Shown: positions 1 through 64,000 of the stretch, piece by piece
Position numbering within the stretch: the stretch's first letter is position 1
How the letters are laid out: each line of letters begins with the position of its first letter
Origin: Oscillospiraceae bacterium
Lineage (GTDB): Bacteria > Bacillota > Clostridia > Oscillospirales > CAG-272
Assembly: GCA_015064845.1 (NCBI GenBank)
Contig: SVRL01000002.1
Span: forward strand, 10,508 to 74,507
DNA: 64,000 nt
Direction: 5' to 3'
Position numbers and translations under genes: made by a program
Notes under the pieces: generated by a model
Seen by the model: only the letters and a program-made list of their open reading frames with translations
Database searches by the model: none
Told to the model about the DNA's origin: nothing

Positions 1-10
1 TTGGAACAGG

Positions 11-66
11 AAATAAAATAAAGCAGGTAACTGATGGATGGAATCCAAATTCAGTTACCTGCTTTT
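11..66 (-). terminator. Rho-independent terminator downstream of the 80..325 ORF
   Basis: Perfect 14-bp stem aagcaggtaactga (21-34) / tcagttacctgctt (51-64). A T-rich tract follows on the minus strand (plus 11-20 aaataaaata). Confidence 0.7.
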
Positions 67-79
67 GTCATTAGGTTAT

Positions 80-325
80 TTATTCAATTGGCTTGTATTC
101 CGTTACTGCTTTCAAATATGCTTCGGGATCGCCGTTCAAGATAAGATCGGCATATTCAAGCGGTGCATTGTAAATCAGATAATCAAGTTCTGACCGCTGA
201 TACATATTATCGGCAACTTCGTTCTCCACGGCGATAGTGTCAATCGCAATCATACTGCCATCGATGAATTTCAATTCCACACAGCAGTTATCGAAGTTAT
301 ATTCGCAGGATATAAGGCGTTTTAT
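80..325 (-). CDS. Small hypothetical protein (81 aa from an SD-positioned ATA, or 66 aa from GTG at 280)
   Basis: The frame is open from 327. GGAGG (335-339, minus) sits 9 nt upstream of ATA (325-323), giving IKRLISCEYNFDNCCVELKF.... The GTG at 280 used by the ORF track has no SD. It lies downstream of an HTH ORF on the same strand. Confidence 0.5.
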   Translation of the reverse strand: MKRLISCEYNFDNCCVELKFIDGSMIAIDTIAVENEVADNMYQRSELDYLIYNAPLEYADLILNGDPEAYLKAVTEYKPIE

Positions 326-390
326 AAGGTTTTACCTCCAAAATTTGTTCTATGGAAGTAATGTAAGCGTGGGTTTTAGTGTGGTATCTT

Positions 391-519
391 TAATTATGGG
401 AAATCCCCGTTTCCCATTTGGAAACGGCTTGATAAGATATTCCTAATTTTTCTGCAAGTTGCTCCTGTGTCAGATTTTTCTGCTGTCTTAATTGTTTGAT
501 GTTGTTGCCAATGTTCATC
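391..519 (-). CDS. Short XRE-family helix-turn-helix ORF (42 aa), probably truncated
   Basis: My translation is MNIGNNIKQLRQQKNLTQEQLAEKLGISYQAVSKWETGISHN*. This is a typical HTH_3 N-terminus that stops just after the recognition helix. SD aaaggag lies upstream. It is below the 60-aa cutoff of the ORF track. Confidence 0.5.
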
Positions 520-544
520 ACACCATCTCCTTTCTTGTAAGACT

Positions 545-573
545 ATTATAGCATGTTTTTTGCCGCATTTCAA
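545..573 (-). promoter_or_regulatory. Sigma-A-type promoter for the HTH ORF
   Basis: On the minus strand: TTGAAA (573-568), 17-bp spacer, TGcTATAAT (-10 = 550-545). Confidence 0.55.
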
Positions 574-668
574 TCAAGCGTTCCTCTTGTTTCTCAACTG
601 TTTGTCGAGTTTTCAATTGATTTCAATCAAAATTTTTTGTTGAAAAATGAGTGATTTTCAAAAAATAA

Positions 669-698
669 TTGACAAGAAAGATAAAAACAGACTATAAT
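669..698 (+). promoter_or_regulatory. Sigma-A-type promoter of cysK
   Basis: TTGACA (669-674), 18-bp spacer, TATAAT (693-698), about 38 nt upstream of the cysK ATG. Confidence 0.6.
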
Positions 699-735
699 CA
701 AGAATAAGAAATAGTGTTACGGAAAGGAAAACAAT

Positions 736-1665
736 ATGAAAATTTATTCTTCGGTTTACGAATTGATCGGAAAAACGCCTTTGATTGCGCTTGACCGATA
801 TGCAAAGGAATACGGATGTTACGCACGGATTCTTGCCAAAGCGGAGAGCTTTAATCCTGCCGGTTCGGCAAAGGACCGCGTTGCAAAAGAAATGATTGAG
901 GATGCGGAAAGAACGGGAAAACTGACTGCGGATTCCGTGATGATTGAACCGACGTCGGGAAATACGGGAATCGGTCTTGCCGCGATTGCCGCCGCAAAAG
1001 GATATCGCTTAATCATTACCATGCCGGAAACCATGTCGGCAGAACGTCAAATGCTTATGCGCGCATACGGAGCGGAACTGATTCTGACCGACGGAGCAAA
1101 AGGTATGGCAGGCGCGATTGCAAAAGCAGAGGAGCTTGTCGCTTCTTTGCCGAATGCTTTTGTGGTGGGACAGTTTACCAATCCCGCCAATCCCGAAGCG
1201 CACAGAAAAACAACGGGGCCGGAAATCTGGGAGGATACCGACGGAAAAGTAGATATTTTCGTTGCGGGCGTTGGTACGGGCGGTACGGTTACGGGTGTCG
1301 GCGAATATCTGAAAACAAAAAATTCCGCAGTAAAAGTGATTGCGGTTGAACCTAAAGATTCCCCCGTGCTTTCGGGCGGCCAAGCGGGAAAACACGACTT
1401 GCAGGGAATCGGCGCAGGCTTTGTTCCCGAAATTCTGAATACGGAAATTTATGATGAAATTTTTCCCGTCAGTACGGAACAGGCATATTTCTGTGCGCGT
1501 ATGCTTGCGAAAAAGGAGGGATTGCTTGTCGGTATTTCCTCGGGTGCGGCTTTGTACGCCGCAACGGAAATCGCAAAACGAGCAGAAAATGGAGGGAAAA
1601 ATATCGTTGTTCTTTTGCCCGATACAGGCGAGAGATATCTTTCTACGGCACTATTTTCTGAGTAA
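736..1665 (+). CDS. cysK: Cysteine synthase A (O-acetylserine sulfhydrylase)
   Basis: 309 aa. Has the PLP-lysine region NPAGSAKDR, the TSGNTGIGLA loop and GTGGT motifs typical of CysK/CysM. SD aaagga. Confidence 0.95.
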   Translation: MKIYSSVYELIGKTPLIALDRYAKEYGCYARILAKAESFNPAGSAKDRVAKEMIEDAERTGKLTADSVMIEPTSGNTGIGLAAIAAAKGYRLIITMPETMSAERQMLMRAYGAELILTDGAKGMAGAIAKAEELVASLPNAFVVGQFTNPANPEAHRKTTGPEIWEDTDGKVDIFVAGVGTGGTVTGVGEYLKTKNSAVKVIAVEPKDSPVLSGGQAGKHDLQGIGAGFVPEILNTEIYDEIFPVSTEQAYFCARMLAKKEGLLVGISSGAALYAATEIAKRAENGGKNIVVLLPDTGERYLSTALFSE

Positions 1666-1675
1666 TCAAGTTAGA

Positions 1676-1712
1676 AAACCGCACGGAGAATTTTATCATC
1701 CGTGCGGTTTTT
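1676..1712. terminator. Bidirectional rho-independent terminator between cysK and nif3
   Basis: Stem aaaccgcacgga / tccgtgcggttt, flanked by A and T runs, between convergent genes. Confidence 0.8.
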
Positions 1713-1717
1713 GTATA

Positions 1718-2491
1718 TTAACAGTAGAAAAATTCACAGCCGCCGGGGAAGCGTACGAAGTCCAGAGGTCCGAAGGCTTCCGTCAGTGTTTTTTCAAAAA
1801 ATGCGGCGCAGGGCACTTCCGTATGATAATGTCCCGCCGTAATAACGGAAAGTCCGTTTTCCGCGGCTTCTAACAGATAGTTGTAGTTGACCTCGCCCGT
1901 CAGATAGGTGTCTGCGCCCATTTTCTGCGCTTCACAAATATAATCCTTGCCGGAACCGCCGAGAACTGCCAGACGGGAAACGATTTCATTCCCCTTTGCT
2001 CCGCAAACACAGGGAGCGCCGAGCGTATCCTTGACGAGCTTGCAGAAGTCTTCAAACGCTATCGGCTTCGGAAGCGTACCGATTCTTGCGGCTGTATCGC
2101 CTTCCACACCGAATTTTTCAATATCGGAGAGGGCAAAAAGGCTTGCCAAAATATCGTTGACACCGCCGTCTGCCGCATCCAAACGGGTGTGAAAGCTCAT
2201 GGCGGCGATATTATTTTTGAGCAGGGAAATGACCTTTCTGGTGGTGCCGTCATGTCCATCCATACGGAGGATCCCCGAAAAGATCAGTGGGTGATGAGAA
2301 ATGATAAGATCTGCGCCGATTTTTTCGGCATATTCCGTGACAGCAGGGGTAATATCCAAAGCAAAAAGAATTTTTTTCACTTCCATTTCGGGAGAAGCGC
2401 AAACCATAAGCCCGTCGTTATCCCAATCACAGGAAAGAGAAGATGGCAATGCGCGTTCAAGACATTGATAAATTTCGGAAATTTTAGGCAT
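1718..2491 (-). CDS. Nif3-like dinuclear metal-centre protein (YqfO/YbgI family)
   Basis: 257 aa. Has the SHHPLIF motif and a C-terminal GHYHTE motif. It sits immediately downstream of trmK, as in Bacillus yqfN-yqfO. Confidence 0.85.
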   Translation of the reverse strand: MPKISEIYQCLERALPSSLSCDWDNDGLMVCASPEMEVKKILFALDITPAVTEYAEKIGADLIISHHPLIFSGILRMDGHDGTTRKVISLLKNNIAAMSFHTRLDAADGGVNDILASLFALSDIEKFGVEGDTAARIGTLPKPIAFEDFCKLVKDTLGAPCVCGAKGNEIVSRLAVLGGSGKDYICEAQKMGADTYLTGEVNYNYLLEAAENGLSVITAGHYHTEVPCAAFFEKTLTEAFGPLDFVRFPGGCEFFYC

Positions 2492-2505
2492 AACAGAATC
2501 CTTTC

Positions 2506-3204
2506 TTATAAATCTTTCAATTCTTTTTCGATGGCTGCGTAAAGTGCGCGTTCCTTTTCGGCAGAACGACCGCCCTTTTCAAGACCGATTATTTTTTCCC
2601 GAAGCACATCGGTTTGTCTTTCGCACAGCCGCAAGAAGTTTTCCTTGTTTTCTTTTTTGTGTTCGATGTTATATCTTCCGAGCAAAAGCTCGGTTTCCGT
2701 ATATTCGCGTATTTCTCCGTCATAGACGGCAAGCAGAATCTGATAAAATTTTCCGTCTGCCAAAGCTTGTTTTTCTTGATTGATTGAAAAACCGTTTTCG
2801 GCAAGATAACGGCGAAGCTCGGGAATGTGTTGCATGGGCTGTAAAATCAAATGCGGAGAATTTTCTGCGCGTAAAAACTGTGCTTTTTCCAAAATATTGC
2901 GGATCATCAATCCGCCCATGCCGGCAATTGCGATATCCGTTACGGGATATTTTTCGATTCCCTGCAAGCCATCGGTCAGTAATGTTTGAATTTTATCGGA
3001 AAAACCTGCTTCTCTGATATTTTTATCCGCGCTTTCCAAAGGCCCTTTGTGAATATCGGATGCCACGGCACCCGATATTATATTGCTTTCGGCAAGATAT
3101 ACGGGAAGGTAAGCATGGTCGGTTCCGACGTCGGCAAGATAAGCGCCTTTGCGAACCATTGATGCAACCGCAAGTAAGCGCGCATCCAATTTTGTTTTTT
3201 TCAT
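2506..3204 (-). CDS. trmK: tRNA (adenine22-N1)-methyltransferase TrmK
   Basis: 232 aa. Has ADVGTDHAYLP and IAGMGG motifs and LILQP, colinear with B. subtilis YqfN as I recall it. Confidence 0.85.
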   Translation of the reverse strand: MKKTKLDARLLAVASMVRKGAYLADVGTDHAYLPVYLAESNIISGAVASDIHKGPLESADKNIREAGFSDKIQTLLTDGLQGIEKYPVTDIAIAGMGGLMIRNILEKAQFLRAENSPHLILQPMQHIPELRRYLAENGFSINQEKQALADGKFYQILLAVYDGEIREYTETELLLGRYNIEHKKENKENFLRLCERQTDVLREKIIGLEKGGRSAEKERALYAAIEKELKDL

Positions 3205-3227
3205 ATTTTATATCCTTTATGAACCGA

Positions 3228-3269
3228 AGCCCCTTCCCGTACCAAGCGAGAAGGGGCTCTTGTTTTTTT
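3228..3269. terminator. GC-rich hairpin between the DUF1858 gene and trmK
   Basis: Stem agccccttc (3228-3236) / gaaggggct (3250-3258). The T-tract (3260-3269) is on the plus strand only, so its role as a minus-strand terminator is uncertain. Confidence 0.4.
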
Positions 3270-3281
3270 CAAGTAAGAAAA

Positions 3282-3479
3282 TTATTTAGCGAAATGTGCG
3301 TTGAGCTTTGCAACAAGCGCATCTACGTCTGTACCGTGTACGATACAAGCTTCTTCGAGGCTTTCTCCGCGGGAAGCGGGGCAGCCGAGGCAGTGCATAC
3401 CGATTTCGATGAAATAGATTGCAGTTGCAGGGTCAAAGTCAAGAATATCGCCGATGATGCTGTCTTTCGTGATTTCCAT
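3282..3479 (-). CDS. DUF1858 / hybrid-cluster-protein-associated redox disulfide domain protein (65 aa)
   Basis: MEITKDSIIGDIL...GMHCLGCPAS...EEACIVHGTDVDALV matches this small CxxC family. The internal ATG at 3479 was chosen over the ORF-track start at 3566. Confidence 0.75.
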   Translation of the reverse strand: MEITKDSIIGDILDFDPATAIYFIEIGMHCLGCPASRGESLEEACIVHGTDVDALVAKLNAHFAK

Positions 3480-3725
3480 GGTGATACCAAACCTTTCTAC
3501 ATAAATTTTGAACGACCGGATTGAAACCGTTCTTTTTGAAGTTGCGTCAAAAATATTCCGCAACAATACTATTTTATCATATCCGTTTTTTTATGTCAAT
3601 ATCTTTTTTGCAAACCTTTTTCAGATTGTAAAAAATTTTTTAAATGTTTAAAAAAATAGTTTATGTTGCACAAAAGGAAACAGCTTTTTTCTCTGTTTAT
3701 GAGGCAATAAAAACAATTTTTTCTC

Positions 3726-3754
3726 TTGCATATCTGAAAATACTGCGATATAAT
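3726..3754 (+). promoter_or_regulatory. Sigma-A-type promoter of the EF-G paralog
   Basis: TTGCAT (3726-3731), 17-bp spacer, TATAAT (3749-3754). This leaves a ~140-nt leader. Confidence 0.55.
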
Positions 3755-3898
3755 AGTATCAGTTGGGTTTTCAAAAGATTGAAAACAGGTTTCGATTTCT
3801 CCAAGCGCACCGTTCCGAGCGAGACCCTTTACACATCGTCGGCGGCGCAGAGACTCTGAACAAGAATTTAGTTTTACCGAAAGGAACGGATTTATATA

Positions 3899-5971
3899 AT
3901 GGAAAAGATTCACTCCCGAGACATTCGCAACGTATGTTTGCTTGGCCATGGCGCAAGCGGTAAGACCTCCCTTGCAGAAGCCATGCTTTACGTAAAAAAA
4001 GAAACCGACAGACTTGGTAAGCCCTCCGAAGGCAACACCGTTTGCGATTTTGATGCAGAAGAAATCAAAAGAGGCTTTACACTCTCCGCCTCCATTGCTC
4101 CCGTTACGCATAATGGCGTAAAGATCAACATCATCGATACGCCCGGATATCTTGATTTCCAGGGCGAAGCACTTCAGGCTTTGCGTGTTGCAGGCAGCGC
4201 GTTGATCGTTATTGACGGTAAGGCAGGTGTTGAAGTCGGCACGGAAATCGCATGGGATCTTGTTTGCAAGGATAAAATGCCCCGTGCATTCTTTATTAAT
4301 AAATGTGACGACCCCGAAACCCGTTTCAGAAAAGTATTCCAGGAAATGCACGATAAATTCGGCAGCTCCATCTGTCCCGTTGTTATCCCGCTTCTCGAAG
4401 GAGACGATATCGTCGGTCTTCTTGACTTGATCGATATGAGAGCCGTTGCGTTTGCGCACGGAAAAGACGGTCAGCCCATTGACATTCCCGCGGGTAACGA
4501 AGAACGTATTGACAGATGTCTCAGCATGCTCCATGAAGCCGTTGCTTCTACCAGTGAAGAATTGATGGATAAATTCTTTGAAGGCGAAAGTATTACCAAA
4601 GAAGAAATCGTTGCGGCTCTTCACGACGGTATTCTCCGCGGCGATATTGCTCCCGTTGTCTGCGGTTCCGCAACCAATCTTTGCGGTGTTCGTTTGCTTC
4701 TTGACGTGATCGCGCAGACACTTCCCAGCCCCGTATATCACAAGGCGGAAATCGTGATTGACGGCGATGAAGAAATCGAACGTCCCGTTCGTGAACACGG
4801 ACCGGCTTCCATCTTCGTCTTCAAAACCGTTGCAGACCCGTTCGTCGGCAAAATGTCCTTCTTTAAGGTTATCGGCGGCGAGCTTTACAGCGATTCCGTT
4901 TTGAAAAACGTAACCACGGGACAGGATGAACGTCTCTCCCGTATTTATACCGTTTGCGGAAAGAAACAGACCGAAGTGAAGATGCTCTCCATGGGCGACA
5001 TCGGTATGACTGCAAAACTCAATAATACCAATACAAATGATACACTTTCTCAAATGGAAAATCCTCTTCCTTATAAGAAGATTGTATATCCCGAATCCTT
5101 CTACCAGATGGCAATCGCGCCCAAAGCAAAAGGCGATGAAGATAAGATCGCACAGGGCATTAACAAGCTTTTGGAAGAAGACCGCACTTTGAAATATGAA
5201 AATAATCCCGAAACCAAACAGCTTCTCATTTCCGGTCAGGGCGATATCCATTTGGACGTAACCGTTTCCAAACTCAAATCCCGCTTCGGTGTTTCCGTTG
5301 TTCTTTCCGCACCGAAGATCGCGTACCGCGAAACCATCAAGAAGAGAGTGGAAGTGGAAGGCAAACATAAGAAACAGTCGGGCGGACACGGTCAGTACGG
5401 CCATGTAAAAATGTCCTTTGCTCCCGGCATCAATCCCGGTTTGGAATTCACACAGTCCGTTGTCGGCGGTTCCGTTCCGAAGAACTATTATCCCGCTGTT
5501 GAAAAGGGCCTGTTGGAATCCATGCAGAAAGGTGTTCTTGCGGGTTATCCCGTTGTAAACCTGAAAGCTGATCTTTCCGACGGTTCTTATCATCCCGTTG
5601 ACTCCTCCGAAATGGCGTTCAAGATTGCCGCTTCTCTTGCATATAAAGAAGCGCTTCCGAAGGCAAACCCCGTTCTTTTGGAACCGGTTGGCAAACTCAA
5701 CGTATATGCGCCCAGCGAAATGCTCGGTGATATCATGGGTGCCATCAACAAACGCCGCGGCAGAGTGCTCGGCATGACACCCACAGAAAAACACGGCGAA
5801 CAGGTTATTGAAGCAGAAGCTCCGATGGCAGAAATGGTTGACTTTGCAATTCAGCTTCGCGCTATCACACAGGGCAGAGGTTCCTATACTTTCTACTTCT
5901 CCGATTATGAAGAAGTGCCCATGTTCAATGCGCAGAAGATCATCGAAGAAGCAAAGAAGAACGCCGATTAA
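3899..5971 (+). CDS. Elongation factor G family GTPase (EF-G2-type paralog)
   Basis: 690 aa with full EF-G domain order. The G1 motif is GHGASGKT rather than AHIDAGKT, with DTPGY and NKCD motifs. It is not in an rpsL-rpsG-fusA-tuf context. Confidence 0.9.
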   Translation: MEKIHSRDIRNVCLLGHGASGKTSLAEAMLYVKKETDRLGKPSEGNTVCDFDAEEIKRGFTLSASIAPVTHNGVKINIIDTPGYLDFQGEALQALRVAGSALIVIDGKAGVEVGTEIAWDLVCKDKMPRAFFINKCDDPETRFRKVFQEMHDKFGSSICPVVIPLLEGDDIVGLLDLIDMRAVAFAHGKDGQPIDIPAGNEERIDRCLSMLHEAVASTSEELMDKFFEGESITKEEIVAALHDGILRGDIAPVVCGSATNLCGVRLLLDVIAQTLPSPVYHKAEIVIDGDEEIERPVREHGPASIFVFKTVADPFVGKMSFFKVIGGELYSDSVLKNVTTGQDERLSRIYTVCGKKQTEVKMLSMGDIGMTAKLNNTNTNDTLSQMENPLPYKKIVYPESFYQMAIAPKAKGDEDKIAQGINKLLEEDRTLKYENNPETKQLLISGQGDIHLDVTVSKLKSRFGVSVVLSAPKIAYRETIKKRVEVEGKHKKQSGGHGQYGHVKMSFAPGINPGLEFTQSVVGGSVPKNYYPAVEKGLLESMQKGVLAGYPVVNLKADLSDGSYHPVDSSEMAFKIAASLAYKEALPKANPVLLEPVGKLNVYAPSEMLGDIMGAINKRRGRVLGMTPTEKHGEQVIEAEAPMAEMVDFAIQLRAITQGRGSYTFYFSDYEEVPMFNAQKIIEEAKKNAD

Positions 5972-6019
5972 TTTACGACCTTTTTCATTATACTCCTTTT
6001 TTCATACTATCTTCTCGGG

Positions 6020-6047
6020 AAAAAGCACGGTTCGCCGTGCTTTTTCC
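6020..6047 (+). terminator. Rho-independent terminator of the EF-G paralog
   Basis: Stem agcacgg, loop ttcg, stem ccgtgct, followed by TTTTT. Confidence 0.8.
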
Positions 6048-6064
6048 TTTGGGATTTAAAATTG

Positions 6065-6090
6065 AAATCCCGACAAAAAGTCGGGATTTT
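6065..6090. terminator. Hairpin terminator, probably serving the convergent 6101..6601 gene
   Basis: Stem aaatcccgac / gtcgggattt with an aaaaa loop. U-rich tracts occur on both strands. Confidence 0.6.
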
Positions 6091-6100
6091 CAGAGAATTC

Positions 6101-6601
6101 TTATTCCTTATATCGTATAGATTTCCATTCGTTCCAAAAAGCAACATAACCGTTTTTATCAAAATCGTCATTTGGAAGCGTTTTGGCTTTGCTTTTATGA
6201 TAAAATGCTTCTATTTTATCTGCAAACGCAAAAACTGTATTTCTGTAATCATTATTGGAAATTTTGGTAATATTTCCGGATTCTGTAACCAATACGATTT
6301 TATCGTTTTCGTGATAAACGGACCAATCAATACCTTCGGGACATCCGCAAATATCAACTTTTGAAAGATCTTCATTCGCTATCATGAAAAAACCGCAACA
6401 TGGAAGCATTTGATTGCTTTCATAAATTTTATGGTCATCTTTTAATGATTTAAGCAAATACAGCGCGGTTGAACTAACGGTTGCCTCATATTCAAAGATT
6501 TCTTTGCCTATCTGAACGGTGGTATATCCATGAAGACAGAAATCTTCCTCTTCATTTACGCCTTCCATCCAATGTAAGTCAGATACACTTATAGAAAACA
6601 A
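6101..6601 (-). CDS. Hypothetical Cys-rich protein (166 aa, TTG start)
   Basis: GGAGGA (about 6610-6616, minus) lies ~7 nt upstream of an in-frame TTG at 6601. The ORF-track start at 6682 would overlap the upstream gene. Contains CCGFF...CGCPEG. I recognise no family. Confidence 0.6.
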   Translation of the reverse strand: MFSISVSDLHWMEGVNEEEDFCLHGYTTVQIGKEIFEYEATVSSTALYLLKSLKDDHKIYESNQMLPCCGFFMIANEDLSKVDICGCPEGIDWSVYHENDKIVLVTESGNITKISNNDYRNTVFAFADKIEAFYHKSKAKTLPNDDFDKNGYVAFWNEWKSIRYKE

Positions 6602-6630
6602 TACGGGTTTCCTCCTTTTCGTTTGGATGA

Positions 6631-8337
6631 TTATGTATTGGTATCCTTGCAAAAATAATCCCAAGGACGGTTTTTTTCGCAAATGATTTCGATGGTTCTG
6701 TCAACGGGGGAGAAGTCTGTCAGGAAGACCAAATATTTGTCGGAAGGAGAAGGAAGACTGCCGCGCATATTCCGATGGTAAAAATGTTTGGCGAAAAGAT
6801 TCTTGATCGTAAGGGAATCTCCTTCCCAGTTGGAAAAGGTAACGTTGCCTTCCGTTGCGCAAAGGAAATTTCCTGCGGTAGCAAGAGTCATGGCGTTTCC
6901 CGCGCGTACATGAACGTCGGTCGGAACGGCGAATTCCAATTTGAAGGGTACGTTTTCCGTTCCGTGCGTTTGGATATGAATTTTCATACCTGTTTCGGTA
7001 AAGATAAAATCCACCGTATAACCAAAATCGCAACGGCTGATGCTCGGTCTGCTTTGATAATTCATGCTCCAATAATTTTCAGAACCTTCGGGCGGTGTTT
7101 CAAAAGGCAGTTTATAGTCTGCCCATGTATGAAAAGACATACGGTAGTGGTTTTCTTCGACTTTTTCAATGGCATCGGGTAAAAATTGAGCGATTGCAAA
7201 GAACGAAGAGCAAATACGCGCGCGAATGCTGATATTTCCGACGGTAATATGCATAAAATCGGGATTTTTTGCCAACAGGGAATAGATCGCTCCGTTTTTC
7301 TTGACACGGACGATTCCTGATTTCGGATAAAATAAGTGAAATTCTTTTTCGGGAGCGGGAAGTTCAGAGAAGTTTACGGAAAGATTTTTCAGTTCCGGAT
7401 AACAAATATAAAGACGCAACGGAAAATGAAGGATCGCATTTGCGGTTTTGCTCTCCAGAATATTTTTCAGAATTCCCAAAAATACGGGATCTTTGGTATT
7501 GGCATAAGCCATCAGCGCAATATCCGCATACCGTTCAAAATCAAAAAGAACGTTGCTTCCCACTTCGCCTTTGTCTTTGCGCCGTGAATTTTGCGTAAAG
7601 ATCAGACTGCCTTTTTCAACAAAGCGGGAAACGAGCAAAAGATTTCGTTTGACATATTCAAAAAACTCGGGCATATTGGCTTCAACGGCAATCTGGCAAA
7701 GCGCTCTGTCGGAAACAGCGCTGTACATCCCTGCGGAACGCTCCGAAAATTCTCCGTTTTCATCAATGTCAATTTTTTCCGCAAGAAATTGCTGCGCTCT
7801 GCGCAAAAGGCGTTCATCTTTTTTATGGAGTGTATTATATGCGTAATACAGAGATGCGGTAAGCACCCAGCGATGATTGGGGGTGTGGAATCCGCTTGCG
7901 AGAAGACCTTCGGAAATGCGTTCCAAAAGACGATAAATTTTTCTTGCGATTTCGGATTCCTCTTCCGTTTTTTCAGGCAGATCACGAATCAAACGGTAAG
8001 CATGGCAAAGATGTGGTGTATTAAAATATTCCGGTTGATGATAATTGGATATAATCAAATCCACGGTGCCGTCTTCGTGAATGCTGTTTTCTACTCCCGC
8101 ACAAAGCAATCGAATAAATTCCAAAAGGTCTTTTTGCTTATAGTAAATGCTGTCGGGAGAGCTATATAGCATGACTGCACATTCTATATAGACGAACGAT
8201 GAGCTGGGTTCAAATATACCGTTGTCTGCAAAGATTTTTCCGCAGTGCGGATTGGAAGGCTCACGTATGATGTTATGCATTCCTCTTTGTAACAAATTGT
8301 ATGCGCCCTGCAAAGCGTAAGGATAAAACCGTTTCAT
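6631..8337 (-). CDS. Hypothetical 568-aa protein, possibly heparinase II/III-like or uronate-lyase-like
   Basis: Clean ORF with SD GGAG and no signal peptide. The N-terminal half looks helical with an FHTPNHRW motif reminiscent of the NH pair in alpha/alpha-toroid lyases. The C-terminal half looks beta-rich. The functional call is weak. Confidence 0.55.
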   Translation of the reverse strand: MKRFYPYALQGAYNLLQRGMHNIIREPSNPHCGKIFADNGIFEPSSSFVYIECAVMLYSSPDSIYYKQKDLLEFIRLLCAGVENSIHEDGTVDLIISNYHQPEYFNTPHLCHAYRLIRDLPEKTEEESEIARKIYRLLERISEGLLASGFHTPNHRWVLTASLYYAYNTLHKKDERLLRRAQQFLAEKIDIDENGEFSERSAGMYSAVSDRALCQIAVEANMPEFFEYVKRNLLLVSRFVEKGSLIFTQNSRRKDKGEVGSNVLFDFERYADIALMAYANTKDPVFLGILKNILESKTANAILHFPLRLYICYPELKNLSVNFSELPAPEKEFHLFYPKSGIVRVKKNGAIYSLLAKNPDFMHITVGNISIRARICSSFFAIAQFLPDAIEKVEENHYRMSFHTWADYKLPFETPPEGSENYWSMNYQSRPSISRCDFGYTVDFIFTETGMKIHIQTHGTENVPFKLEFAVPTDVHVRAGNAMTLATAGNFLCATEGNVTFSNWEGDSLTIKNLFAKHFYHRNMRGSLPSPSDKYLVFLTDFSPVDRTIEIICEKNRPWDYFCKDTNT

Positions 8338-8679
8338 AAATATCTCCGTTCTGCCGAAAATAGCGGCATAAATGAAAAATAAATCTTATTTTTATAAGGA
8401 AATTTGGTAAATACTTATATAAAGGCGTTTTTCACTTCTGCTTTTATTATACATAAAGACGAATTTTTTGTCAAGCAATATCAAAAAATGCATTGGGAAT
8501 TTTCAAAATGTGATCTTATGCTATATAATAAAAACGAAAATGTATCGAATCATACTTGTAAAAAGATGAAAAATATGGTATGCTGTATATATACGGGTAA
8601 AAAATGAAACAAGATAATGGTAAATTTTTAGAAATTCAAAGTATATTTTGCTGCTTGTCGGCAGCTGAACGGAGATGGT

Positions 8680-10125
8680 ATGACAGCAAGTGAAAAAGAA
8701 CTTTTTTTGAAGAAACGGGAGAAGGAGAACAGTAAACCCTTTGCGTTGTTTGCTCTTTTTATCAGCCTTTCCTTTCTTGCGGCGGTTCCTGCGGCTTTGT
8801 ATTATACAGGAGAACATGCTGCGTTTTGGGATAACTTTTTTCGCATTCTGACCTCTCCTTCCAAATTGGTTACGGATTATTTTAATCTCGGCTGTCTTGC
8901 AAGTACGCTTTTCAATGCGGGACTTTGCGGTCTTGCATGCAATTTAATGATTCTGATTACGCGGACGAGAGCAAATGCCAAAACGTTTGCGGCATATATT
9001 CTTGTGATTGCGCATTGCTTTTACGGACTTAATTTTTTGAATATGTGGCCGCCTTTTATCGGCGTTTTGATTTATTGTTTGATTACCAAAAATCCCATTC
9101 GTAAAAATTTGCATATTACCATGTTTTCCACGGCACTTGCGCCCTTTATCAGTGACCTTTTATTCCGATATACAATCGGTCAATTTCATTTGGGGACCAT
9201 TCAGCTCAGCGTGATGGGAGTGGTTTTTGCAGTCCTTTTCGGAACGGTTTGCGGTTTTGTTGTTCCTGCATTGCTTCCCGGTATTGCCGCCATGCAAAGA
9301 GGCTATAATATGTATCAGGCAGGGCTTGCAGTCGGTATTTTCGGTATTGTGGCGCATGCTCTTTTATATCGAACACTCGGCTTTTCTTCGCCAGATGTGG
9401 TAATCAGGGATAATCCCGTTTACGATTCCTTCGGCCATTCCTATATTCTGTTTATGGATATCTTTTTTCTGATTTTGTTCACGACCTCAATCGTGCTCGG
9501 TTTTTTTATGAACGGGAAAAATTTTCACGGCTATCGTTTGCTGATTCGCTGCACCGGATACGGACTTGATTTTGCGGATAAATTCGGAATGCCCGTCTGC
9601 TTTATCAATTTCGGTGTGTACGGTCTTTGTATTCTTGCATATCTGAACGTGGTTTTCATGGCGCCCGAAGTTTTGCAATTGATTTTTCCTTCTCTTATGC
9701 TTCCCGAAAGTGCGGGATTCACGGGACCGACGGTGGGCGTTTTATTTGCGGCGCTGACCTTTTCTGCAGACGGTCAGCATCCGCGCAACGTGGCGCCCAT
9801 TGTTTTGGGATATATTATCCTTTCGTTTTTTGTTTGCGTTGTTTATACGTTTTTGGGAGAACCTTTGCCTTGGATACTTTCCACACAGGAATATGTCAAC
9901 GGATTGGCTTTTGCAACGGGGTTATGTCCGATTGCGGGAAAATACGGCTGGAAAAAGGGAATGATAGCGGGAATCATCCATGCAATCATCTGTACTTCCA
10001 CGTCAGGTATGCACGGAGGATTCGTTCTTTATAACGGTGGTTTTACGGCAGGTCTTACCGCTCTTATTATGATTCCCGTTCTGGATTCTTACCGTATTTA
10101 TCCGAAATATGACGATGATGATTGA
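8680..10125 (+). CDS. Polytopic integral membrane protein (possibly DUF1576 family)
   Basis: 481 aa, about 10-12 hydrophobic segments, SD GGAG 6 nt upstream. The family assignment is from memory only. Confidence 0.7.
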   Translation: MTASEKELFLKKREKENSKPFALFALFISLSFLAAVPAALYYTGEHAAFWDNFFRILTSPSKLVTDYFNLGCLASTLFNAGLCGLACNLMILITRTRANAKTFAAYILVIAHCFYGLNFLNMWPPFIGVLIYCLITKNPIRKNLHITMFSTALAPFISDLLFRYTIGQFHLGTIQLSVMGVVFAVLFGTVCGFVVPALLPGIAAMQRGYNMYQAGLAVGIFGIVAHALLYRTLGFSSPDVVIRDNPVYDSFGHSYILFMDIFFLILFTTSIVLGFFMNGKNFHGYRLLIRCTGYGLDFADKFGMPVCFINFGVYGLCILAYLNVVFMAPEVLQLIFPSLMLPESAGFTGPTVGVLFAALTFSADGQHPRNVAPIVLGYIILSFFVCVVYTFLGEPLPWILSTQEYVNGLAFATGLCPIAGKYGWKKGMIAGIIHAIICTSTSGMHGGFVLYNGGFTAGLTALIMIPVLDSYRIYPKYDDDD

Positions 10126-10130
10126 TTTTT

Positions 10131-10162
10131 TGCCTTTCCGAAAGGGAGGGCATTCTTTTTTT
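10131..10162 (+). terminator. Rho-independent terminator of the membrane-protein gene
   Basis: Stem tgcctttcc, GAAA loop, stem gggagggca (with G-U pairs), then TTCTTTTTTT. Confidence 0.8.
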
Positions 10163-10214
10163 CTTTCGGGAAAAGGTAATTGAGAAACGATGCAAAAATA
10201 AATTCAAAAAACTA

Positions 10215-10243
10215 TTGCGAAAATCGTAAATTTGGTGTATACT
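10215..10243 (+). promoter_or_regulatory. Candidate promoter driving the rnj leader
   Basis: TTGCGA (10215-10220), 17-bp spacer, TATACT (10238-10243). I found no better promoter closer to rnj. Confidence 0.5.
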
Positions 10244-10437
10244 GTAGTAAGAGAGCGGAAAAATGAATTTCCGCGTTTGATTTGAAATAATTTGAACACA
10301 ATATAAACAGGATCCGAACCAAGCATTGCGGTTAAGGCTTTTGATCGGATGTCTGTGCCGTTATTATCTTTTCGTGCGAAGGCTTTACTTTTGGATGCGT
10401 GAAATTTTTGCACGATACATATTGAATCAGATTATTG

Positions 10438-10470
10438 CTTGAACCAAGGGGAAATGTTCAAGATTTTTTG
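10438..10470 (+). terminator. Intrinsic terminator-like hairpin inside the rnj leader (candidate attenuator)
   Basis: CTTGAAC (10438-10444), 11-nt loop, GTTCAAG (10456-10462), then ATTTTTTG. A second hairpin GTGTTGC...GCAACAC (10470-10499) follows. Confidence 0.55.
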
Positions 10471-10545
10471 TGTTGCTTAAATTTTATTTTTGGCAACACT
10501 GTCTGTTTTTGAAATCATTATTACAGTAAAGAAAGGATTTATTCT

Positions 10546-12225
10546 ATGGCGAGAACCAAAGGAAAACTAAAAAAATTAAGAGTCATCCCTCTGGGCGGAC
10601 TTGGAGAAATCGGAAAAAACCTGACTGTACTTGAATACAGCGACAATATACTCATCATCGACTGCGGACTTGGATTTCCGAACGACGATATGCTCGGCGT
10701 TGACCTCGTAGTCAACGATATCACGTATCTGGTCAGCAATGCCGAAAAGATTAAGGGAATTGTTCTGACGCATGGACATGAAGACCACATCGGAGGAATT
10801 CCGTTCTTATTGCAGAAATTGGAGGTGCCGATCTACGGTACGAGATTGACGCTCGGCATTCTGGAAAATAAGTTGGCAGAGCATGAACTCGGGTTTGAAC
10901 CGGAATTGAATTGCGTGAGCGCGGGAGACATTCTGAAACTCGGTCTTTTTGAAGTGGAATTTATCCACGTCAACCACTCTATTGCCGATGCGTGTGCGCT
11001 TGCAATCAAGACCCCTCTCGGTATGATCGTGCATACGGGGGACTTTAAGATTGATACCACGCCTGTAAGCGGAGAGATGACGGATTTGACGAGATTCGGT
11101 CAGCTCGGGAAAGAAGGAGTTTTGCTTTTGATGGCGGAATCCACCAACGTGGAACGTCCCGGATTTACACCTTCGGAACATAAAATTGCGGAATCTCTCG
11201 TTCGTATTTTTGATATTTATAAAGATAAGCGCGTGGTCATTGCAACGTTTTCTTCCAATGTCCATCGCATTCAGCACATCATCACAAGCTCTGTCAATGC
11301 GGGCAGAAAGGTCGCTGTTACGGGACGGAGTATGATCAATATCGTTTCTGCGGCTGTGGATCTCGGTTACATGAATATTCCCGAAGGAACGCTCATTGAT
11401 ATCAGCGAAAGCAAGAAATATCCTCCCGAAAAACTGACCGTTATTTCCACGGGAAGCCAAGGCGAGCCGATGTCTGCGCTTTACCGCATGGCGTTCAATA
11501 TGCACGATAAAATCGAATTGGGTACGGATGATGTGGTTGTTATCAGTGCTTCCGCGATTCCCGGAAACGAAAAGCTTGTCGGAAACATCATCAACGAGCT
11601 GTATAGAAAAGGTGTCCGCGTTCTCAATGACAGCGTTGCCGAAGTTCATGTTTCGGGGCACGCTTGCCAGGAAGAATTGAAAATTATTCATGCATTGACC
11701 AAACCGCAGTATTTTATGCCCGTTCACGGTGAGGCAAGACATCTCTATCATCATAAAGAGCTTGCCGAATATATGGGGATGGAACCCAATCATATCTTCG
11801 TTTCGGAAAACGGGAAAATTCTGGAGATTGGAACGGACGGAGCAAAATTTAACGGAACGGTTCCCGCAGGTCTCATTCTGGTTGACGGTACGGGTGTCGG
11901 TGATGTCGGAAACGTTGTTCTGCGAGACAGACGACATCTTTCCGAGGATGGTATTATTATCGTGGTGGCAACCATCGATGCGCAGGCGTGCGATATCATT
12001 TCGGGACCGGAGATCGTTTCGCGCGGATTCGTTTACGCTAAGGAAAGCGAGCCTTTGATTGAACAGATTCGCATGATCTCCCGAGAAGCGCTTTATCATT
12101 GTCTGGATAAAGGCGTTCACGATTGGGCGCAGTTGAAATTCAAAATGAAAGAAGATCTTTCTAAATTTATTTATTCTCAAACCAAACGCAAACCGATGAT
12201 TTTGCCGATCATTATGGATATCTGA
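10546..12225 (+). CDS. rnj: Ribonuclease J
   Basis: 559 aa. Has the metallo-beta-lactamase HGHEDHIGG motif, a beta-CASP region and a C-terminal domain. The N-terminus KLRVIPLGGLGEIGKN is typical of RNase J. Confidence 0.95.
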   Translation: MARTKGKLKKLRVIPLGGLGEIGKNLTVLEYSDNILIIDCGLGFPNDDMLGVDLVVNDITYLVSNAEKIKGIVLTHGHEDHIGGIPFLLQKLEVPIYGTRLTLGILENKLAEHELGFEPELNCVSAGDILKLGLFEVEFIHVNHSIADACALAIKTPLGMIVHTGDFKIDTTPVSGEMTDLTRFGQLGKEGVLLLMAESTNVERPGFTPSEHKIAESLVRIFDIYKDKRVVIATFSSNVHRIQHIITSSVNAGRKVAVTGRSMINIVSAAVDLGYMNIPEGTLIDISESKKYPPEKLTVISTGSQGEPMSALYRMAFNMHDKIELGTDDVVVISASAIPGNEKLVGNIINELYRKGVRVLNDSVAEVHVSGHACQEELKIIHALTKPQYFMPVHGEARHLYHHKELAEYMGMEPNHIFVSENGKILEIGTDGAKFNGTVPAGLILVDGTGVGDVGNVVLRDRRHLSEDGIIIVVATIDAQACDIISGPEIVSRGFVYAKESEPLIEQIRMISREALYHCLDKGVHDWAQLKFKMKEDLSKFIYSQTKRKPMILPIIMDI

Positions 12226-12254
12226 TCGGATGTTGAAAGGAAAGGACTCAGATT

Positions 12255-15152
12255 ATGAACATGAATTCTCATAACCGTGTAAGTTGCGGCGCATACTATC
12301 CCGAATCTCCCATCATCGGCAGATTCGTTTCTCCTTGGGATACCAGCGGTTGGTATTCCGTTTATGCAAATTTTGCCGTTGGCGCAAAACTTCATTCCAA
12401 TGAAGAAGTAACCGCTTCGGCAGTTCCCGCGCGCTATGTCGGCGCGGATTACATCATGACCTTCAATTCCCGCGCAGATGGGTTCGACGATAAGCAAGAG
12501 GTGGATTTCTTCTGCGAAAGAGATGCCGTTGTTGCCGTTGCTTTGGATGAAACCATGCCGATTCCCGCATGGACGGAGGATTTTTTTGCTACGGGCGATA
12601 AAATCACAGGCTCAGACGGCAGATCTTACGTGATTTTTGAAAAAGCTTACGAAGAAGGTGAGCTTGTACATATTCCCGGTATTGAAGGCGATTGCAATCA
12701 TTTCATTGTTCTTGCGCTCGCAACCGCAGACGAAGAAAAACGCGCCTTGGCGCAGGTTCCCGTGATGGGAGAAGCGCTTCCCGCATACGAAAAAAGAGAA
12801 TACAAGAGCTACCTCGTTGAGGTATTCAATAAAGAAAACGCACTCGAACGCTTTGGCGGACACGGTTGTACGATCAAGACGAGAGAAAGCGATGCCAAGG
12901 ACGGTTACGTTTCCATGACGGCGGATTCTTATCTCTCCTATCCGATTGAAAATGCTTCTTCCCGTATCGTCATGACAGCAAAGCTGAACTGCAAGGAAGG
13001 TATTCTTGCGGCGGCAATTCTCGGAGAGTCTGGCGCGATTTGCGGTGCGGTTCTGGACGGAGATACGCTTTGCACGATGGACGGAGAAGTCATTCTGCCT
13101 TACGCGCAGGGAGAAGACATGGAACTTCGCATTGTTTTGGATACCGAGCGCGGCGAATATGACGTTTGGGCAAATACACGCGTTGCCGTAAAAGGCGTGG
13201 AAGTCATCAGCAATGCGGAACCGCTTGCCGTTGGTTTTTCCTGTGACGGTACGGGTGAACTCGATAATCTTTACGTGTTTGACGATACCGAAATTTATGC
13301 GGTACGCGAAGAATTTACTTCTGATGAAATCGATATGACTCCTACTGAAAATGCTTCCGTTACTTTGGAAAATCTTCCTTTTGCAAGCGATAAGAGCGTT
13401 TCTCTCGTTTCCGAAAACGATGACGATGCAAGCGCAGAATACAGATTCCCTGCAATTTCCGGCGTGGCTACGATCGAAACCAAGGTTCATCCCGAAGATG
13501 AAAGCCTTGTGATCGTTCCCGCGATTACCGACGATCAGGGTAACGTGGCTTGCAGAGTTGCTTTCTATAAAAACTGTTTGTTTGCAACCAACGGCAACGA
13601 TTGGGTTGAAATTTTTGAAGGTCTTGTTGACTGGCAGTACTATCCTTCCGGTAACTGGTATAATCTTAAGATTTCCGTGGATACCGAAAACTCCGTATAT
13701 ACCTTGATGGTAGACGGTGCTGTCCGCGCAAAGAATTTTGTTTTGGCAACACCCGTTAAAAGCGTGTCCCGTCTGGTTTATACTGCTCAGGCAGGCACCA
13801 GACTTCTCATTAACAGAATCCGCATTTATGACGCATGGGATTTCTCTCGCGGTGTGATTCCCGCCGCTCCCGTCTTTGACGTTACCAAAGCTCCCTATAA
13901 CGCTTTGGGCGACGGTAAGACTTTGGATACCGCGGCAATTCAGAAAGCCATCGATGATGCCGCGTATACGGGCGGTACCGTATACGTTCACGATGGCGTA
14001 TTCTTCTCGGGTGAGCTTTTCCTCAGATCCGATATGACACTTTTCGTTGACAGAACCGCAACCATTCTCGGTACACAGGACCACGGAGAATATCCTTTGC
14101 AGCAGCCTTACGCAAGCCTTTGCGCACACCGTCAGCTCGGCAGAGGTCTTGTATACGGTCATGAAGTGTCCAACGTCCGCGTAACGGGCGGCGGTATGCT
14201 TGACGGTAACGGAAGATATCGCTTCAAGATGAATGACCCGCTCGGTGACAGACGTGTGGAAGATGCGCGTCCCGACCTTGTATATATTACTTATTCCAAA
14301 GGTGTTACGGTAGAAAATATCAACTTCAAGAGCAGCTGCTTCTGGACGGTTGTCCCGCTTTCCAGCGGAAACGTTCTGATCCGCGGTTTGAATCTTGACT
14401 GTATGAACACGCCGAACCGTGACGGTATCGACCCCGTTGACTGCCACGATATGACCATTTACGGCTGTAACGTGATGGCAGGTGACGACGGACTTTGCTT
14501 CAAGAGCTCCGATCCCGTAGGCTGTTATAACATTGACGTTGACGATATGATGATTCAGAGTTTGGCTTCCGGTATCAAATTCGGTACGGATACTTACTAT
14601 TGCCTCAAGGATGCAAAGATCAGAGGTTGTACGGTTAAAAACGTAAACCGTTGCGGTATCTCTCTTGAAACCGTTGACGGTGCGGCTGTTGAAAACGTTC
14701 TCTTTGAACGCATTGACATGACTGACGTAGGCGCTCCCGTTTACGTTACCGTTGGCGAACGTAACCGTCTGCCCCGTCAGGAGGGCATTCCCACCCGTTG
14801 GGGTTATATCAAGGGCGTTACCTTCCGCGATCTCCGTTTTGAAAAGCCTTATCCGTTCAGCCACAGAAAATTCATCCGTGAAACCTTGGTGATCGGTCAA
14901 AATGAAAATCAGCGCGTTGAAGACGTTGTATTTGAAAACTGCCACTTCGAGCTTCCCGGCGGCGCAACGGAACAGTTTGGATGTCCCAAGACCATCAATA
15001 AGGGTTATCCCGAATATGACCGCCACGGACCTTCCGCAGGCTCAAAATTCACCATTCGCTTTGCGAAAAACGTGGTAATCAGAAATTCCGAGATTACGCT
15101 TGATAATCCCGATGTACGTCCCGATGTTGCTTACTTTGATTACGAAGAATAA
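12255..15152 (+). CDS. Multidomain glycoside hydrolase family 28 protein (two LamG-like modules plus polygalacturonase-like beta-helix), no signal peptide
   Basis: 965 aa. The C-terminal ~430 aa carry GH28 hallmarks (NRDGIDP, GDDGLCFKS, SGIKFGT) after a pectate-lyase-3-like DVTKAPYNALGDGKTLDTAAIQKAID. The N-terminal ~530 aa look like two jelly-roll modules. Confidence 0.85.
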   Translation: MNMNSHNRVSCGAYYPESPIIGRFVSPWDTSGWYSVYANFAVGAKLHSNEEVTASAVPARYVGADYIMTFNSRADGFDDKQEVDFFCERDAVVAVALDETMPIPAWTEDFFATGDKITGSDGRSYVIFEKAYEEGELVHIPGIEGDCNHFIVLALATADEEKRALAQVPVMGEALPAYEKREYKSYLVEVFNKENALERFGGHGCTIKTRESDAKDGYVSMTADSYLSYPIENASSRIVMTAKLNCKEGILAAAILGESGAICGAVLDGDTLCTMDGEVILPYAQGEDMELRIVLDTERGEYDVWANTRVAVKGVEVISNAEPLAVGFSCDGTGELDNLYVFDDTEIYAVREEFTSDEIDMTPTENASVTLENLPFASDKSVSLVSENDDDASAEYRFPAISGVATIETKVHPEDESLVIVPAITDDQGNVACRVAFYKNCLFATNGNDWVEIFEGLVDWQYYPSGNWYNLKISVDTENSVYTLMVDGAVRAKNFVLATPVKSVSRLVYTAQAGTRLLINRIRIYDAWDFSRGVIPAAPVFDVTKAPYNALGDGKTLDTAAIQKAIDDAAYTGGTVYVHDGVFFSGELFLRSDMTLFVDRTATILGTQDHGEYPLQQPYASLCAHRQLGRGLVYGHEVSNVRVTGGGMLDGNGRYRFKMNDPLGDRRVEDARPDLVYITYSKGVTVENINFKSSCFWTVVPLSSGNVLIRGLNLDCMNTPNRDGIDPVDCHDMTIYGCNVMAGDDGLCFKSSDPVGCYNIDVDDMMIQSLASGIKFGTDTYYCLKDAKIRGCTVKNVNRCGISLETVDGAAVENVLFERIDMTDVGAPVYVTVGERNRLPRQEGIPTRWGYIKGVTFRDLRFEKPYPFSHRKFIRETLVIGQNENQRVEDVVFENCHFELPGGATEQFGCPKTINKGYPEYDRHGPSAGSKFTIRFAKNVVIRNSEITLDNPDVRPDVAYFDYEE

Positions 15153-15182
15153 TCGGATCGTTTGAATTTGACTAAAAATAAC

Positions 15183-15213
15183 AGAGCGAGCGTTTTATGC
15201 GCTCGCTCTTTGG
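15183..15213 (+). terminator. GC-rich hairpin after the GH28 gene (weak U-tract)
   Basis: 10-bp stem agagcgagcg (15183-15192) / cgctcgctct (15200-15209), then TTGGTT. The ORF-track ATG at 15197 lies in the loop. Confidence 0.5.
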
Positions 15214-15226
15214 TTCAGGAGGAAAA

Positions 15227-16231
15227 ATGAATATTACAGAAAAACAGTTGTGTGAAATGATGAAGGGATTTATATCCTTTGTGCAGAAAGACGGCTGGTT
15301 CCGCTTTTCACGCTTTACGAATAAACAAAGCAATTATTATTTTGAAAAAACCCCCGATACTTTATATCCGAAAACTCTTGCTACTGCGGGAATGAAATTG
15401 GAATGCATAACCAATGCGGAAGAACTTTCCTTTGACTTCCGTGTATTCGCCGCTTCCAGCCGTACCTTCTATTCTGTTGATCTTTATATCGACGGCATTC
15501 TCTGCGACCAGATGTACGTTATGAATTTTTTGAGAAAAAAGAGCGGTCATGTTTCATTTGCGTTACCCGAGGGTACGCATCGCATAACGATCTATTTCCC
15601 GAATCTTATGCGCATGGATCTTGCCAATATCTGTCTGACAGGTGCCGGCTTTGCCGAACCCGTTTCGTCCAAAATGAAAATCCTTTGCCTCGGAGATTCC
15701 ATTACGCAGGGTTACGATGCTTATCATTCCTCTTTGTCCTATGTGAATCGTCTTTCGGAAACATTGGATGCGGAAATCCTCGATCAGGCAATCGGAGGAG
15801 AAATTTTTGACGCAAAAATTTTGGATGAGGAACTTCCTTTCGATTCCGATCTTGTGCTTGTGGCTTACGGTACGAACGATTGGGCGGTTCAGCCGAATTA
15901 TGAAACGTTTATAACGGCGGCGGAAGAGTTTTTCAAAAAAATCAAGGAAATTTATCCCGAGAAAAAGCTCGTATATATCTCTCCCATCTGGCGCGGTGAT
16001 TTCCAAAGACCATTCGGAAATCAAGATACCAATGTCGGCGCGTTTGACGAGTCTGTAGCGGCTTTGCAAAGTCTTGCAAAAGAAAATGGCTTATTCGTCG
16101 TGGACGGTATCTCCCTGACACCGCATATTTCCGATTTCTTTGCGGATCAGATTTTACATCCCAATGATCTTGGTTTCGGTTTTTATGCGGAAAATCTTTT
16201 GAAGGCACTGAAAAAAGAAGATTTGATTTAA
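15227..16231 (+). CDS. SGNH/GDSL hydrolase (carbohydrate acetylesterase-like) with N-terminal beta-sandwich
   Basis: AGGAGG lies 6 nt upstream of the ATG at 15227. Has block I ILCLGDSITQG and the AYGTNDW block. Adjacent to GH28. Confidence 0.8.
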   Translation: MNITEKQLCEMMKGFISFVQKDGWFRFSRFTNKQSNYYFEKTPDTLYPKTLATAGMKLECITNAEELSFDFRVFAASSRTFYSVDLYIDGILCDQMYVMNFLRKKSGHVSFALPEGTHRITIYFPNLMRMDLANICLTGAGFAEPVSSKMKILCLGDSITQGYDAYHSSLSYVNRLSETLDAEILDQAIGGEIFDAKILDEELPFDSDLVLVAYGTNDWAVQPNYETFITAAEEFFKKIKEIYPEKKLVYISPIWRGDFQRPFGNQDTNVGAFDESVAALQSLAKENGLFVVDGISLTPHISDFFADQILHPNDLGFGFYAENLLKALKKEDLI

Positions 16232-16236
16232 AAACA

Positions 16237-16272
16237 AAATGCTCGTCTCAAAATTGAGTCGAGCATTTTTCT
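16237..16272. terminator. Bidirectional terminator between the SGNH gene and the convergent membrane-protein gene
   Basis: Stem aaatgctcgtctca / tgagtcgagcattt (one mismatch), followed by TTTT. Confidence 0.7.
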
Positions 16273-16286
16273 TATGATAAACTGAG

Positions 16287-16814
16287 TTAATTATGTTCAA
16301 ACAAAAAGTGATATCGGTCTTTTCGGATACGCCATCTGTAAAAGACTGCGATTGCTTGATAACCAACAACAAACAGAACAAAAGAAAGAATCCAATTTCC
16401 GATTTTCGACAATTCTAAACCTATCGGTGCCAATATTACGAAAAATGTTTGAAAATAACCTTTTATAAAACCGAAAACGAAAACCTGCAAAGACAGACCG
16501 ATGGTGTAATATACGAGGATCGGCAAAGCTTCTTGCTTTAAAAACACGAAATAATCTTCTTTCAACGTAATTTTGTGGTCTCTCGGCAAAGAATCCAAAT
16601 ATCGGCGTTGTTTTTCAGACGTGCCATAGATCCACCAATTCAAAATAAACCAATAGAAAACGAATATGATGAGTCTGTATAACTCAATTATCCCCCATTG
16701 GTCCATAAATCCCATCAATAGATTTGATATAAAACCCGATAATCCCCATAGGACAACTGTCAGCATTGTTCCAATGACAAAATTTTTTAAGCCAACCAGC
16801 CAATTGTTATTCAT
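16287..16814 (-). CDS. Hypothetical membrane protein (175 aa, about 5 TM)
   Basis: Hydrophobic segments throughout. SD aaggaag. Preceded by a TGtTATAAT promoter (-10 at 16918-16923, minus) and a ~95-nt leader. Confidence 0.7.
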   Translation of the reverse strand: MNNNWLVGLKNFVIGTMLTVVLWGLSGFISNLLMGFMDQWGIIELYRLIIFVFYWFILNWWIYGTSEKQRRYLDSLPRDHKITLKEDYFVFLKQEALPILVYYTIGLSLQVFVFGFIKGYFQTFFVILAPIGLELSKIGNWILSFVLFVVGYQAIAVFYRWRIRKDRYHFLFEHN

Positions 16815-16927
16815 ATATAATCTTCCTTTTTATTTTCGTATTACAAACGCGTCGGACGAACTCATACACTTGAAGACATATAAGAGCACTCCCTCGCAGA
16901 GGCTCTTCGTTAGCTCCATTATAACAC

Positions 16928-16958
16928 AAAATCGGAAGAAAGAAAAGCCTTTCTGCCG
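16928..16958 (-). terminator. Probable terminator of rnpB
   Basis: On the minus strand: cggcagaaagg...cttttctttcttccg hairpin (9 of 10 bp), followed by ATTTTGTG, ~60 nt after the RNase P RNA 3' end. Confidence 0.55.
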
Positions 16959-17015
16959 AAATTTGTAAATATTCCTATTAGCATCATCCTAAATGGACGA
17001 TTTATTTTTGTATAG

Positions 17016-17388
17016 AAAACCGATCGTCCTGTAAGCCGGGTTCTGTCGAGAACAATCATCTATCTTTGCCTTTTGTTGCCAAAAGGCTCATAAGGGTTTC
17101 CCCTTACTGCCACCGCGCATAGAGCTTTCGCTCGGTCGGGCAAACCAAATCTGCGGGGTGTTGCTTCGGATAGGGTTTACATGGCACAGGCAGTTACCTG
17201 TCTGTCGGTGAGCTCTTACCTCGCCTTTCCATCCTTACCGCGTAAAGCGGCGGTTTATTTCTGTTGCACTTTCCCGGGAGTCGCCTCCGGCGGACGTTAT
17301 CCGTTATCCTGCCCTGTGAAGCCCGGACTTTCCTCACGATAATACCTTTCGGCAACATATCGCGCGATTGTTCGGCACGGTCGGTTTT
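17016..17388 (-). ncRNA. rnpB: RNase P RNA, bacterial type A
   Basis: The minus strand reads GAGGAAAGTCCGGGCTTCACAGGGCAGGATAAC (CR-I, plus 17321-17335), AGTGCAACAGAAATAAACCGCC, GGTAAGAGCTCACCG, and ACAGAACCCGGCTTA (CR-V, plus 17032-17046). A P1 helix forms between aaaaccgaccgt and acgatcggtttt. It is colinear with E. coli M1 RNA as I recall it. Ends are +/-10 nt. Confidence 0.92.
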
Positions 17389-17396
17389 TTGCGAAA

Positions 17397-18374
17397 TTAA
17401 GGTTTGGAATTTTCCACGGTAATTTTATTCAGGCCTTCGGTCAGCGCGGCGGGAAGCTCTTTGGAGAAATCGTAAGGTTCCAACTCTACCTCGGAAACGT
17501 ATACCTGAAGCGGATAGGAGAATGCTTCCGCATAAACGTCCACGTCTTTTTCATAGTACATATCCAGATAGAGATAGGTAATTTCATTGCTTTCAGCGGC
17601 GTGAGGACCTTTGAAAATATAAGCGGGATTTTCCGGTTTGGGAGAGGGATAGAGCGTTTCGGGGGAAACCTGTCCGTCTCCGAAAAGATCAATACCTTCA
17701 AAAGAAAGTCTTTGATAGTAGTAGAGCGTTTTGGTGTCCGCGATATATTCATAAGTATTGTATACTTTTCCGTAATTATCGCGCAAAACGAAGACGAAAG
17801 GATATTGCGAATCCGAAACCTCAATGGGGTTTTCTTCCAAAGAAGCGGCGAGTTTTTCTTCAATCAGCGCATTGTATTTCTGGCGCTGTTCATCCGTCAG
17901 GGTGGAAAGCTGTGTGCGATCATAGCCTTCGGATTTGATTACGCTGTCTTCAATTTCATCTCTGCGTTTTTGGAGTTCGTTTTCATAATAATCTTCCGAG
18001 AGCGTTTTATTGTAACGAACGGTCATCTGCAAGGTTTTGGCTGCGGGGATATAAACGATATCGTAAATTCCCGAAACACCGTCTTCCGCGATGTTTTCAA
18101 CGGGTTTATGGCTGTAAATCAAAATGTTATTTCCGTATTCTTCGTAAGCTTCAAGCACATTCTCTGTCCAGAGAATACCGGAAACGCTTTTCGGGGGCTT
18201 ACCTGTGCAAAGTCTGAAGAAAATCATGCCATATACAAGCACGACGAGTACCCACATGATGGATTTCAAAATGGTTTTCAGTGTGCGCATACTGAAAATC
18301 TTTTCAATCGTGGATTTATCCCGATAGATCAGTTCCTCTTCATAATTTTCGGCATTGCTGTAGTATTCCGACAA
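17397..18374 (-). CDS. Hypothetical single-pass membrane protein (325 aa, TTG start)
   Basis: GGAGG lies 8 nt upstream of the TTG at 18374. One TM (ILKSIMWVLVVLVYGMIFF) is followed by an acidic extracytoplasmic region. I recognise no family. Confidence 0.7.
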   Translation of the reverse strand: MSEYYSNAENYEEELIYRDKSTIEKIFSMRTLKTILKSIMWVLVVLVYGMIFFRLCTGKPPKSVSGILWTENVLEAYEEYGNNILIYSHKPVENIAEDGVSGIYDIVYIPAAKTLQMTVRYNKTLSEDYYENELQKRRDEIEDSVIKSEGYDRTQLSTLTDEQRQKYNALIEEKLAASLEENPIEVSDSQYPFVFVLRDNYGKVYNTYEYIADTKTLYYYQRLSFEGIDLFGDGQVSPETLYPSPKPENPAYIFKGPHAAESNEITYLYLDMYYEKDVDVYAEAFSYPLQVYVSEVELEPYDFSKELPAALTEGLNKITVENSKP

Positions 18375-18501
18375 AAAATCACCTCCGTAAAAATAAAATC
18401 TCTAATTATTTATTATATCCTAATTTCAGCCGTAAGTCAAGAGAGAAGAGCAGATGATTTCAAATTTTTTATGAACGAAAAGCGGATTTTCGGGAATATT
18501 C

Positions 18502-18530
18502 TTGCAAAAAAGAGGGTTGTATGATATACT
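18502..18530 (+). promoter_or_regulatory. Promoter of the LytTR regulator/kinase genes
   Basis: TTGCAA (18502-18507), 17-bp spacer, TGaTATACT (-10 at 18525-18530). Confidence 0.55.
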
Positions 18531-18559
18531 GAAAACAATTGAAACGATTGGAGAGACAT

Positions 18560-19261
18560 ATGAGATTCAATATTGCAGTCTGCGATGATGAACGGGAGCA
18601 GGCAGAAAAAATAACCTCCGTTGTGAAGTCTTGGAGTGAGAAGGAAGGTCATCGGTGCGAATTTAGCACGTTTTCTTCTTCCGAAGAATTTCTTTTTGAA
18701 TATGAAAGCGACCGTTCCTACGATATTTTGCTTCTGGATGTTGAAATGGGGGATATTTCGGGAATTTCGCTTGCGAAAAGGATACGAAAGGAAAATAACC
18801 GCGCGGAAATTATTTTTATAACCTCTCATTTCGAATTTATCGGCGAAGGTTATGAAGTGGATGCCTTGCACTATCTTGTGAAGCCGATTTCCAAAGCAAA
18901 GCTTTGCGCGGTTCTTTCCAAGGCTGCGGAAAAGCTTTCCGTTGAACCTCCGTCCGTTGTTATTACTTGTGACGGAGAAACCGTCAAACTTTACGAATCT
19001 GAAATTTTATATGTGGAATCCTTTTTGCATTATATCGCTATTCATACGAAAGATAAAGAATATAAGATCAAAGAAAGCATTTCTGTTTTTGAGAAAAAAA
19101 TGAGTGAAGATTTTTTTCGGGCGCACCGTTCTTATCTCGTCTCCTTAAAACATATTGCGCGGATTTCACGCACCTGCGTTATATTGGACGATCGAACGGA
19201 GCTTCCATTGGCAAGAGGGAAATACAATGAAATCAACCGTGTGTTTATCGAACGCAATTAG
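18560..19261 (+). CDS. LytR/AlgR (LytTR) family response regulator
   Basis: 233 aa from the ATG after GGAGAG. Has a receiver domain (IAVCDDE...LLLDVEM) and a C-terminal LytTR DNA-binding domain (YVESFLHYIAIHT...FFRAHRSYLV). Confidence 0.9.
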   Translation: MRFNIAVCDDEREQAEKITSVVKSWSEKEGHRCEFSTFSSSEEFLFEYESDRSYDILLLDVEMGDISGISLAKRIRKENNRAEIIFITSHFEFIGEGYEVDALHYLVKPISKAKLCAVLSKAAEKLSVEPPSVVITCDGETVKLYESEILYVESFLHYIAIHTKDKEYKIKESISVFEKKMSEDFFRAHRSYLVSLKHIARISRTCVILDDRTELPLARGKYNEINRVFIERN

Positions 19262-19270
19262 AGGAAAAAT

Positions 19271-19921
19271 ATGAGAAAGAAAACTTATTTGAAGCTTGTG
19301 GAATATCAAACGGAACAATCCGAAAAGCATCTCATGGAGGTGAGGAGCATCCACAAAGAAATGAGAGGCTACAAGCATGATTTTCACCACCATTTGCAAA
19401 CCTTGAAAGGTCAACTTGAAGCAGGGGAAATTGACCGCGCGCTTGCTTATATCGAACAGCTTGACCGTCAGTTGATGAATATGGATACGCTTCTCAAAAC
19501 GGGAAACGTATCTTTGGATGCTATTTTATCGGCGAAGATCTCACAGGCAAAAGCGGAAAATATTGCCGTTACGGTAAAAGCAAATGTGCCGGATTCCTTA
19601 ACCGTTTCGGATGTGGAATTGAGTATTATCATCGGAAACCTTTTGGACAATGCCATTGAAGCCTGTCGGATAGCGAAGGGAGATCGGTTTATCCGCATTT
19701 ATATGGCGATGAAAGGGAATATGCTGTATTTTTCCATGCTGAACACTTCCGGCGAAAAGAAGAAAAAGAAAGGCTCTTTATTCTCTTCCCATAAGGATGG
19801 CGTACACGGCTTCGGGCTTCGGCGTGCGGAAGCCATTTTGCATGAACACGGGGGATGGGTAAAATATAACAGCGAGGACGGTGCCTTTACTTCGGAATTT
19901 TTGGTGCCCGCCGTAGAATAA
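19271..19921 (+). CDS. AgrC/HPK10-type GHKL histidine kinase lacking any membrane or sensor domain
   Basis: 216 aa. Has H-box GYKHDFHHHL, N-box IIGNLLDNAIEA and G-box HGFGL. No hydrophobic segment is present, and only 9 nt separate it from the regulator gene. Confidence 0.85.
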   Translation: MRKKTYLKLVEYQTEQSEKHLMEVRSIHKEMRGYKHDFHHHLQTLKGQLEAGEIDRALAYIEQLDRQLMNMDTLLKTGNVSLDAILSAKISQAKAENIAVTVKANVPDSLTVSDVELSIIIGNLLDNAIEACRIAKGDRFIRIYMAMKGNMLYFSMLNTSGEKKKKKGSLFSSHKDGVHGFGLRRAEAILHEHGGWVKYNSEDGAFTSEFLVPAVE

Positions 19922-19924
19922 TTT

Positions 19925-19959
19925 GCAATTCGTGCACGAAAAAATGCGATTCGTGCACG
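19925..19959 (+). promoter_or_regulatory. Direct-repeat operator, predicted LytTR binding site
   Basis: GCAATTCGTGCACG (19925-19938) and GCGATTCGTGCACG (19946-19959), start-to-start 21 bp, ending 3 bp before the -35. Confidence 0.5.
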
Positions 19960-19962
19960 TTT

Positions 19963-19991
19963 TTGTTTTTTTCATTTTTTCATGCTATACT
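19963..19991 (+). promoter_or_regulatory. Activator-type promoter of the ABC exporter pair
   Basis: Weak -35 TTGTTT (19963-19968), 17-bp spacer, TGcTATACT (-10 at 19986-19991). Confidence 0.45.
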
Positions 19992-20027
19992 AAAGATGCA
20001 AAAACACATCCAAAGGAGGTATTTGAT

Positions 20028-21866
20028 TTGAAAAAGAACATGAAAAAGAAACCATACCGTTCCGTATTCAGTAATGCGATATGGGCATTTCGCCATCAAC
20101 TGAAATTTGCGCCGAAGTCATTTTTGCTTTTGATGTTGGGAATTCCGCTTGCCGTTGCGCAAAGCTATATGGGGATTCTGTTGCCTTCTCTTGTTGTAAA
20201 AGAAGTAACGGCAGGTTCTGCACTCACAAACGTGGCTGTCAGCGTAGGATTGCTTATGCTCTCGATTTTCCTTTGCAAAATGCTTGGACAGGCTTTTTCC
20301 TATATGCAGGAAGGATATCTTTCGAATTACCGCTGGAGTATTTCGGAAATAATCGATCAAAAAGCACTCGGCTGTTTCTATCAGCAATTTGAGAAAAAAG
20401 AAGTGCGAGACCTTCATGAGCGGGCAACGAAAACGACGCAAATGTGGAACGGCGTACAGCCGATTTCGGATATGCCGAGGTACACAGCGGAACTGATTAT
20501 CAACGTACTGAGCTATCTTTTGTTTGGTTCGGTGGTTTCATTGGTTCATCCGCTTCTCGTTCCGATCTTGACGGTTGCTCCTATTGTAAACTGGGTTTGC
20601 GTACGCGCTTACAATAAATGGGAATATGCCAATCGGGATAAATGGACGGATACTTCCCGTAAGCTTTGGTACGTGCGGACGAAGCCTGCCGACTTTGCGG
20701 CAGGAAAGGATATTCGGCTTTACGGTATGATGGACTGGTTTATCGATATGTTCAAGTCCTTAAACCGTGAATACGCGGTATGGGATAAACAGCGCGTCGG
20801 ACGAAAGTTTCTCTCCGGAATTGCGAATCTCTTCATTATTCTTATCCGAGACGGCGCTGCTTATGTGCTTTTGATTGCAATGACGCTTCGCGGCGAAATT
20901 ACCGTAGATGAATTTGTTTTATATTTTGCCGCCATTTCTTCTTTTGCGGGCTTTATCGGGGGAATTCTCGGAAGTTGGAATCATTTGCAAGCCACAAGTC
21001 TTTCTCTTTGCGATTTACGTGAATTTCTGGATTTGCCCGAATATGACGGAACGGGAGAAGAATCGATCACGGAGCATTTGGCGTATGCGCCCGAAATTAC
21101 CTTTGACCATGTTTCCTTTCGATATGACGGCGCAGAAAACGATACGCTTCATGAGATTTCCTTTACTGTGAAAGCGGGCGAAAAAATTGCTCTTGTCGGA
21201 TTGAACGGTGCCGGTAAAACAACCATTGTCAAGCTTTTGTGCGGACTTTATACGCCAACCTCCGGCGAAATTCGTTTGAATGGGATTCCTCTTTCCAAAT
21301 TTTTGAGAAAAGATTACTATAAGCTTTTTTCTCCCGTATTTCAAAATATCAAAACGGCTTATTTTTCTTTGGGAGAAACGGTTTCCGGAGTCGTTGGAAA
21401 AGATTATGACCGTGAAAAAGCAGAATTATGTATGCGCCGCGCAGGATTGGGAGAAAAACTGGAGTCTTTACCTATGGGGCTTGACACAAAACTCGATAAA
21501 CAGGTCAACGAAAACGGCATTGAGCTTTCGGGAGGCGAATTGCAGAAAATGATGCTTGCCAGAGCGCTTTATAAGGATGCGCCAATGCTGGTACTGGACG
21601 AACCGACAGCGGCGCTGGACCCCATTGCGGAAAGTGAAATTTATCAACAATATCAAAGCATGACAAGCGGAAAAAGCGCTGTTTTTATCTCCCATCGTTT
21701 GGCTTCTACTCGTTTTTGCGACAGAATTCTATATCTTGAAAACGGAAAGATCACGGAAGAGGGTACACATGAAACTTTGATGCATAAAAAGGGACGGTAT
21801 GCAGAGCTTTTCGATATTCAAAGCTGTTGGTATCGGGATGATTTCGGAAAGGAGAATATGAAATGA
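20028..21866 (+). CDS. ABC exporter, fused permease/ATPase (heterodimer subunit 1)
   Basis: AGGAGG (20014-20019) lies 8 nt upstream of an in-frame TTG at 20028 (alternative ATG at 20040). Has six TM segments, then Walker A GLNGAGKT, signature LSGGE and Walker B LVLDEP. Confidence 0.9.
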   Translation: MKKNMKKKPYRSVFSNAIWAFRHQLKFAPKSFLLLMLGIPLAVAQSYMGILLPSLVVKEVTAGSALTNVAVSVGLLMLSIFLCKMLGQAFSYMQEGYLSNYRWSISEIIDQKALGCFYQQFEKKEVRDLHERATKTTQMWNGVQPISDMPRYTAELIINVLSYLLFGSVVSLVHPLLVPILTVAPIVNWVCVRAYNKWEYANRDKWTDTSRKLWYVRTKPADFAAGKDIRLYGMMDWFIDMFKSLNREYAVWDKQRVGRKFLSGIANLFIILIRDGAAYVLLIAMTLRGEITVDEFVLYFAAISSFAGFIGGILGSWNHLQATSLSLCDLREFLDLPEYDGTGEESITEHLAYAPEITFDHVSFRYDGAENDTLHEISFTVKAGEKIALVGLNGAGKTTIVKLLCGLYTPTSGEIRLNGIPLSKFLRKDYYKLFSPVFQNIKTAYFSLGETVSGVVGKDYDREKAELCMRRAGLGEKLESLPMGLDTKLDKQVNENGIELSGGELQKMMLARALYKDAPMLVLDEPTAALDPIAESEIYQQYQSMTSGKSAVFISHRLASTRFCDRILYLENGKITEEGTHETLMHKKGRYAELFDIQSCWYRDDFGKENMK

Positions 21867-23686
21867 AGCTCAGAGAACATATTTCCATTGCAAAACGCGC
21901 CGTAAAAATGGTGTTTAGCCAAAGTAAGGCGTTTGCCGTTTGTACGATGCTGAATGCTTTTCTTGCGGCAATTATGCCTTATGTTCCGATTTGGTTTTCC
22001 GCTGAACTGATCGATGCGCTTTTTGCAAAAGCGCCCGTAGAAACTCTGATTTTCTATGTGATGCTTACGGTTGGCACGGTATTTTTACTTCAACTTTTGA
22101 AAACTTATGTCTCTCATCAAAAAGATATTTCTTCCTCGGTCATATATCGTATGGAGGATTGGCAATATGCGGAAAAAGCAATGAAAATGGCATATGAATC
22201 CATTGAAAGCAGAGATGTGCAGCTGCTTAGAAACCGCATTCGCATGGAGACACAGACGGGATATAATCGCTTTTATCTTCATATGTGTATGGAATATGCG
22301 GTACGCTATACCACGGAGATTGTTTGTTCTCTTGCACTTACGGTTTCTTTTTTTACGAACCAAACGATTCCGCTTTATATGAAGCTCGGTCTGCTGGCGC
22401 TTCTTACCTTGACCATTGTCTGCAATATCGTATTGACGGCAAAGCAGAAAAAGGAGGACGGGAATTTTTTTGAGGATAACGTGGTCATGATGAATACGGT
22501 CGGAGAAAAATATTCTCAATATATTGGAGATTACAGCGCAGGCATGGATATCCGTCTTTATCAGATGACGGAGGATATTGTGGAAAGTCAGAGTCGCTTA
22601 AATCGGGAACATACGAAAAAAAGTCTTTTGCTTTACAAAAAAATGACGGCGTTATCCATACCTCAAGTGTTTTTGAATCATGCTTTGCAATATATGACGT
22701 ACCTTGTTTTGATCGTTGGAGCAATCGCTGGCGGTATTTCCGTCGGTTCGATTGCAAAATACGTGTCTTGTATCATGATGATGCTGACTTCCATTTCCAA
22801 ATTGGTTACCATGTTTCAGATTTCCATCGTGAATGACGGTTATCTGAAAAGGTATTTTTCTTATTTTGATATTCCGAACAAGATGTATCAAGGGTCGCTT
22901 ACCGTTGAAAAACGCGACGATAACGAATATTATGTGGAATTCAGAGATGTATCTTTCAAATATCCCAACAGCGATGTTTGGGCGCTCCGTCACGTCAATT
23001 TAAAATTTAAGATAGGAGAAAAGCTGGCGGTTGTCGGCATGAACGGTTCGGGAAAAACCACGTTTATCAAGCTTCTTTGCCGTCTTTACGATCCAACCGA
23101 AGGCGAAATTCTTCTCAACGGTGTCAATATCAAAAAATATGATTATGATGAATATATGTCTGTTTTTTCCGTTGTTTTTCAGGATTACCGTTTATTTGCC
23201 TTTACCCTCGGACAAAACGTGGCGGCGAATACGGATTATGATGAAGAGCGCGTGAAGCATTGTTTGCATCAAGCAGGCTTCAAGGAGCGTTTGGAAACCT
23301 TGCCGAACGGTACGGAAACGTATCTTTTCAAGAATTATGATAAAAACGGCATTGAATTTTCGGGCGGAGAAACGCAGAAAATTGCGTTGGCAAGAGCGCT
23401 TTACAAAGATGCACCGTTCATCATTCTGGATGAACCCACAGCCGCGCTGGATCCTGTTTCCGAATATGAGGTTTACAGTAACTTTAATCGGATTTCGGGA
23501 GAAAAGACTGCGATTTATATCAGCCACAGGCTTGCTTCCTGCCGTTTTTGCGATAAGATTGCCGTGTTTGACCACGGTGAAATTATCCAAAGCGGTTCAC
23601 ATGATACGCTCGTTGACGATAAAAAAGGCAAATATTACGAATTATGGCGTGCACAAGCACAGTATTATACAGAACAAACGGTATAA
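21863..23686 (+). CDS. ABC exporter, fused permease/ATPase (heterodimer subunit 2)
   Basis: ATGA start/stop overlap with subunit 1. Has Walker A GMNGSGKT, signature FSGGE and Walker B IILDEP. Confidence 0.9.
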   Translation: MKLREHISIAKRAVKMVFSQSKAFAVCTMLNAFLAAIMPYVPIWFSAELIDALFAKAPVETLIFYVMLTVGTVFLLQLLKTYVSHQKDISSSVIYRMEDWQYAEKAMKMAYESIESRDVQLLRNRIRMETQTGYNRFYLHMCMEYAVRYTTEIVCSLALTVSFFTNQTIPLYMKLGLLALLTLTIVCNIVLTAKQKKEDGNFFEDNVVMMNTVGEKYSQYIGDYSAGMDIRLYQMTEDIVESQSRLNREHTKKSLLLYKKMTALSIPQVFLNHALQYMTYLVLIVGAIAGGISVGSIAKYVSCIMMMLTSISKLVTMFQISIVNDGYLKRYFSYFDIPNKMYQGSLTVEKRDDNEYYVEFRDVSFKYPNSDVWALRHVNLKFKIGEKLAVVGMNGSGKTTFIKLLCRLYDPTEGEILLNGVNIKKYDYDEYMSVFSVVFQDYRLFAFTLGQNVAANTDYDEERVKHCLHQAGFKERLETLPNGTETYLFKNYDKNGIEFSGGETQKIALARALYKDAPFIILDEPTAALDPVSEYEVYSNFNRISGEKTAIYISHRLASCRFCDKIAVFDHGEIIQSGSHDTLVDDKKGKYYELWRAQAQYYTEQTV

Positions 23687-23697
23687 ATGACTCCCAA

Positions 23698-23743
23698 AAA
23701 GCTTGGATAATCGGAAAAAGACGGTTATCCAAGCTTATTTTTT
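23698..23743 (+). terminator. Rho-independent terminator of the ABC operon
   Basis: 13-bp stem aaagcttggataa / ttatccaagcttt, followed by TTTTTT. Confidence 0.85.
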
Positions 23744-23753
23744 AAAAATACTC

Positions 23754-23782
23754 TTGACAGCGTAACAATGTTATGCTATACT
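23754..23782 (+). promoter_or_regulatory. Consensus sigma-A promoter of the yhbD-like operon
   Basis: TTGACA (23754-23759), 17-bp spacer, TATACT (23777-23782). Confidence 0.65.
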
Positions 23783-23803
23783 GTAATCGTAACAATGTTA
23801 CGC
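23761..23803 (+). promoter_or_regulatory. Twin palindromic operators
   Basis: CGTAACAATGTTATGC (23761-23776, inside the promoter spacer) and CGTAACAATGTTACGC (23788-23803, just after the -10). The second contains the perfect 7-1-7 palindrome CGTAACA-A-TGTTACG. Confidence 0.5.
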
Positions 23804-23822
23804 AAAGAAACGGAGGTGTCGT

Positions 23823-24230
23823 ATGGGAAATGAAAATCTGATTTCAAAAAAAGAACTGCTGGAGCGGTATCACATTTCCTACGGAGCGTTATACCGTTGG
23901 AAAAGAAAGGGGCTTATTCCCGACGAGTGGTTTCTGAAAAAAGCAACGGCAACGGGGCAGGAAACCTTTTTTCCCGAAAAGCTTGTGTGTGAAAGAATCG
24001 AACGGATTCAAAGCATGAAAGAGGATATTCTTCTGGATGAGCTTGCCAAACAGTTTTCGGGAGAAGAAAAGAAAAACGAATTTTTGGTTTTACAAACGGA
24101 ATTCGGAGAAAAAAGTTTTCGTATGTGTGATGTGAAATCCATCGCTTTGACGGACAAAAACGGGAAAACGAGGGATATTACGGATTTGATTCAAAAAATA
24201 TTGGAAGAAATTGACGGAGGTAAGGTATGA
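23823..24230 (+). CDS. MerR-like HTH protein, YhbD/DUF4004 family
   Basis: 135 aa. [45 protein letters not shown] closely resembles B. subtilis YhbD as I recall it. Confidence 0.8.
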
Positions 24231-24967
24231 ACATTTCGGGAAGCGGATATATCCCCGCAGGGGAATACAATGAAAACATTTCTATCAGCGGAAGCGGTAA
24301 AATCAACGGCAATTTGCGTTGTTTATCGATTTCCTGTTCCGGCTCCACAAAATCAGAAGGCAGCGTGTTTTGTAACGGGGACTTCAAATGCTCCAGTTCG
24401 GCTCATCTTAAAAAAGAATTACACGCAAAAAATATTACTACAAGCGGTTCTCTTCGGGTGGAAGACAATATTTTCTGCGAAAATATTGTCCGTGTTGCGG
24501 GAGGTATGGTTTGCAAAGGCAAATTGAAATCCGGTTCGGTTAGTTGCGCCGGAAGCATTGAGATTTCGGGAGATCTGGAAGCGGAAGAGTTTAAGTCGGC
24601 AGGAAAACTGATCTGCGGAGGTCTGCTGAATGCCGAAAAGATCAGTATTTCTCTTGACGGCACGAGCGGAAGCGTCGGCAGTATCGGAGGAAGTGAGATC
24701 AAGATTTACTGGGACCCGAAGAAACCCCGATCAAAAAAACTCGGTCGTATGCCCTTGTTTTCCAAATTGGTCAATGAAGGCACCGGCTGTTTCGTTGTTG
24801 AAGAACAGATCGAAGGCGATATGGTGGCAATCGAATGTGTGAAAACGCCGAAAGTTGTCGGCAGAGTGGTTGCGATCGGCGCAGATTGCGAAATTGACCT
24901 TGTGCAATACACCGAAGAAATTGAAGTACATCCCGATGCCAAGGTCGGTAAGATTGAAAAAATATAA
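24227..24967 (+). CDS. Bactofilin-like polymer-forming (beta-helical repeat) protein
   Basis: ATGA overlap with the yhbD-like gene. Has Gly/Ser-rich short beta-strand repeats ([35 protein letters not shown]). The synteny mirrors yhbD-yhbE-yhbF. Confidence 0.65.
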
Positions 24968-24971
24968 ATAT

Positions 24972-24996
24972 AAAAAGCGGGCATTGCCCGCTTTTT
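24972..24996. terminator. Bidirectional terminator between the bactofilin-like gene and the convergent lipoprotein gene
   Basis: aaaaa-gcgggc-att-gcccgc-ttttt. Confidence 0.85.
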
Positions 24997-25035
24997 ATAT
25001 TCGAAATCTCATTCTTTCGCTTAAATATACAATGG

Positions 25036-27537
25036 TTACCAAGGACGATTATGGCTTTCGTCATAACGAAACATAGCGATGTGTTCCGAGGTTAATTCAT
25101 TTGTGTGTCTGTAGCCGCGTATGTAGTAATAAAAATCTTCCCTATATATATAAATGGTTTCGTATTTGTATAAGTGTTGCATGAATTCAGAAGAAGGTTC
25201 AGCGCTTGCAGAGACGGCTTCTTCTGATAGAATTTGGTCAAATGTTTTCCCAAAATGTTCAGGTAATAAAACATCTCCGCCGGCATTGGCAGATGCCATT
25301 TTATATTCTGAAATATTGTCGTCCAAATCTCCTGCAAAGACAAAAATTACATTTTCAAATTCCGGAACAACTACATTCATAGCTATCGGACTTTGTGCCG
25401 TTATTTTGTATTGGGGATATATAGCGTTAAATTCACTCCATGTGTATTGTTGCTGTAAAATATCATTCAAAATTACGGACAATGAGCTGTTTTGAGACGA
25501 AGAAGTGTTGTTTTGCAAAGAAATAAATTCTAAAAATTTGTTACCTTTTGTTTTTTCGGCGGCTTCCTTTATGGAGATGTACGGTTTGGATGAGGATAAC
25601 TCATCGAATTTTTCTTTGCCGATGGATATTTTGTCGGAATCGGAAATCATATAATACATATTTTGTTGATTGATAGAATCATATCCTTCGGAGCCGTACT
25701 CAAATATCAAATTCAGCTTTGTTCCGTCTGCGGAAAGCGTATATTCCGAATATGACCAATGGTCTGCTCCGTTGCTGCCGCATACGTGCAGGATTTTATC
25801 ATTGTCAATCCAACAGCTTTTTCGGGAATGAAAGTCATCCAGCATAAACGGGTTTCCGTAAACCATTGAAAAAACAGATAAAATCGTACCGTCATCCAGT
25901 AATAAAACCAATTCCGATTCGCCATCTCCGTTTAAATCACAGAATGCGTATCCGTAAGTGTTTTCCGATACGTTGCCAATCAGCGTTGCGCCGTAAAGCT
26001 CCGTATACCACTTTTGAGAAAAGTCAGCATTTCCGCTTTCCGTCGGGTTTTGATGGTTATGAACGATCTCTTTGTACATCTCTATTATCGAATCATATGG
26101 ATTTGTTTTTGCCGTTGTTGTGATGTTTGTATTTTCCGATTTCATTGTAAAAAGCCAGTTTGCTCCGCTTTGTATATATTTTGCATTTGATTTTTCTACC
26201 GTTACATAGATACTGTTATCCCTAAAATCAATTTTGCCGGAAATACGGTTCCAGTCATCCTTAAATGAAATTTCCCCGTCTTTTACCGTTAGGTTCAAGT
26301 AAAAAGTAGTCAATCTATAGATACCTAATTGACATTTGATTTCGCCGTTATCTTGGGGAATAACGGTGAAATCATGCGGCGGGTTGAAATCGTCATACCA
26401 CGTTCCGATATATTTTTCAAAAGAAAACGCCTCAGATTTTATTGCTCCATCGCTTGACGATGATAGCTTCTTTATTTCAAATTTAAAGTTGTCTGTGTTG
26501 TTGCCTGCAACGACGTATCCAACGGAACCGTTATAAAGAATTTTGTGCCAAGTGTATCCGGTTGCCGTTGCGCAATTTTTTTCAAGTATTTCTACGGTGT
26601 CCCCTTTATGTAGTTTTCCAAGACTTTTAAAGCTGGTTCCTGCTTCGGAACGAACATTTAGTGTATCAACGTCAACAAGGGTTCCGTACTCAACATAATT
26701 GCCGAGATATTTCGACATTTCATTGGTTTGCATTTGTTGAGGTATTGCAGGAACAAATGGGATGCCGGATTTTTTTGTTGTGGCGGTCGGATATTGTAAG
26801 AAAATATCATAACGATCTTTCAGGTGTGTTATTTCGTGTACCGTTGCAACACGTTTTACCTCATTTTCAATGATATAATATTCGCAGTTTACATCATCGT
26901 ATCCATATTCAAGTAAGGTTTCAAGTTCTCCGCGATTTGTGATTTGCATTATTTTTGTGTATGAATTTTCTCCTTTCCCATATCCGGTTTTATAGAATAT
27001 TCCATTTTGATCCAATGAAACATAATGATTATTGAAAGAAAACTGATCGAGCAATACGGGTATTTCGTTCATTTGTGTGAAAACGGCATAAATATGGTAC
27101 TGATCGTCCATTAAAATTAATTCTGTTTGAGTGTCACCATTAATATCATAAATGGCATAACCCATCTGAGTTTGGTTTCTATGTGAATTAATCACAAGGG
27201 ATTGTAAAGCCGTTTCTATTGTATAATCATTTGTATCAAAGTACTCTCCGATGGTATGAGTAGCCTCTTCATTATGTTCGTTTGAAAGCAAAATTCGATA
27301 TCTCTTCAAAATATCATCGTAACTATGAAACTTTACTTTTTTTGAAATGTTATCTTCGAGTAAGAGACTGTAGTCATTTTTTACCATTTGTATCGCGTCA
27401 ATTTCAAAATTCGTTTCTGTGGACAACTGAGAATCGGTTGAATTTTCCGAATGAATGCTATCTTTATGATTACAAGAAGTTGCCGTGCTAAGCACCGCAC
27501 AGCAAAGTAAAACGGATAATACTGTTTTTTTGTTCAT
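25036..27537 (-). CDS. Large lipoprotein with an SH3b domain flanked by two homologous FG-GAP/VCBS-like modules
   Basis: 833 aa from the ATG at 27537 (GGAGGA 7 nt upstream). The signal sequence with lipobox is LLCCAVLSTATS-C. The SH3b-like stretch is LNVRSEAGTSFKSLGKLHKGDTVEIL. Paired motifs are AIYDINGDTQTELILMDD and AFCDLNGDGESELVLLLDD. Confidence 0.8.
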   Translation of the reverse strand: MNKKTVLSVLLCCAVLSTATSCNHKDSIHSENSTDSQLSTETNFEIDAIQMVKNDYSLLLEDNISKKVKFHSYDDILKRYRILLSNEHNEEATHTIGEYFDTNDYTIETALQSLVINSHRNQTQMGYAIYDINGDTQTELILMDDQYHIYAVFTQMNEIPVLLDQFSFNNHYVSLDQNGIFYKTGYGKGENSYTKIMQITNRGELETLLEYGYDDVNCEYYIIENEVKRVATVHEITHLKDRYDIFLQYPTATTKKSGIPFVPAIPQQMQTNEMSKYLGNYVEYGTLVDVDTLNVRSEAGTSFKSLGKLHKGDTVEILEKNCATATGYTWHKILYNGSVGYVVAGNNTDNFKFEIKKLSSSSDGAIKSEAFSFEKYIGTWYDDFNPPHDFTVIPQDNGEIKCQLGIYRLTTFYLNLTVKDGEISFKDDWNRISGKIDFRDNSIYVTVEKSNAKYIQSGANWLFTMKSENTNITTTAKTNPYDSIIEMYKEIVHNHQNPTESGNADFSQKWYTELYGATLIGNVSENTYGYAFCDLNGDGESELVLLLDDGTILSVFSMVYGNPFMLDDFHSRKSCWIDNDKILHVCGSNGADHWSYSEYTLSADGTKLNLIFEYGSEGYDSINQQNMYYMISDSDKISIGKEKFDELSSSKPYISIKEAAEKTKGNKFLEFISLQNNTSSSQNSSLSVILNDILQQQYTWSEFNAIYPQYKITAQSPIAMNVVVPEFENVIFVFAGDLDDNISEYKMASANAGGDVLLPEHFGKTFDQILSEEAVSASAEPSSEFMQHLYKYETIYIYREDFYYYIRGYRHTNELTSEHIAMFRYDESHNRPW

Positions 27538-27636
27538 TTTTTCCTCCATTTATTTTTCTTTTATTTTGAGTATGATAGAAAACTTCTAAAAATCAGTTCT
27601 TGAAAATGAATTTTATTGTTGAACTGCACAAAATTC

Positions 27637-27665
27637 ATTCTATCATAGAACTAAATGAAATGCAA
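27637..27665 (-). promoter_or_regulatory. Promoter of the lipoprotein gene with an overlapping palindromic operator
   Basis: On the minus strand: TTGCAT (27665-27660), 17-bp spacer, TAGAAT (27642-27637). The palindrome TTCTAT-C-ATAGAA (27638-27650) overlaps the -10. Confidence 0.5.
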
Positions 27666-27802
27666 GAAAAAGAGAATTTTTTTAAAAAATATTAAATTTT
27701 GAAAATAAATAGCGAGGACACCGATTTTAGAATCGTGCTCTTCGGTACCGCCTTCTGTTTCTTGACAAGGAGAAATTGTTGCAAGCCCAAAAAGAATGAT
27801 TG

Positions 27803-27832
27803 TTGCCGTCAAGATGAAAAAACGAGTAAAAT
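27803..27832 (+). promoter_or_regulatory. Possible promoter of the XRE regulator gene
   Basis: TTGCCG (27803-27808), 18-bp spacer, TAAAAT (27827-27832). This is a weak match. Confidence 0.35.
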
Positions 27833-27912
27833 TTTAATTTTTTCAGAAAATCCTCCTGAAAATTTAGATAAAAAATCAAGATTCTTATCTTTAACATATT
27901 TTTGGAGGATTT

Positions 27913-28155
27913 ATGAAAATTTACGATTATAACGGAAAAAAGAATATTTGCGGCGAACGTGTTCACGAAGCTCGCAACCGTCAACATTTGACACAGAACG
28001 ATTTGGCAGCACGGTTACAGGTTGCGGGGATAACTATCGAAAGAGACAGTATATCTCGTATCGAAATAGGGACACGTTTTGTTGCTGACTATGAATTGCG
28101 GGAGCTTGCCAAACTCTTAAATGTATCTGTGGATTGGCTTTTGGGGATACAGTAA
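27913..28155 (+). CDS. XRE-family HTH transcriptional regulator (80 aa)
   Basis: GERVHEARNRQHLTQNDLAARLQVAGITIERDSISRIEIG is a canonical HTH_3 domain. SD GGAGG. Confidence 0.85.
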   Translation: MKIYDYNGKKNICGERVHEARNRQHLTQNDLAARLQVAGITIERDSISRIEIGTRFVADYELRELAKLLNVSVDWLLGIQ

Positions 28156-28158
28156 ATA

Positions 28159-28201
28159 AAAGGCAATATCAAACCGATTTTGGAATGATATTGCCTTTTT
28201 A
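28159..28201. terminator. Bidirectional terminator (XRE gene / esterase gene)
   Basis: Stem aaaggcaatatc / gatattgccttt, followed by TTTT. Confidence 0.8.
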
Positions 28202-28209
28202 TATCTATG

Positions 28210-29046
28210 TTATTTTGCGGCGTTGCTTTTTGCAATGTCATTCATCCAACGCACACAATCGTAGGTCCAATCGTTGACAGCGGGATAGGACCGGCCGACG
28301 ATCTCGTTGCAAAGGGAAGCGCCGTGCTTACCTTCGGGATAAATGTGCATTTCAAACGGAATCTTGCAGTCGGCAAGCCGTTTTGCAAAGACGAGCGCAT
28401 GTTTGACCGAAACGCCTTCATCGGTACGGGTGTGCCAGATAAATGCCGGAACGGTTTTTTCGGAAACCCGATAGTCGGGAGAAACGGCACGCTGGGCTTC
28501 GGGATCGCGGTTGTTGCCGAGAATTTTTTGAAAAGAACTCTTATGTCCGTGAACGTCGATGGAAGTGACCGCATAGGAAAGAATCATTCCCGTGGGGCGG
28601 TTATAGCCTTTTTCCATGCCGAGAAGTGCTTCGATCTCGTCGTTGTCCCACATCGTACCCAGAGAAGCGGCAAGATGTCCTCCTGCGGAAAAGCCGATAA
28701 CGAAAACGTTTTCGGAATCCACGTGAAGCTCTTCCGCATGGTCGCGGATATATTTCATTGCGGCGGAGGCATCCAAAAGAGGTGTCGGCCAAAGCGGATT
28801 TCCCGTTGCCAAGGTGGTATATTCCAGAATAAACGCATTAAAACCGGAAGCTAAAAAATGATGTGCGATCGGTTCGGATTCGATGCCTGCGCAGGCAGTA
28901 TAACCGCCGCCCGGAAGAATCAGAATGGCTTTTCGTTTGTCATTGAATGGCAAAGCGGGATGCGTTCCCGCAACATAGGTTGTCAGAGTGATATTCGGAC
29001 GGTCAGGGAAAAGGGATATGATTTCGGTTTTATGAGGTGTAAACAT
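28210..29046 (-). CDS. Alpha/beta hydrolase (esterase)
   Basis: 278 aa. Has the nucleophile elbow GFSAGGHLA, a LPGGGY oxyanion region and a C-terminal His (EGKHG). Confidence 0.8.
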   Translation of the reverse strand: MFTPHKTEIISLFPDRPNITLTTYVAGTHPALPFNDKRKAILILPGGGYTACAGIESEPIAHHFLASGFNAFILEYTTLATGNPLWPTPLLDASAAMKYIRDHAEELHVDSENVFVIGFSAGGHLAASLGTMWDNDEIEALLGMEKGYNRPTGMILSYAVTSIDVHGHKSSFQKILGNNRDPEAQRAVSPDYRVSEKTVPAFIWHTRTDEGVSVKHALVFAKRLADCKIPFEMHIYPEGKHGASLCNEIVGRSYPAVNDWTYDCVRWMNDIAKSNAAK

Positions 29047-29090
29047 AGATAAGTCTCCTTTTGCTCATATCGCTATTTTTTAAACAAGCC

Positions 29091-30503
29091 TTAGGTTTTG
29101 CTGTCATTTCTTCTTAAAAGGGGAAGCAGATCAAAGACGGTCTTAACGGGAATCAACGTGGTTTCGGGAGAAACTTTGAGTTCCGTTTTTCCGAGATTAC
29201 GGCTGGGAATCACGATTTTTTTAAAGCCGAGACGCTCGCCTTCTCTGACACGCTGTTCAATACGGGAGACGGCTCGGACTTCTCCCGAAAGGCCGATTTC
29301 TCCAATGCAAAGCAGATCGTCGGGCAAGGGAATATCACGCAGACTGGAGATCATGGCACAAGCCATACCCGCATCCGATGCGGTTTCTTCGATCTTAATT
29401 CCGCCGATGACGTTGATATAAACATCCGAAGAAGAAAAACGCAGTCCAAGCCGCTTTTCCAGAACGGCAAGAATCAGATAAACACGGTTATAATCAATAC
29501 CCGTGGACATTCGTTTTGGTGAAGGAAAGACGGTTGTTGTTGCCAAAGACTGTATCTCCGCAATGATCGGTCGTGTACCCTCAATAACGCAGACGGCGCA
29601 GTTACCCGAAACGCCCTGCGGACGGTCGGCAAGCAACATTTCCGAAGGACTTGCCACTTCCTGTAAGCCCTTTTCCGTCATTTCAAAAACACCAAGCTCG
29701 TTGGTGGAGCCGAAACGGTTTTTGATTGCACGGATGACACGGCAATTCTGGCGGCTTTCGCCCTCAAAATAGAGAACAGTATCTACCATATGCTCCAGCA
29801 CCTTCGGTCCGGCGATACTACCTTCTTTATTGACATGGCCGACGAGAAGAACGGCGGTATTTTCAGTTTTTGCTTTTCCGATGAAAACACCTGCGCATTC
29901 ACGGATTTGAGTAACGCTTCCGGGAACGGTGTTGCTTTCATTGTGGTACATCGTCTGAATGGAGTCCACGATGAGAATATCGGGATTCAATTTGGTCATG
30001 CTTTTGAGAATTTTTTCTACGTTGGTTTCCGTCAGAACGTAAAGCTTTCCGCTTTTGAGCCCCAAGCGTTTGGCGCGCATGGAAATCTGAGAAACGGATT
30101 CTTCTCCCGAAACGTAAAGCACCGTGCGGTCTGCCGCAAGGCTTGCGCAGATTTGCAGAAGAAGCGTGGATTTACCGATGCCCGGTTCGCCCGAAAGCAA
30201 AACCACGGAGCCTTCCACAAGGCCTCCGCCCAGCACGCGGTCAAATTCTCCGATTCCCGTGCTTCGGCGCAAATAATCGGGAAGCGGTTCTCCCGTCAGC
30301 TGACGGGGTTCGGAATCTCCTGAGGTTCCTGCAAGCATGGAATGTCTGCGTGCGGCGGGAGAGGATGATTTTTCGGGTGTTTCCTGCTCGTATGTTTCTT
30401 CCGAAAAGGTGTTCCAATTTCCGCATTGCGGACATCTTCCCATCCATTTTGCACTTTGATAATCACATTCCGAGCATACGTAAACGGTTCTTGCTTTTTT
30501 CAT
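29091..30503 (-). CDS. radA: DNA repair protein RadA/Sms
   Basis: 470 aa. Has the zinc finger CSECDYQSAKWMGRCPQCGNW, Walker A GEPGIGKST, the KNRFG motif and a Lon-like C-terminus. Confidence 0.95.
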   Translation of the reverse strand: MKKARTVYVCSECDYQSAKWMGRCPQCGNWNTFSEETYEQETPEKSSSPAARRHSMLAGTSGDSEPRQLTGEPLPDYLRRSTGIGEFDRVLGGGLVEGSVVLLSGEPGIGKSTLLLQICASLAADRTVLYVSGEESVSQISMRAKRLGLKSGKLYVLTETNVEKILKSMTKLNPDILIVDSIQTMYHNESNTVPGSVTQIRECAGVFIGKAKTENTAVLLVGHVNKEGSIAGPKVLEHMVDTVLYFEGESRQNCRVIRAIKNRFGSTNELGVFEMTEKGLQEVASPSEMLLADRPQGVSGNCAVCVIEGTRPIIAEIQSLATTTVFPSPKRMSTGIDYNRVYLILAVLEKRLGLRFSSSDVYINVIGGIKIEETASDAGMACAMISSLRDIPLPDDLLCIGEIGLSGEVRAVSRIEQRVREGERLGFKKIVIPSRNLGKTELKVSPETTLIPVKTVFDLLPLLRRNDSKT

Positions 30504-30509
30504 TTTCTT

Positions 30510-31130
30510 TTACCGGATAAAATTCGTGCGGAGCTTAGGTTCATATTCGGGATATTTCACACCCGCCGCTTTTCCCGCTTCAATCGAGCGGAGGAGCCAC
30601 GTCATATTTTGCGCGAGCACGCGAACGGTTTGCAGACCTTCTTCATCGCGTAGAACTTCTTCGGGCGTGTTGCCGTGGACCTGATTCCAATATTGAGAGG
30701 TTACGACGGGCATATTGGTCATCATGAAATATTTATTGATGATCTCAAATGCAGCGGAAGCGCCGCCTCTTCTGCAAGATACGACGGTTGCCGCGGGTTT
30801 GCCTTTCATTTTACCGCCTGCCGCATAGAAAAGACGGTCAAGAAAAGATGTGATCTGTCCCGAAACACCCGCATAATAAACGGGAGAACCAACGATCATA
30901 CCGTCAATTTCATCAAGCTGATCAATCACATCGTTGACAGTATCGTTATAAACGCAATATCCGGTTTTTCTGCAACCGCCGCAAGCAACGCATCCTGCAA
31001 CGGGTTTTTTACCGAAATAAATGATTTCCGTTTCAATTCCGTTTTGTTCAAAAACTTTGCGCGCTTCATTCAACGCGGTATAGGTACAGCCGAATTCGTT
31101 CGGGCTGCCGTTAATCAGTAATACTTTCAT
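30510..31130 (-). CDS. Iron-sulfur flavoprotein / NADPH-dependent FMN reductase family
   Basis: 206 aa. Starts MKVLLINGSP. Has the compact Cys cluster CVACGGCRKTGYC. Confidence 0.8.
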   Translation of the reverse strand: MKVLLINGSPNEFGCTYTALNEARKVFEQNGIETEIIYFGKKPVAGCVACGGCRKTGYCVYNDTVNDVIDQLDEIDGMIVGSPVYYAGVSGQITSFLDRLFYAAGGKMKGKPAATVVSCRRGGASAAFEIINKYFMMTNMPVVTSQYWNQVHGNTPEEVLRDEEGLQTVRVLAQNMTWLLRSIEAGKAAGVKYPEYEPKLRTNFIR

Positions 31131-31190
31131 GGTAAACCTCTTTCAAAATAAAATTCTATATCTATATTATATATTGCGGCGCGTATAAAA

Positions 31191-31898
31191 TCAATCGCAT
31201 TTTGGTTTTATTTCAATCTTTTTCAATCGAAGTGTGCGTAAAACTTCTTTTGTTTCGGGAGAAATGCGGAAACTGTCGCACGCTTTGGAAATGGTTTTAT
31301 TATGAACCCATGCAGAAAGCCTCGTTTCTTTCAGATAGGGTAAGGTTGCATCGTATTGCTTGATGAGCGCTTCCGCAAAGAGCCATGCTTTTGCCATTTC
31401 AGTATAATAGGAATCCAAAGAAACGGCAGCCGCTTTTTCAAGATATATGGGAGAAAAATCATCATCAAGGTAATGCTTCATTAGCATAACAAGACCGAAA
31501 CGGGCGGTATATACGTGATTGGAAGAAAGCCATTTTTCAATAAAGGGGAGTAAATTTTTTTTGTGCTTGGCGAAGATTTTCGGAGACATCGTATCACAAG
31601 TCGCCCAATTGTCCACGTATGGCAAAAATAAATCCAAAGCTTCTACGGTTTTTTCGAAATCTCCGATGGTTTCAATCAAAAAAGCGTGGAGATTGTTTTC
31701 TTCGTAATAGGTGTGCGGTAAATTTTCCATAAAAGCGGAAGCTTCTTCGGTTTTTGCAAATTCACGCGCGAAACGTCGGAGTACGGGGGTGCGTATGCCG
31801 ATGATAGTTTCGCTTGATACGGTAGGCATCAGCTTTTCTTGAAAAGTTTTATATTTTATATCCTGTAAGGCAAAGAGTTGTTTTTGGATATTATTCAT
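31191..31898 (-). CDS. DNA alkylation repair protein (AlkD-like HEAT-repeat family)
   Basis: 235 aa. The N-terminus QDIKYKTFQEKLMPTVSSETIIGIRTPVLRRFAREF is typical of this family. Confidence 0.8.
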   Translation of the reverse strand: MNNIQKQLFALQDIKYKTFQEKLMPTVSSETIIGIRTPVLRRFAREFAKTEEASAFMENLPHTYYEENNLHAFLIETIGDFEKTVEALDLFLPYVDNWATCDTMSPKIFAKHKKNLLPFIEKWLSSNHVYTARFGLVMLMKHYLDDDFSPIYLEKAAAVSLDSYYTEMAKAWLFAEALIKQYDATLPYLKETRLSAWVHNKTISKACDSFRISPETKEVLRTLRLKKIEIKPKCD

Positions 31899-32121
31899 AT
31901 TTTTCTCCTATGTAGAGAAAACGCGGGATTTTTTCTCCGTTTTGTTCTACCTGCTCCATCCAGAGAGAAAGCGGTCTGCCCCAGATATCGCCTTCTCCGT
32001 AAAGTGCGCGGTAAACGACCATATCCTCCATAGTTTCGGAATGCTTTGCAACGGCAAGAGCTTCATAGAAATTTCCTTTGAAATGGCGGTAAACGCCGAG
32101 AGAAATCGTTGTTTTTTTCAT
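31891..32121 (-). CDS. DUF1653 domain protein
   Basis: 76 aa. YRHFKGNFYEALAVAKHSETMEDMVVYRALYG matches the family as I recall it. It overlaps the downstream gene by 8 nt. Confidence 0.8.
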   Translation of the reverse strand: MKKTTISLGVYRHFKGNFYEALAVAKHSETMEDMVVYRALYGEGDIWGRPLSLWMEQVEQNGEKIPRFLYIGEKYE

Positions 32122-32149
32122 TGTTGTTTCACTTTCGTTTTTTGATAGA

Positions 32150-32183
32150 AAAATTCCTGTGGCGGAAAATTTCCACCACAGGA
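32150..32183 (-). terminator. Terminator of the DUF4886 lipoprotein gene
   Basis: Stem cctgtggcgg / ccaccacagg (one mismatch). A U-rich tract follows on the minus strand. Confidence 0.6.
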
Positions 32184-32225
32184 GATTCTTGTGTGGGTTA
32201 AAATTTATTTATTACGCGAAAATCA

Positions 32226-34154
32226 TCAATTTTTCGGAACGTAAATGCGGAGCGCGTTGATATCCGCATAGGAAAGCGCGGATGCTTCGCCTGCGGCAGC
32301 GATATTGAATGCACGATAGTTGTAGGAACCCCACCAAGCATCGTCAACGATAACGGTGGCTGCGTTTGTAACGTCGGGGCGTGCCGCATTGGAAACGGTA
32401 AGATCGGTCCAGCCTTCGGGACGGTATTCATAACCGGATTTCAAGGAAATTACGGTGCCGTTGGGAAGGTCGGTTTTATCGAAGATCTGTGTTGCGATGT
32501 ACTTGGGAAGTGCATCGGAGCTGTAAGTTTTGCCGTAATACAAACCGGAAGCGTTTGTGGATTTGTAGAATGCCGCGAGTGTCAGATCGAGATTCAAAAC
32601 CTGATAAGCGGAAGCATCCTTGCCTGCGGCAGAGAGAACAGCAATGTCTTCCTGTGTCAGGGCAGAATATTTTTCAAATTTAGGTGTCTTTTTGGGCACG
32701 TAAATGCGGAGCTTATCCAAGTCAGATTCTTGCAATTCCGTATTTGCGGTAGTAGATTTCAAATTGAAAGCGCGATATTGGAAAATATTCCACCAAGCAT
32801 CGTCAACGATCGTTGTTTGTGTGGATTTTTGAGGAGCAAGGTTTGCAGGAGTTCTCTGTCCGAGACTAATCCATGCTTCGGGACTGAATTCATAACCGGG
32901 AGCAATGGAAATGATTGAACCAACGGGAAGCTGATCGCGTGTAAAGATATTGGAAGCGGCGTTATAGGGGAGAGATTTGTTGGTGGGTGAAAGCTTAACA
33001 TTCAGTTTCTTTGAATGGTTTGTGCAGGAGTAAAGTGAACGAAGTTCCATATCCAGATCCAGAACAAGATAATCATCAGGGTTATAGCCGAGTGCGATGA
33101 TCGCTTGTTTATCAGCATCCGTCATTTCTTCGGTAACGATGGGCTTTTTGGTATAAATGGAAGGTGTAACCGTCAGAGGATTTTTGATTGCTTGATTGAC
33201 GGCATAGGCAATTGCGGCTTGGTCTTCCGCGATTTTCGGATAATCTTCGGGTACCCAATCGATATATCTGGCATCGATACCGGTAAAGAAGGAGAACCAT
33301 GTGAGCGCGGTTGTATATCTGCCGATATCCAAGCTCATATGATAACCGTCTCGGGTAATTGCGTCATCCAGATAGGATGTGCGCAGGTTTTGAACGGCAG
33401 TGCCTGAGGGAATTGCGCCGCTGATCAGATCATATTTTGCTACGTGATCATTGAAAGTGGAAATGATGGCGTTATACATTTGCATCTGGCTGTTTCCGTA
33501 AGCGGGGAAGCCTGTGTGGGAAGAAGAGAACTGGTATGCCCAGGTTGAATGCCAATAAATTTTTGCGTCGGCATTCGTTTTATTGGTGTTGATATAATTC
33601 AGAATGTTCTGGAGATTGCCGAGCGTATTCGGATTACCGCTGTCCTGGCTGACCTGTTGAACGGTAATGTAATCCCAGTCTTCCAATTTAAGTGCATGAA
33701 GAATGGATTTTTCTTTATTTGTTTCCCATTTTCCGCTCTTGTTATAATAGAATGTATACTTTTCAGCGTTTTTACTCATATTTTCCCAATGGGTATCAAG
33801 AGAACAACCGCCAATATAAAGGTTGCCGATGACAACTTCGTCAATTCCTGCATCGTGGAAAATATCCCAAAGATATTGCGTTGCATCTTCGCTGAAACTG
33901 TTGCCGATTGCAAGAATTTTAATGGATTGGGGAATGGTTTCGGGTTGTTGCATGGGTTCTTCTGTGACGGAAGATTCTTCCGTTTCGGAAGAAGAAGTGG
34001 ATTCCGAAGAGGAAGAGGATTCAGAAGAGGAAGAGGAGGTGGATTCTCCGTTAGGGGTGCTTTCAGAGGTGTTATTTGCGTTGTTGTTCGAACAGCCGCA
34101 GAAAAGTACTGCCGCCATGCAGAAGACGAGGACGAAGCAAAGTAAGCGTTTCAT
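32226..34154 (-). CDS. DUF4886-family lipoprotein with a Ser-rich linker and a duplicated C-terminal module
   Basis: 642 aa. The lipobox is LFCG-C. The linker is SSSSSESSSSSESTSSSETEESS. The ILAIGNSFSEDA motif is present. Two ~140-aa repeats each end in LRIYVPK(K/N). Confidence 0.8.
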   Translation of the reverse strand: MKRLLCFVLVFCMAAVLFCGCSNNNANNTSESTPNGESTSSSSSESSSSSESTSSSETEESSVTEEPMQQPETIPQSIKILAIGNSFSEDATQYLWDIFHDAGIDEVVIGNLYIGGCSLDTHWENMSKNAEKYTFYYNKSGKWETNKEKSILHALKLEDWDYITVQQVSQDSGNPNTLGNLQNILNYINTNKTNADAKIYWHSTWAYQFSSSHTGFPAYGNSQMQMYNAIISTFNDHVAKYDLISGAIPSGTAVQNLRTSYLDDAITRDGYHMSLDIGRYTTALTWFSFFTGIDARYIDWVPEDYPKIAEDQAAIAYAVNQAIKNPLTVTPSIYTKKPIVTEEMTDADKQAIIALGYNPDDYLVLDLDMELRSLYSCTNHSKKLNVKLSPTNKSLPYNAASNIFTRDQLPVGSIISIAPGYEFSPEAWISLGQRTPANLAPQKSTQTTIVDDAWWNIFQYRAFNLKSTTANTELQESDLDKLRIYVPKKTPKFEKYSALTQEDIAVLSAAGKDASAYQVLNLDLTLAAFYKSTNASGLYYGKTYSSDALPKYIATQIFDKTDLPNGTVISLKSGYEYRPEGWTDLTVSNAARPDVTNAATVIVDDAWWGSYNYRAFNIAAAGEASALSYADINALRIYVPKN

Positions 34155-34193
34155 GAAAAATCTCCTTTATGTAAATGATGATTTGAAAAATTC

Positions 34194-34221
34194 AAAAACG
34201 GGAGATGTTCTCCCGTTTTTG
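34194..34221 (-). terminator. Rho-independent terminator of kdgK
   Basis: aaaaacgggaga-tgt-tctcccgttttt. Confidence 0.8.
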
Positions 34222-34260
34222 ATATGCTTTTGGGATGATTATGGATAAATTTTATAAAAC

Positions 34261-35283
34261 TTATCTTTGAACGCGGCCGGAACCGTCGCCTTTCATCAAT
34301 GTGGTAACTTCATCAACGGAAACATAGTTGAAGTCGGTTTCGATGGAGTGTTTGAGACAGGAAGCTGCAACTGCGAATTCAATGGTTTTCTGACAGTCAA
34401 AGCCGTTCAGAAGTCCGTAGATCAAACCTGCGCCGAAGGAGTCGCCGCCGCCAACACGGTCAACGATGTGAACCGCGTATTTCTTGGAGAAGTATGCTTC
34501 GCCGTTTGCATAAAGCATAGCAGCCCAATTGTTATCGTTTGCGGAAATGCTTTCGCGGAGTGTGATGGCAACCTTTTCAAAGCCGAAACGGTCGGAAAGC
34601 TTCTTAGCAACGTCGATGTAGCCTTCTCTGTTGAGTTTACCGCCTTCTACATCGTTGTGATCGGGTTTGATGCCGAATACTTTTTCAGCATCTTCTTCGT
34701 TTGCAATGCAAACGTCAACGTACTGACAGAGCTCGCCCATAACCTTGCCTGCTTTTTCGCTGGACCAGAGTTTTTTGCGGAAGTTCAGGTCGCAGGAAAC
34801 CTTGATGCCTTTTTCTTTGCAGACTTTCAACGCATCGAGTGTGATTTCAGCAACGGTGTCGCTGAGGGCGGGAGTGATACCCGTGAAGTGGAACCATTCT
34901 GCGCCGTCAAGGATTGCGTTCCAATCGAAGTCAGAGCGTTCTGCCATGCTGATGGAAGAATACTTACGGTCGTAAATAACCTTGGAAGCGCGCTGAGAAG
35001 CGCCTTTTTCAAGATAGTAGATGCCCATTCTTTCGCCGCCGCGAACGATGTCCTTGGTATCAACGTCTTCAACGCGGAGTGCGCGGATACCCATGTCGCC
35101 GATGGAATGTGCGGGGAATTTGGAAACGAACGATGCGTTCATGCCGAAATGCGCAAGAGAAACGGCAACGTTGGCTTCTCCGCCGCCGAAGCTTGCTTCA
35201 AAAGCGTTGGCCTGTTCAAAGCGGAGATAACCCGCAGGATTCAAACGAAGCATCAATTCACCAAAACAAACAATTTTTCCCAT
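34261..35283 (-). CDS. kdgK: 2-dehydro-3-deoxygluconokinase (PfkB family)
   Basis: 340 aa. Starts FGELMLRLNPAGYLRF...GGGEANVAVSLAHFG and has a C-terminal GGGDSF motif. SD GGAGG. Confidence 0.85.
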   Translation of the reverse strand: MGKIVCFGELMLRLNPAGYLRFEQANAFEASFGGGEANVAVSLAHFGMNASFVSKFPAHSIGDMGIRALRVEDVDTKDIVRGGERMGIYYLEKGASQRASKVIYDRKYSSISMAERSDFDWNAILDGAEWFHFTGITPALSDTVAEITLDALKVCKEKGIKVSCDLNFRKKLWSSEKAGKVMGELCQYVDVCIANEEDAEKVFGIKPDHNDVEGGKLNREGYIDVAKKLSDRFGFEKVAITLRESISANDNNWAAMLYANGEAYFSKKYAVHIVDRVGGGDSFGAGLIYGLLNGFDCQKTIEFAVAASCLKHSIETDFNYVSVDEVTTLMKGDGSGRVQR

Positions 35284-35315
35284 TTTTTGTGTCCTCCGTA
35301 ATATATTATAAATTT

Positions 35316-35969
35316 TTAATTTTCATCTTTTTGCAAATAAAGATGCGTACAGTCGAAGAGCGCCTGCGAATCAATGGACGTTCCCGCGCAGGAAATATCT
35401 TTGAAATGACCGCAATTTTTGCAAGAGATCCGCACGCTGTCGCGTGTTTGGTCAACGAGAAAATCTCCTTCTCCGTCCGGACAGCCGCAATGAATATTGT
35501 TTTCTTCGGCAAGGTCGCCGAGGACGAAGAGAATCATATCCCGAATGTGCTCGTCGCCGTAAAGATTGTCGCCTTCATTGGCTTCGTGAACGTTGGAAAG
35601 TTCGGTATCATCGATCATACTGCGCAATTCTTCATCCGAAACCTCAACGGCTTTCATCACTGCGCCTTTGGAACCGATGAAAAGAATATCCACGCCTGCA
35701 TAAGCGCAAGGGAAAGTGAAGAGTTCTCTGTTCAGAATGAGACTGCGGGAAACGATATAGTGGTGCGGAGAAGGGCAGAAGATGCAAGGAACGGTCAAAC
35801 GGATTTTATCATCGTCCGTTTTTTGCATCAACAGCTCGGAACAGCCGCAAGTACATTTTAGTTTGATCATATCGCCTGAAAGCGCCAGCGCGCCGACGAC
35901 GCTGAAAACAGTTGCGCCGCATTCGGGACAGCGGTAAGCAACGGTTGTGTCCTTAGGTTGTAAAATCAT
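35316..35969 (-). CDS. Hypothetical Cys-rich (multi zinc-ribbon-like) protein
   Basis: 217 aa with CPECG, CTCGC, CIFC, CGC and CKNCG motifs. It ends 32 nt upstream of kdgK on the same strand. I recognise no family. Confidence 0.65.
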   Translation of the reverse strand: MILQPKDTTVAYRCPECGATVFSVVGALALSGDMIKLKCTCGCSELLMQKTDDDKIRLTVPCIFCPSPHHYIVSRSLILNRELFTFPCAYAGVDILFIGSKGAVMKAVEVSDEELRSMIDDTELSNVHEANEGDNLYGDEHIRDMILFVLGDLAEENNIHCGCPDGEGDFLVDQTRDSVRISCKNCGHFKDISCAGTSIDSQALFDCTHLYLQKDEN

Positions 35970-36100
35970 CTGGATGATAACCTTTCTTTGAAAAATAGGG
36001 AATCAAAGATCCCCCATCTTTATTATGCATCAAAAACGCCGTTTTGTCAAGGAAATTCAAAAGCGATTTACTTTAATATTTAAAAAACATCGTTTTTCTA

Positions 36101-36129
36101 TTGTCTTAGAATAAAAAATATGATATAAT
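36101..36129 (+). promoter_or_regulatory. Promoter of def
   Basis: TTGTCT (36101-36106), 17-bp spacer, TGaTATAAT (-10 at 36124-36129). Confidence 0.55.
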
Positions 36130-36171
36130 ACTTAAATCTTAATAAATATACATTTATAAAACGGAGAGAAA

Positions 36172-36588
36172 ATGCTTATGATAAAACCAATTCAAAAGGA
36201 CGTTTTCTTTTTGAGAAAGAAAGCAGAACCCGTAACGAAAAAGGATATTCCCATTGCTGACGATCTAAAGGATACTTTGCTTGCCCATGCGCATGAATGT
36301 GTGGGAATGGCGGCAAATATGATTGGATACAATAAGCAATTGATCGGATTTTTCCATGAAGGCGTTTATATGGAAATGTTCAATCCCCGTCTTGTTTCCA
36401 AGGCGGTGCCGTATGAAACGGAAGAAGGGTGTCTTTCTTTGACGGGGATCAGAAAAACAACCCGATACCGTATGATAACCGTTCGGTATCAAACGAGAAA
36501 TTTTGAAGAAAAGCAGCAGATGTTTATGGGCTTTTCCGCGCAGATCATTCAACATGAACTTGACCATTTGAGCGGTATTATCATTTGA
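36172..36588 (+). CDS. def: Peptide deformylase, short form (138 aa)
   Basis: Motif 2 EGCLS and motif 3 QHELDH are present. Motif 1 reads GMAANMIG, with Met where Gln is canonical. Confidence 0.85.
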   Translation: MLMIKPIQKDVFFLRKKAEPVTKKDIPIADDLKDTLLAHAHECVGMAANMIGYNKQLIGFFHEGVYMEMFNPRLVSKAVPYETEEGCLSLTGIRKTTRYRMITVRYQTRNFEEKQQMFMGFSAQIIQHELDHLSGIII

Positions 36589-36635
36589 GATCGGATTTTT
36601 AAATTTATTTTTTGAAAAAGGATGGTAGACGGTTT

Positions 36636-38018
36636 ATGACAACGGTAATGAAAAAACTTTTCGGAAGAGGACGGAAAGACGTGGATATGACGAGCGGAAA
36701 TATTTTCCGTCATCTTTTTCTTTTCGCCATGCCTCTTTTAATCGGTAATATTTTCCAACAACTTTACAATATGGTGGATACGTGGGTTGTTGGCAATTAC
36801 GTCAGTGACGAAGCGTTTTCCGCCGTTGGCACGGTAGGTCCGATTACCTATCTTTTGATCGGCTTTTTTCTTGGATTTTCGAGCGGCGCAAGCGTAGTCA
36901 TTTCTCAATTCTACGGCGCGAAGCGTTACGATAAGGTTCGTAGCGCGGTACATACGGCAATCGTGATGACATTTCTTCTCGGTATTGTTTTCACGGCTGT
37001 CGGTATACTGATGGTGCCTTTGATGCTCACGCTGATGAATACGCCCGATTCGGTCAGACCCGAAGCAACGGAATATCTGACCATTTACTTCGCGGGTATT
37101 CTCGGGTTGATGATTTATAACATGGGGTCCGGCATTTTACGTGCCATCGGAGATTCCAAGAGACCGTTCTACTTCCTGGTGGTATCCGCTGTTACCAATA
37201 TCGTGCTTGACCTTGTTTTTGTTCTTAAATGCAATATGGGTGTTGCAGGCGTTGCTTGGGCAACGGTCATTGCGCAGGCACTTTCCGCTGTTCTCGTTAT
37301 GCTTACGCTTTTCCGTACAAGCTCTTGCGTGAAAATTTCGTTTGCTTATTTGCGATTGGATAGGGAAATGCTTGCAAAAATCGTCAAACTGGGCATTCCC
37401 GCAGCTTTACAAATGGCAATCACTTCATTTTCCAATATTTTCGTGCAATCCTATATCAATTATTTCGATAAATTCGCTATGGGCGGTTGGACGGCATATT
37501 CCAAAATTGACCAACTGATTCTTCTTCCCATGCAGTCCATCGCGTTGGCTTCCACAACCTTTGTGGGACAGAATCTCGGCATCGGTAATGAAGAACGTGC
37601 GAGAAAAGGTGTTAGCACGGCGCTGTTCATGGCAGTGGTATCCACGGTAATTCTGATGATTCCCGTTATGATTTTTGCGCCGCAAGCAGTTTGGTTTTTT
37701 AACAAAGAACCCGAAGTGATTGAATTCGGAACGCTCTTTATCCGTTGGCTTTCTCCCTTTTACGTGCTTTCTTGTGCCAATCAGATCTACGCCGGCGCAC
37801 TCCGCGGTTCGGGCAATACCAAAGCGCCGATGATTATTATGTTGATTTCCTTCGTCGGCTTCCGACAGGTTTATTTGTTCGTTATGAAAAATTTCATTTC
37901 CAATACCATTCTGCCCATTTCCATGTCTTATCCGGCAGGCTGGTTGCTTTGCAGTACGCTGATGTTTATTTATTTCCGTAAAGCAAATCTCAGCAAGAGC
38001 AGATTGGTCAAGGATTAA
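36636..38018 (+). CDS. MATE family efflux transporter
   Basis: 460 aa from the ATG at 36636. The N-terminus FAMPLLIGNIFQQLYNMVDTWVVG is typical. Has 12 TM segments. Confidence 0.9.
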   Translation: MTTVMKKLFGRGRKDVDMTSGNIFRHLFLFAMPLLIGNIFQQLYNMVDTWVVGNYVSDEAFSAVGTVGPITYLLIGFFLGFSSGASVVISQFYGAKRYDKVRSAVHTAIVMTFLLGIVFTAVGILMVPLMLTLMNTPDSVRPEATEYLTIYFAGILGLMIYNMGSGILRAIGDSKRPFYFLVVSAVTNIVLDLVFVLKCNMGVAGVAWATVIAQALSAVLVMLTLFRTSSCVKISFAYLRLDREMLAKIVKLGIPAALQMAITSFSNIFVQSYINYFDKFAMGGWTAYSKIDQLILLPMQSIALASTTFVGQNLGIGNEERARKGVSTALFMAVVSTVILMIPVMIFAPQAVWFFNKEPEVIEFGTLFIRWLSPFYVLSCANQIYAGALRGSGNTKAPMIIMLISFVGFRQVYLFVMKNFISNTILPISMSYPAGWLLCSTLMFIYFRKANLSKSRLVKD

Positions 38019-38043
38019 AGTTCAATACAAGGAGAAAATATCA

Positions 38044-39090
38044 ATGGCTGTTATTACAATTGTGGGCGCGGGTATGATGGGCTCTGCGCTGGCTTTTCCC
38101 GCGAGTGAAAACGGAAACGACGTTCGTCTTGTGGGAACGCCTCTTGACAGGGAAATCATCGACACCTGTTTGAAAACGGGACGGCATCCGAAATTTGAAA
38201 AAGATTTTCTGCCCGGTGTGCAATATTTTCAGATCGAGGAACTTTCCTCTGCACTTTGCGGTGCGGATCTGGTCATTGGAGGTGTCAGCAGTTTCGGTGT
38301 GGAATGGTTTGGAGATTTTGTGCTTCCGAAGATTGAAGATTCGATTCCCGTGCTTTCCGTTACCAAAGGACTTTGGGATACGGAGGAAGGAGAATTGCTT
38401 TCCTATCCCGATATATGGAAGAAAAAAACGGAAGCCATGGGAAAAAAGCTTTCCATCAATGCCATCGGCGGTCCGTGTACGAGTTATGAGCTTGTTGCGC
38501 ATGACCAAACGGAGGTTGCTTTTTGCGGAGAAGACATGACCGTTCTCCGTCGGTTGAAAAAATGGATGGAAACCGATTATTATCACATCAGCCTTTCTAC
38601 CGATGTGCTTGGCATTGAAAGCGCCGTTGCTCTGAAAAACGGATATGCGCTCGGTATTGCGCTGACCATTGGTTTGAATCAGAAAGAGTTCGGTATTGAA
38701 AGTCCTTTGCATTACAATTCGCAAGCTGCCGTATTCGGTCAGGCGTTCAAGGAGATGTATAAACTGCTTGAATTACAGGGCGCGTGGAGTTTGGAAAATA
38801 TTGCGGTCGGGACGGGAGATCTTTACGTAACCGTTTACGGCGGCAGAACCCGTCTTGTGGGTATTCTGCTTGGCAGAGGTATGAACATCGATGAAGCCAA
38901 AGAAGCGCTGAGCGGTGTAACGCTGGAATCTTTGGTTGTTGCGAAGCGCGTGGCAAGAGCAATCAGAATCAAAGCTTCGAAAGGAAAAGCAAATCTTGCG
39001 GATTTTCCGTTGCTCATACATGTGGATGAAATTATATCCGAAGGAAAAGCGGTTAGTATTCCTTGGAACTCTTTTACTTTTGAAAAATAA
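38044..39090 (+). CDS. NAD(P)H-dependent glycerol-3-phosphate dehydrogenase family protein
   Basis: 348 aa. Has the Rossmann motif ITIVGAGMMGSALA and a GpsA-like C-terminal helical domain. It is divergent from canonical GpsA. Confidence 0.65.
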   Translation: MAVITIVGAGMMGSALAFPASENGNDVRLVGTPLDREIIDTCLKTGRHPKFEKDFLPGVQYFQIEELSSALCGADLVIGGVSSFGVEWFGDFVLPKIEDSIPVLSVTKGLWDTEEGELLSYPDIWKKKTEAMGKKLSINAIGGPCTSYELVAHDQTEVAFCGEDMTVLRRLKKWMETDYYHISLSTDVLGIESAVALKNGYALGIALTIGLNQKEFGIESPLHYNSQAAVFGQAFKEMYKLLELQGAWSLENIAVGTGDLYVTVYGGRTRLVGILLGRGMNIDEAKEALSGVTLESLVVAKRVARAIRIKASKGKANLADFPLLIHVDEIISEGKAVSIPWNSFTFEK

Positions 39091-39183
39091 CAATTTTATA
39101 TAAAAAATCACATAATGTTCATATTCTGTTCATAAATGTGCTATATACTTTTGAATATAAAAACAATTTACGGGAGGTATTTT

Positions 39184-42150
39184 ATGCTTACACTGAAGGA
39201 TATTCATAAAGATTATCCTGCCGGCGATATAAAAGTGGCGGCGCTTCGCGGCGTTTCCATTTCTTTCAGAAAGAGTGAGTTCGTTTCCATTCTCGGTCCC
39301 TCCGGATGCGGAAAAACAACTTTGCTGAACATTATCGGCGGACTCGATCAATATACAAGCGGCGACCTTGTGATTGACGGAAGATCTACAAAAAATTTCA
39401 AGGATGCGGATTGGGACGCTTACAGAAACCATTCGATCGGTTTCGTATTTCAAAGCTATAATCTGATTCCGCATCAAAGCGTGCTTTCCAACGTTGAGCT
39501 TGCGCTGACCATTTCGGGCGTTTCCAAATCGGAACGCCGCCGCAGAGCAAAAGAGGCTTTGGAAAAGGTTGGACTCGGAAGCGAACTGAATAAGCGCCCG
39601 AACCAGATGTCGGGCGGACAAATGCAGCGCGTTGCCATTGCGAGATCGCTGGTCAATAATCCCGAGATTTTGCTTGCGGACGAGCCGACGGGCGCGCTCG
39701 ATTCGGAAACCAGCGTGCAGATCATGGAGCTTCTCAAAGAGATTGCGAAAGACCGTCTGGTTATTATGGTTACGCACAATCCCGAACTTGCCGAAACGTA
39801 TTCCACGCGAATCATCCGCATTATCGACGGTAAGATCATCGGCGATACGAATCCTTACGAAGAACCGCAGGAACAAGCGGCTGAACAGGAAGCAACCGTA
39901 CAGACAAAAAATAAAAAAGAAAAGCGTCTTAGAAATCGCTCCATGTCTTTCGGAACGGCTCTTGCGCTTTCATTGAACAATTTGCGCACGAAAAAAGGAA
40001 GAACCATTTTGACAAGCTTTGCAGGTTCCATTGGTATCATCGGTATTGCTTTGATTCTTGCTATTTCCAACGGCGTGACAAATTATATCAACCGCGTGCA
40101 GGAAGATACGCTGTCCAGTTATCCGATTACCATTCAAAAGGAAACGGCGGATCTTTCCAGCATTCTTACAAACCTGATGGGTTCTAATACATCCTCCGAT
40201 CAAGGCGGTTTGAAACATGGTCTGGATGCCGTTTATGCAAACCGCGTGATGTATGAACTTCTGGATACGCTTGCCAATATAGAAGTTCAGACCAATAACC
40301 TCAAAGCATTCAAGCAATATATTGAAAGTACGCCCGGTTTCCAAGAGTTTGCGAGTGCGATCGACTATTCATATGCATTGGATTTTCATATTTATACGAA
40401 AGATAAAGATGGATCCATCATAAAATCCGATATCAGTGCCTTGATGAAAGAACTGATGGGAATGAATTCGACTTCGTCTGATGATCTTGGTATGTTTGTA
40501 AGCTATAATATATGGGAAGAAATGCTGAAAGGCAAAGACGGAGAACTGATTAACCCGCTTTTCTACGATCAGTATGATTTGATTCACGGTTCTTGGCCGA
40601 CGGCGTACAATGAAATCGTTCTCGTTGTGGATGAAAATAACGAAATCAGCGACGTCGTGCTCTATTCTCTCGGTTTGAAGACCACGGAGGAAATGCGTGA
40701 AGAATTGAAGCAGTCTATGGAGGGCAATTTGGAAAATATGCCTACCGAGAGCTGGTCTTATGAAGAAATTTGCAGTATGACCTTCAAGATGATCTTGCAT
40801 CCTGATTTTTATCAGAAAAATGAAAAAGACGGTACGTACAGCAATCTCAGTACAACCCAAGCGGGTATTGAGGTTCTTTATAATTCCGATAAACCCATAG
40901 AATTGAAGGTTTCGGGTATTATCCGTCCCAATGAAGATACTGTAGCTTCCATGCTGAAGGGTTCTATCGGTTACACAACTGCTTTGACGGAATATGCTAT
41001 CCAACGCGCAGCAGAAAGCGAAATCGTAAAAGCGCAGCTTGCAAATCCCGGACAGGATATTTTTGTAGGACTTCCTTTCAAAACGGGTGATGCGGAACTT
41101 TCCGCTGCGGAAAAAGCAGTTTTGATCAAAGAATATTTTGCTTCTCTTTCCACAGAAAAAAAAGCGGAGATTTATATTGACATCAAATCCAAAATCCCCG
41201 CGGATATGCTGGAGACGATGACCGAGATGGCTTTGGCGCAGTATTCCGAGGAAGATTTGCGCAAGCTGGCTGTTCAGGCTTATGCGGAGCAGATGGGTAT
41301 TACCGATACAACCGAAATCGAAAAGCATATCAATGCAATGAGCAAAGAAGAATTGGTTGAGGCAATGAGAGAAGGTATTTCCAATGAGGTTGCGGCGCAG
41401 TATGAGGCGGCTATGCGCGCTCAGCTCGGCGCACAGCCTGCCGAAGTTCTTGCAGGGCTTTTCGATCTTGAAACCTTTACGGAAGAACAGTATGCGGAAT
41501 TTTTCGATCTCTATATGCCTCCCACACATTCCGATTCCACATATGAATACAATCTTTCCAAGCTTGGTTACGTGGATTTGGATTCGCCGACTGCTATCAA
41601 TATCTATACCGCCACATTTGCGGATAAAGACGAAATTTCTGCTTTGATTACGGAATATAACAACAAGGTTTCCGAGGATGACAAAATCAATTATACGGAC
41701 TTTGTTGCTCTCCTCATGAGTTCCATCACTCTGGTTATTAATGCGATTTCTTATGTGTTGATTGCGTTTGTCAGCGTATCGCTTGTGGTTTCTTCCATTA
41801 TGATCGGTATCATTACCTATATTTCCGTATTGGAAAGAACCAAAGAAATCGGTATTCTCCGTGCAATCGGCGCTTCCAAGAAGGACATTTCCCGTATTTT
41901 CAATGCGGAAACAGCGATTGTCGGTTTCACAGCGGGTATGATGGGCATTGGTGTTACCTTGATTCTTATCATGATTGCAAATCCCATTCTCCATGCGGTT
42001 ACGGGTATCGGCATTCTGAATGCAAGTCTTCCTGTTCTCGGCGCGGTCATTCTTGTGGCTCTCAGCGTCGGTCTGACGTTGATTGCAGGTCTTGTTCCTT
42101 CCCGACTTGCGGCAAAGAAAGACCCCGTTGTTGCATTGCGTACAGAATAA
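39184..42150 (+). CDS. MacB-like fused ABC ATPase / FtsX permease with a very large extracytoplasmic domain
   Basis: 988 aa from the ATG at 39184 (GGGAGG upstream). Has Walker A GPSGCGKTT, signature MSGGQ and Walker B LLADEP. One TM is followed by ~550 aa of soluble sequence, then three C-terminal FtsX TMs. Confidence 0.85.
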   Translation: MLTLKDIHKDYPAGDIKVAALRGVSISFRKSEFVSILGPSGCGKTTLLNIIGGLDQYTSGDLVIDGRSTKNFKDADWDAYRNHSIGFVFQSYNLIPHQSVLSNVELALTISGVSKSERRRRAKEALEKVGLGSELNKRPNQMSGGQMQRVAIARSLVNNPEILLADEPTGALDSETSVQIMELLKEIAKDRLVIMVTHNPELAETYSTRIIRIIDGKIIGDTNPYEEPQEQAAEQEATVQTKNKKEKRLRNRSMSFGTALALSLNNLRTKKGRTILTSFAGSIGIIGIALILAISNGVTNYINRVQEDTLSSYPITIQKETADLSSILTNLMGSNTSSDQGGLKHGLDAVYANRVMYELLDTLANIEVQTNNLKAFKQYIESTPGFQEFASAIDYSYALDFHIYTKDKDGSIIKSDISALMKELMGMNSTSSDDLGMFVSYNIWEEMLKGKDGELINPLFYDQYDLIHGSWPTAYNEIVLVVDENNEISDVVLYSLGLKTTEEMREELKQSMEGNLENMPTESWSYEEICSMTFKMILHPDFYQKNEKDGTYSNLSTTQAGIEVLYNSDKPIELKVSGIIRPNEDTVASMLKGSIGYTTALTEYAIQRAAESEIVKAQLANPGQDIFVGLPFKTGDAELSAAEKAVLIKEYFASLSTEKKAEIYIDIKSKIPADMLETMTEMALAQYSEEDLRKLAVQAYAEQMGITDTTEIEKHINAMSKEELVEAMREGISNEVAAQYEAAMRAQLGAQPAEVLAGLFDLETFTEEQYAEFFDLYMPPTHSDSTYEYNLSKLGYVDLDSPTAINIYTATFADKDEISALITEYNNKVSEDDKINYTDFVALLMSSITLVINAISYVLIAFVSVSLVVSSIMIGIITYISVLERTKEIGILRAIGASKKDISRIFNAETAIVGFTAGMMGIGVTLILIMIANPILHAVTGIGILNASLPVLGAVILVALSVGLTLIAGLVPSRLAAKKDPVVALRTE

Positions 42151-42233
42151 AAGCGGCGAATCGCCGCGGATGGTTGCTTGCCTATCCAAGTTTCATCCGT
42201 ATTCAAACAATGCAAAACGGCAAGGTTGATTTT
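42151..42233 (+). repeat. Structured intergenic repeat, copy A
   Basis: aaaagcGGCGAATCGCCGCGGATGGTTGCTTGCCTATCCAAGTTTCATCCGTATTCAAACAATGCAAAACGGCAAGGTTGATTTT. It abuts the ABC stop codon. Confidence 0.8.
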
Positions 42234-42250
42234 GGGCAATATCATATAGT

Positions 42251-42336
42251 AAAAAATCGGCGAATCGCCGCGGATGGTTGCTTGCCTACCCAAGTTTCGT
42301 TTGTATTCAAATAATGCAAACGGAGAAGCTGTTTTT
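42251..42336 (+). repeat. Structured intergenic repeat, copy B
   Basis: aaaaaatcGGCGAATCGCCGCGGATGGTTGCTTGCCTACCCAAGTTTCGTTTGTATTCAAATAATGCAAACGGAGAAGCTGTTTTT. It starts 104 bp after copy A. Confidence 0.8.
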
Positions 42337-42373
42337 GCGCAACTACCCATATCTTAAAAAGAATAAAGAACGG

Positions 42374-42412
42374 AAAACCCGAAGAAATTTTGAATTTCTT
42401 CGGGCTTTCGTT
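42374..42412. terminator. Terminator downstream of the convergent 42413..42985 gene
   Basis: 12-bp stem cccgaagaaatt / aatttcttcggg, with U-rich flanks on both strands. Confidence 0.75.
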
Positions 42413-42985
42413 TTAACGGTTATTTAGTTGTTCGGAAATCAGGCGATAAACTTCATGCACGTTATCAATCATGAAAAATGCGGTAACGGCGCTTTTTTTC
42501 ACGTTGTCAAGATTGATCGTTCTTTTTCGATTCCATCCGCGGTTGTATTCGGTGTAAATCTGTTCTTCCGCAAAGCGGATGGTTCCGCGATTGCCGTTGA
42601 CCGATTCCAGATTGACCGAGTAGAGCGCGGAGAAAACATATTCCGTGCAATTCGTGCCGTTTCGGTCATGCGTAATGATGATGGCGCGATAGTCGGTAAC
42701 GGCGTAAACGGCAGTTTTCAGGAGATTTCGTCTGCCGAAAAATATGCCGTAGAACATAAATCCGCCGAAGAAGATAAAGAACAATCCGAAAAGACCGAAC
42801 GCGCCTCCTGCCGCCGTAGCGGAAATTGTCCAGAATACGGCAAAGCTCATCCAGAAAATTGCAAAGATCGGCAGAATCGGAGATGTTTGAGTGGCGGGAA
42901 TTTTTCCGGGTGTTCCCGTCCAGAGCACCGTTTCGCCCGGGTGTAAAAAAGGCTTGATTTCTGAATACGGATCGCGTTGCATCAT
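42413..42985 (-). CDS. Hypothetical membrane protein (2 TM plus C-terminal soluble domain)
   Basis: 190 aa. The start overlaps the upstream stop (TAATG). It has a hydrophobic hairpin (aa ~35-85). Confidence 0.7.
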   Translation of the reverse strand: MMQRDPYSEIKPFLHPGETVLWTGTPGKIPATQTSPILPIFAIFWMSFAVFWTISATAAGGAFGLFGLFFIFFGGFMFYGIFFGRRNLLKTAVYAVTDYRAIIITHDRNGTNCTEYVFSALYSVNLESVNGNRGTIRFAEEQIYTEYNRGWNRKRTINLDNVKKSAVTAFFMIDNVHEVYRLISEQLNNR

Positions 42986-44625
42986 TATCTTCTCAGATAT
43001 TTTTCGAAGCCGTCAGCCGCTGCGGAAACACGCTGGTAATCGTTGGTCAGAATGGTATCTGCGCCGAGCTCCAGATAATGGCGCGCTTCTTCCACGGTAT
43101 CGGCATAGAATACGTTGACAACAATATTATTATCATGCGCTTTTTTGATGGTTTTTTCCACGTAGTCGGGTTCGTTTTTCTTGAAGTGAGGCTGATAAAG
43201 CTGAATCTTTTTACAATCATATTTGATTGCTTTTTCGACAAGGTCTTCGAAAGGATCATTGGTTGCGCCTGCGCAACGGACAATATCGGGAGCCAATTGC
43301 TGAAGCTGTCCGAGGATTGCGGGATTGCCGCTCATAAAATAGGAATATTTTCTGCAATCGTATTTGTCAATCAGACGGACGATTTCCGTGAGCATTTCTT
43401 CGGGAACGGGATTGATATCATCCATGGACTTGATGTGAATATTCATGACGGTATGACAAGCGAATTTTTTGAGAATGTCTTCGAATGTGGGAACTTTGAG
43501 ACCGGTGAATTCTGCTCCGTGCTTGATACCGAAATCATATTGCAAAAGTTCGGGATAAGTATATTTCCAGATGGCATCGTAACCGGTAGAAACACGGCTG
43601 AGCCACGGGTCGTGACTGGAAACGATGGTTCCGTCTTTTGCCATCCAGAGGTCGAATTCGATTTCTTCCGCGCCGAGGGCAATTGCTGCGCCGAAAGCGG
43701 GCATACTGTTTTCGGGAGCAATGGTGTTGAATCCTCTGTGCGCGCACATTCTGGGATATGCCATAATTTCATCGTGGCGAACGATCGCGCTGCCACCGGG
43801 GCGGTATTTCCAGGGTCTGCGTCCCGCTTCGATATAAGCGTGATGGGTTGCGGGGGGATTGCCGAAGCCTGCCGCTTTCAGATAGCGCTTGTGGGGGTCA
43901 AATTCCGCACAGGCATGGCCGACGTCGTTTTTCATGTTCAAAAGCATCTTACCGTCGGGAGCCGCAATCAGACTGCATCCGCCGACGGGAGAATCCGCGC
44001 CAAGGCTGACGGAGGAACGAACGACGTAAGCATTGGTATTATAAGCGCAGAATCTTGCCAGAATTTCCAGAGCATCGTGAGAGTCGCTTCTCTGATATGC
44101 GCAAGCAATGATAACTTCGGGATTATATCTGCCGATATTTGCGAATGCTTCATAGAAATAGAAATCGTAACAAATGAGGAATCCGTAGCGAACGCCGTCC
44201 ACTTCCAGAATTGTGGGTTCGCTGTGTTCCCATGTGTAATCCTTATCCAATTCGTATACATTCATTTCGGAGGGAACGAGATGCTGCTTGGAATAGGTTC
44301 CTGCAATTTCGCCGTTTTTGCTGAAAGCGACGGTAGTATTGCGAAGACCGGTGGGATGAGGATAAATGCAGTTGATGAAAACCGTTGCGTTGCAGCGTTT
44401 TGCGGTTTCGGAAGCTTTGTCAATGAGTGCTTTGCTGTATTTTGCATAGCTTGCTTCCATTTCTTCTTTTGTTTTTGCCAGGCAGGGAACGTTGGAATAT
44501 TCGGGCAAAACGATGATATCCATCGTCTCATCGCATTTGTCAAGCTCTGCAAGCTCCCATGCGAAAAGCGCATCGGATTCGGAAAAATCCAAACTGTAAG
44601 CCGGTTGAACAACACATACTTTCAT
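42985..44625 (-). CDS. Fusion protein: carbon-nitrogen hydrolase (nitrilase superfamily) plus glycerophosphodiester phosphodiesterase
   Basis: 546 aa. The N-terminus has a CN-hydrolase Glu (VLPEYS), Lys (SKQHLVP) and Cys (LICYD). The C-terminus has GDPD motifs (AHRGF..PENS, EIEFDLW, SSHD). Confidence 0.8.
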   Translation of the reverse strand: MKVCVVQPAYSLDFSESDALFAWELAELDKCDETMDIIVLPEYSNVPCLAKTKEEMEASYAKYSKALIDKASETAKRCNATVFINCIYPHPTGLRNTTVAFSKNGEIAGTYSKQHLVPSEMNVYELDKDYTWEHSEPTILEVDGVRYGFLICYDFYFYEAFANIGRYNPEVIIACAYQRSDSHDALEILARFCAYNTNAYVVRSSVSLGADSPVGGCSLIAAPDGKMLLNMKNDVGHACAEFDPHKRYLKAAGFGNPPATHHAYIEAGRRPWKYRPGGSAIVRHDEIMAYPRMCAHRGFNTIAPENSMPAFGAAIALGAEEIEFDLWMAKDGTIVSSHDPWLSRVSTGYDAIWKYTYPELLQYDFGIKHGAEFTGLKVPTFEDILKKFACHTVMNIHIKSMDDINPVPEEMLTEIVRLIDKYDCRKYSYFMSGNPAILGQLQQLAPDIVRCAGATNDPFEDLVEKAIKYDCKKIQLYQPHFKKNEPDYVEKTIKKAHDNNIVVNVFYADTVEEARHYLELGADTILTNDYQRVSAAADGFEKYLRR

Positions 44626-44697
44626 TTTGATCTAATACCTTTCATAATTTTTTATTTTTTTAAGAAAAAAGCGGTCTTTTTTCTTTTGTTGACAGTA

Positions 44698-44898
44698 TTA
44701 ATTTTGTTTTTGTACGCTTTTATATTCGTCGTAAAAGCGGTAATGCGGACAATATTGCGCCGTTCCGAGCACGAAACGCTCCAATTCATCCTCATCTAAA
44801 TTGACGGTGCAGATATAGGCATCAAAATCCGCATCGTAATCGTAATATACGCAGGTTTCGCAATTGGTCGGCTTGCGCCGTATGTCTTTTTTTACCAT
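44698..44898 (-). CDS. Small acidic zinc-ribbon-like protein (66 aa)
   Basis: MVKKDIRRKPTNCETCVYYDYDADFDAYICTVNLDEDELERF...CPHY. The start at 44898 was chosen from GAAAGG spacing. The ORF-track start is TTG at 44928. Confidence 0.6.
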   Translation of the reverse strand: MVKKDIRRKPTNCETCVYYDYDADFDAYICTVNLDEDELERFVLGTAQYCPHYRFYDEYKSVQKQN

Positions 44899-44940
44899 GG
44901 TAGGGTTGCCTTTCATACAAAATTTCAAATATCCGTATTT

Positions 44941-44969
44941 ATTATAACATAGGATGAAGATAAAGTCAA
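44941..44969 (-). promoter_or_regulatory. Consensus promoter of the small zinc-ribbon gene
   Basis: On the minus strand: TTGACT (44969-44964), 17-bp spacer, TGtTATAAT (-10 at 44946-44941). Confidence 0.6.
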
Positions 44970-44984
44970 TGCGCCGATGGATTT

Positions 44985-45026
44985 CTTGAAAAACAAAAAC
45001 CGTATTCCGACGAGAAATACGGTTTT
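44985..45026 (-). terminator. Rho-independent terminator ending the scfA-scfB-decarboxylase operon
   Basis: The minus strand reads aaaaccgtatt-tctcgtcgg-aatacggtttt, followed by TGTTTTT. Confidence 0.85.
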
Positions 45027-45033
45027 GCGATAT

Positions 45034-46374
45034 TCAGCGTTGAATTTTGCTGACGGCAACGGTTTCGATGCCGTAAAGCTGAAAAATTTCAATGGCCCGG
45101 GCGGTAATTTCTTCTCCGCTGATGACGATGGGAACGGCGGGAGGACAGGAAACCGTAGGAGAGGCACAGATTCTTCCGCGCGCTTTTTCGACGGGAATGA
45201 TTTCCTGTGCGCCGAGCATGGCTTTTCGTAAAGAAAGGCAGGATTTTCCTCTTTCAAGTTTGTAAAGCAATGGGGGCAAAGACGGTTTTGGGAGAATGGT
45301 GTCCCATACGAGAGTGAGTCTTTCGAAATCTTTTTCACTGTTTTCGGGGGTAATCATGAGAACGAGATATTCACGGTCATAAAATTCGGGAACGATCCGG
45401 AATTTTTTCAGATAACAACACATCTCATCGCCCGTATAGCCGTATTTTGCCGTGTGTAATACGATTTTCAAAGGCTCGCTTTCTTCGGGTGCAAATCCGC
45501 TTTCTTTCATTTTTTCTTTGATCGCTTCGATTTTTTGAATGCAATGCGAAAGTCTTGCGGAATAATTTTCGGAAAGATAACGGTTGCAAAGGTCTAAAGA
45601 TTGCAAAATCAGGTAAGAGGGACTTGTGGAAGCGAAAAGAGCCAAGGCGTTTCTTGCATTTTCCGTATAATGGGAGGGCGCTTGTTTGGAAATATGTAGA
45701 TAAGCGCCGCCCGTTAAAACAGGAAGCGTTTTATGCGCGGAATCACAGCACATATCAGCGCCGAGCGCAATCGGATGGAGAGAAGGGGAGAGAAAGCCGA
45801 GATATGCGCCGTGGGCGTTGTCCACGAGCAGTGGCAGAGAAAATTTTTTGCACACATCGGAAAGCGCGCGGATATCGGCGGTGTGTCCCAGATAATCGGG
45901 GGAAGTGATATAAACCGCGCAGGGCTTTCTTTTTAAGTTCATCAAGCATTTTTTCAGAGTTTGCGCCGATATTTCACAATGACAGAGATGAGAGAACGGT
46001 TCCGGATAGAGCCATTCCACGTCAATATCCAGGAGTGCGGCGCCGTAAATGAATGCTTTATGCGCGTTTCTTGCGGCTAAAATGAGCGGTTTTTCGCCTG
46101 CATTTTGTGTGGCGAGCATGAGCATAGCTTTGATGGCAAGCGTGGAGCCTTCCGCAGAAAAGAAACTGTGAGCGGTATGAAAAAGCGAAGATGTAATATC
46201 TTCGCTTTCTTCAATGATGCCGTTTGCGGAATATAAAACGTCCGCGCCGTCAATCTCCGTAATATCCCACGGTTCTGCGCCGAGCAAGGCTTTTCCTTTA
46301 TGCCCCGGCATATGGAAACGGGAAGCCCCGGAGGCTTGATAATCGGAAACGAAATCGGCAATCGGTGTTTTCAT
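45034..46374 (-). CDS. Orn/Lys/Arg decarboxylase-family PLP enzyme
   Basis: 446 aa from the ATG at 46374, which overlaps the scfB stop (ATGA). Has FHMPGHKG and the PLP-lysine motif SAHKTLP. Confidence 0.85.
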   Translation of the reverse strand: MKTPIADFVSDYQASGASRFHMPGHKGKALLGAEPWDITEIDGADVLYSANGIIEESEDITSSLFHTAHSFFSAEGSTLAIKAMLMLATQNAGEKPLILAARNAHKAFIYGAALLDIDVEWLYPEPFSHLCHCEISAQTLKKCLMNLKRKPCAVYITSPDYLGHTADIRALSDVCKKFSLPLLVDNAHGAYLGFLSPSLHPIALGADMCCDSAHKTLPVLTGGAYLHISKQAPSHYTENARNALALFASTSPSYLILQSLDLCNRYLSENYSARLSHCIQKIEAIKEKMKESGFAPEESEPLKIVLHTAKYGYTGDEMCCYLKKFRIVPEFYDREYLVLMITPENSEKDFERLTLVWDTILPKPSLPPLLYKLERGKSCLSLRKAMLGAQEIIPVEKARGRICASPTVSCPPAVPIVISGEEITARAIEIFQLYGIETVAVSKIQR

Positions 46375-47747
46375 GCTTCTTCCGATTCCGCGACTTGCAT
46401 CATAACGGCGCATTCGATTCTTTTCTTGAAAAGTTCACAGCCGTATTCATAAACACCATTAATGCTGCCCGTGGCATGATAAGCGTTTGCCGCACAGCCG
46501 CCGGAGCAGTAAAGCTTTGCCCAACAATCCTTGCATTCGGGTCTTGCATACGCGTTGCAAGAACGGAATTCATCCTGAACGGCAGTATTGGTTACCCCGT
46601 CCCAGATGTTACCGAGACTGTATTTCGGATCGCCCACAAATTGATGGCAAGGGAAAAGTTCGCCCCAAGGGGTAACTGCCATATATTCCGTACCCGAACC
46701 GCATCCCGTGATGCGTTTGTAGATGCAAGGTCCGTTTTTGAGATCAAGCATATAGTGATAGAATGTGAAACCGCGACCTTCTTTTTTGCGGCGGAGCATT
46801 TCTTTTGCAAGAATCTCATATTGTTCGAAAAGTTTCGGCAGATCTTCTTTGGTCAATGCGTAAGGATCATCGGGAGGACATACGACGGGTTCCATGCTGA
46901 GTTCCGTGAAGCCGAGGTCTGCCATATGGAAAAGATCGTTGGTAAAATCCACGTTGTTATGTGTGAAAGTACCTCTGACATAGTAATCTTTTCCGCCGCG
47001 TTTTTCCACAAGACGTTGGAATTTCGGAACGATGGTATCATAACTGCCATCACCCGCATAGTTTTTGCGGAAATGGTCGTTGACTTCTTTACGTCCGTCC
47101 AGGCTGAGAACGACGTTTGTCATCTCCTTGTTGAGAAAATCGATTACTTCGTCATTCAGAAGCATACCGTTGGTTGTGAAAGTAAAACGGAAATTTTTGT
47201 TATGTTGCTTTTCAATGCTTCTGGCATAAGCTACGAGTTTTTTGACAACATCCCAATTCATCAGCGGTTCTCCGCCGAAAAAGTCGACTTCCAGATTTTT
47301 TCTGGTTCCGGAATTGGCAATCAGAAAATCAAATGCTTGCTTACCGACTTCAAAACTCATCAGTGCGCGTTCGCCTTGATATTTACCCTGGCTTGCAAAG
47401 CAATACGAGCAATTGAGATTGCAGGTGTGAGCTACGTGCAGGCAAAGCGCTTTTACAACTTTGCTGTTGTTTTTATAATCGTAGGCAAGACCTTCAAATT
47501 GATCTTTGGAGAAAAGTTTTCCGCTTTCTTCCAATGCGGCGATGTCTTCCAGACAAAGAAGGATCTCTTCTTCCGTTACATCGGGGAGATTGCCGTATTT
47601 TTTCAGTATTTCGGCAACAATTTCTTCTTTGGAAGCCTGTTTATACATAGCGATGATGTCATAAGCAACCTCATCCACGGTATGAACGGAACCGCTGCAG
47701 GTATCCAGAACGATGTTATAACCGTTCAGTTTATATTGATGTACCAT
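46371..47747 (-). CDS. scfB: Radical SAM/SPASM thioether-forming SCIFF peptide maturase
   Basis: 458 aa from the ATG at 47747 (AGGAG 6 nt upstream). Has the CNLNCSYC radical SAM cluster motif and a Cys-rich SPASM C-terminus (CGSG...CxxC...CSGGC). It is adjacent to scfA. Confidence 0.9.
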   Translation of the reverse strand: MVHQYKLNGYNIVLDTCSGSVHTVDEVAYDIIAMYKQASKEEIVAEILKKYGNLPDVTEEEILLCLEDIAALEESGKLFSKDQFEGLAYDYKNNSKVVKALCLHVAHTCNLNCSYCFASQGKYQGERALMSFEVGKQAFDFLIANSGTRKNLEVDFFGGEPLMNWDVVKKLVAYARSIEKQHNKNFRFTFTTNGMLLNDEVIDFLNKEMTNVVLSLDGRKEVNDHFRKNYAGDGSYDTIVPKFQRLVEKRGGKDYYVRGTFTHNNVDFTNDLFHMADLGFTELSMEPVVCPPDDPYALTKEDLPKLFEQYEILAKEMLRRKKEGRGFTFYHYMLDLKNGPCIYKRITGCGSGTEYMAVTPWGELFPCHQFVGDPKYSLGNIWDGVTNTAVQDEFRSCNAYARPECKDCWAKLYCSGGCAANAYHATGSINGVYEYGCELFKKRIECAVMMQVAESEEA

Positions 47748-47768
47748 AAAAACACTCCTAATCAATAC

Positions 47769-47797
47769 AAAACGCTGTCTTTTTCAGACAGCGTTTT
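47769..47797 (-). promoter_or_regulatory. Intercistronic hairpin between scfA and scfB (partial terminator / processing site)
   Basis: 12-bp stem aaaacgctgtct / agacagcgtttt with a 5-nt loop, then TTTTG on the minus strand. Confidence 0.6.
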
Positions 47798-47813
47798 GAG
47801 AATTTACAGAAAA

Positions 47814-47957
47814 TTATTTTTTGTTTTCGCACTTCTGGTTAGCAACGCCGCAGGATGTTTTGCAAGCAGACTGGCAAGAAGTCTGGCATTCGCCGCAGCC
47901 ACCATTGTTTACGGTTTTAACGATATCTTTGGTTTCGATGGTTTTGATTCTGGTCAT
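47814..47957 (-). CDS. scfA: SCIFF (six-cysteines-in-forty-five) ranthipeptide precursor
   Basis: My translation is MTRIKTIETKDIVKTVNNGGCGECQTSCQSACKTSCGVANQKCENKK*. It contains the GGCGECQTSCQSACKTSC core. GGAGG lies 9 nt upstream. It is below the ORF-track cutoff. Confidence 0.9.
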   Translation of the reverse strand: MTRIKTIETKDIVKTVNNGGCGECQTSCQSACKTSCGVANQKCENKK

Positions 47958-48015
47958 GATTTAATACCTCCGTAATATAATAATCTCTTACAGCCGATGC
48001 TGTTTTTGTGCTATT

Positions 48016-48044
48016 ATTTTATCACAAATAGACTTAAATGTCAA
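48016..48044 (-). promoter_or_regulatory. Promoter of scfA
   Basis: On the minus strand: TTGACA (48044-48039), 17-bp spacer, TAAAAT (48021-48016). Confidence 0.6.
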
Positions 48045-48079
48045 GAATCATCATGAAACTTTTTGAAAAGTGTATAAAC

Positions 48080-49273
48080 TTATTTTCTTGCGGAAACAAT
48101 TTTTTCTGTTTCTCTTGCAATCATCAATTCTTCGTTGGTGGGAATTACGTAAACCTTGGTTTTGGAACCGGGTTTGGAAATTTCCGTAGCGCCTGCATCG
48201 TTTGCTTCTTTGTCAAAATCGATGCCGTAGAATTCCATGTCTTTGCAAACACGTTCACGCATAGCTGCGTTGTTTTCGCCGATACCTGCGGTAAAGACGA
48301 TCGCGTCAACACCGTTCATAGCGGCAGTGTAAGAACCGATATATTTTTTGATACCGTAAGCGAGAATGTTGCAAGCAAGAGCAGCTTTTTCGTTGCCTTC
48401 CTGAACGCCGGCTTCAATTTCACGCATATCGGAGCTGATGCCGGAAACGCCGAGCAGACCGCACTTCTTGTTCAAGAAGTTGCTCATTTCGTCAGCGGTA
48501 TAGCCTTCCTTATTCATGATGTATGTAACGACAGCAGGGTCAATATCGCCGCAACGAGTACCCATTTCAAGACCTGCAAGGGGAGTGAAGCCCATGGAGG
48601 TATCTATGCATTTGCCGCCCTTGACAGCAGTGATGGAAGAACCGTTACCGATGTGGCAGGTAATGATCTTGGTTTCTTCGATGGGTTTGCCGAGCACTTT
48701 TGCCGCTTCGTTTGCAACGTAGCAGTGGGAGGTGCCGTGGAAGCCGTAACGGCGGATGCTGTATTTTTCATACATTTCGTAGGGAATTGCATACATATAA
48801 GCGTAATCGGGCATGGTTTTGTGGAAAACTGTGTCGAATACGATTACCTGGGGAACGTTCGGCATAACTGCGGTGCAACCCTGAATACCCATGATGTGGG
48901 GACCTGTGTGAAGGGGAGCGATTTCACGGCAAAGTTCGAATCTGTCCATAACGTCGCCTTCGATATAAACGTTATCGGAGAAGTAGTTACCGCCGTGAGC
49001 AGCTCTGTGGCCGACTGCTTCGATTTCGCTCATATCCTTGATGCAACCGATTTCGGCATCTGTCAGGGTATCAACGACGATCTGAATGGCAACAGAGTGG
49101 TTGGGCATGGGAATATCGCGTTCGAATTTATCGCCGACTTCGTTCTTATGTGCGATGTGTCCATCGATACCAATACGTTCACAAACACCCTTTGCAAGAA
49201 CCTTTTCTGCGGCGGTGTCCATGAGTTGGTATTTGAGAGAAGAGCTACCGGCATTTACAACAAGTACATACAT
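48080..49273 (-). CDS. ackA: Acetate kinase
   Basis: 397 aa from the ATG at 49273. GGAGG abuts the ORF-track ATG at 49282 but is 9 nt from this one. The N-terminus is VLVVNAGSSSLKYQL and it is full-length AckA-like. Confidence 0.95.
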   Translation of the reverse strand: MYVLVVNAGSSSLKYQLMDTAAEKVLAKGVCERIGIDGHIAHKNEVGDKFERDIPMPNHSVAIQIVVDTLTDAEIGCIKDMSEIEAVGHRAAHGGNYFSDNVYIEGDVMDRFELCREIAPLHTGPHIMGIQGCTAVMPNVPQVIVFDTVFHKTMPDYAYMYAIPYEMYEKYSIRRYGFHGTSHCYVANEAAKVLGKPIEETKIITCHIGNGSSITAVKGGKCIDTSMGFTPLAGLEMGTRCGDIDPAVVTYIMNKEGYTADEMSNFLNKKCGLLGVSGISSDMREIEAGVQEGNEKAALACNILAYGIKKYIGSYTAAMNGVDAIVFTAGIGENNAAMRERVCKDMEFYGIDFDKEANDAGATEISKPGSKTKVYVIPTNEELMIARETEKIVSARK

Positions 49274-49437
49274 TTGAATCATCCTCCATGATTTATATAT
49301 TTATATTGATTTTATTGAGAATTTACAGTATATTATTATTATACAGGATTTTTCTTTCGATTTCAATAGGTATTTTCCCACATAATCAAAGATTTTTTAT
49401 AAATATTTATATGTATTTTGAATATTTTGGAGATTTT

Positions 49438-50616
49438 ATGAAAATTTATGCCGTTATCTGTGAATATAATCCTTTTCATCTCGGGCATGCTTATCAACTT
49501 TCCGAAATGAAACAGAAAGGCGCCGTGGTTTGTGTGATGAGCGGAAGTTTCACGCAACGCGGCGATGCTGCCGTTCTTTCCAAATATGACCGCGCGGAAC
49601 TTGCTGTTCGTTCGGGTGCGGATCTGGTTCTGGAACTGCCTTTTCCGTATTCCTCCGCTTCTGCTGAAATTTTCGGAAGAGCGGGGGTGCGCATTGCCGA
49701 TGCGCTCGGCTGTGTGGATACGCTTTGCTTCGGAAGCGAAACGGGTAATACCGATGCACTGGTTTCTCTTTCAGAACGTTTGCGCGCGGAAGCGTTTCAA
49801 AATGCGCTTTCCGATTATCTTCTGAAACATGAAAATTGTTCGTACAGAACATCTGTAGGTACGGTTTACCGTCTTTGTTACGGAGAAGAATTTCCGCAGA
49901 GTGGTTCCAATGATATTTTATCGCTCTCCTATCTTGCCGCGCTCAAAGTGCTGGATTCCGATATTATCCCACTTGCGCTGGGGCGGAAGGGTGAGAATTA
50001 TAACGGCGGCGGCGAGGGATTTGCTTCCGCCACAACGCTCAGGCGGCATATTGTCTGTCGGAATTGGGATTTTGTTTTTCGCAATGTCCCCGAACCGACC
50101 GCGAATATGCTTGTTCACGGCGCGGAAAACGGAAGACTTGCCGATTCCGGAAAGCTGTTTTTGCTTTTTGCTTCACTTGTCCGTACACGCGGAGAAAGTC
50201 TCTTTGAAAATGTCTATGACGTTTCCGATGAACTTGCTGTCCGCCTTTGCAAAGCGGGAATGAAAGCAAAAAATGCGGATGAATTTTTTGCGCTTTCCAT
50301 TTCCCGAAACGATTCGATGTCCCGTGTCAGACGTGCGGTTCTCAGTACTTTGATGGACGTGAAAAACGATGACGTCGGTACAGTTCCTTATACCTCGGTT
50401 TTGGCGGCGAATGAAACGGGCAGAAAAATTTTATCCGCAGTTCGCAAAACGTCGTCGATTCCGATCATCACGAAGCCTGCCGATGCATGGAAATACGGGG
50501 ACAACGTTGCTCACGCCGCAAAGCTTTGCGCAAATGCGGACAGCGTTTGGGAATTGCTTTGCGATACGCCGAGAGAAGGAAATGCTATGATAAAGGAAAA
50601 GCCGAGAATGCTTTGA
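49438..50616 (+). CDS. tmcAL: tRNA(Met) cytidine acetate ligase (YlbM/TmcAL family nucleotidyltransferase)
   Basis: 392 aa from the ATG at 49438 (GGAG upstream). The N-terminus is MKIYAVICEYNPFHLGHAYQL...VMSGSFTQRGDAAV...ELPF. The upstream ORF-track extension is AT-rich noncoding sequence. Confidence 0.85.
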   Translation: MKIYAVICEYNPFHLGHAYQLSEMKQKGAVVCVMSGSFTQRGDAAVLSKYDRAELAVRSGADLVLELPFPYSSASAEIFGRAGVRIADALGCVDTLCFGSETGNTDALVSLSERLRAEAFQNALSDYLLKHENCSYRTSVGTVYRLCYGEEFPQSGSNDILSLSYLAALKVLDSDIIPLALGRKGENYNGGGEGFASATTLRRHIVCRNWDFVFRNVPEPTANMLVHGAENGRLADSGKLFLLFASLVRTRGESLFENVYDVSDELAVRLCKAGMKAKNADEFFALSISRNDSMSRVRRAVLSTLMDVKNDDVGTVPYTSVLAANETGRKILSAVRKTSSIPIITKPADAWKYGDNVAHAAKLCANADSVWELLCDTPREGNAMIKEKPRML

Positions 50617-50634
50617 AAAATTTCAGAAAAATAT

Positions 50635-50672
50635 AAAAAACCGACAGACTTTTTTGGTTCTGTCGGTTTTTC
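50635..50672. terminator. Bidirectional terminator (tmcAL / zinc-ribbon gene)
   Basis: aaaaaccgacaga-cttttttggt-tctgtcggttttt. Confidence 0.85.
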
Positions 50673-50689
50673 GATGGATACGATTTATT

Positions 50690-50914
50690 TCAGAATTTTG
50701 CTTTTTTGCTGTTTTTGATTTTTTCAAGGTCGTTTTTGTCGATCCATTCTTCCGTAAATCCGCAATTACAGCATATATACCGATTTACGTTTACGGCAGA
50801 AAAGATTGTACTGCCGAGCATAATGTTATTTCCGGAGGCGTATGGACCGGCATAACCGTCAATTCTGACGATATCGGCAGATTCACATTTCGGACAGATT
50901 TTGGTGGTTTTCAT
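50690..50914 (-). CDS. Small zinc-ribbon protein (74 aa)
   Basis: Has CPKC...CCNCG pairs and SD GAGGAG. Confidence 0.6.
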   Translation of the reverse strand: MKTTKICPKCESADIVRIDGYAGPYASGNNIMLGSTIFSAVNVNRYICCNCGFTEEWIDKNDLEKIKNSKKAKF

Positions 50915-50934
50915 GGGTAAGTCTCCTCATCATT

Positions 50935-53274
50935 TTATAAATGAAAATCAATTTGAACAGTTTCGTTTTGTGTCGTATTCAATTCGATTTCATTTGCGGA
51001 AATTACGGTATACATGCCGTTAATTTTTGCATTTACAATATTTTCATAACGGATACGGCAATTTCCACCGATACGGGCAGTAATACGCATTTGTGTGATT
51101 TTACGGTCTTTCCAATCACATCCGCAAACGAAATTGCCTCTTGCCACAAGTCCGTCAAATGAGCCGTTTTCCCAAACGTCGGGGATTGCCGCAAGAAAAT
51201 CAATAAAGCCTGCTTGGCTTTGTAAAAGCATTTCGGAAACGCCCGCAACCGCGCCGAAGTTTCCGTCGATTTGGAAAGGCGGATGTGTACCCCAAAGATT
51301 CGGTAGTGTATTATTTTTCAAAATGGATTGGTAAAGATTGAATGCGCGGTTGCCGATTCCCGTTCTTGCCCATGCGCAAAGTCTGTGCGCCGCCGCCCAG
51401 CCCGTAGATTGATCCGAGCGTTTGGTCAGCGTAACTTCCGCTCCTTTTAACCATTCGGGCGTATTTTTATTGATGAGCGTAGCGGGATATAAGCCAACAA
51501 GATGGGAAATATGGCGATGTTCGTATTCTCCGATTTCTCCATAGTGTCCTTCTTCGCGGAATTCTTTGATTTGACCGTCAAGACCGATCTGCACGGGATC
51601 CAAACGATCAATCTGACTGCGCACGATATCCAGCACGGGATCGTTTTCAATGCCCAAGGCATCTGCCGCCAGAAGTACGCATTTATGATTTTCATAAATC
51701 ATCTGTTGGTCAAACGCGCATCCGACAGTCTGATAATAGGTTCCGTCTTGCATTTGTTGTTCGGGAGAAGCGGAATTTCGAACGAGAAGCTTTCCGTCGG
51801 TTTCCACCAGTACTTTTGACAAAAACAGCGACATTTCGCGTAAAAACGGATAACCAATCTTTCTCAGGTATTCTTTATCGCCTGTGAAGGCATAATAATC
51901 CCAGAAAAGAAGCGAGGTAAAGCCACCCGTTCCCGGTCCGGAATGCAGTTCGGCTTTTCCAATATAATAAAGAAATGCCGCAGTTCCCATGAACCAACCG
52001 TTTTCGCCGTCGGGCGAAAGGTGTTCGGGATAAAGGGTTTTGATATAATCATCCGCAAGCGTACGCGCAGAAGAGATATATGCTTCGGCATAGTCAATAT
52101 AAGGGAGAAAACATTCCGAAAGATTGGCGATGCCGCTGGGCCAATAATTCATCTGTACGTTAATGTTGTGATGATAATCGCATCCCCAGGGAGAACTGTC
52201 GTAACAGGTCCAGGTGCCTTGCAGATTGGCAGGATATCCGCCTTTGCGGGAAGATGCAATCAGAAGATATCTTCCGTATTGATAAAGCAAGGTTTCCAGA
52301 TATGCGCTTCTTTTCCCTTCTTTATAATTTTGCAAAAGACGGTCCGTGGTAACGGAAAGATCATTTTCGTCATAACCGATGTCAAGGGTAACGGCTTTAT
52401 AGAGCTTTTCGTAATCTGAAAGATGAGTAGCATATAGCGAGGAATAATCTTTTTCGTAAGCAGCATTGAGAATTTCCGTCAACTTTTTATGCGGTGCGGG
52501 GTAGGGCGCAAGCTTCTTTTTCGGATCGTTTTCCGTGAATACGCGGGATTCCATTCGATAATTGGTTCCGCAGGTAAAGAGAAGAACGGCTTCATTAGCA
52601 TTTCTGACCTCAATGGCGTGATCCTTTACAAGAACGGTTCCTCCTTTGTTTTTGATTTTGGCTTGTCCTTCGGTTTGAATGGCGTAATAAGTCGATTCTC
52701 CGCGCATGATCAGACGGTCGTTTTGCGCAAAAACCGTACCCGTTCTGCCATAGCCGTCTCCTTCTTTGATGCAATAATCTTTGATGAACGGAATGTCCAA
52801 ACGGCAGTCCAACGAGATTTTACCGGTAACGGGAACACCGTTTTTCTCCGCCGTGAAATGAACGGCGAGAATGCGGTCGGGGTAACTGGTAAAATATTCT
52901 CTGTGGTAAGTGATGCCGTCGATTTCATAAGAAACGTAGGCGGTTGCCCGATCAACGGAAAGCCCGCGGCTGTAGTTTTCCACGTCTTTGTGGAAAGTAT
53001 CGATATAAATATCGCCAAAGGTTCTGGTGCCGCCCATACCTTCTTTCCAATGCGTACCATGAATACCCGGGTTGGAGACACTATTTTCCGTGATTTGTAG
53101 GCGTTCGGTTTCGATTCTGCCGAAAACACTGATGCCAAAATAGGAATTGCCGAGCGGCAAAGACCATTTTTCCCATCCGGCAAGCGGACGGTTATTCTGA
53201 CGCGAAAAATCTCCGTCATTTACCGTCGGCGCAGGAATGGTATACCGTAGATGCATTTCTGCTTGGTGTGCCAT
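50935..53274 (-). CDS. Glycoside hydrolase family 95 (alpha-L-fucosidase-like)
   Basis: 779 aa. N-terminus W..SLPLGNSYFG..VFG..ETERLQITENS, then ANLQGTW...WGCDYHHNINVQMNYWP, typical of GH95. No signal peptide. Confidence 0.9.
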   Translation of the reverse strand: MAHQAEMHLRYTIPAPTVNDGDFSRQNNRPLAGWEKWSLPLGNSYFGISVFGRIETERLQITENSVSNPGIHGTHWKEGMGGTRTFGDIYIDTFHKDVENYSRGLSVDRATAYVSYEIDGITYHREYFTSYPDRILAVHFTAEKNGVPVTGKISLDCRLDIPFIKDYCIKEGDGYGRTGTVFAQNDRLIMRGESTYYAIQTEGQAKIKNKGGTVLVKDHAIEVRNANEAVLLFTCGTNYRMESRVFTENDPKKKLAPYPAPHKKLTEILNAAYEKDYSSLYATHLSDYEKLYKAVTLDIGYDENDLSVTTDRLLQNYKEGKRSAYLETLLYQYGRYLLIASSRKGGYPANLQGTWTCYDSSPWGCDYHHNINVQMNYWPSGIANLSECFLPYIDYAEAYISSARTLADDYIKTLYPEHLSPDGENGWFMGTAAFLYYIGKAELHSGPGTGGFTSLLFWDYYAFTGDKEYLRKIGYPFLREMSLFLSKVLVETDGKLLVRNSASPEQQMQDGTYYQTVGCAFDQQMIYENHKCVLLAADALGIENDPVLDIVRSQIDRLDPVQIGLDGQIKEFREEGHYGEIGEYEHRHISHLVGLYPATLINKNTPEWLKGAEVTLTKRSDQSTGWAAAHRLCAWARTGIGNRAFNLYQSILKNNTLPNLWGTHPPFQIDGNFGAVAGVSEMLLQSQAGFIDFLAAIPDVWENGSFDGLVARGNFVCGCDWKDRKITQMRITARIGGNCRIRYENIVNAKINGMYTVISANEIELNTTQNETVQIDFHL

Positions 53275-53411
53275 ATATAATTCCTTTCTTTAAAATACTT
53301 TTTGGTTTATTATATCATGAAGTCCGTAATTTGTAAACAAAAAATTTTGAAATGAAAAAGTTAATTTTTGAAAATTTTGTTTGCGTATGACGGAAAGGCT
53401 TTCTCCGTATA

Positions 53412-53440
53412 TTGACAAGAAAAGAAAAAAAGATTATAAT
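53412..53440 (+). promoter_or_regulatory. Consensus promoter of glcK
   Basis: TTGACA (53412-53417), 17-bp spacer, TATAAT (53435-53440). Confidence 0.6.
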
Positions 53441-53502
53441 AAAACTATATCAAAAATGAAAATATGAAAGTAATTTCATTATTAAAGAAAGGAATATGAA
53501 CT

Positions 53503-54465
53503 ATGAAGTACAGCATTGGTGTTGATCTCGGCGGAACAAATATTGCGGTTGGTATTGTGGACGAGTCCTATCGCATTATCAAAAAAGGATCCGTTCCCAC
53601 GCTTGCGCAAAGAGGACCGGAACCCATTATTCACGATATGGCGGAGCTTTGCAAAAAGCTTTTGGAAGAATGTGAAATTTCCGTTGCTGATGTTGCGGGC
53701 GCGGGCATTGCATCTCCCGGAACAGTCAATCCGGACAGCGGTATTGTAGAATACGCAAATAATATCAAATTTTCCGATTTCCCTCTGGTTGCACTTTTCT
53801 CCAAGGAAATGGGAATGCCTGCGGAAAAGGTTAAAATCGGAAATGATGCAAATCTTGCGGCACTTGGCGAAGCGGTTGCCGGCGCGGCAAAGGGTTCCAA
53901 GTCTTCCGTTATGATTACACTCGGAACGGGTGTCGGCGGCGGCGTTATTCTTGACGGAATGGTTTTGACGGGCTGCGCATACGGCGGCGCGGAACTTGGT
54001 CACATGGTAATTGAAAAGGACGGCAGACAGTGTTCTTGCGGCAGAAAAGGTTGCCTTGAAGCTTATTGCTCTGCAACGGCTCTTGTAAAACTGACCAAAG
54101 AAAAATTTGAAGAAGCTCCCGATTCTCTTATGCGTGAAATGTGCGAAAATGATATTAACCGCGTTGGCGGAAAAACAGCGTTTGCCGCAATGAAAAAAGG
54201 CGACAAGGCGGGAGCAGAGGTTGTGGAAACCTATCTTTCCTATCTGGCGTGCGGTGTTGCCAACCTGATCAACATCTTCCAGCCCGAAATCTTTACCATT
54301 GGCGGCGGTGTTTCCGGAGAAGGAGACAATTTGATTATTCCGCTGAAAGAGAAAGTTTGCAAAGAAACGTACTCCAAGGATAACACCTTGAAAACGGACC
54401 TTCGTATTGCAAGACTCGGAAACGATGCCGGAATCATCGGTGCTGCTGCTTTTGCAACGAAATAA
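53503..54465 (+). CDS. glcK: ROK-family glucokinase
   Basis: 320 aa. Has IGVDLGGTNIAVG and the ROK zinc motif CSCGRKGCLEAYCS. Confidence 0.9.
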   Translation: MKYSIGVDLGGTNIAVGIVDESYRIIKKGSVPTLAQRGPEPIIHDMAELCKKLLEECEISVADVAGAGIASPGTVNPDSGIVEYANNIKFSDFPLVALFSKEMGMPAEKVKIGNDANLAALGEAVAGAAKGSKSSVMITLGTGVGGGVILDGMVLTGCAYGGAELGHMVIEKDGRQCSCGRKGCLEAYCSATALVKLTKEKFEEAPDSLMREMCENDINRVGGKTAFAAMKKGDKAGAEVVETYLSYLACGVANLINIFQPEIFTIGGGVSGEGDNLIIPLKEKVCKETYSKDNTLKTDLRIARLGNDAGIIGAAAFATK

Positions 54466-54511
54466 ATTCCTATTATCCTAATGTTTTAAGAAAGGACGGC
54501 GCAGACAAACG

Positions 54512-55471
54512 TTGAAGCCCACTGCGAAAAAAACAACCGTAAAGCTCGGCGCTTCCGCCGTGCTTGCGACGGGAATTACTCTTGCTTCCCGTTTTGATCT
54601 TGCAATTTCATCCGCGCTTGCGGGACTTGCAAAAACGGAAAACGTTTTCACGCTTTCCGTTCCGAAATTTGCCGCGTTGCTGGAAATCATCGGCGAATGG
54701 GCGCCCTCCGTTTTGGCGGCGACATCGGTTTTGATTGTCGGACAGGAAGGTGCCGAGCTCTATGAGGGGCATGAAATGACTGCAAAGCTTTCTTCCTTCA
54801 TTCCTGCGACGGCGTTGATGGCGTATGCTACGACGAAAACCATGGAATATTTGAAATATCCCATTTCCGGTGCGCTTTCCGCAGCGTTGATTGCTTCGGT
54901 TGCTTTTGCCGTTTCGGCAATGCTTTATCTGCTCATCGGCAAAATTCCGGATGATATCCGAAAGAAGATTTTTTTGCCTGCGGCGTATACTTTAGCGGCC
55001 TCTTGCGCTGTTTTGTTTACAGTTTCCGTCATCAAGACCTTGTGGGGACGTGTGCGTTTGAGAGAGCTTGTGAGTATGAATTCCCTTGAGGAATATACGC
55101 CGTGGTATTACCCAAACTTCTTTTCCGGTTCTCATTCTTTCCCGTCCGGTCATACTGCACATGCAACGTTACTGTTGATGCTTCCGAAATGGCTTTCGGG
55201 AAAAGGAGAGAAGTACCGTCCCGCAATGAATGCCGTTTGCTTTGGCTTTATTGCTTTGATGGCTTTTTCGCGGCTGGCTGCGGGGGCACATTTTCTGTCG
55301 GACATTCTTTTCGGATTTTTGATTGCATTCGGTATCACGGAAACCGTTAAGAAGCTATATGCACATCATGACGAAACGCTCGAGAAGCTTTCCGATATTT
55401 GGGATGGCATACAGGAAAAAGCATTTCCGCATATGAGAAATGCAAAAAAACAAAATCAATTTAACCCGTAG
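54512..55471 (+). CDS. PAP2-family membrane phosphatase
   Basis: 319 aa. Has SFPSGHTAHA and SRLAAGAHFLSD motifs. The TTG start has a poorly placed SD, so the start is uncertain. Confidence 0.75.
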   Translation: MKPTAKKTTVKLGASAVLATGITLASRFDLAISSALAGLAKTENVFTLSVPKFAALLEIIGEWAPSVLAATSVLIVGQEGAELYEGHEMTAKLSSFIPATALMAYATTKTMEYLKYPISGALSAALIASVAFAVSAMLYLLIGKIPDDIRKKIFLPAAYTLAASCAVLFTVSVIKTLWGRVRLRELVSMNSLEEYTPWYYPNFFSGSHSFPSGHTAHATLLLMLPKWLSGKGEKYRPAMNAVCFGFIALMAFSRLAAGAHFLSDILFGFLIAFGITETVKKLYAHHDETLEKLSDIWDGIQEKAFPHMRNAKKQNQFNP

Positions 55472-56022
55472 TATCTTAAAATACCATTATAAATGCCCCG
55501 CGCAATCAGAGTTGGGTTTTCTGCCATCAGACGTGCATCGCCGCTGTTGGTAATGAACCCGATTTCAAGGAGAAGCGCGGGCATTTCCGTTCTTCGCAAA
55601 ACATAAAGGGTAGGACGGGCAAATACCCCTCTGTCCGTCAGTCCCGTTGCTTCGGAAAGACCCGTTAAAATATCCTGCGCGAGCGGAAAGGCAGGAGATG
55701 ATGTACTGTAAACAAAAGCTTCGCTTCCCGAAGCGCTGAGAATGTTGGATGCGTTGGCGTGCAGACTGATAAATGCATCTGCATTCCATTCGTTTGCTTC
55801 GTTGACACGTGTGGCAAGGCTGGTGGCGGTGCTGGTTCCGAGGATTTCGTCGGGATCGTTTCGGGAGGTTCTTGCTTCAAAATTCGGATTTTGATTTAAA
55901 AGATCCGCAAGCGCGCGTCCGATGGTATAGACGAGATCCTGTTCACGGTAGCCGTTTCCTTCCGCGCCTGCATTGGGATTCATGGGATTGTGTCCTTGAT
56001 CGATAAAGATTTTGATTGCCAT
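55456..56022 (-). CDS. N-acetylmuramoyl-L-alanine amidase (Amidase_3), no signal peptide
   Basis: 188 aa from the ATG at 56022 (GGAG 9 nt upstream). Has MAIKIFIDQGHN...ISLHANA...EIGF. The 3' end overlaps the convergent PAP2 gene by 16 nt. Confidence 0.85.
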   Translation of the reverse strand: MAIKIFIDQGHNPMNPNAGAEGNGYREQDLVYTIGRALADLLNQNPNFEARTSRNDPDEILGTSTATSLATRVNEANEWNADAFISLHANASNILSASGSEAFVYSTSSPAFPLAQDILTGLSEATGLTDRGVFARPTLYVLRRTEMPALLLEIGFITNSGDARLMAENPTLIARGIYNGILRYYGLN

Positions 56023-56213
56023 AATAAATTCTCCGTTTTTGATTGATATTCTTTTCTCATCATATGCAAGGGCTTTTTTTCTGTGAACAGTCTCTGAAAA
56101 GAAGATTTTTGAATCATGGAAATATGCGCAAATCAGATCCGCGATCGAATTTGGTTCCAAGTTTTCAAAAACTGAATTACGGCGGCAACTTCCGACGGGC
56201 ATTGCCCGCTTTC

Positions 56214-56241
56214 TTGACATTTTTCGGTTTTATGCTATAAT
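56214..56241 (+). promoter_or_regulatory. Promoter of the SDR gene
   Basis: TTGACA (56214-56219), 16-bp spacer, TGcTATAAT (-10 at 56236-56241). Confidence 0.6.
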
Positions 56242-56270
56242 AATATCAAAAAGGGAAAGGAATCGGATAA

Positions 56271-57062
56271 ATGAACTACATACTTGTTACGGGCGCATAC
56301 GGAGGAATGGGACGAAAAACGACGCAGGCTTTGGCAGAAAAAGGGTTTACGGTTTTTGCGCTTGACAGAAAAACGGAAAGCGCGCAGGAAAATATCATTC
56401 CGATTCAAGCGGATATTACAGATGAGGAAAGCATTCTTCGCGCTGTTCAACGCGTAAAAGAAACCACGGACAGACTTTTTGCCATTGTTCATTTTGCGGG
56501 TGTTTATATGCTGGATTCTCTTGCTGAAATGGAAAGCGAAAGTTTTGAGCGTATTTTCCGTATCAATGTATTTGGCGCTTTTCTGATTAACAAAGCTTTT
56601 CTCCCGTTTTTGGGGAAAGGGAGCCGTATTCTCATAACGACCAGCGAGCTTGCCCCGTTGGCTCCGCTTCCTTTTACGGGGATTTACGCCGTTACGAAGA
56701 GTGCGCTTGATCAATATGCATATTCGCTTCGCATGGAGTTGCAACTCCTCGGTATTGAAGTTTCCGTGCTTCGCGCGGGCGCTGTGGATACGGGAATGCT
56801 CGGCGTTTCCACATCGGCGCTTGACCGTTTTTGCGAAAATACGGCGCTTTATTCCTGCAACGCAAAGCGTTTTAAAAGTATTGTGGAAAGCGTGGAAGCA
56901 AGATGTATTCCTCCTGAAAAAATCGCGGAAAAAACTGAGAAAATTCTCGGTAAAAAGCATGTGAAATTTGCTTATGCCGTCAACCGCAATCCGCTTTTAC
57001 TCATGTTGAATTGTTTGCCCAAGCGGACACAGCTTTGGATTATCAAAAAGATTTTGGAATAA
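56271..57062 (+). CDS. SDR-family oxidoreductase
   Basis: 263 aa. Has the TGAYGGMG cofactor motif and the YAVTKSA catalytic motif. Confidence 0.85.
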   Translation: MNYILVTGAYGGMGRKTTQALAEKGFTVFALDRKTESAQENIIPIQADITDEESILRAVQRVKETTDRLFAIVHFAGVYMLDSLAEMESESFERIFRINVFGAFLINKAFLPFLGKGSRILITTSELAPLAPLPFTGIYAVTKSALDQYAYSLRMELQLLGIEVSVLRAGAVDTGMLGVSTSALDRFCENTALYSCNAKRFKSIVESVEARCIPPEKIAEKTEKILGKKHVKFAYAVNRNPLLLMLNCLPKRTQLWIIKKILE

Positions 57063-57126
57063 AGTCAGTCCATCAACACTGAAAATATACGCAGTCAAAT
57101 CATAAAAACAACGGAGAATACGAAAG

Positions 57127-57690
57127 ATGACGGAGATTGAAAAAATATTGTATGCCAAATCGTTTATAGACAAAATGGCAAACGGCGTAAATCCTTTGGA
57201 TAATACGCCCATTCCCGAAGGAGAACTTTTGAACCACGTGCGGATTTCACGATGCCTTTTCTATGTTTCGGAACTTTTGGAAAAGATGGCGGAAACGGAA
57301 GGAGAAAAAAAGAAAACGGAACCGAAAATTCCGTTTTTTGCCACGGAGGAACAAATCGCTAAATTTGATTATACGTTCCATCCCATTACCGCAAGTGAGA
57401 TCATCAAACGCATGGATGAAGCGGTTGGAAATCCCCGCATGAAATCGGTTGCCGTACAGTTTGTGAACCGATGGCTGATTGAGGAAGGATATTTGTTCAA
57501 TGACAGCGAAGTGATTTCGGGAAAACCGCAAAAGATGCCCACGCAAAAAGGCAGTGGGCTTGGGATCACGGCAACGCTGAAAGAAGGAAAAGCCGGCCCT
57601 TACATGTCTTTGCAATACAGCACCCAGGCACAAAAATTCATAGTAAAAAATATAAATGCCATTGCGCAGGCAGGGCAGAAAAAAGAATAA
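57127..57690 (+). CDS. Hypothetical protein (187 aa)
   Basis: Clean ORF with GGAG upstream and a terminator downstream. I recognise no family. Confidence 0.65.
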   Translation: MTEIEKILYAKSFIDKMANGVNPLDNTPIPEGELLNHVRISRCLFYVSELLEKMAETEGEKKKTEPKIPFFATEEQIAKFDYTFHPITASEIIKRMDEAVGNPRMKSVAVQFVNRWLIEEGYLFNDSEVISGKPQKMPTQKGSGLGITATLKEGKAGPYMSLQYSTQAQKFIVKNINAIAQAGQKKE

Positions 57691-57694
57691 ATAT

Positions 57695-57721
57695 AAAAAC
57701 CGCAGATTTTCTGCGGTTTTT
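57695..57721. terminator. Bidirectional terminator
   Basis: aaaaaccgcaga-ttt-tctgcggttttt between convergent genes. Confidence 0.85.
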
Positions 57722-57734
57722 ATGGCTTTTACTA

Positions 57735-58307
57735 TTATAAAACGAGAGCAAGACAGAACAAAAGGGAAATGGAAACCGCGCTTCCTCCAATCAGCTGAGG
57801 AACGGTGTGGTGTTTGGCTTTTACGCTTGCAACGTAAGCAAACACGGTTACAACTGCCATCAAAGCGGCGGGGAGATAAAGTCCGAAATAAAGAAGAAGG
57901 AAAATCGGACCTGCAGATCCGCAGCCGTGTGCGCTGAGCTTGATGTGCAGAATTTTATTGAAGACGAGAATCAGAATGCCGGAAAGCAAATATTCCAGGC
58001 AAATGATCCACATTCCGTTTGAGGGCGCGGTAAAAAGATTGGTGATCAAGCAGAAAATGTAACCGGCAACAGCAAAAAGCATGGCGAGCGTTCTCTGGCC
58101 GTCTCTGCCTTTGTTTTTGAAATGAGGCGTTACCGATTGAAGCGGATATGCCAAAAGGGGAAGAATACCGAGGTAGAGCATCATGTAACTCCAATGCCAT
58201 ACGGTCGGGAAAACATCGGGACAGAAAAGACCGATCATCGCGATGGAAAATGACGCCAAAACAGGCGCGAGCGTAATAATACGAACGATTTTACAAAATT
58301 TATCCAT
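57735..58307 (-). CDS. Membrane protein, possibly a divergent PAP2-like phosphatase
   Basis: 190 aa, about 6 TM. Has KNKGRDGQR, SAHG and KHHTVPQLIGG in the order of the PAP2 C1-C3 motifs, but the match is degenerate. SD GGAGGAG. Confidence 0.65.
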   Translation of the reverse strand: MDKFCKIVRIITLAPVLASFSIAMIGLFCPDVFPTVWHWSYMMLYLGILPLLAYPLQSVTPHFKNKGRDGQRTLAMLFAVAGYIFCLITNLFTAPSNGMWIICLEYLLSGILILVFNKILHIKLSAHGCGSAGPIFLLLYFGLYLPAALMAVVTVFAYVASVKAKHHTVPQLIGGSAVSISLLFCLALVL

Positions 58308-58539
58308 TTTTAACTCCTCCTAAACAATCAAAACCATAAATGTGTTTTTTCAAACGCACGATTTTGTTATCAACTCTTTTTCATCTGGTTTTCAAAACTA
58401 TTATAATCGTTTACCATAATTTTGTCAATAGTTTTGCAAAAATATTTTATCCGTTTCTAAAAAAAATATTGCTTTTTTTGAAAAAATGTGTTATAATAAT
58501 TGAAAATATCAAAATATACGATGTGAAAAGGAATGACTT

Positions 58540-59202
58540 ATGATGGAAAAGAATGATTTTTTGAGTTCATGCGATGCTGTCGGCTCCCTGCATTTTCCCC
58601 GCTGGCAGGAACTTCCCGAATTTGAATTGTATATGGATCAGGTAATTGCGCTTGCGGAAAAATATCTGAGCGTTCTGACTCCCGATCATAAGGTGCCGAT
58701 CACACCGTCTATGATTAACAATTATGTCAAAAGCGGAGCTTTGCCTCCTCCGAAAAATAAAAAATATAACCGTACGCATCTTGCGCTTCTGATGATTATT
58801 TGTTCCATGAAATCCGTGATGGAGATATCGTCCATTTCCGATATCGTCCGTCAAAGCATTTCATCAAGCAGTATAGAAAGCGTTCTGGATACGTTTGCCG
58901 AGATGTATGAAAGTTCGGTTTCCACCGCCGCGAAAAAAGCAAGACTTGCCGTTTCCGCTTCCTCTTCCGACCATATTTTCAGTTCCATTGCCATTGAAAA
59001 TGCTTTACGCGCCAGTGCAGCCAGAACGGTTGCAATGTATGCATACAGCATGATTGAAACCAAGACAGAATCTTCGGAAGAAGAAAAGGAAAAAACAAAA
59101 GCAGAGAAAAAAGCGGAAAAGAAGGCTGAAAAAGCAGAAAGAAAAGCCGAAAAAACAAAAGAAGAAGAAATGAAAGAAAATTTTGAAGAAACAAAGTCTT
59201 AA
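58540..59202 (+). CDS. DUF1836 domain protein with a Lys/Glu-rich C-terminal tail
   Basis: 220 aa. Has FPRWQELPEFELYMDQVI...ITPSMINNYVKSGALPPP.KKKYNRTHLA. The tail is KAEKKAEKKAEKAERKAEK. Confidence 0.8.
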   Translation: MMEKNDFLSSCDAVGSLHFPRWQELPEFELYMDQVIALAEKYLSVLTPDHKVPITPSMINNYVKSGALPPPKNKKYNRTHLALLMIICSMKSVMEISSISDIVRQSISSSSIESVLDTFAEMYESSVSTAAKKARLAVSASSSDHIFSSIAIENALRASAARTVAMYAYSMIETKTESSEEEKEKTKAEKKAEKKAEKAERKAEKTKEEEMKENFEETKS

Positions 59203-59268
59203 TTTTGCATAAAATAAAATCCTTCGAATACAATGTTTAACAAAAACATCAGATTCGGAGGATTTTTT

Positions 59269-59754
59269 ATGTTCGTTTATTCCATTCGTTCGGCGACCAT
59301 CAAATTCGTTTGCGCCATTGCGCTTTCTCTTGTTGTTTTGATCTCCTTGGTTGTGTTGATTCCTTCTTACAGTGCAAAGGAAGGTGCTCCCGTTGCTTCC
59401 GATATTTCCTATACGAAAATATACGAAAACAGCGACCGTCTTGCTTTCATTGAGCAGTTTGGTTGGAAGGTTTCGGAAACACCTTTGGAAACCGTGGAAG
59501 TTTGCGTGCCGGAAACCTTTGATAACGTGTATCTCGGTTACAATGAAATGCAGAAAGAACAGGGATTGAATCTTGCTAAGTATAAAGGTAAAACCGTTAC
59601 CCGTTATACATACAAAGTGGAAAATTATCCCGATTATGAAGGAACCGTATATCTCAGTCTTCTCGTTTATAAAAACAAGGTCATCGGAGGCGACGTTTGT
59701 TCCGCGGACGTCAACGGCTTCGTTCACGGATTTGAAGCGCCGAGTGCTTCTTGA
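59269..59754 (+). CDS. DUF4830 domain protein
   Basis: 161 aa from the ATG after GGAGG. Has an N-terminal TM, then FIEQFGWKVSETPLETVEVCVPETFDNVYLGYNEMQKEQGLNLAKYKGK. Confidence 0.75.
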   Translation: MFVYSIRSATIKFVCAIALSLVVLISLVVLIPSYSAKEGAPVASDISYTKIYENSDRLAFIEQFGWKVSETPLETVEVCVPETFDNVYLGYNEMQKEQGLNLAKYKGKTVTRYTYKVENYPDYEGTVYLSLLVYKNKVIGGDVCSADVNGFVHGFEAPSAS

Positions 59755-59769
59755 ACAATGATAAAAGAA

Positions 59770-59816
59770 AAAGCACTTATGAAACGGAGTTTCCGTATCT
59801 CATAAGTGCTTTGTTT
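59770..59816. terminator. Bidirectional terminator (DUF4830 gene / ridA)
   Basis: 12-bp stem aagcacttatga / tcataagtgctt. Confidence 0.8.
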
Positions 59817-59824
59817 CATTGGAA

Positions 59825-60196
59825 TTATTTTGTTGCGATAACTTCTACTTCGCAGAGCGCGCCTTTGGGAAGATCCTTTGCAGCTACGCAAGAACGAGCG
59901 GGGAGGCTGATGAAGTATTTTGCATAGACTTCATTGAAAGCGGCAAAATCCGCAATGTCAGCCAAGAAGCAAGTGGTCTTTATAACGTTTTCAAAGCCCA
60001 TATCTGCTGCTGCGAGAACGGCTTTCAGATTTTCGCAAACCTGTGTTGCCTGTGTAACAACATCGTTGCCTGCAAATGCCCCCGTTGCGGGATCAAGACC
60101 GATTTGACCGGATGTAAAGAGGAAATCTCCGCATTGCATTGCCTGAGAGTAAGGTCCGACTGCTGCCGGTGCGTTGGTTGTGCTGATTTTTTTCAT
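59825..60196 (-). CDS. ridA: RidA family reactive-intermediate deaminase
   Basis: 123 aa. Has APAAVGPYSQA...TSGQIGLDP...CVAAKDLPKGALCEVEVIA, classic YjgF/RidA. Confidence 0.95.
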   Translation of the reverse strand: MKKISTTNAPAAVGPYSQAMQCGDFLFTSGQIGLDPATGAFAGNDVVTQATQVCENLKAVLAAADMGFENVIKTTCFLADIADFAAFNEVYAKYFISLPARSCVAAKDLPKGALCEVEVIATK

Positions 60197-60226
60197 AGAT
60201 GATACCTAACCTTTCATAAAAATAAA

Positions 60227-61087
60227 TTATAAGAATACCGCGCAAACACGATCGTTTCCGCCGAAATCTTTGTAAAATGCAAAAGAGAAACCGTAAGAAT
60301 CGCAAAGCGCAGTAAGTGCTTTTCTCTGATCGTATCCGATCTCCATCAGCAAAATGCCATCTTTTTTGATGTGTTTTGGACATACTTCAAGCAATCTGCG
60401 GTAAAAGCAAAGTCCATCCGCGCCGCCATCCAGCGCAATATGCGGTTCTTTTTGCACTTCGGGGGAAAGCGTTTCAATCACATCCGATCGGATATAGGGA
60501 GGATTGGAGACGATGAGATCAAATTCTCCTGCCTCTGCCAGAAAGTCAGACGAAAAAATGTCTGCCCGAATTGCCGTAAAACGATCGGTTAAGCCGAATT
60601 TTTCCGCATTTCTTATTGCAACCGAAAGTGCGCCTTCGGAAATATCATAGCCGACAGCGGTTGTGTTTTCCGTTTGTGAAAGCGCCGCAAGAGCAATGCA
60701 TCCGCTTCCCGTACAAATATCCGCAAAGCAAACTCCGGCAAGCGTTCCCCTCTTTTTTAGGGCGGAAACGAGTTTTTCGCAAAGAATTTCCGTATCTGCC
60801 TGGGGAATCAGACATTCGGGAGTTACGTCAAAACAAAGACCGTAAAACCATGCGTATCCCAGAATATATTCCAACGGTTCGGAGGTATTTCTTCTTTGAA
60901 CGATATTTTTTGCCAATGCTTGCGCTTCGGGAGAAATTTCTTTTCCCGAAAAGGGAATCATGGATATTTCAGTTTCCGAAAGCCGTAAAACGGATGCGAG
61001 AATTTCTTTTGCTTCATAAGACGCAGCTTCTTTAGCGGTTGGTAAAAGTAAATTTCGCAATTCTCTGTAAAATAAGTCTGTTCTCAT
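60227..61087 (-). CDS. prmC: Release factor glutamine N5-methyltransferase
   Basis: 286 aa from the ATG at 61087, overlapping the upstream stop (ATGA). Has the SAM motif DICTGSGCIA and the catalytic NPPY. Confidence 0.9.
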   Translation of the reverse strand: MRTDLFYRELRNLLLPTAKEAASYEAKEILASVLRLSETEISMIPFSGKEISPEAQALAKNIVQRRNTSEPLEYILGYAWFYGLCFDVTPECLIPQADTEILCEKLVSALKKRGTLAGVCFADICTGSGCIALAALSQTENTTAVGYDISEGALSVAIRNAEKFGLTDRFTAIRADIFSSDFLAEAGEFDLIVSNPPYIRSDVIETLSPEVQKEPHIALDGGADGLCFYRRLLEVCPKHIKKDGILLMEIGYDQRKALTALCDSYGFSFAFYKDFGGNDRVCAVFL

Positions 61088-62106
61088 GCCTCTGCGTTTT
61101 GTTCTCCCGTTTTTTCTTCCGTATTTTCGGGCAGTTCGGGTTTCGGATCGGGAGCGAGACATTCTTCATCGGGGAATACTTCGGGCATGGCAAGCTTCAA
61201 GGATTTGATTGCAACTTCCAGTTGCGAATCGTCGGGTTCTTTGGTAGTAATTCTTTGCATCCAAAGTCCGGGAGCGGAGAGCATGCGGACAAGGAAATTA
61301 TCATGTTTGCCTGCGTACATCAGAAATTCAAAGCCAATACCCATTGTCAACGGAAGCAAAAGCAATTTGCAGGCGGTGCGTAAAAATGAATTTTGAAAAG
61401 GAATGAAAAAGCCGATAATAATACCGATCAGAATCATCACGAACATAAAGCTCGTGCCGCAACGGGGATGGAAGCGTTTGTGTTTCTTTACGTTTTCCAC
61501 GGTTAATTCTTCTCCGCTTTCATAGCAGAAAATGGATTTATGCTCTGCACCGTGATATTCAAAGGTTCTGCGGATATCGGGCATAAGAGAGACCAAAAGA
61601 ATATAACCGACGAAGATTGCGATTTTGATTACGCCTTCTACTGCACTCCGCCAAATGCCGATATCGCCGCCAAAAGGTTTGGCGATCCAACCGCTGATCA
61701 AAGAGGGCAGGTAGAAAAAAAGAGCAACAGACAGCAAAAGACCTAAAATAATGGAAATCGGCATCAATACAGTCAACAAGCCCGCGCCGAATTTTTCTTT
61801 CAGCCATTTTTCGAATTTTGTTTCTTCTTCTTCGATTCCCAGCATATCTACGCCGTGATTCATGGTGGAAACTGAGAGAATCATGGATTCAACAAAGGAA
61901 ACGACGCCGCGGATAATGGGCAACGCAAAAATTTTATATTTTTTCCTGAGAGAAACGTGTTTTGTTTTCTTTGAACGAACCGTTCCGTCCATAGCGCGAA
62001 CGGAAATGGCAACGTCTTCTCCGCTTTTCATCATAACTCCTTCCAGGATCGCTTGTCCGCCGACCTGTCCCAGACGGGGATTTTTTTCTTCTTTTTTATT
62101 TGCCAT
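61084..62106 (-). CDS. DUF1385 (YqhQ-like) membrane protein
   Basis: 340 aa from the ATG at 62106 (AAAGGA upstream). Has VGGQAILEGVMMKSG...YHGAEHK. It is commonly found upstream of prmC. Confidence 0.85.
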   Translation of the reverse strand: MANKKEEKNPRLGQVGGQAILEGVMMKSGEDVAISVRAMDGTVRSKKTKHVSLRKKYKIFALPIIRGVVSFVESMILSVSTMNHGVDMLGIEEEETKFEKWLKEKFGAGLLTVLMPISIILGLLLSVALFFYLPSLISGWIAKPFGGDIGIWRSAVEGVIKIAIFVGYILLVSLMPDIRRTFEYHGAEHKSIFCYESGEELTVENVKKHKRFHPRCGTSFMFVMILIGIIIGFFIPFQNSFLRTACKLLLLPLTMGIGFEFLMYAGKHDNFLVRMLSAPGLWMQRITTKEPDDSQLEVAIKSLKLAMPEVFPDEECLAPDPKPELPENTEEKTGEQNAEA

Positions 62107-62160
62107 GTAATCATCCTTTCTTGACAATTATTTGTAATGTATTCGGAAATTGCGTAATTT

Positions 62161-62240
62161 AAATCTCGCCGTTTGCGTTGTTTCGATACAAGAAAACTTG
62201 GATAGGCGAGCAACCATCAGCGGCAATTCGCCACTTTTTT
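62161..62240 (-). repeat. Structured intergenic repeat, copy C (inverted relative to copies A and B)
   Basis: The minus strand reads aaaaaagtGGCGAATTGCCGCTGATGGTTGCTCGCCTATCCAAGTTTTCTTGTATCGAAACAACGCAAACGGCGAGATTT. Confidence 0.8.
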
Positions 62241-62255
62241 ACCGATATCAAAACC

Positions 62256-62264
62256 ATTATATCA
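62256..62264 (-). promoter_or_regulatory. Extended -10 promoter upstream of repeat copy C and the DUF1385-prmC operon
   Basis: The minus strand reads TGaTATAAT (62264-62256). There is no good -35. Confidence 0.5.
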
Positions 62265-62295
62265 CAAATATGTGAACAAATAAATATCTTTTCGC

Positions 62296-62326
62296 AAAAA
62301 AACCGTCCTTTGGGACGGTTTTTTTA
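62296..62326 (-). terminator. Rho-independent terminator of secG
   Basis: aaaaaaa-ccgtcc-tttg-ggacgg-ttttttt. Confidence 0.85.
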
Positions 62327-62335
62327 TATTTTGTT

Positions 62336-62590
62336 TTAGGTAAACAAATACGCAATGACAACAACAGCAACGAATACAATTGCAACGATGGTTGTTACCT
62401 TGGAAAGAAGTTTGCCTTTTTTGGGAGCAGCACCGTTTTTGCCAAGATAATTGTTGTTATCGGATCCGCCGGCAATCGCACCGGAGAGACCGCGCTTTGC
62501 TTTGTCTTGAAGCATGATAACGACAATAAGGAAAAGTGCTGCCGTAAGCAAAACAATTCCAAGAATAATCTGCAGAGGACTCATGTTCAT
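62336..62590 (-). CDS. secG: Preprotein translocase subunit SecG
   Basis: 84 aa from the ATG at 62590 (AAGGAG 10 nt upstream). Has two TMs flanking a Gly-rich loop GLSGAIAGG. Confidence 0.85.
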   Translation of the reverse strand: MNMSPLQIILGIVLLTAALFLIVVIMLQDKAKRGLSGAIAGGSDNNNYLGKNGAAPKKGKLLSKVTTIVAIVFVAVVVIAYLFT

Positions 62591-62610
62591 GTGTTTCAAT
62601 CTCCTTTTCC

Positions 62611-62655
62611 GGCGGATAATGTGAATTTTCGCACCCCCGCCACCTTCGGTGCGAA
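62611..62655 (-). promoter_or_regulatory. GC-rich hairpin with pseudoknot potential in the secG leader
   Basis: Minus-strand stem TTCGCACC (62655-62648) / GGTGCGAA (62635-62628). The loop sequence GGCGG (62641-62637) is complementary to CCGCC (62615-62611), just 5' of the SD. Confidence 0.4.
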
Positions 62656-62702
62656 TCCGTTATTTTAACATCATATTACACTATTCAAGATAGCTACAAG
62701 AT

Positions 62703-62731
62703 ACTATAACACAAAAAAATGAAAAATGCAA
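62703..62731 (-). promoter_or_regulatory. Promoter of secG
   Basis: On the minus strand: TTGCAT (62731-62726), 17-bp spacer, TATAGT (62708-62703), preceded by TG. Confidence 0.5.
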
Positions 62732-62796
62732 TAGTTTTTTCTAAAATTTACGGATTCTTTTTATGAAAATCATAATTAATTTGAAAAGAAAATCAA

Positions 62797-63654
62797 TTAA
62801 ACACCGGAATATGCCGCAAAACCGCCGTCAACGGGAACAACAACACCGTTGACAAAGCCGGAAGCGTTGTTATCACAGAGCCAGAGCAACGTGCCGGTAA
62901 GGTCATCCGGAGTACCGAAACGGCCCATGGGTGTGTGTGCGAGGATTTTTTCGGAACGGGGTGTATAAGAACCGTCTGCATTGAGAAGGAGTGCTTCATT
63001 CTGTTTGGTAATGAAGAAGCCGGGGGCGATGGCATTGACACGAACACCAACCTTGGAGAAGTGAACGGCAAGCCACTGCGTGAAGTTGGAAACGGCTGCT
63101 TTTGCGCCGGAGTATGCGGGAATCTTTGTCAAAGGACGGAAACTGTTCATACTGGAAACGTTGATAATGGTTGTACCGGTTTTCTTTGCCATATCACGTG
63201 CGAAAACCTGTGTGGGAATCAACGTGCCGAGGAAGTTGAGGTTGAATACGAAGCCAACGCCTTCGGGATCGAGATCGAAGAAGGTGCGAACGTCTTCTGC
63301 GACGTTTTCAAGATCTTCAGGTTCGAGATATTCTTTGGTTGTCTGACCGCGGGGATTATTACCGCCTGCACCGTTGAGAAGAATGTCGCAAGTGCCGAAT
63401 TTTTCGGTAATAAGGTCTCTTGCAGCTTCCATGGAAGCGCGTTCCAAAACGTTTGCGGAAACACCAATGGCAATGCCGCCTTCTGCGCGGATTTCAGCAG
63501 CAACCGCTTCGGCAGCCTCGAGACGAAGGTCGCAAACGGCAACTTTTGCGCCGCAAGCTGCGAGTGTTTTTGCAAAACCGGAGCAAAGAACACCGCCGCC
63601 GCCCGTAACAACGGCAACTTTATCCTTCAAGTCGATTTCAAATGGCAATTTCAT
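62797..63654 (-). CDS. SDR-family oxidoreductase, likely SDR-type D-mannonate (fructuronate) oxidoreductase
   Basis: 285 aa. Has VAVVTGGGGVLC, NGAGGNNP, FFDLD and YSGAKAA motifs, which I recall from the YjmF/TM0068-type UxuB group. The specific substrate is not certain. Confidence 0.75.
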   Translation of the reverse strand: MKLPFEIDLKDKVAVVTGGGGVLCSGFAKTLAACGAKVAVCDLRLEAAEAVAAEIRAEGGIAIGVSANVLERASMEAARDLITEKFGTCDILLNGAGGNNPRGQTTKEYLEPEDLENVAEDVRTFFDLDPEGVGFVFNLNFLGTLIPTQVFARDMAKKTGTTIINVSSMNSFRPLTKIPAYSGAKAAVSNFTQWLAVHFSKVGVRVNAIAPGFFITKQNEALLLNADGSYTPRSEKILAHTPMGRFGTPDDLTGTLLWLCDNNASGFVNGVVVPVDGGFAAYSGV

Positions 63655-63734
63655 TGTTTTTTACCCTTTTCCAAACGGAAAAGTCCTTTCTTTTATATTT
63701 ATATTTATTTTTATTTTGGCAGTAGGATAAATTT

Positions 63735-64000
63735 TTATGAAAGCGATTCCAGAACGCGGTAAAGCTCGTCTGCGGTTGCGGGTGTATAGACGGCGCCGTT
63801 TGCGCGGAGAACGTCTGCGGGACGGTAACCCCAGGCAACGCCAATGGGAATTGCTTTTGCATTGCAGGCTGTAATCATATCCAAATCAGAATCTCCGATG
63901 TAAGCGATTTCGGAAATGTCAAGTTCGAGTTCTTCCGCAATCAGAAAGGCTCTGGCGGGGTTCGGCTTTGCGGGAACCTCGGGAATGGTACCCCAAGCGC
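63735..64000 (-). CDS. HAD-superfamily hydrolase (phosphoglycolate phosphatase-like), C-terminal part; the gene continues beyond the window
   Basis: The minus-strand translation ends ...AYIGDSDLDMITACNAKAIPIGVAWGYRPADVLRANGAVYTPATADELYRVLESLS*. The HAD motif IV GDSxxD is present. Confidence 0.75.
   Translation of the reverse strand, partial: AWGTIPEVPAKPNPARAFLIAEELELDISEIAYIGDSDLDMITACNAKAIPIGVAWGYRPADVLRANGAVYTPATADELYRVLESLS

Follow-up and report, generated by a model that had tools for sequence, protein, structure and literature searches.

Four genes follow one another in the window (the whole 64-kb stretch of DNA that was analysed): a LytTR response regulator, an AgrC-type kinase and two half-ABC exporters, ABC1 and ABC2, and a strong terminator closes the row (Table 1). 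An earlier note had described this module, and each of its elements was found where it had been placed, including the 9 nt between the regulator stop and the kinase ATG, which hold an RBS, the ATGA overlap that joins the two ABC genes, and the terminator with its 15-bp stem and T-run.

Table 1. Genes and predicted control elements of the cassette.
Feature	Coordinates	Strand	Description
Sigma-70-type promoter-like site of the regulator-kinase operon	18502..18530	+	TTGCAA-17-TGnTATACT
Response regulator, 233 aa	18560..19261	+	Receiver and LytTR DNA-binding domain; PF00072, PF04397
Soluble AgrC-type (HPK10) histidine kinase, 216 aa	19271..19921	+	Linker/DHp helix with His36, second DHp helix, GHKL catalytic domain
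Two 15-nt direct repeats, TGC(A/G)ATTCGTGCACG	19924..19959	+	21-bp start-to-start spacing; putative LytTR regulator site
Terminator-like RNA hairpin	19931..19972	+	Palindromic repeat cores, 10-bp stem, 9-nt loop, then U-run
Extended -10 of the ABC operon, TGCTATACT	19983..19991	+	No recognisable -35
ABC1 half-transporter, ~612 aa	20028..21866	+	Membrane domain and NBD; type IV (ABCB/MsbA-like) exporter fold
ABC2 half-transporter, 607 aa	21863..23686	+	ATGA overlap with ABC1, translationally coupled
Intrinsic terminator, cassette end	23699..23746	+	15-bp stem, 8-nt loop, T-run

The regulator likely starts at ATG 18560, as judged by the RBS GGAGAG before it and the promoter-like site upstream; TTG 18539 is an unlikely start. 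Both domains were matched in Pfam (REC, E = 7e-17; LytTR, E = 8e-19), and the acidic pocket (CDDE), the acceptor Asp (LLLDVEM) and the conserved Lys (LVKP) are all intact. LytTR Regulatory Systems of the HdrRM/BrsRM type consist of a receiver-less LytTR regulator and a co-transcribed membrane inhibitor, and a kinase is absent (PMC6193735). In contrast, the regulator of the window has a receiver with an intact acceptor site, and a kinase gene lies next to it.

PF00005 was found in both ABC proteins, whose hydrophobic segments lie within the N-terminal 300 residues. The motifs GxxGxGKT, SGGE, LDEPT and SHRL were conserved in both subunits, and all NCBIfam matches of ABC1 were far under the family cut-offs. 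ABC1 probably starts at TTG 20028, with GGAGG 8 nt upstream, or else at ATG 20040. ABC1 and ABC2 are predicted to form a heterodimer. BmrCD, LmrCD, PatAB, EfrCD and TM287/288 of Firmicutes are likewise encoded by neighbouring half-transporter genes that are translationally coupled, and their fold is also ABCB/MsbA-like. That class is regulated by attenuation or one-component repressors, whereas a dedicated two-component system is present here. Many heterodimeric type IV exporters have one degenerate ATP site; here, by contrast, the Walker B Glu and the H-loop His were kept at both sites across the family.

The kinase had been described as DHp and catalytic domains only, and the Pfam profile search, the motifs and the AlphaFold model all agree with this. 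The DHp region matched SPOB_a (residues 18-76, E = 1.7e-10), and the catalytic domain matched HATPase_c_5 (PF14501, residues 114-212, E = 2.6e-18). The H-box (YKHDFHHHL), N-box (GNLLDNAIEA) and G-box (HGFGL) are present, and H36, D37, N123, N127, G180 and G182 were invariant in an alignment of 19 relatives. The H-box aligns to RHDYVN of AgrC. The closest solved relative by sequence is the kinase module of S. aureus AgrC (6e52, E = 4.5e-9), which also gave the top fold matches (6e95/6e52). The AlphaFold model (pLDDT 83.5) contains a long helix (2-50), a helix (54-71) and the alpha/beta catalytic domain, and nothing more. The highest Kyte-Doolittle mean over 19 residues was 1.16, compared with 1.6-2.3 in the membrane helices of the ABC proteins; no hydrophobic segment was found by hydropathy, as the earlier note had claimed, and a HAMP domain and an input domain are also absent. 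Only about 17 residues precede the DHp helix.

The genome scan for relatives was run with a 6-sequence kinase alignment. The results showed that the order RR-HK-ABC1-ABC2 recurs at about 150 loci in species genomes and metagenomes of gut Clostridia. It was seen in nearly all of the 80 species genomes having enough flank, and again in the metagenome loci; the co-occurrence that the earlier note wanted checked, between the TM-less kinase and the ABC pair, is thus very strong. The cassette is common among the gut Clostridia of humans and animals, with single kinase clusters on up to 514 contigs, and it was found across many taxa and in differing genomic contexts. One of its carriers, 'Bacterium D16-50', is in culture. 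The plasmid records searched gave only distant matches (at most 31% identity), to ordinary membrane kinases, with no sign of a plasmid-borne cassette. A literature search on TM-less AgrC-type kinases and LytTR-controlled heterodimeric ABC exporters found no characterised example, and the earlier note did not know of one either.

The length of 216 aa was kept in 116 of the 120 closest database clusters, and the kinase was TM-less at 76 of 80 species loci. Kinases with 3-6 TM, 1 TM and 0 TM all occupy the same cassette type, and the neighbour-joining tree contained at least 4 switches between 0 TM and at least 1 TM. The statement that this class normally carries 5-7 TM holds for the characterised members, but not for the databases, where TM-less and 1-TM forms are common in the cassette family. 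Because kinases with 3-6, 1 and 0 TM share the cassette, the TM-less form appears to be a recurrent reduction and not a local accident, and as the TM counts vary while the ABC linkage is kept, the membrane part seems to be dispensable. The longer 3-6 TM relatives in the same cassette type might also suggest that the short kinase is a functionless, decaying remnant of a membrane kinase, that is, a truncation or a pseudogene. This is hardly credible: length and catalytic motifs are kept across the clusters and loci counted above, no other gene of the cassette is as well conserved, and the kinase gene follows the regulator stop by 9 nt with its own RBS. The conservation data contradict a pseudogene.

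Upstream of the regulator of the window, no match to the LytTR-type repeat motif was found, and a 21-bp-period repeat was not enriched upstream of the regulator gene at 93 loci. Being without LytTR-type repeats, the regulator-kinase promoter is probably constitutive. The repeat pair in the spacer between the kinase and ABC1 spans roughly -74 to -39 as counted from the ABC promoter and is unique within the window. At 43 of 93 loci, a repeat matching at 9 or more of 10 positions had a best period of exactly 21, compared with at most 2 loci for any other period and 1 in shuffles. The position and period of the repeats are kept across loci, and their sequence is clade-specific and co-varying. In related loci, a TG-extended -10 follows repeat 2 at a conserved distance of about 27-28 nt; in the window, the repeats lie 26 nt before TGCTATACT. 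The internal promoter that had been proposed here stands in that the extended -10 is present with the repeats upstream of it, but a good -35 is absent. A promoter without a -35, as predicted here, is typical of activator-dependent promoters. LytTR promoters of the AgrA/ComE/BlpR type carry direct repeats of 9-13 bp with a spacer of about 12 bp, upstream of a poor -35. Repeats and spacing of this kind, and the lack of a good -35, were all found at the ABC promoter. The fixed 21-bp period with co-varying sequence is a LytTR signature, so that the regulator very probably drives the pump genes through this predicted site.

The palindromic cores of the two repeats can also pair with each other, since the hairpin arms (19931-19940 / 19950-19959) are 100% complementary. 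The free energy of the hairpin was -17.7 kcal/mol, with a z-score against shuffles of only -1.4. As this is not exceptional, its role as a terminator is tentative; the hairpin might insulate the ABC operon from the regulator-kinase transcript. By eye, comparable hairpins with T-runs were seen in other clades.

In this study, 4419 flank ORFs from 93 complete cassettes (3.5 kb on each side) were clustered, and no fifth gene or small ORF was conserved. The flank clusters held only scattered generic ABC ATPases, at 17 of the 93 loci. Inserts between the kinase and ABC1 at some loci were considered as cassette parts and rejected; they are unrelated cargo. Pairs of an AgrC-type kinase and a LytTR regulator are classically pheromone systems beside ABC exporters, for example ComDE-ComAB and BlpRH-BlpAB. 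The cassette might be a reduced peptide quorum-sensing or bacteriocin system, in which the ABC pair exports a signal peptide that is re-imported and sensed in the cytoplasm (for the pheromone family of AgrC-type kinases and LytTR regulators, see PMC8895600). We consider this very improbable. In profile searches, no AgrB/AgrD-like gene, C39 peptidase domain or bacteriocin-like gene was found near the cassette or in the ABC proteins; neighbour domains and the conserved-ORF search bear out the earlier claim that no AIP or bacteriocin precursor and no agrB-like gene lies nearby. No precursor-like small ORF was found, the 93 loci share no small gene within the cassette or beside it, the inserts are cargo, and the kinase has no peptide-binding domain. 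The cassette shares with AgrCA, ComDE, BlpRH and FsrCA the kinase module (the best sequence and fold match is AgrC), the LytTR regulator family, the cognate regulator immediately upstream (also in related loci), and a promoter with paired direct repeats two helical turns apart. Unlike them, it has no polytopic sensor, pheromone precursor, AgrB or C39 peptidase-ABC exporter, and its output genes encode a drug-type ABC exporter in place of virulence, competence or bacteriocin functions.

The kinase and the ABC2 NBD are the most conserved parts of the cassette. The kinase is strongly constrained: at 45% identity it formed 3 clusters, compared with 19-24 clusters for the partner proteins; within the transporter, the mean pairwise identity was 0.62 for the ABC2 NBD and 0.23 for the membrane domains. 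Family-specific residues conserved in the ABC2 NBD include the stretches EKRDD..Y..EF, IKKYDYDEY and GKYYELW.AQAQYY. Whole-protein mirror-tree values over all loci were 0.74-0.95 for every gene pair. These values are uninformative because deep clade structure raises every pair, and the comparison was therefore made within single clades, domain by domain. Members of the window clade have exchanged their ABC pair among 3 clusters, whose membrane domains share about 21% identity, while their kinases remained 85-89% identical. In the Mantel tests of this clade, the kinase correlated with the ABC2 NBD (r = 0.47, p = 0.0002), which may reflect operon co-inheritance alone; r was 0.02 with the ABC1 NBD and 0.14-0.17 with the membrane domains. 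In two other groups, all four genes co-diverged (r = 0.74-0.90, and 0.74-0.88 for all parts), a pattern not separable from operon co-inheritance, as co-divergence of the genes of one operon is expected from plain co-inheritance too. Since the window clade swapped its ABC pair and kept its kinase, a specific interface with the substrate-binding part is unlikely.

Two-component kinases are normally regarded as sensors. For a kinase that is a catalytic core only, highly conserved and always tied to one kind of pump, the question is where the signal enters. Because the kinase has no input domain, we infer that a protein partner must set its kinase/phosphatase balance. As the two exporter subunits are the only conserved partners, the kinase would most likely dock on the cytoplasmic face of the exporter, and the best candidate docking site would be the highly conserved ABC2 NBD. 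The probably constitutive promoter would express the LytTR regulator and the soluble DHp/CA-only kinase. The phosphorylated regulator would bind the 21-bp-period repeats and activate the -35-less extended -10 promoter of the heterodimeric type IV exporter, and the hairpin of the repeat region may limit read-through out of the regulator-kinase operon. The kinase would convert transport activity into regulator phosphorylation, a need-based positive feedback like that of Bce modules, only cytoplasmic and made of unrelated parts. The substrate, probably an antimicrobial peptide or another toxic compound of the gut, would be determined by the membrane domains, which diverge fast. Kinases activated by the cycling of an ABC transporter are a precedent (PMC4513084, PMC10314905).

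We believe that the kinase may read the activity state of the exporter; this is the best-supported model, and we give it a little less than an even chance. A fuller version is given somewhat less weight: an input-less soluble kinase may dock on the NBD of a type IV exporter, most likely that of ABC2, and turn the ATPase/transport cycle into LytTR phosphorylation, a flux sensing confined to the cytoplasm. It would have arisen repeatedly through loss of the AgrC-type membrane sensor, with one conserved regulator-kinase pair serving interchangeable exporters of differing substrates across gut Clostridia. Against exporter sensing, docking on a conserved NBD raises a problem of cross-talk with the other ABC exporters of the cell, the terminator-like hairpin would lower the basal exporter level that a flux sensor needs, and an isolated AgrC-type module could simply be constitutively active.

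The last point belongs to the explanation in which the kinase works alone, either as a constitutive phosphodonor or with its DHp/CA core directly sensing a cytoplasmic cue such as pH (by way of the His-rich H-box HDFHHH), an intracellular drug or the ATP/ADP ratio, and the exporter is output only. A universal cytoplasmic cue would suit a kinase that is much better conserved than the transporter and has outlasted ABC swaps. Among the structural neighbours, the fold search listed HK853 structures whose title names a pH-gated conformational switch. How active the cytoplasmic module of AgrC is depends on its linker and latch state (PMC6755735), and the position of the AgrC latch Arg is Lys35 in the window clade. 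However, the kinase has no ligand-binding domain, and its 216 aa hold two helices only before the CA domain. A constitutive kinase would make the pair pointless, yet the pair is retained with intact motifs in hundreds of species, and it would be left unexplained why the kinase is linked so tightly and exclusively to a single kind of ABC pair. We regard a kinase that works alone as unlikely, although it deserves weight.

It is also conceivable, if rather improbable, that a partner encoded elsewhere controls the kinase, such as a detached AgrC-like membrane domain, an accessory protein of the LiaF/SaeP type, or an inhibitor resembling Sda or PII. Kinases that lack an input domain typically answer to accessory proteins (LiaS-LiaF, NtrB-PII, KinA-Sda), and the related 1-TM kinases resemble membrane-anchored versions able to meet a membrane partner. 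However, the 3.5-kb flanks of the 93 cassettes share no conserved accessory gene, and a tblastn search of the 64-kb window with the membrane parts of 44 related multi-TM kinases returned noise only, with no homologue of these domains. The separate membrane sensor that the earlier note had named as a refutation was thus found neither as a conserved neighbour of the cassettes nor in the window. Of the three refuting conditions of the earlier note, the two that were checked, this one and a lack of co-occurrence, did not speak against its idea. The cassette is spread over many genomic contexts and taxa, and dependence on an unlinked specific partner is therefore disfavoured.

The reading in which the exporter is the sensor has its closest parallel in the Bce modules (BceRS-BceAB of Bacillus subtilis and relatives). 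In both, the two-component system adjoins the ABC transporter that it induces (here as predicted), the kinase has no ligand-binding domain, and the regulator site (predicted here) lies at the transporter promoter and not at the regulator's own promoter. The genes of the cassette co-diverge outside the window clade, as they would also do by operon co-inheritance. The proposed logic is also the same, in that the transporter would be the real sensor and flux would be sensed (PMC4513084, PMC10314905). The contact between BceS and BceB is made via TM helices (PMC10314905), and such coupling is impossible for a TM-less kinase. The parts are also unrelated: the regulator is LytTR here and OmpR in Bce; the kinase is AgrC/HPK10 with no TM or HAMP, whereas that of Bce is a 2-TM intramembrane kinase with HAMP; the transporter is a type IV half-transporter heterodimer, whereas Bce has the BceA ATPase and the 10-TM BceB with a large extracellular domain; and, unlike in Bce, the ABC pair is swapped within the window clade.

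In NatKR-NatAB of Bacillus subtilis, a LytTR two-component system adjoins the ABC efflux system that it controls, and a LytTR system likewise lies beside an ABC exporter here. NatK is a membrane kinase and NatAB an ATPase with a separate permease (type V-like), whereas the window encodes a soluble kinase and a half-transporter heterodimer. In PhoR-PhoU-PstSCAB and NtrB-PII, the kinase reads the cytoplasmic state of another protein and does not bind the stimulus; in the Pho system, what is read is how active an ABC transporter is, and its ATPase and PhoU pass this on. PhoR and NtrB receive the partner with PAS or other N-terminal domains, and PhoR is membrane anchored, whereas the kinase of the window has about 17 residues in front of its DHp helix. 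Unlike in the Pho system, the transporter here is an exporter and is also the regulated output.

Overall, what is new here is the recurrence of the cassette at about 150 loci, the variation in kinase TM count, the 21-bp repeat pair, and the conservation of the kinase and the ABC2 NBD. We rate the cassette as a transporter-linked two-component detoxification module. With four genes, one promoter and one operator, it is small enough to be tested readily and reused as a sensor-actuator module. If the signal does enter through the pump, need-based flux sensing is not confined to Bce modules, and it could also run through the cytoplasmic ATPase domains of ABCB-type exporters, multidrug pumps included. 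Because the cassette is abundant in gut Clostridia, it may shape the resistance of these commensals to antimicrobial peptides, bile compounds and drugs.

Four co-directional genes make up the cassette, as found by ORF listing and profile searches of the window: a LytTR response regulator, an AgrC-type kinase and two half-ABC exporters (ABC1 and ABC2), with a terminator (15-bp stem) 3' of ABC2. The earlier note had given the same order, and the 9-nt regulator-kinase gap and the ATGA overlap of the ABC pair were also confirmed in the window sequence. ABC1 and ABC2 are ABCB/MsbA-like in profile searches, yet they fall below every curated family cut-off. Both ATP sites are canonical, and many positions of the nucleotide-binding domains (NBDs) are family-specific and almost invariant.

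Features of the cassette and the adjacent genes in the window
Feature	Position	Strand	Remarks
Promoter-like site TTGCAA-17-TGnTATACT	18502-18530	+	upstream of regulator start
Response regulator	likely start ATG 18560	+	receiver and LytTR domains (profile search); RBS GGAGAG ahead
Kinase, 216 aa	19271-19921	+	start 9 nt past regulator stop codon
Direct repeats TGC(A/G)ATTCGTGCACG	19924-19938 and 19945-19959		15 nt each; exactly 21 bp start to start
Predicted RNA hairpin from the two repeats, then U-run	19931-19972		10-bp stem, 9-nt loop; between kinase stop codon and ABC promoter
Extended -10 element TGCTATACT			26 nt past repeats
ABC1, half-ABC exporter	20028-21866	+	ATGA overlap with ABC2
ABC2, half-ABC exporter	21863-23686	+	ATGA overlap with ABC1
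DUF4004 gene promoter TTGACA-17-TGnTATACT	23754-23782		overlaps the CGTAACAATGTTAYGC copies
Two copies of CGTAACAATGTTAYGC	23761-23776 and 23788-23803		each with palindrome TAACAATGTTA
DUF4004 gene	23823-24230		overlaps start of bactofilin-like gene
Bactofilin-like gene	24227-24967		

Profile searches placed a SpoOB/DcuS/AgrC-type phosphotransfer (DHp) segment at kinase residues 18-76 and a HATPase_c_5 catalytic domain at residues 114-212. The H-box YKHDFHHHL (His36), N-box and G-box are present, and the best solved relative, by sequence and by fold, is the cytoplasmic kinase module of S. aureus AgrC. Transmembrane segments (TMs) were called by a hydropathy window, not a dedicated predictor, and no hydrophobic stretch was found in the kinase: the top 19-residue Kyte-Doolittle mean was 1.16, compared with 1.6-2.3 for the ABC membrane helices. 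The AlphaFold model (pLDDT 83.5) consists of one long helix (residues 2-50), a second helix (54-71) and an alpha/beta ATP-binding domain, and as modelled it has no space for any input domain. The earlier note's description of the module, with a kinase of DHp and catalytic domains only and no hydrophobic segment, is correct. In the window's own clade, the H-box is unusually His-rich. At residues 35-42 (19373-19396), Lys precedes the phospho-accepting His in this clade (YKHDFHHH), whereas Arg is found in the other clades (WRHDYHNH); the equivalent AgrC residue, Arg238, forms a 'latch' that holds AgrC off (PMC6755735).

Database relatives of the kinase number in the thousands. The length of 216 aa is kept in 116 of the 120 closest clusters (88-100% identity), whose names at source are only generic (GHKL domain protein, AgrC, CitS). 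Relatives at 35-45% identity, from a library clustered at 50% identity, have three architectures: TM-less (210-225 aa), one N-terminal TM (~236-255 aa) and polytopic (320-450 aa). One relative, P0143 (441 aa), is a fusion protein with a receiver domain, a short stretch of membrane segment and an AgrC-type kinase module. When one genome per species was scanned, 575 matches were confirmed. The best 80 loci were analysed and belong to Lachnospiraceae, Oscillospiraceae, Ruminococcaceae and unclassified Clostridia; many loci of the survey are metagenome bins, and their taxonomic labels may be wrong. Their kinases were TM-less in 76 loci and had one TM in 4, but the loci were picked by similarity to the queries and these frequencies are not population estimates. 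The regulator-kinase-ABC1-ABC2 order was present in nearly every well-flanked locus, even with the kinase at 42-47% identity; the co-occurrence of TM-less kinase and ABC pair, on which the earlier proposal depended, is very strong among these loci. That the kinase is a decaying gene is scarcely credible, as its conservation contradicts this.

In a second scan, seeded with polytopic relatives, kinases with 3-6 TM, 1 TM and 0 TM shared the same four-gene order. A neighbour-joining tree of the kinase modules, rough and built on biased sampling, requires four or more changes between the TM-less state and one or more TMs. These comparisons argue that the ABC linkage is ancestral to the kinase family and that reduction to a sensor-less kinase has recurred and is stable. 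None of the window's remaining neighbour genes is conserved at the best 80 of the 575 loci, and clustering of 4419 flanking ORFs from 93 complete cassettes revealed neither a fifth gene nor a small ORF that is conserved. A reduced pheromone system is very improbable, since the locus does not qualify as a pheromone locus. Inserts between kinase and ABC1 occur in a few loci and are unrelated cargo; in two loci, L014 and L018, the insert (10779-11126) is a 115-aa, putatively PII-like ORF (MKLIYAIVERDNAERVTDALN...). Kinases 74-89% identical to the window's (L001-L045) come from bins assigned to Acetatifactor, Faecalimonas, Lachnospiraceae, Oscillospiraceae, Ruminococcaceae and even Muribaculaceae and Paludibacteraceae, and a 1-TM relative only 44% identical (L067) in a Treponema bin. 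The scattered labels point to horizontal transfer of the regulator-kinase unit, to errors in binning, or to a combination of the two. Beside this unit, the related loci have no integrase or transposase in common.

Over the 93 cassettes, mean pairwise identity was 0.49 for the kinase, 0.41 for the regulator, 0.62 for the ABC2 NBD, 0.52 for the ABC1 NBD and only 0.23-0.24 for both membrane domains. At 45% identity, the kinases formed 3 clusters, the regulators 19 and the ABC proteins 21-24. Within the window clade, ABC pairs of three clusters have replaced one another; between L001 and the window, identity is 89% for the kinase, 21% for each of the ABC1 and ABC2 membrane domains and 77% for the ABC2 NBD. 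Compared with the window, L001, L002, L006, L007, L009 and L013 are domain-level mosaics (kinase 78-89%, ABC2 NBD 69-77%, ABC1 and the ABC2 membrane domain only ~20-50% identical). It looks as if ABC1 and the membrane domain of ABC2 were replaced in an exchange that spared the ATPase domain of ABC2. Kinase distances in this clade track the regulator (Mantel r 0.67) and the ABC2 NBD (r 0.47, p 0.0002); correlation is absent for the ABC1 NBD (r 0.02) and very weak for the membrane domains (r 0.14-0.17). Every part co-diverges in two further groups (r 0.74-0.90). Such correlations cannot tell co-evolution from co-inheritance.

The kinase-ABC1 spacer of the window (106 nt) holds the two direct repeats, and a motif search found no other copy anywhere in the window. 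No recognisable -35 precedes the extended -10. A pair of direct repeats two helical turns apart, ahead of a weak promoter, typifies the LytTR regulators, AgrA and ComE among them. In related loci, the spacer again has a repeat pair of 21-bp period, followed at a constant ~27-28 nt by a TG-extended -10, with clade-specific repeat sequences (GCAATTCGTGCAC, ATTCGTCCCC, CATTTCGTTCAC, TTGACATCAAA); one spacer (L071) has five tandem copies of the 21-bp unit AACGATTCGTCCCCCAAAAAG instead of two. Of the 93 loci, 43 have as their best repeat (at least 9 of 10 positions matching) one with a period of exactly 21; any other period is best in at most 2. Neither the region upstream of the regulator gene nor shuffled spacers gave a 21-period peak in these loci. 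A conserved period with co-varying repeat sequence is the prediction for a regulator-operator pair. Because the period is kept while the sequence co-varies, we strongly infer that the phosphorylated regulator activates the exporter genes. The regulator-kinase promoter is regarded as not autoregulated.

The repeat core TTCGTGCACGAA is palindromic, so the two copies can pair in RNA. The predicted hairpin looks like a terminator of the regulator-kinase transcript, but its folding energy is unexceptional compared with shuffles. In other clades, the hairpin is formed by repeat 2 and a downstream arm. Operator and insulator may be one and the same sequence. The CGTAACAATGTTAYGC copies at the DUF4004 promoter look like a putative autoregulatory operator; neither the DUF4004 nor the bactofilin-like gene is conserved beside the cassette in other loci. 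At the end of a large ORF of 837 aa on the minus strand (25036-27549), the G+C content falls to 0.34 (26001-28000), compared with ~0.44 elsewhere in the window.

In the alignment, the kinase starts where the last TM meets the linker helix in polytopic and 1-TM relatives. In AgrC, kinase activity is set by the membrane sensor twisting exactly that linker (PMC6755735). Nothing is attached to the linker of this kinase, so either a partner controls the module or nothing does. That the kinase is constitutive, or responds to some general cue in the cytoplasm, appears doubtful to us, and control by an unlinked partner improbable. Across the 0-TM, 1-TM and multi-TM versions, the kinase keeps only the exporter subunits as companions; for this reason, and because the kinase has no input domain, the exporter is the likeliest signal source. 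The earlier note had proposed that the kinase reads the activity of the adjacent exporter, and we tentatively give the exporter as signal source, with need-based positive feedback, a little less than an even chance. The contact would have to be cytoplasmic, with the conserved ABC2 NBD as the best candidate site; the diversifying membrane domains would set the substrate, and the outcome would be such feedback.

The kinase resembles the AgrC/HPK10 family in its catalytic domain and partner, but it lacks the polytopic sensor. As a module, the cassette may work like a Bce-type detoxification unit, and Bce modules are known for need-based positive feedback (PMC4513084, PMC10314905). However, the parts differ, the contact geometry would differ too, and the cassette falls outside the Bce family by transporter type, kinase type and regulator family. 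Neither a TM-less AgrC-type kinase nor a heterodimeric ABC exporter under LytTR control is described in the literature searched, although absence there proves nothing. Every functional statement on the cassette is drawn from sequence. Taken at that level, the evidence argues strongly that the cassette is self-contained and that its LytTR/AgrC-type phosphorelay turns on, through a LytTR-box promoter, the heterodimeric type IV exporter. This cassette family is uncharacterised and very widespread, and its signalling input is an easily testable question.

Follow-up and report, generated by a model that had tools for sequence, protein, structure and literature searches.

A direct-repeat pair upstream of ABC exporter genes in gut Clostridia as a probable LytTR operator and terminator hairpin

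The short intergenic region between a regulator–kinase gene pair and two ABC exporter genes of this Oscillospiraceae bacterium carries two direct repeats on a 21-bp pitch, and we consider it probable that this one element serves a four-gene cassette in two ways, i.e. as the operator of a LytTR activator on DNA and as a terminator hairpin on RNA. Very probably, the neighboring LytTR regulator docks on these repeats to switch on the exporter operon. As a kind of control element this is fairly ordinary and well supported, and it is packed unusually tightly: the predicted activator operator, the putative terminator hairpin, and the -35 region are overlaid within ~50 bp, which amounts to a compaction of signals.

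The cassette occurs widely among Clostridia of the gut and rumen, with 165 tblastn-confirmed stretches in GTDB species-representative genomes and >120 metagenome contigs. No description of a cassette that combines a LytTR regulator, a soluble kinase, and an ABC exporter turned up in our literature searches. The element provides a precise, testable operator and promoter architecture for an uncharacterized four-gene cassette. As its regulon is probably only the adjacent exporter operon (see below), the system is also a clean model for what a kinase that lacks a sensor responds to and for what the exporters pump.

The cassette and its repeat pair

All genes and features described here lie on the plus strand of the 64-kb stretch of DNA that was analyzed (hereafter the window), and the cassette is ordered as LytTR regulator, kinase, repeat element, and two ABC exporter genes. 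The response regulator (18560–19261) combines a receiver with a LytTR DNA-binding domain (Pfam PF00072 and PF04397; E = 7.8e-19 for PF04397), aligns over its full length with ComE (4cbv), and is the predicted binder of the repeats; its ORF opens at TTG 18539, with ATG 18560 being the likelier start. The kinase gene (19271–19921) starts 9 nt after the regulator gene and encodes a soluble histidine kinase of 216 aa, whose only domains are a SpoOB-type His/dimerization domain and a GHKL ATPase domain (PF14689 and PF14501), with neither a membrane nor a sensor domain. Because it has these domains only and aligns with the cytoplasmic module of AgrC (6e52), it is a kinase of the AgrC type without the membrane sensor. 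The 120 kinase homologues listed are all of essentially the same length, 216 aa. A consensus scan places a promoter-like site for the regulator–kinase operon at 18502–18530 (TTGCAA-17-TATACT, with TG), and this site bears no repeat motif.

Downstream of the element, two overlapping genes (20028–21866 and 21863–23686, together spanning 20028–23686) encode half-size type I ABC exporters, each a membrane domain with an ATPase (PF00005), and form the predicted regulated operon. The first has a ribosome-binding site, AAGGAGG, ahead of a TTG start at 20028 (20013–20030 for both), and a terminator-like hairpin found by the consensus terminator scan closes the operon (23699–23736). NCBIfam offers no specific function for the exporters; only generic MsbA-like models match, all of them under their curated cut-offs.

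The repeats were first described as two 14-mers, GCAATTCGTGCACG (19925–19938) and GCGATTCGTGCACG (19946–19959), that are identical at 13 of 14 positions and start 21 bp apart. The sequence is exactly as claimed, both on re-reading and by repeat search. The latter also returns a match that is one base longer, i.e. 15 nt with 14/15 identity, formed by TGCAATTCGTGCACG (19924–19938) and TGCGATTCGTGCACG (19945–19959). In the window, T19924 and G19938 lengthen the match of repeat 1. The direct repeats proper are 13-bp units, with the distal repeat (repeat 1, GCAATTCGTGCAC) at 19925–19937 and the proximal repeat (repeat 2, GCGATTCGTGCAC) at 19946–19958.

Across the whole 64-kb window, the exact 14-mer (0 mismatches) has no copies beyond the two repeat positions, and 19925/19946 is the only pair of 14-mers with at least 13/14 identity at exactly 21-bp spacing. 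One further good half-site is located at 42647 (TGCAATTCGTGCCG), within an ORF and with no partner at 21 bp. The chance expectation for such 14-mer pairs is 0.01 per window (200 first-order Markov resamplings), and 0.41 per window if any spacing of 15–30 is permitted. Taken alone, the repeat pair is thus only moderately improbable, and it is the comparative data that confer significance on it.

Immediately downstream of the repeats is the predicted promoter of the exporter genes. As the first-pass annotation described, a poor -35-like hexamer, TTGTTT (19963–19968), follows repeat 2 after 3 bp and is combined with an extended -10, TGcTATACT (19983–19991). The hexamer has 3/6 matches to TTGACA, and a 17-bp spacer separates it from the -10. 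The consensus promoter scan does not list this promoter (19963–19991) because TTGTTT has 3/6 matches and the scan requires at least 4/6. Assuming that transcription starts ~7 nt past the -10, the predicted start is near 19998, which puts repeat 1 at about -73 to -61 and repeat 2 at about -52 to -40.

Conservation, linkage, and spread of the element

Related loci were chosen by their kinase protein. An alignment of kinase homologues from contigs with one genome per species gave 80 loci, i.e. 81 sequences with the window, which come from MAGs and isolates labeled Lachnospiraceae, Oscillospiraceae, Christensenellaceae, and others. Cultured carriers include Acetatifactor aquisgranensis DSM 110981 (L055) and Anthropogastromicrobium aceti (L023). 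The kinases of these loci share 75–94% aa identity with that of the window, and nearly every locus, whether chosen by kinase or by the DNA motif (see below), has a regulator gene upstream of its kinase gene. Each locus was searched on both strands for a pair of half-sites, with a pitch of 19–23 bp permitted. We find the pair in 75 of the 81 sequences (74 by search and one, L077, by eye); in all 75 it shares the strand of the kinase and lies downstream of the kinase and upstream of the first exporter gene, and its pitch is exactly 21 bp in 75/75 sites. The six sequences without the pair either have no downstream exporter at comparable identity or are short or gapped contigs.

The family consensus over these 75 kinase-ascertained loci is GCAATTCGTGYAC-N8-RCRnTTnGTGCAC, within a wider consensus of T-GCAATTCGTGYAC-tGaCAgAa-RCRnTTnGTGCAC-GAATTT. 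Picking sites by motif similarity (≤4 mismatches per half-site) inflates conservation inside the repeats, which is therefore partly circular; the pitch, the orientation, the RCRnTT of the weaker repeat, the flank, and the distance to the -10 are free of this selection. Specifically, repeat 2 keeps R-C-R-n-T-T in columns 21–26, with C in 69/69 sites and T in 68/69 at each of two positions. Equivalent positions of the two repeats also co-vary weakly at positions 2, 11, and 12 (P = 0.002–0.04, from statistics that ignore relatedness), and nothing is seen at the other positions.

The geometry of the predicted promoter is similarly constant. Taking the -10 as the best -10-like hexamer within a 32-nt search range, its start lies 61–62 nt after the start of repeat 1 in 60/74 loci, and 60–64 nt after it in 73/74; in related loci this -10 is mostly TGnTAnnnT, i.e. 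with the TG extension. The -35 position (family columns 38–43) begins 3–5 bp from the end of repeat 2 in related loci and is T-rich with only TT conserved, and the spacer (columns 46–58) is mostly at ~0 bits, i.e. unconserved. Between the kinase stop codon and the pair there are anywhere from 3 to 1743 nt, and three loci (L028, L053, and L056) have entire genes inserted here. The pair thus travels with the exporter promoter and not with the kinase stop codon.

The first-pass annotation likened this arrangement to the activator sites of LytTR regulators, and the comparative data bear this out. Direct repeats with a 21-bp pitch in 75/75 sites, a constant orientation, a fixed distance to the -10, a linked LytTR gene, and a 5' core with some resemblance to VirR boxes are all consistent with LytTR-type activation. 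The same annotation saw no further copy of the motif ahead of the regulator gene, and this holds for the window and all 80 related loci, where no half-site of at least 10 bits is present at this position. The regions upstream of the regulator genes are unrelated between loci and unconserved.

An operator could also work in another mode or through another protein, e.g. with the LytTR regulator repressing or fine-tuning the extended -10 promoter, or with an unlinked dimeric regulator reading the CGTGCACG palindromes found within the repeats. An extended -10 with an optimal 17-bp spacer could support substantial activator-independent transcription and appreciable basal activity, and such a promoter may need no activator, in contrast to AgrA promoters (PMC4227749); palindromic cores are, moreover, unusual for LytTR sites. 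We nonetheless find this alternative improbable. The repeats occupy -73 to -40, upstream of the -10 and the start and without overlapping them, which is the position of an activator site, and the -35 is poor in nearly all loci. The palindrome is also dispensable. For example, the repeats of L077 (GCAATTCATGCCA and ACAATTCATGCCT) have no palindrome, keep the same pitch and promoter distance, and fold with a free energy of -0.9 kcal/mol, and those of L078 are likewise palindrome-free with pitch and promoter distance unchanged. Finally, the motif is found almost only beside the regulator–kinase pair, and the cassette has no second conserved regulator gene. As such, the earlier suggestion that the palindrome could point to a different binder finds no support, and the linked LytTR regulator, acting as an activator, remains our preferred candidate.

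The linkage is also recovered in reverse, starting from DNA. We scanned metagenome contigs with a degenerate 34-nt pattern, in which the pitch is fixed and is thus not tested independently. The pattern alone retrieves at least 120 metagenome loci. With loci oriented by the motif, 108 of the 120 matches listed have the kinase upstream, and 91 of the 120 have the kinase upstream together with an exporter downstream. Most of the other listed matches either sit at the end of a contig or belong to arrays with additional exporter genes upstream of the site, and ~2 of those listed are unrelated sequences matched by chance, of which one is in a high-G+C ORF and the other in a tandem repeat. The motif pair is a signature of the cassette and almost exclusive to it. 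Given this near exclusivity, the regulon is probably just the adjacent exporter operon.

Conservation within the cassette is markedly uneven. The kinase is the best conserved gene, at the 75–94% aa identity given above, compared with 51–85% to the window for the regulator and 33–62% for the first exporter, except in L001, where the exporter is 90% identical. A comparison of L002 with L010 locates the drop: nucleotide identity is 91% in the regulator gene, 97% in the kinase gene, and 100% in the repeats, and past the repeats it is 75% in the promoter spacer and ~59–67% in the exporter genes. Outside the four genes, the flanks are not syntenic between loci. This pattern suggests horizontal spread and an exchange of modules, or gene conversion, whose junction lies at the element, and it argues against a tight co-evolution of kinase and exporter. 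If the module is indeed swapped between exporters, it would represent a natural plug-in unit for inducible expression.

The sharp drop in identity just past the element, along with the presence of the cassette in several Clostridia families with unrelated flanks, could be taken to mean that the element is a recombination junction or the end of a mobile element that joins the regulator–kinase module to different exporter operons, and not a transcription signal. This seems extremely unlikely to us: no integrase or transposase is conserved in the cassette, the motif pair has 0 matches in viral contigs and shows no sign of phage origin there, and a fixed -10 distance and a LytTR-like architecture would have no role in a junction. 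In addition, selection alone would be expected to leave such a breakpoint where a strongly conserved functional site ends.

The hairpin and its relation to the repeats

In the transcript of the regulator–kinase operon, the two direct repeats can pair with each other because their GTGCAC core is self-complementary. The resulting predicted hairpin (19931–19959) starts 9 nt past the kinase stop codon and has arms CGTGCACGAA (19931–19940) and TTCGTGCACG (19950–19959), which pair at 10/10 positions around a 9-nt loop (19941–19949). It is directly followed by a T-run, TTTTTGTTTTTTT (19960–19972), which is a putative U-tract and overlaps the exporter -35 region. The hairpin belongs to the minimum-free-energy fold of the window segment, and the folding z-score of the 86-nt segment is unremarkable (-1.09). 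The consensus terminator scan did not list it because its loop is longer than the 3–8 nt that the scan allows, and an Rfam scan of 15000–26000 reports no RNA family at the element, with only an RNase P RNA nearby.

Most relatives fold in the same way, with a stem of AATTCGTGYAC and GTGCACGAATT, often with added inner pairs, and then a T-run. Their stems are 11–17 bp long, loops are 9–15 nt across the family, and free energies range from about -14 to -25 kcal/mol. A strong hairpin with T-tail, defined as one that folds at ≤-14 kcal/mol and has ≥5 T among the 8 nt behind it, is found in 47 of 67 unique family sites. Location matters here, with 40/52 sites that adjoin the kinase stop codon having such a structure vs 7/15 displaced ones (Mann–Whitney P = 0.015, relatedness ignored).

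Several features suggest that the pairing is not incidental. A conserved GAATT flank (columns 34–38) lies outside the direct repeat and is complementary to the left half of repeat 1, which is invariant, and not to that of repeat 2, which varies. Four sequences lack this flank (the window, L001, L048, and L052), and in these the stem is rebuilt in another register with the T-run moved up behind it. One pair, between position 13 of repeat 1 and position 6 of repeat 2, covaries (CG 14, UG 12, UA 11, and GC 7), with 32 Watson–Crick pairs vs 17.7 expected; 0 of 20,000 column shuffles reached 32 (relatedness ignored). The 11 core pairs of the hairpin have no covariation beyond column conservation (93.0% paired vs 92.8% in shuffles), so that the case for the hairpin draws on the one covarying pair, the flank, the alternative register, and the T-run. 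Together, the conserved flank, the alternative register, the one covarying pair, and the dependence on location suggest that the hairpin itself is under selection. The palindrome that the first-pass annotation had called atypical for a LytTR site would be better explained by this pairing of one repeat with the other into a terminator-like hairpin.

A palindromic operator at repeat 2 (AATTnGTGCACnAATT) was considered as well and rejected, because the left half of repeat 2 is variable and it is repeat 1 whose left half complements the conserved 3' flank.

With a perfect 10-bp stem and a T-run placed 9 nt past a stop codon, a hairpin kept in most loci, and one covarying pair, the element could be only a Rho-independent terminator of the regulator–kinase operon, with the direct repeat a by-product of palindromic hairpin arms and no protein bound. 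We regard this as highly unlikely, as a hairpin needs neither the RCRnTT of repeat 2, nor the invariant 21-bp pitch, nor the 61–62-nt distance to the -10. Specifically, a plain terminator does not explain the conservation of RCRnTT because this stretch falls in the loop or inner stem of the hairpin. The repeats are also found up to 1.7 kb from the kinase stop codon, and always directly upstream of the exporter promoter. In six loci (L077, L078, L029, L053, L055, and L064) they persist with neither palindrome nor hairpin, and in five of these (all except L029) no hairpin or T-run remains at all. Because the direct repeats survive where the hairpin is gone, the hairpin would be an added function and not the reason for the existence of the repeats.

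From the features of the element, their conservation and geometry, and their linkage, we infer binding by the regulator, and activation rather than repression, along the following lines. Based on family knowledge, the kinase would phosphorylate the LytTR regulator, and a dimer of the phosphorylated regulator would bind both 13-bp repeats on one face of the helix, at about -73 to -40. Bound beside a poor -35 and an extended -10, the regulator would recruit or position RNA polymerase and activate the exporter operon. The regulator–kinase transcript, which is presumably constitutive and would start at its own promoter (18502–18530 in the window), would fold the same repeats into the hairpin, and the hairpin and the U-run behind it would act as an intrinsic terminator. 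Such termination would keep the regulator–kinase transcript out of the exporter genes and thereby insulate the exporters from the sensor operon.

Comparison with known systems

Sites of LytTR regulators are imperfect direct repeats of 8–13 bp, ~12 bp apart, whose spacing is critical (PMC4064291). The closest match to the element is the VirR box of the VirS/VirR system, which belongs to the LytTR family and likewise has two imperfect direct repeats on a 21-bp pitch, a C-A-n-T-T core, a downstream CA, and a location upstream of the promoter. The VirR box consensus in Clostridium perfringens is CCAnTT-N15-CCAGTTnnnCA, with the 21-bp pitch (PMC4747519 Table 5), and the title of Cheung 2004, as cited in PMC4064291 and PMC4747519, describes the spatial organization of these boxes as critical. 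The core RCA(A/G)TT and downstream CA of our repeats resemble CCAGTTnnnCA of VirR; by contrast, the unit here (GCAATT-CGTG-CAC) is longer by one base, located between TT and CA, and has a self-complementary GTGCAC core that is absent from characterized sites. The predicted targets differ as well, being ABC exporters here and toxins for VirR. VirS is a membrane protein, whereas the kinase of the cassette is soluble.

The AgrA, ComE, PlnC/D, and FsrA systems share with the cassette a regulator with receiver and LytTR domains and a kinase of the AgrC (HPK10) type. In Staphylococcus aureus, an AgrA dimer occupies direct repeats that directly precede agr P2 and P3, and AgrA-dependent promoters have over-long spacers of 18–20 bp (PMC4227749), whereas the cassette promoter has a 17-bp spacer and an extended -10. 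The repeat unit also differs from that of AgrA, ComE, and PlnC, i.e. 13 bp with a GTGCAC core compared with 9 bp in the classical repeats. Unlike agr-type systems, the cassette has neither an autoinducer peptide gene nor a processing gene, and the promoter of the regulator has no motif, which points to the lack of an autoregulatory loop.

Bce-type modules (BceRS-BceAB) follow a similar logic, with a two-component system beside an ABC transporter operon that it presumably controls and a kinase without an input domain. In these modules the kinase, having no sensing domain, relies on its ABC transporter; the regulators are of the OmpR type, the kinases are membrane-anchored, and the transporters are of the BceAB type (type VII). 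The cassette has instead a LytTR regulator, a fully soluble kinase, and type I half-size exporters. Papers on Bce systems appear as references 45 and 46 in PMC12070737. A coupling of kinase and transporter as in Bce appears to fit poorly because near-identical kinases adjoin exporters that are only ~35% identical to each other. It is nevertheless conceivable, if rather unlikely, that regulator, sensor-less kinase, and operator/terminator form a portable module that has repeatedly been combined, at a junction immediately behind the repeats, with widely differing exporter pairs in gut Clostridia, and that the exporter or its transport activity is the sensor. The exporter is the candidate for this role because the kinase lacks an input domain and the cassette encodes no membrane proteins other than the exporters. 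This would represent a new transporter-coupled two-component design, i.e. a Bce-like logic assembled from LytTR/AgrC-type parts and type I exporters.

On the RNA side, the element resembles intrinsic terminators in having, on the strand of the preceding gene and shortly past its stop codon, a G+C-rich stem with a T-run directly behind it. It differs from them in that both halves of a predicted operator make up the stem, the putative U-tract doubles as the -35 region of the promoter that follows, and the loop, at 9–15 nt, is longer than usual.

Distribution of the cassette and the similarity breakpoint at its repeats

The four-gene cassette (LytTR response regulator, sensor-less AgrC-like kinase and two ABC exporter genes; window 18560-23686, + strand) is found, with kinases that are 75-94% identical, across loci L001-L080, which were retrieved through kinase protein homology from one-genome-per-species contigs and comprise MAGs and isolates of several families. 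According to the assignments of these loci, carriers include Lachnospiraceae (Acetatifactor, Dorea, Roseburia, and Fusicatenibacter), Oscillospiraceae and Christensenellaceae, among others. From locus to locus, the cassette lies in unrelated flanks, and among L001-L080 the genes flanking it in the window are common to L001 only, a goat caecum Clostridia MAG. Because the same cassette is present in different families within unrelated flanks, its distribution suggests spread by horizontal transfer.

Along the cassette, the kinase is more conserved than either the regulator or the exporters. In L002, L010, L015, L033/L034, and L040/L050, sequence similarity drops abruptly directly after the repeats, i.e. 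the two direct repeats on a 21-bp pitch (window 19925-19958) that form the predicted LytTR operator at the exporter promoter. In these loci, the module of regulator, kinase, and operator is near-identical, reaching 97-100% nucleotide identity, and the exporter genes joined to it share only ~60% nucleotide and 33-62% amino-acid identity.

Position of the predicted operator relative to the kinase

Some cassettes carry extra genes that separate the kinase from the operator. For example, a 482-aa ORF is inserted between the two in L028 (5761-7209) and a 115-aa ORF in L056 (5779-6126), while an additional pair of putative ABC-type genes lies upstream of the operator in L053, L104, and L123. Where genes are inserted, the operator keeps company with the last exporter promoter.

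In two of the metagenome contigs identified through the DNA pattern of the repeat pair, it is not the kinase gene but a different one that precedes the operator and its promoter. The gene preceding the site at position 1250 of L096 (a contig of 1581 nt) is luxS-like by eye, and the one preceding the site at position 1513 of L115 encodes a small protein that, again by eye, resembles an XRE-type helix-turn-helix regulator. These contigs are short, and their sites could be either detached members of a regulon or parts of rearranged cassettes. In the window itself, a lone good half-site, i.e. a single repeat unit of the operator pair (TGCAATTCGTGCCG, 15.6 bits), occurs within an ORF at 42647-42660 on the + strand. 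No partner half-site was found 21 bp from it, and chance is its most likely origin.

Other features of the window

A 325-aa ORF with one N-terminal hydrophobic stretch (window 17397-18374, - strand) is divergent from the regulator operon. Searches of the related loci identify homologues in L001 only, and this ORF is therefore outside the cassette. Between it and a 175-aa ORF, a multi-pass membrane protein by appearance (window 16287-16814, - strand), lies a full-length bacterial class A RNase P RNA (window 17016-17384, - strand; Rfam RF00010, 247 bits). Neither ORF has a match in Pfam or NCBIfam. Elsewhere, a GAAGAGGAAGAGGA-type repeat with an 18-bp period (window 33999-34040) appears to be coding sequence for a low-complexity acidic repeat.

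The DUF4004 gene (window 23823-24230) is preceded by a strong predicted promoter, TTGACA-17-TATACT. A 16-nt repeat, CGTAACAATGTTAYGC, is present here in two copies on a 27-bp pitch (window 23759-23803), one on each side of the -10 TATACT, and each copy contains the near-palindrome GTAACAaTGTTAC. The two copies look like a pair of palindromic operators, which would possibly serve autoregulation.

Follow-up and report, generated by a model that had tools for sequence, protein, structure and literature searches.

A gene for an ABC-ATPase/FtsX-permease fusion occupies positions 39136-42150 of the window (the whole 64,000-nt stretch analysed here), and directly after its stop codon stand two direct units of a structured repeat, A and B. 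Both units are placed between the ABC gene and its native terminator, beyond which lies a convergent gene for a 190-aa protein. A repeat search of the window returned a direct pair spaced 104 nt apart with 88% identity over 76 nt, and an inverted match between 42149-42193 and 62194-62238 with 91% identity. A 22-nt degenerate core pattern matched only units A, B and C in the window, where shuffles expect 0.00 matches. Together these searches confirm the tandem pair with a 104-nt period and the inverted copy 20 kb away that a sequence-only reading of the window had described. The three copies counted there are real but a fourth, diverged unit at 56113-56209 (W56) was missed, so the window holds four units: A and B direct, C inverted and W56 diverged. 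Unit C is found between secG with its terminator and the DUF1385-prmC operon, in the same orientation as those genes. W56 lies between the divergent promoters of adh_short (+; a perfect TTGACA-16-TATAAT) and an amidase gene (-; TTCACA-17-TATGAT) and is thus outside any 5' or 3' UTR. Coordinates are given in Table 1.

Table 1. Positions of the repeat units, their helices and their flanks in the window.
Feature	Position	Strand	Remarks
Left A-rich flank AGAATAAAA	42144..42152	+	Includes ABC stop TAA (42148-42150); left flanking direct repeat
Unit A, short form	42153..42249	+	Covariance-model match 106.8 bits
Unit A P1	42153-42158:42162-42167	+	Helix
Unit A P1 on opposite strand, GCGGCGATTCGCCGC then TTTTATT	42153..42167	-	Terminator-like; likewise unit B, 42258-42270
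Unit A P3	42177-42182:42219-42224	+	CTTGCC:GGCAAG
Unit A P4	42199-42202:42210-42213	+	Helix
Unit A right end	within 42153..42249	+	Reads ...GGGCAATATCATATAG
A/B spacer, A-rich 7-mer TAAAAAA	42250..42256	+	About the size of a target duplication
Unit B	42257..42353	+	Covariance-model match 91.4 bits; P1 42258-42262:42266-42270
TTAAAA tail, then AGAATAAAG	42354..42368	+	Right flanking direct repeat
Bidirectional intrinsic terminator (predicted), native	42373..42409	.	Common to the ABC gene and the convergent 190-aa gene
W56, fourth diverged unit	56113..56209	-	Found with a profile from more copies; covariance-model match 72.6 bits
W56 left target-site duplication TCAAGAAA	56210..56217	-	Right counterpart TCAAAAA, 56106-56112
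Unit C	62137..62234	-	Covariance-model match 94.1 bits
Unit C P1	62229-62234:62220-62225	-	Two G.U pairs
Unit C P3	62205-62210:62165-62170	-	CTCGCC:GGCGAG

Other direct repeats in the window have a different character. A 133-nt repeat (21511-21643 and 23343-23475, 74% identity) in adjacent paralogous ABC-transporter genes (19923-21866 and 21863-23686) is gene paralogy, unrelated to the structured repeat. Two direct-repeat pairs 459-462 nt apart (32304-32468 and 32763-32930; families D4 and D6, 70-79% identity) probably reflect internal domain duplication in coding sequence.

Once longer flanks were aligned, similarity among the window copies was found to span about 105 nt, followed by another A-run. 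The unit itself is about 97 nt long and extends in the 3' direction through ...UUUGCGCAAUUUCCUAUAG, longer than the roughly 80 nt first proposed. It is bounded by GCGGCGAAUCGCCGC... and ...GCAAUUUCCUAUAG. Its polarity is fixed: a 6-bp GC hairpin at the left (P1) leads into a conserved, single-stranded GCUGAUGGUUGC, then P3 around a variable hairpin, and finally the conserved right end UUUGCGCAAUUUCCUAUAG. The short-form core measures 90-93 nt in 12 copies, and a long form of about 120 nt carries one extra hairpin (P1b) with its own compensatory change. Between P1 and ...AAACGG, alignment of A with B gave five substitutions and one indel, matching the earlier hand count of about six differences in 66 core positions.

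Some 15 further copies were found outside the window (in L024, L043, L047, L052, L056, L060, L074, L081, L087 and L088), in related metagenome contigs and a goat-cecum MAG, so the search for additional copies proposed alongside the sequence-only reading was successful. A pattern scan of a genome collection with one genome per species gave 15 stretches against about 17 estimated chance matches. Two were inspected: L024, a goat-cecum Clostridia MAG, is the one confirmed true relative, and L018 was rejected as a chance match inside coding sequence. Scanning metagenome contigs with another part of the conserved half yielded seven loci with copies (L043, L047, L052, L056, L060, L074 and L081), about 50 of the 58 matches being chance hits in GC-rich coding DNA. 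Viral contigs gave no match to the pattern and hence no sign of phage origin. Orthologous loci of related species were retrieved via DUF1385 and ABC homologues, which added the copies in L087 and L088; no copy was present in the loci retrieved as L085, L086, L089-L094 or L095-L097. The family sample is small, some 360 kb of lineage DNA having yielded about 19 copies. Some 57 kb of the closest sampled relative (92% identity in ABC, 86-91% in DUF1385) is free of copies, as is about 105 kb of more distant relatives, while every 21 kb of the species at 80-83% identity holds 2-3 of them. The distribution is thus narrow and patchy, within a clade of uncultured ruminant-gut Ruminococcaceae/Clostridia.

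Two gene neighbourhoods in these loci were also recorded. Genes for TIR_2 and DUF6273 proteins stand between the iPGM and ACPS genes in L085 (4824-5897), L086 (5285-6817) and L087 (3390-6689) and are missing from that position in the window strain (L001); the stretch looks like a defence-like variable island. At about 47800-49770 of the window (L007 17236-18770), a 33-aa ORF adjoins a radical-SAM/Fer4_12 gene; the two are a SCIFF peptide-maturase pair, given the annotation of the small ORF as SCIFF (PF13165) in relatives.

The fold of the unit was assessed with a hand-curated structure of P1, P3, P3b and P4 on a 12-copy alignment. Paired cells amounted to 83% of this alignment, against 31-48% with the partners slid. 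Double-sided changes occurred in seven pairs and none of 500 shuffles reached the covariation score, bearing out the covariation that the sequence-only reading had suspected. Both P1, the 5' hairpin, and P3, the long-range helix, show compensatory changes among copies. P1 occurs as GCGGCG/CGCCGC, GUGGGC/GCCCAC, GCGGAC/GUCCGC, GCGGGC/GCCCGC, GCGGGC/GCCCGU and GUGGCG/UGCCGC, and P3 as CUUGCC/GGCAAG, CUCGCC/GGCGAG, CCGCCG/CGGCGG and UCUCCG/CGGAGA. W56 combines a GCGGGC-AAU-GCCCGU P1 with a P3 of the CCGCCG type, and the L088 copy at 1649-1726 has the P3 UCUCCG:CGGAGA. The long-range helix had been placed correctly in unit A and its counterpart read correctly in unit C. Its proposed conservation stands across copies but fails in unit B, where GGAGAAG replaces the GGCAAG of A and breaks P3. 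The inner GTTT...AAAC hairpin (P3b, GUUU:AAAC) is compatible with the alignment but without double changes, and so does not covary. A further long-range helix, GGUUG:CAAUU, was 90% compatible but likewise without double changes and was not adopted.

RNAalifold on MAFFT alignments recovered P1 only, with equal energies on both strands. P3 is missed because it shifts register between subfamilies, and it was for this reason that the helices were curated by hand. Strand-specific G.U pairs, counted on the strand originally read and on the opposite strand, were 3:1 in P1, 2:0 in the long-form hairpin P1b, 1:2 in P3 and 3:6 in P4.

Whilst the ends of the unit are conserved, its middle is variously deleted, expanded or chimeric. 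The L047 copy keeps both ends within 62 nt and lacks P3 and P4, and copy L087b lacks the 3' arm of P1. Unit B has a 5' half near-identical to that of A and a 3' half from another subfamily (GGAGAAG). In L074 a tandem pair has the same architecture as A and B, including the 7-mer spacer, but shows the reverse pattern of like and unlike halves. W56 and L087b occupy one orthologous site yet belong to different subfamilies, as is the case for sites occupied in two species. Such mixing of halves and subfamilies indicates a mosaic family, as expected for recombining repeats. Insertion has also reached a coding sequence: in L088 (20175-20195, minus strand) a YggS-type (Ala_racemase_N) gene runs into a repeat unit and takes its stop from the conserved UGA of GCUGA, so its C-terminus is remodelled by insertion.

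Comparison with close relatives gave six filled/empty sites, at which the same flanking genes are present and the unit is missing. The units are therefore inserted DNA and not a conserved gene. At the ABC 3' end the ABC gene, terminator and convergent gene are all shared, but the spacer is 50-67 nt in L095-L097 against 263 nt in the window, and the terminator at 42373-42409 is present in these relatives without units. L095 reads ACAGAATAAAG up to the junction and AGCAAAAAATTGCCCGAAG... after it (beginning AGC...), running straight into the same terminator. In L097, AGAATAAAA is followed by AGAATAGAG with nothing in between. L096 carries CATTATAAAAAAT followed by CTTAAAAA; these match the tails at the right ends of A and B, whereas neither core is present. 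The core of unit C is missing from the otherwise conserved DUF1385 leader in L085-L088. Conversely, L087 has two copies, one in a HAD leader and one in a 190/187-aa spacer, where the window strain and others have orthologous spacers without a unit. The amidase/185-aa spacer holds a 5'-truncated copy in L088 and right-end remnants of about 20 nt in L001 and L086. Finally, the adh_short/amidase spacer of L086 provides a clean empty allele, ATGTCAAGAAA followed at the junction by TCTTC, with one TCAAGAAA.

At this last site, exact TCAAGAAA flanks the unit on both sides in L087, and the window has TCAAGAAA on one side and TCAAAAA on the other. There is thus an 8-bp target-site duplication at the W56 site, which the sequence-only reading did not see. 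Matching non-A bases in both flanks were also present for copy D, L043, L081, the L074 dimer and the A+B dimer; for the last of these, the 9-mer AGAATAAAA of the left flank is seen again at 42360-42368 and is single in L095. A clean naive empty allele is available at the adh_short/amidase site only. Other empty alleles carry right-end remnants (L096, the DUF1385 leaders, and L001 and L086 at the amidase/185-aa site), so insertion and loss are not always separable and the length of the duplication may be anything from 4 to 10 bp depending on site. The possibility that the A-run is part of the element was rejected, as empty sites already contain it.

The landing sites are A-rich 7-9-mers that become duplicated when the unit inserts. 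They often belong to an A-run of a 5' leader or to the A-tract that immediately precedes a terminator hairpin. Of 16 left flanks, 13 had five or more A among their final 8 nt and none was T-rich. As these flanks are A-rich on the element's own strand, the orientation of insertion is coupled to the polarity of the target. Unit C follows this pattern in the DUF1385-prmC leader: it is 3' of an extended -10, TGATATAAT (about 62256-62264), and was inserted after the A-run at 62235-62243, in the loop of a leader hairpin. This small hairpin, AUCGG...CCGAU with the A-run in its loop, is found in the leader throughout the clade (window 62235-62250 and 62137-62145, minus strand; about 9900-9990 in L085-L088). 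The 'empty' DUF1385 leaders of relatives contain a CC(G/C)TAT box and a second A-run resembling the right end of the repeat, which may be the footprint of an old copy or a preferred target.

Because P1 invariably comes to lie against the A-rich flank, the opposite strand reads a hairpin followed by a U-run, a predicted intrinsic terminator that had also escaped the sequence-only reading. A terminator scan of that strand predicted terminators at 42167-42153, 42270-42258 and 56196-56208. Elsewhere in the window, an ordinary bidirectional terminator at about 24950-25000 (AAAAAGCGGGCATTGCCCGCTTTTT) has a stem identical to one P1 variant and gave a weak covariance-model match; the match at 24950-24994 was rejected as a repeat copy for being an ordinary terminator. 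The resemblance suggests that P1 mimics or derives from host terminators.

On the opposite strand every unit ends in a GC hairpin and 4-7 U, and most units then stand just downstream of a gene and its terminator. Both features would suit an sRNA gene of about 100 nt ending in its own intrinsic terminator (P1 plus U-run) and present in tandem as paralogous sRNAs are, and the P4 wobble counts of 6 against 3 lean to the same strand. The empty sites reveal, however, that the U-run belongs to the native target DNA and does not travel with the element. The other end of the unit lacks a conserved promoter, reading P1 of copy C on this strand gives two C.A mismatches, and RNAs from C and L060 would run antisense to the neighbouring gene's leader. 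Insertion polymorphism and mosaicism apply here too, making such a gene extremely unlikely.

Searches for a known identity of the units gave little. The sequence-only reading had recognised no tRNA or riboswitch and had seen no ORF and no terminal inverted repeats; the Rfam check and our own searches agree with it on all counts. At the gathering threshold only RNase P was matched in the window, at 17016-17384 on the minus strand (bacterial class A, full length, 247 bits), an ordinary housekeeping RNA. Permissive Rfam scans matched only the neighbouring terminator in the A/B region and nothing on the elements at six other loci. In L047 an AdoCbl-II riboswitch gave a sub-threshold match (708-808, minus strand; 24.9 bits against a gathering threshold of 36.5, E = 0.04) about 400 nt from the repeat copy, to which it is probably unrelated. 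The units contain no ORF: a small frame from the conserved AUG of GAUGGUUGC was rejected since indels between copies shift it. The right end (TTGCGC..TATAG) was likewise rejected as a promoter on its hexamer spacing of 7 or 13 nt, and promoter scans found no sigma-70 site in the A/B region.

These results bear on the suggestion, made from the sequence-only reading, of a BOX/REP-type repeat or a small-RNA family. A regulatory or cis-acting RNA on the strand originally read (a 3'UTR sRNA, a leader element or a riboswitch-like aptamer, in tandem for dosage) would account for the compensatory changes in P1 and P3. It also fits the strand on which the long-form hairpin and the P1 of both C and W56 form G.U pairs. 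Similarly, D, B, L060 and L087c have a -10-like hexamer immediately 5' to the A-run, and C, L060 and L087c are in 5' leaders in sense orientation. By contrast, the orthologous conservation of such an RNA is lacking, with six orthologous loci in close relatives devoid of units (L085-L088 and L095-L097), and W56 is upstream of both flanking promoters and so outside UTRs. Copy B is chimeric with a broken P3, L047 has dispensed with P3 and P4 whilst keeping its ends, and W56 and L087b place different subfamilies at an orthologous site. The downstream genes are unrelated (DUF1385, XRE, HAD), the evidence from G.U pairs is mixed, with P4 wobble counts favouring the other strand, and no Rfam family matches. 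A regulatory RNA is thus very unlikely. The dispersed, insertion-polymorphic structured repeat remains from the original suggestion and its small-RNA half is unsupported.

We then considered how the repeat compares with known mobile elements. It is small, non-coding and multi-copy with filled and empty sites (a 90-93 nt core, about 19 copies and six sites) and has a target-site duplication, as a MITE would. Terminal inverted repeats are nonetheless absent: local alignment of the left end with the reverse-complemented right end scored 6 at best, over no more than the P3 arm, and 335 of 2000 shuffles scored as well. Standard DDE transposition is a poor fit, since insertion is TIR-less, makes a duplication and occurs in a single orientation. 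No gene that could mobilise the units was found, the window and retrieved loci encoding housekeeping genes only. The window and all retrieved loci are free of genes for a transposase, an HUH protein or a reverse transcriptase, and Y1_Tnp and OrfB genes are missing from every gene table of the examined loci. Neither a longer element nor an autonomous IS with the same ends was present among the metagenome matches to the left-end pattern or in about 360 kb of lineage DNA.

The lack of TIRs, a conserved GC hairpin at one end and oriented insertion 3' of an A-rich motif would also be expected of a hairpin-dependent ssDNA element of the REP or IS200-IS605 (PATE) kind, in which a HUH Y1 transposase (RAYT or TnpA) recognises P1 and inserts 3' of that motif. 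Hairpins kept by compensatory changes with no clear RNA strand preference are consistent with this. Peel-and-paste transposition, however, makes no target duplication, whereas an exact 8-bp one is seen. P1 abuts the flank, so that a guide sequence would not fit 5' of the hairpin foot, and a terminal hairpin occurs at the left end only, the right end having no related counterpart. All units are direct, in contrast to the alternating units of BIMEs, and no Y1 or TnpB gene was found in the lineage DNA. We regard a HUH element as highly improbable.

A SINE-like retroposon would move as a transcript of the strand originally read, its reverse transcription being primed where the T-rich strand at an A-tract is nicked and leaving a variable A-rich duplication. 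Target-primed retroposition would jointly explain the lack of TIRs, the polarity-matched A-rich duplications, the remnants that keep a 3' end and the head-to-tail arrays. Orientation is indeed coupled to the A-rich target strand and the duplications seem variable in length; the 5' end is lost and the 3' end kept in L088 1649-1726, in L001 and L086 at the amidase/185-aa site, in L096 and in the DUF1385 leaders. Such 5'-truncated remnants can nevertheless be ordinary deletions. A consistent A-tail is missing between the conserved 3' end and the duplication (L087b, W56 and D), no reverse transcriptase is near any copy, and L097, in which two repeat copies stand side by side without an insert, resembles the footprint of an excision, and retroposons do not excise. 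No SINE-like retroposon is known from bacteria, which also counts against this reading, and we consider it very improbable. It is the extreme form of a broader idea, namely that the repeat moves by a strand-asymmetric mechanism undescribed for small bacterial repeats; the extreme form would use target-primed reverse transcription at A/T tracts, and a milder form would be an oriented DNA element whose hairpin makes an antisense terminator beside the A-tract. Movement of this sort is unlikely but would be new.

Among named families, the repeat appears closest in behaviour to the pneumococcal SPRITE and BOX elements. SPRITE, BOX and RUP were set against the unit by behaviour and published description (PMC3049150). 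SPRITE is likewise a small non-coding interspersed repeat of a Firmicute with a terminator-like hairpin and terminal A/T runs; it favours CDS 3' ends and convergent gene pairs, has no IS with matching ends, is confined to a narrow clade and is a presumed parasite co-transcribed with its neighbours. SPRITE is, however, AT-rich (28% GC), with one 18-bp duplex and then a long U-rich tract on the same strand, and its minimal TIRs are AAAA/TTTT; it has yielded neither an empty site nor a TSD (PMC3049150). The two share no sequence relationship. In the window unit it is only on the opposite strand, and in combination with the target A-run, that the GC hairpin is terminator-like. Its two flanks form a direct duplication that is A-rich on one and the same strand, and both an 8-bp TSD and empty sites are on record.

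BOX of S. pneumoniae (boxA-boxB(n)-boxC) resembles the repeat as a structured intergenic element of about 100-200 nt, co-transcribed with neighbours, with conserved ends, a modular or mosaic middle and clustering. BOX elements have TIRs resembling ISSpn2 and a defined grammar of A/B/C modules (PMC3049150), whereas our repeat has neither TIR nor modules and its arrays consist of whole units with a target-size spacer. MITEs (Correia/CREE, RUP and QMITE; PMC10969869, PMC2229807) are also small, ORF-less and multi-copy, with TSDs, filled/empty polymorphism and predicted RNA structure. They differ in the TIRs that define them; in the window repeat the hairpins are local and not formed between two ends, and orientation-specific insertion at an asymmetric A-rich target is not predicted by symmetric DDE transposition.

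YPAL/RU-2 of Yersinia (De Gregorio et al. 2006, summarised in PMC2229807) is 168 bp long, not AT-targeted and found in Gammaproteobacteria. As described there, it too lacks terminal TA/TIR ends and has internal inverted repeats, variable-size duplications and targets beside dyad symmetry, its mobility being inferred from filled and empty sites. The sequences are unrelated, and no A-tract polarity is reported for YPAL/RU-2. REP/BIME sequences with RAYT (PMC2817692) are GC-rich extragenic hairpins near gene ends, in high copy and without TIRs. REPs are single palindromes of 20-40 nt with a conserved 5' tetranucleotide, alternate in BIMEs and make no TSD (PMC2817692), in contrast to a unit of about 97 nt with several elements, direct orientation and a TSD. 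The repeat thus belongs to the known class of small structured interspersed repeats but to no named family.

Taken together, we consider it probable (about 0.75) that A and B are two copies of a non-coding, non-autonomous, oriented and TIR-less mobile repeat, selfish in appearance, and not a conserved sRNA gene or riboswitch. Under this mobile-repeat reading, the tandem pair would have arisen by a second insertion into the A-rich duplication beside the first unit, so that a single 7-mer now separates the two. Both conserved ends would be cis sites for mobilisation by an enzyme encoded elsewhere, and P1 and P3 may be kept since master copies need them. The hairpins could act as folded single strands in mobilisation, or render a co-transcribed insert harmless. 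Each insertion is predicted to act as a one-way terminator against antisense read-through, which may explain why insertions are tolerated beside convergent genes. The units would be carried passively in 3' or 5' UTRs and are not expected to be trans-acting RNA genes.

For the host, the effects on neighbouring genes are probably modest: the 3' UTR of the ABC transporter would become longer, and the DUF1385-prmC leader would gain about 90 nt. The repeat family, from uncultured rumen Clostridia, had not been catalogued before; it matches nothing in Rfam, and searches gave no homologue beyond a narrow clade. Recognising it as a mobile repeat guards against its annotation as an sRNA or riboswitch in MAGs. 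It combines features in an unusual way, having no TIRs but a real target duplication, strict A-tract polarity and a hairpin predicted to make the flanking A-run an opposite-strand terminator. Should the polarity stem from the mechanism of insertion, the repeat would point to a hitherto undescribed route by which short DNA moves in bacteria. Should it instead reflect selection, the repeat would be a natural 'portable one-way terminator' that reshapes 3' and 5' UTRs.
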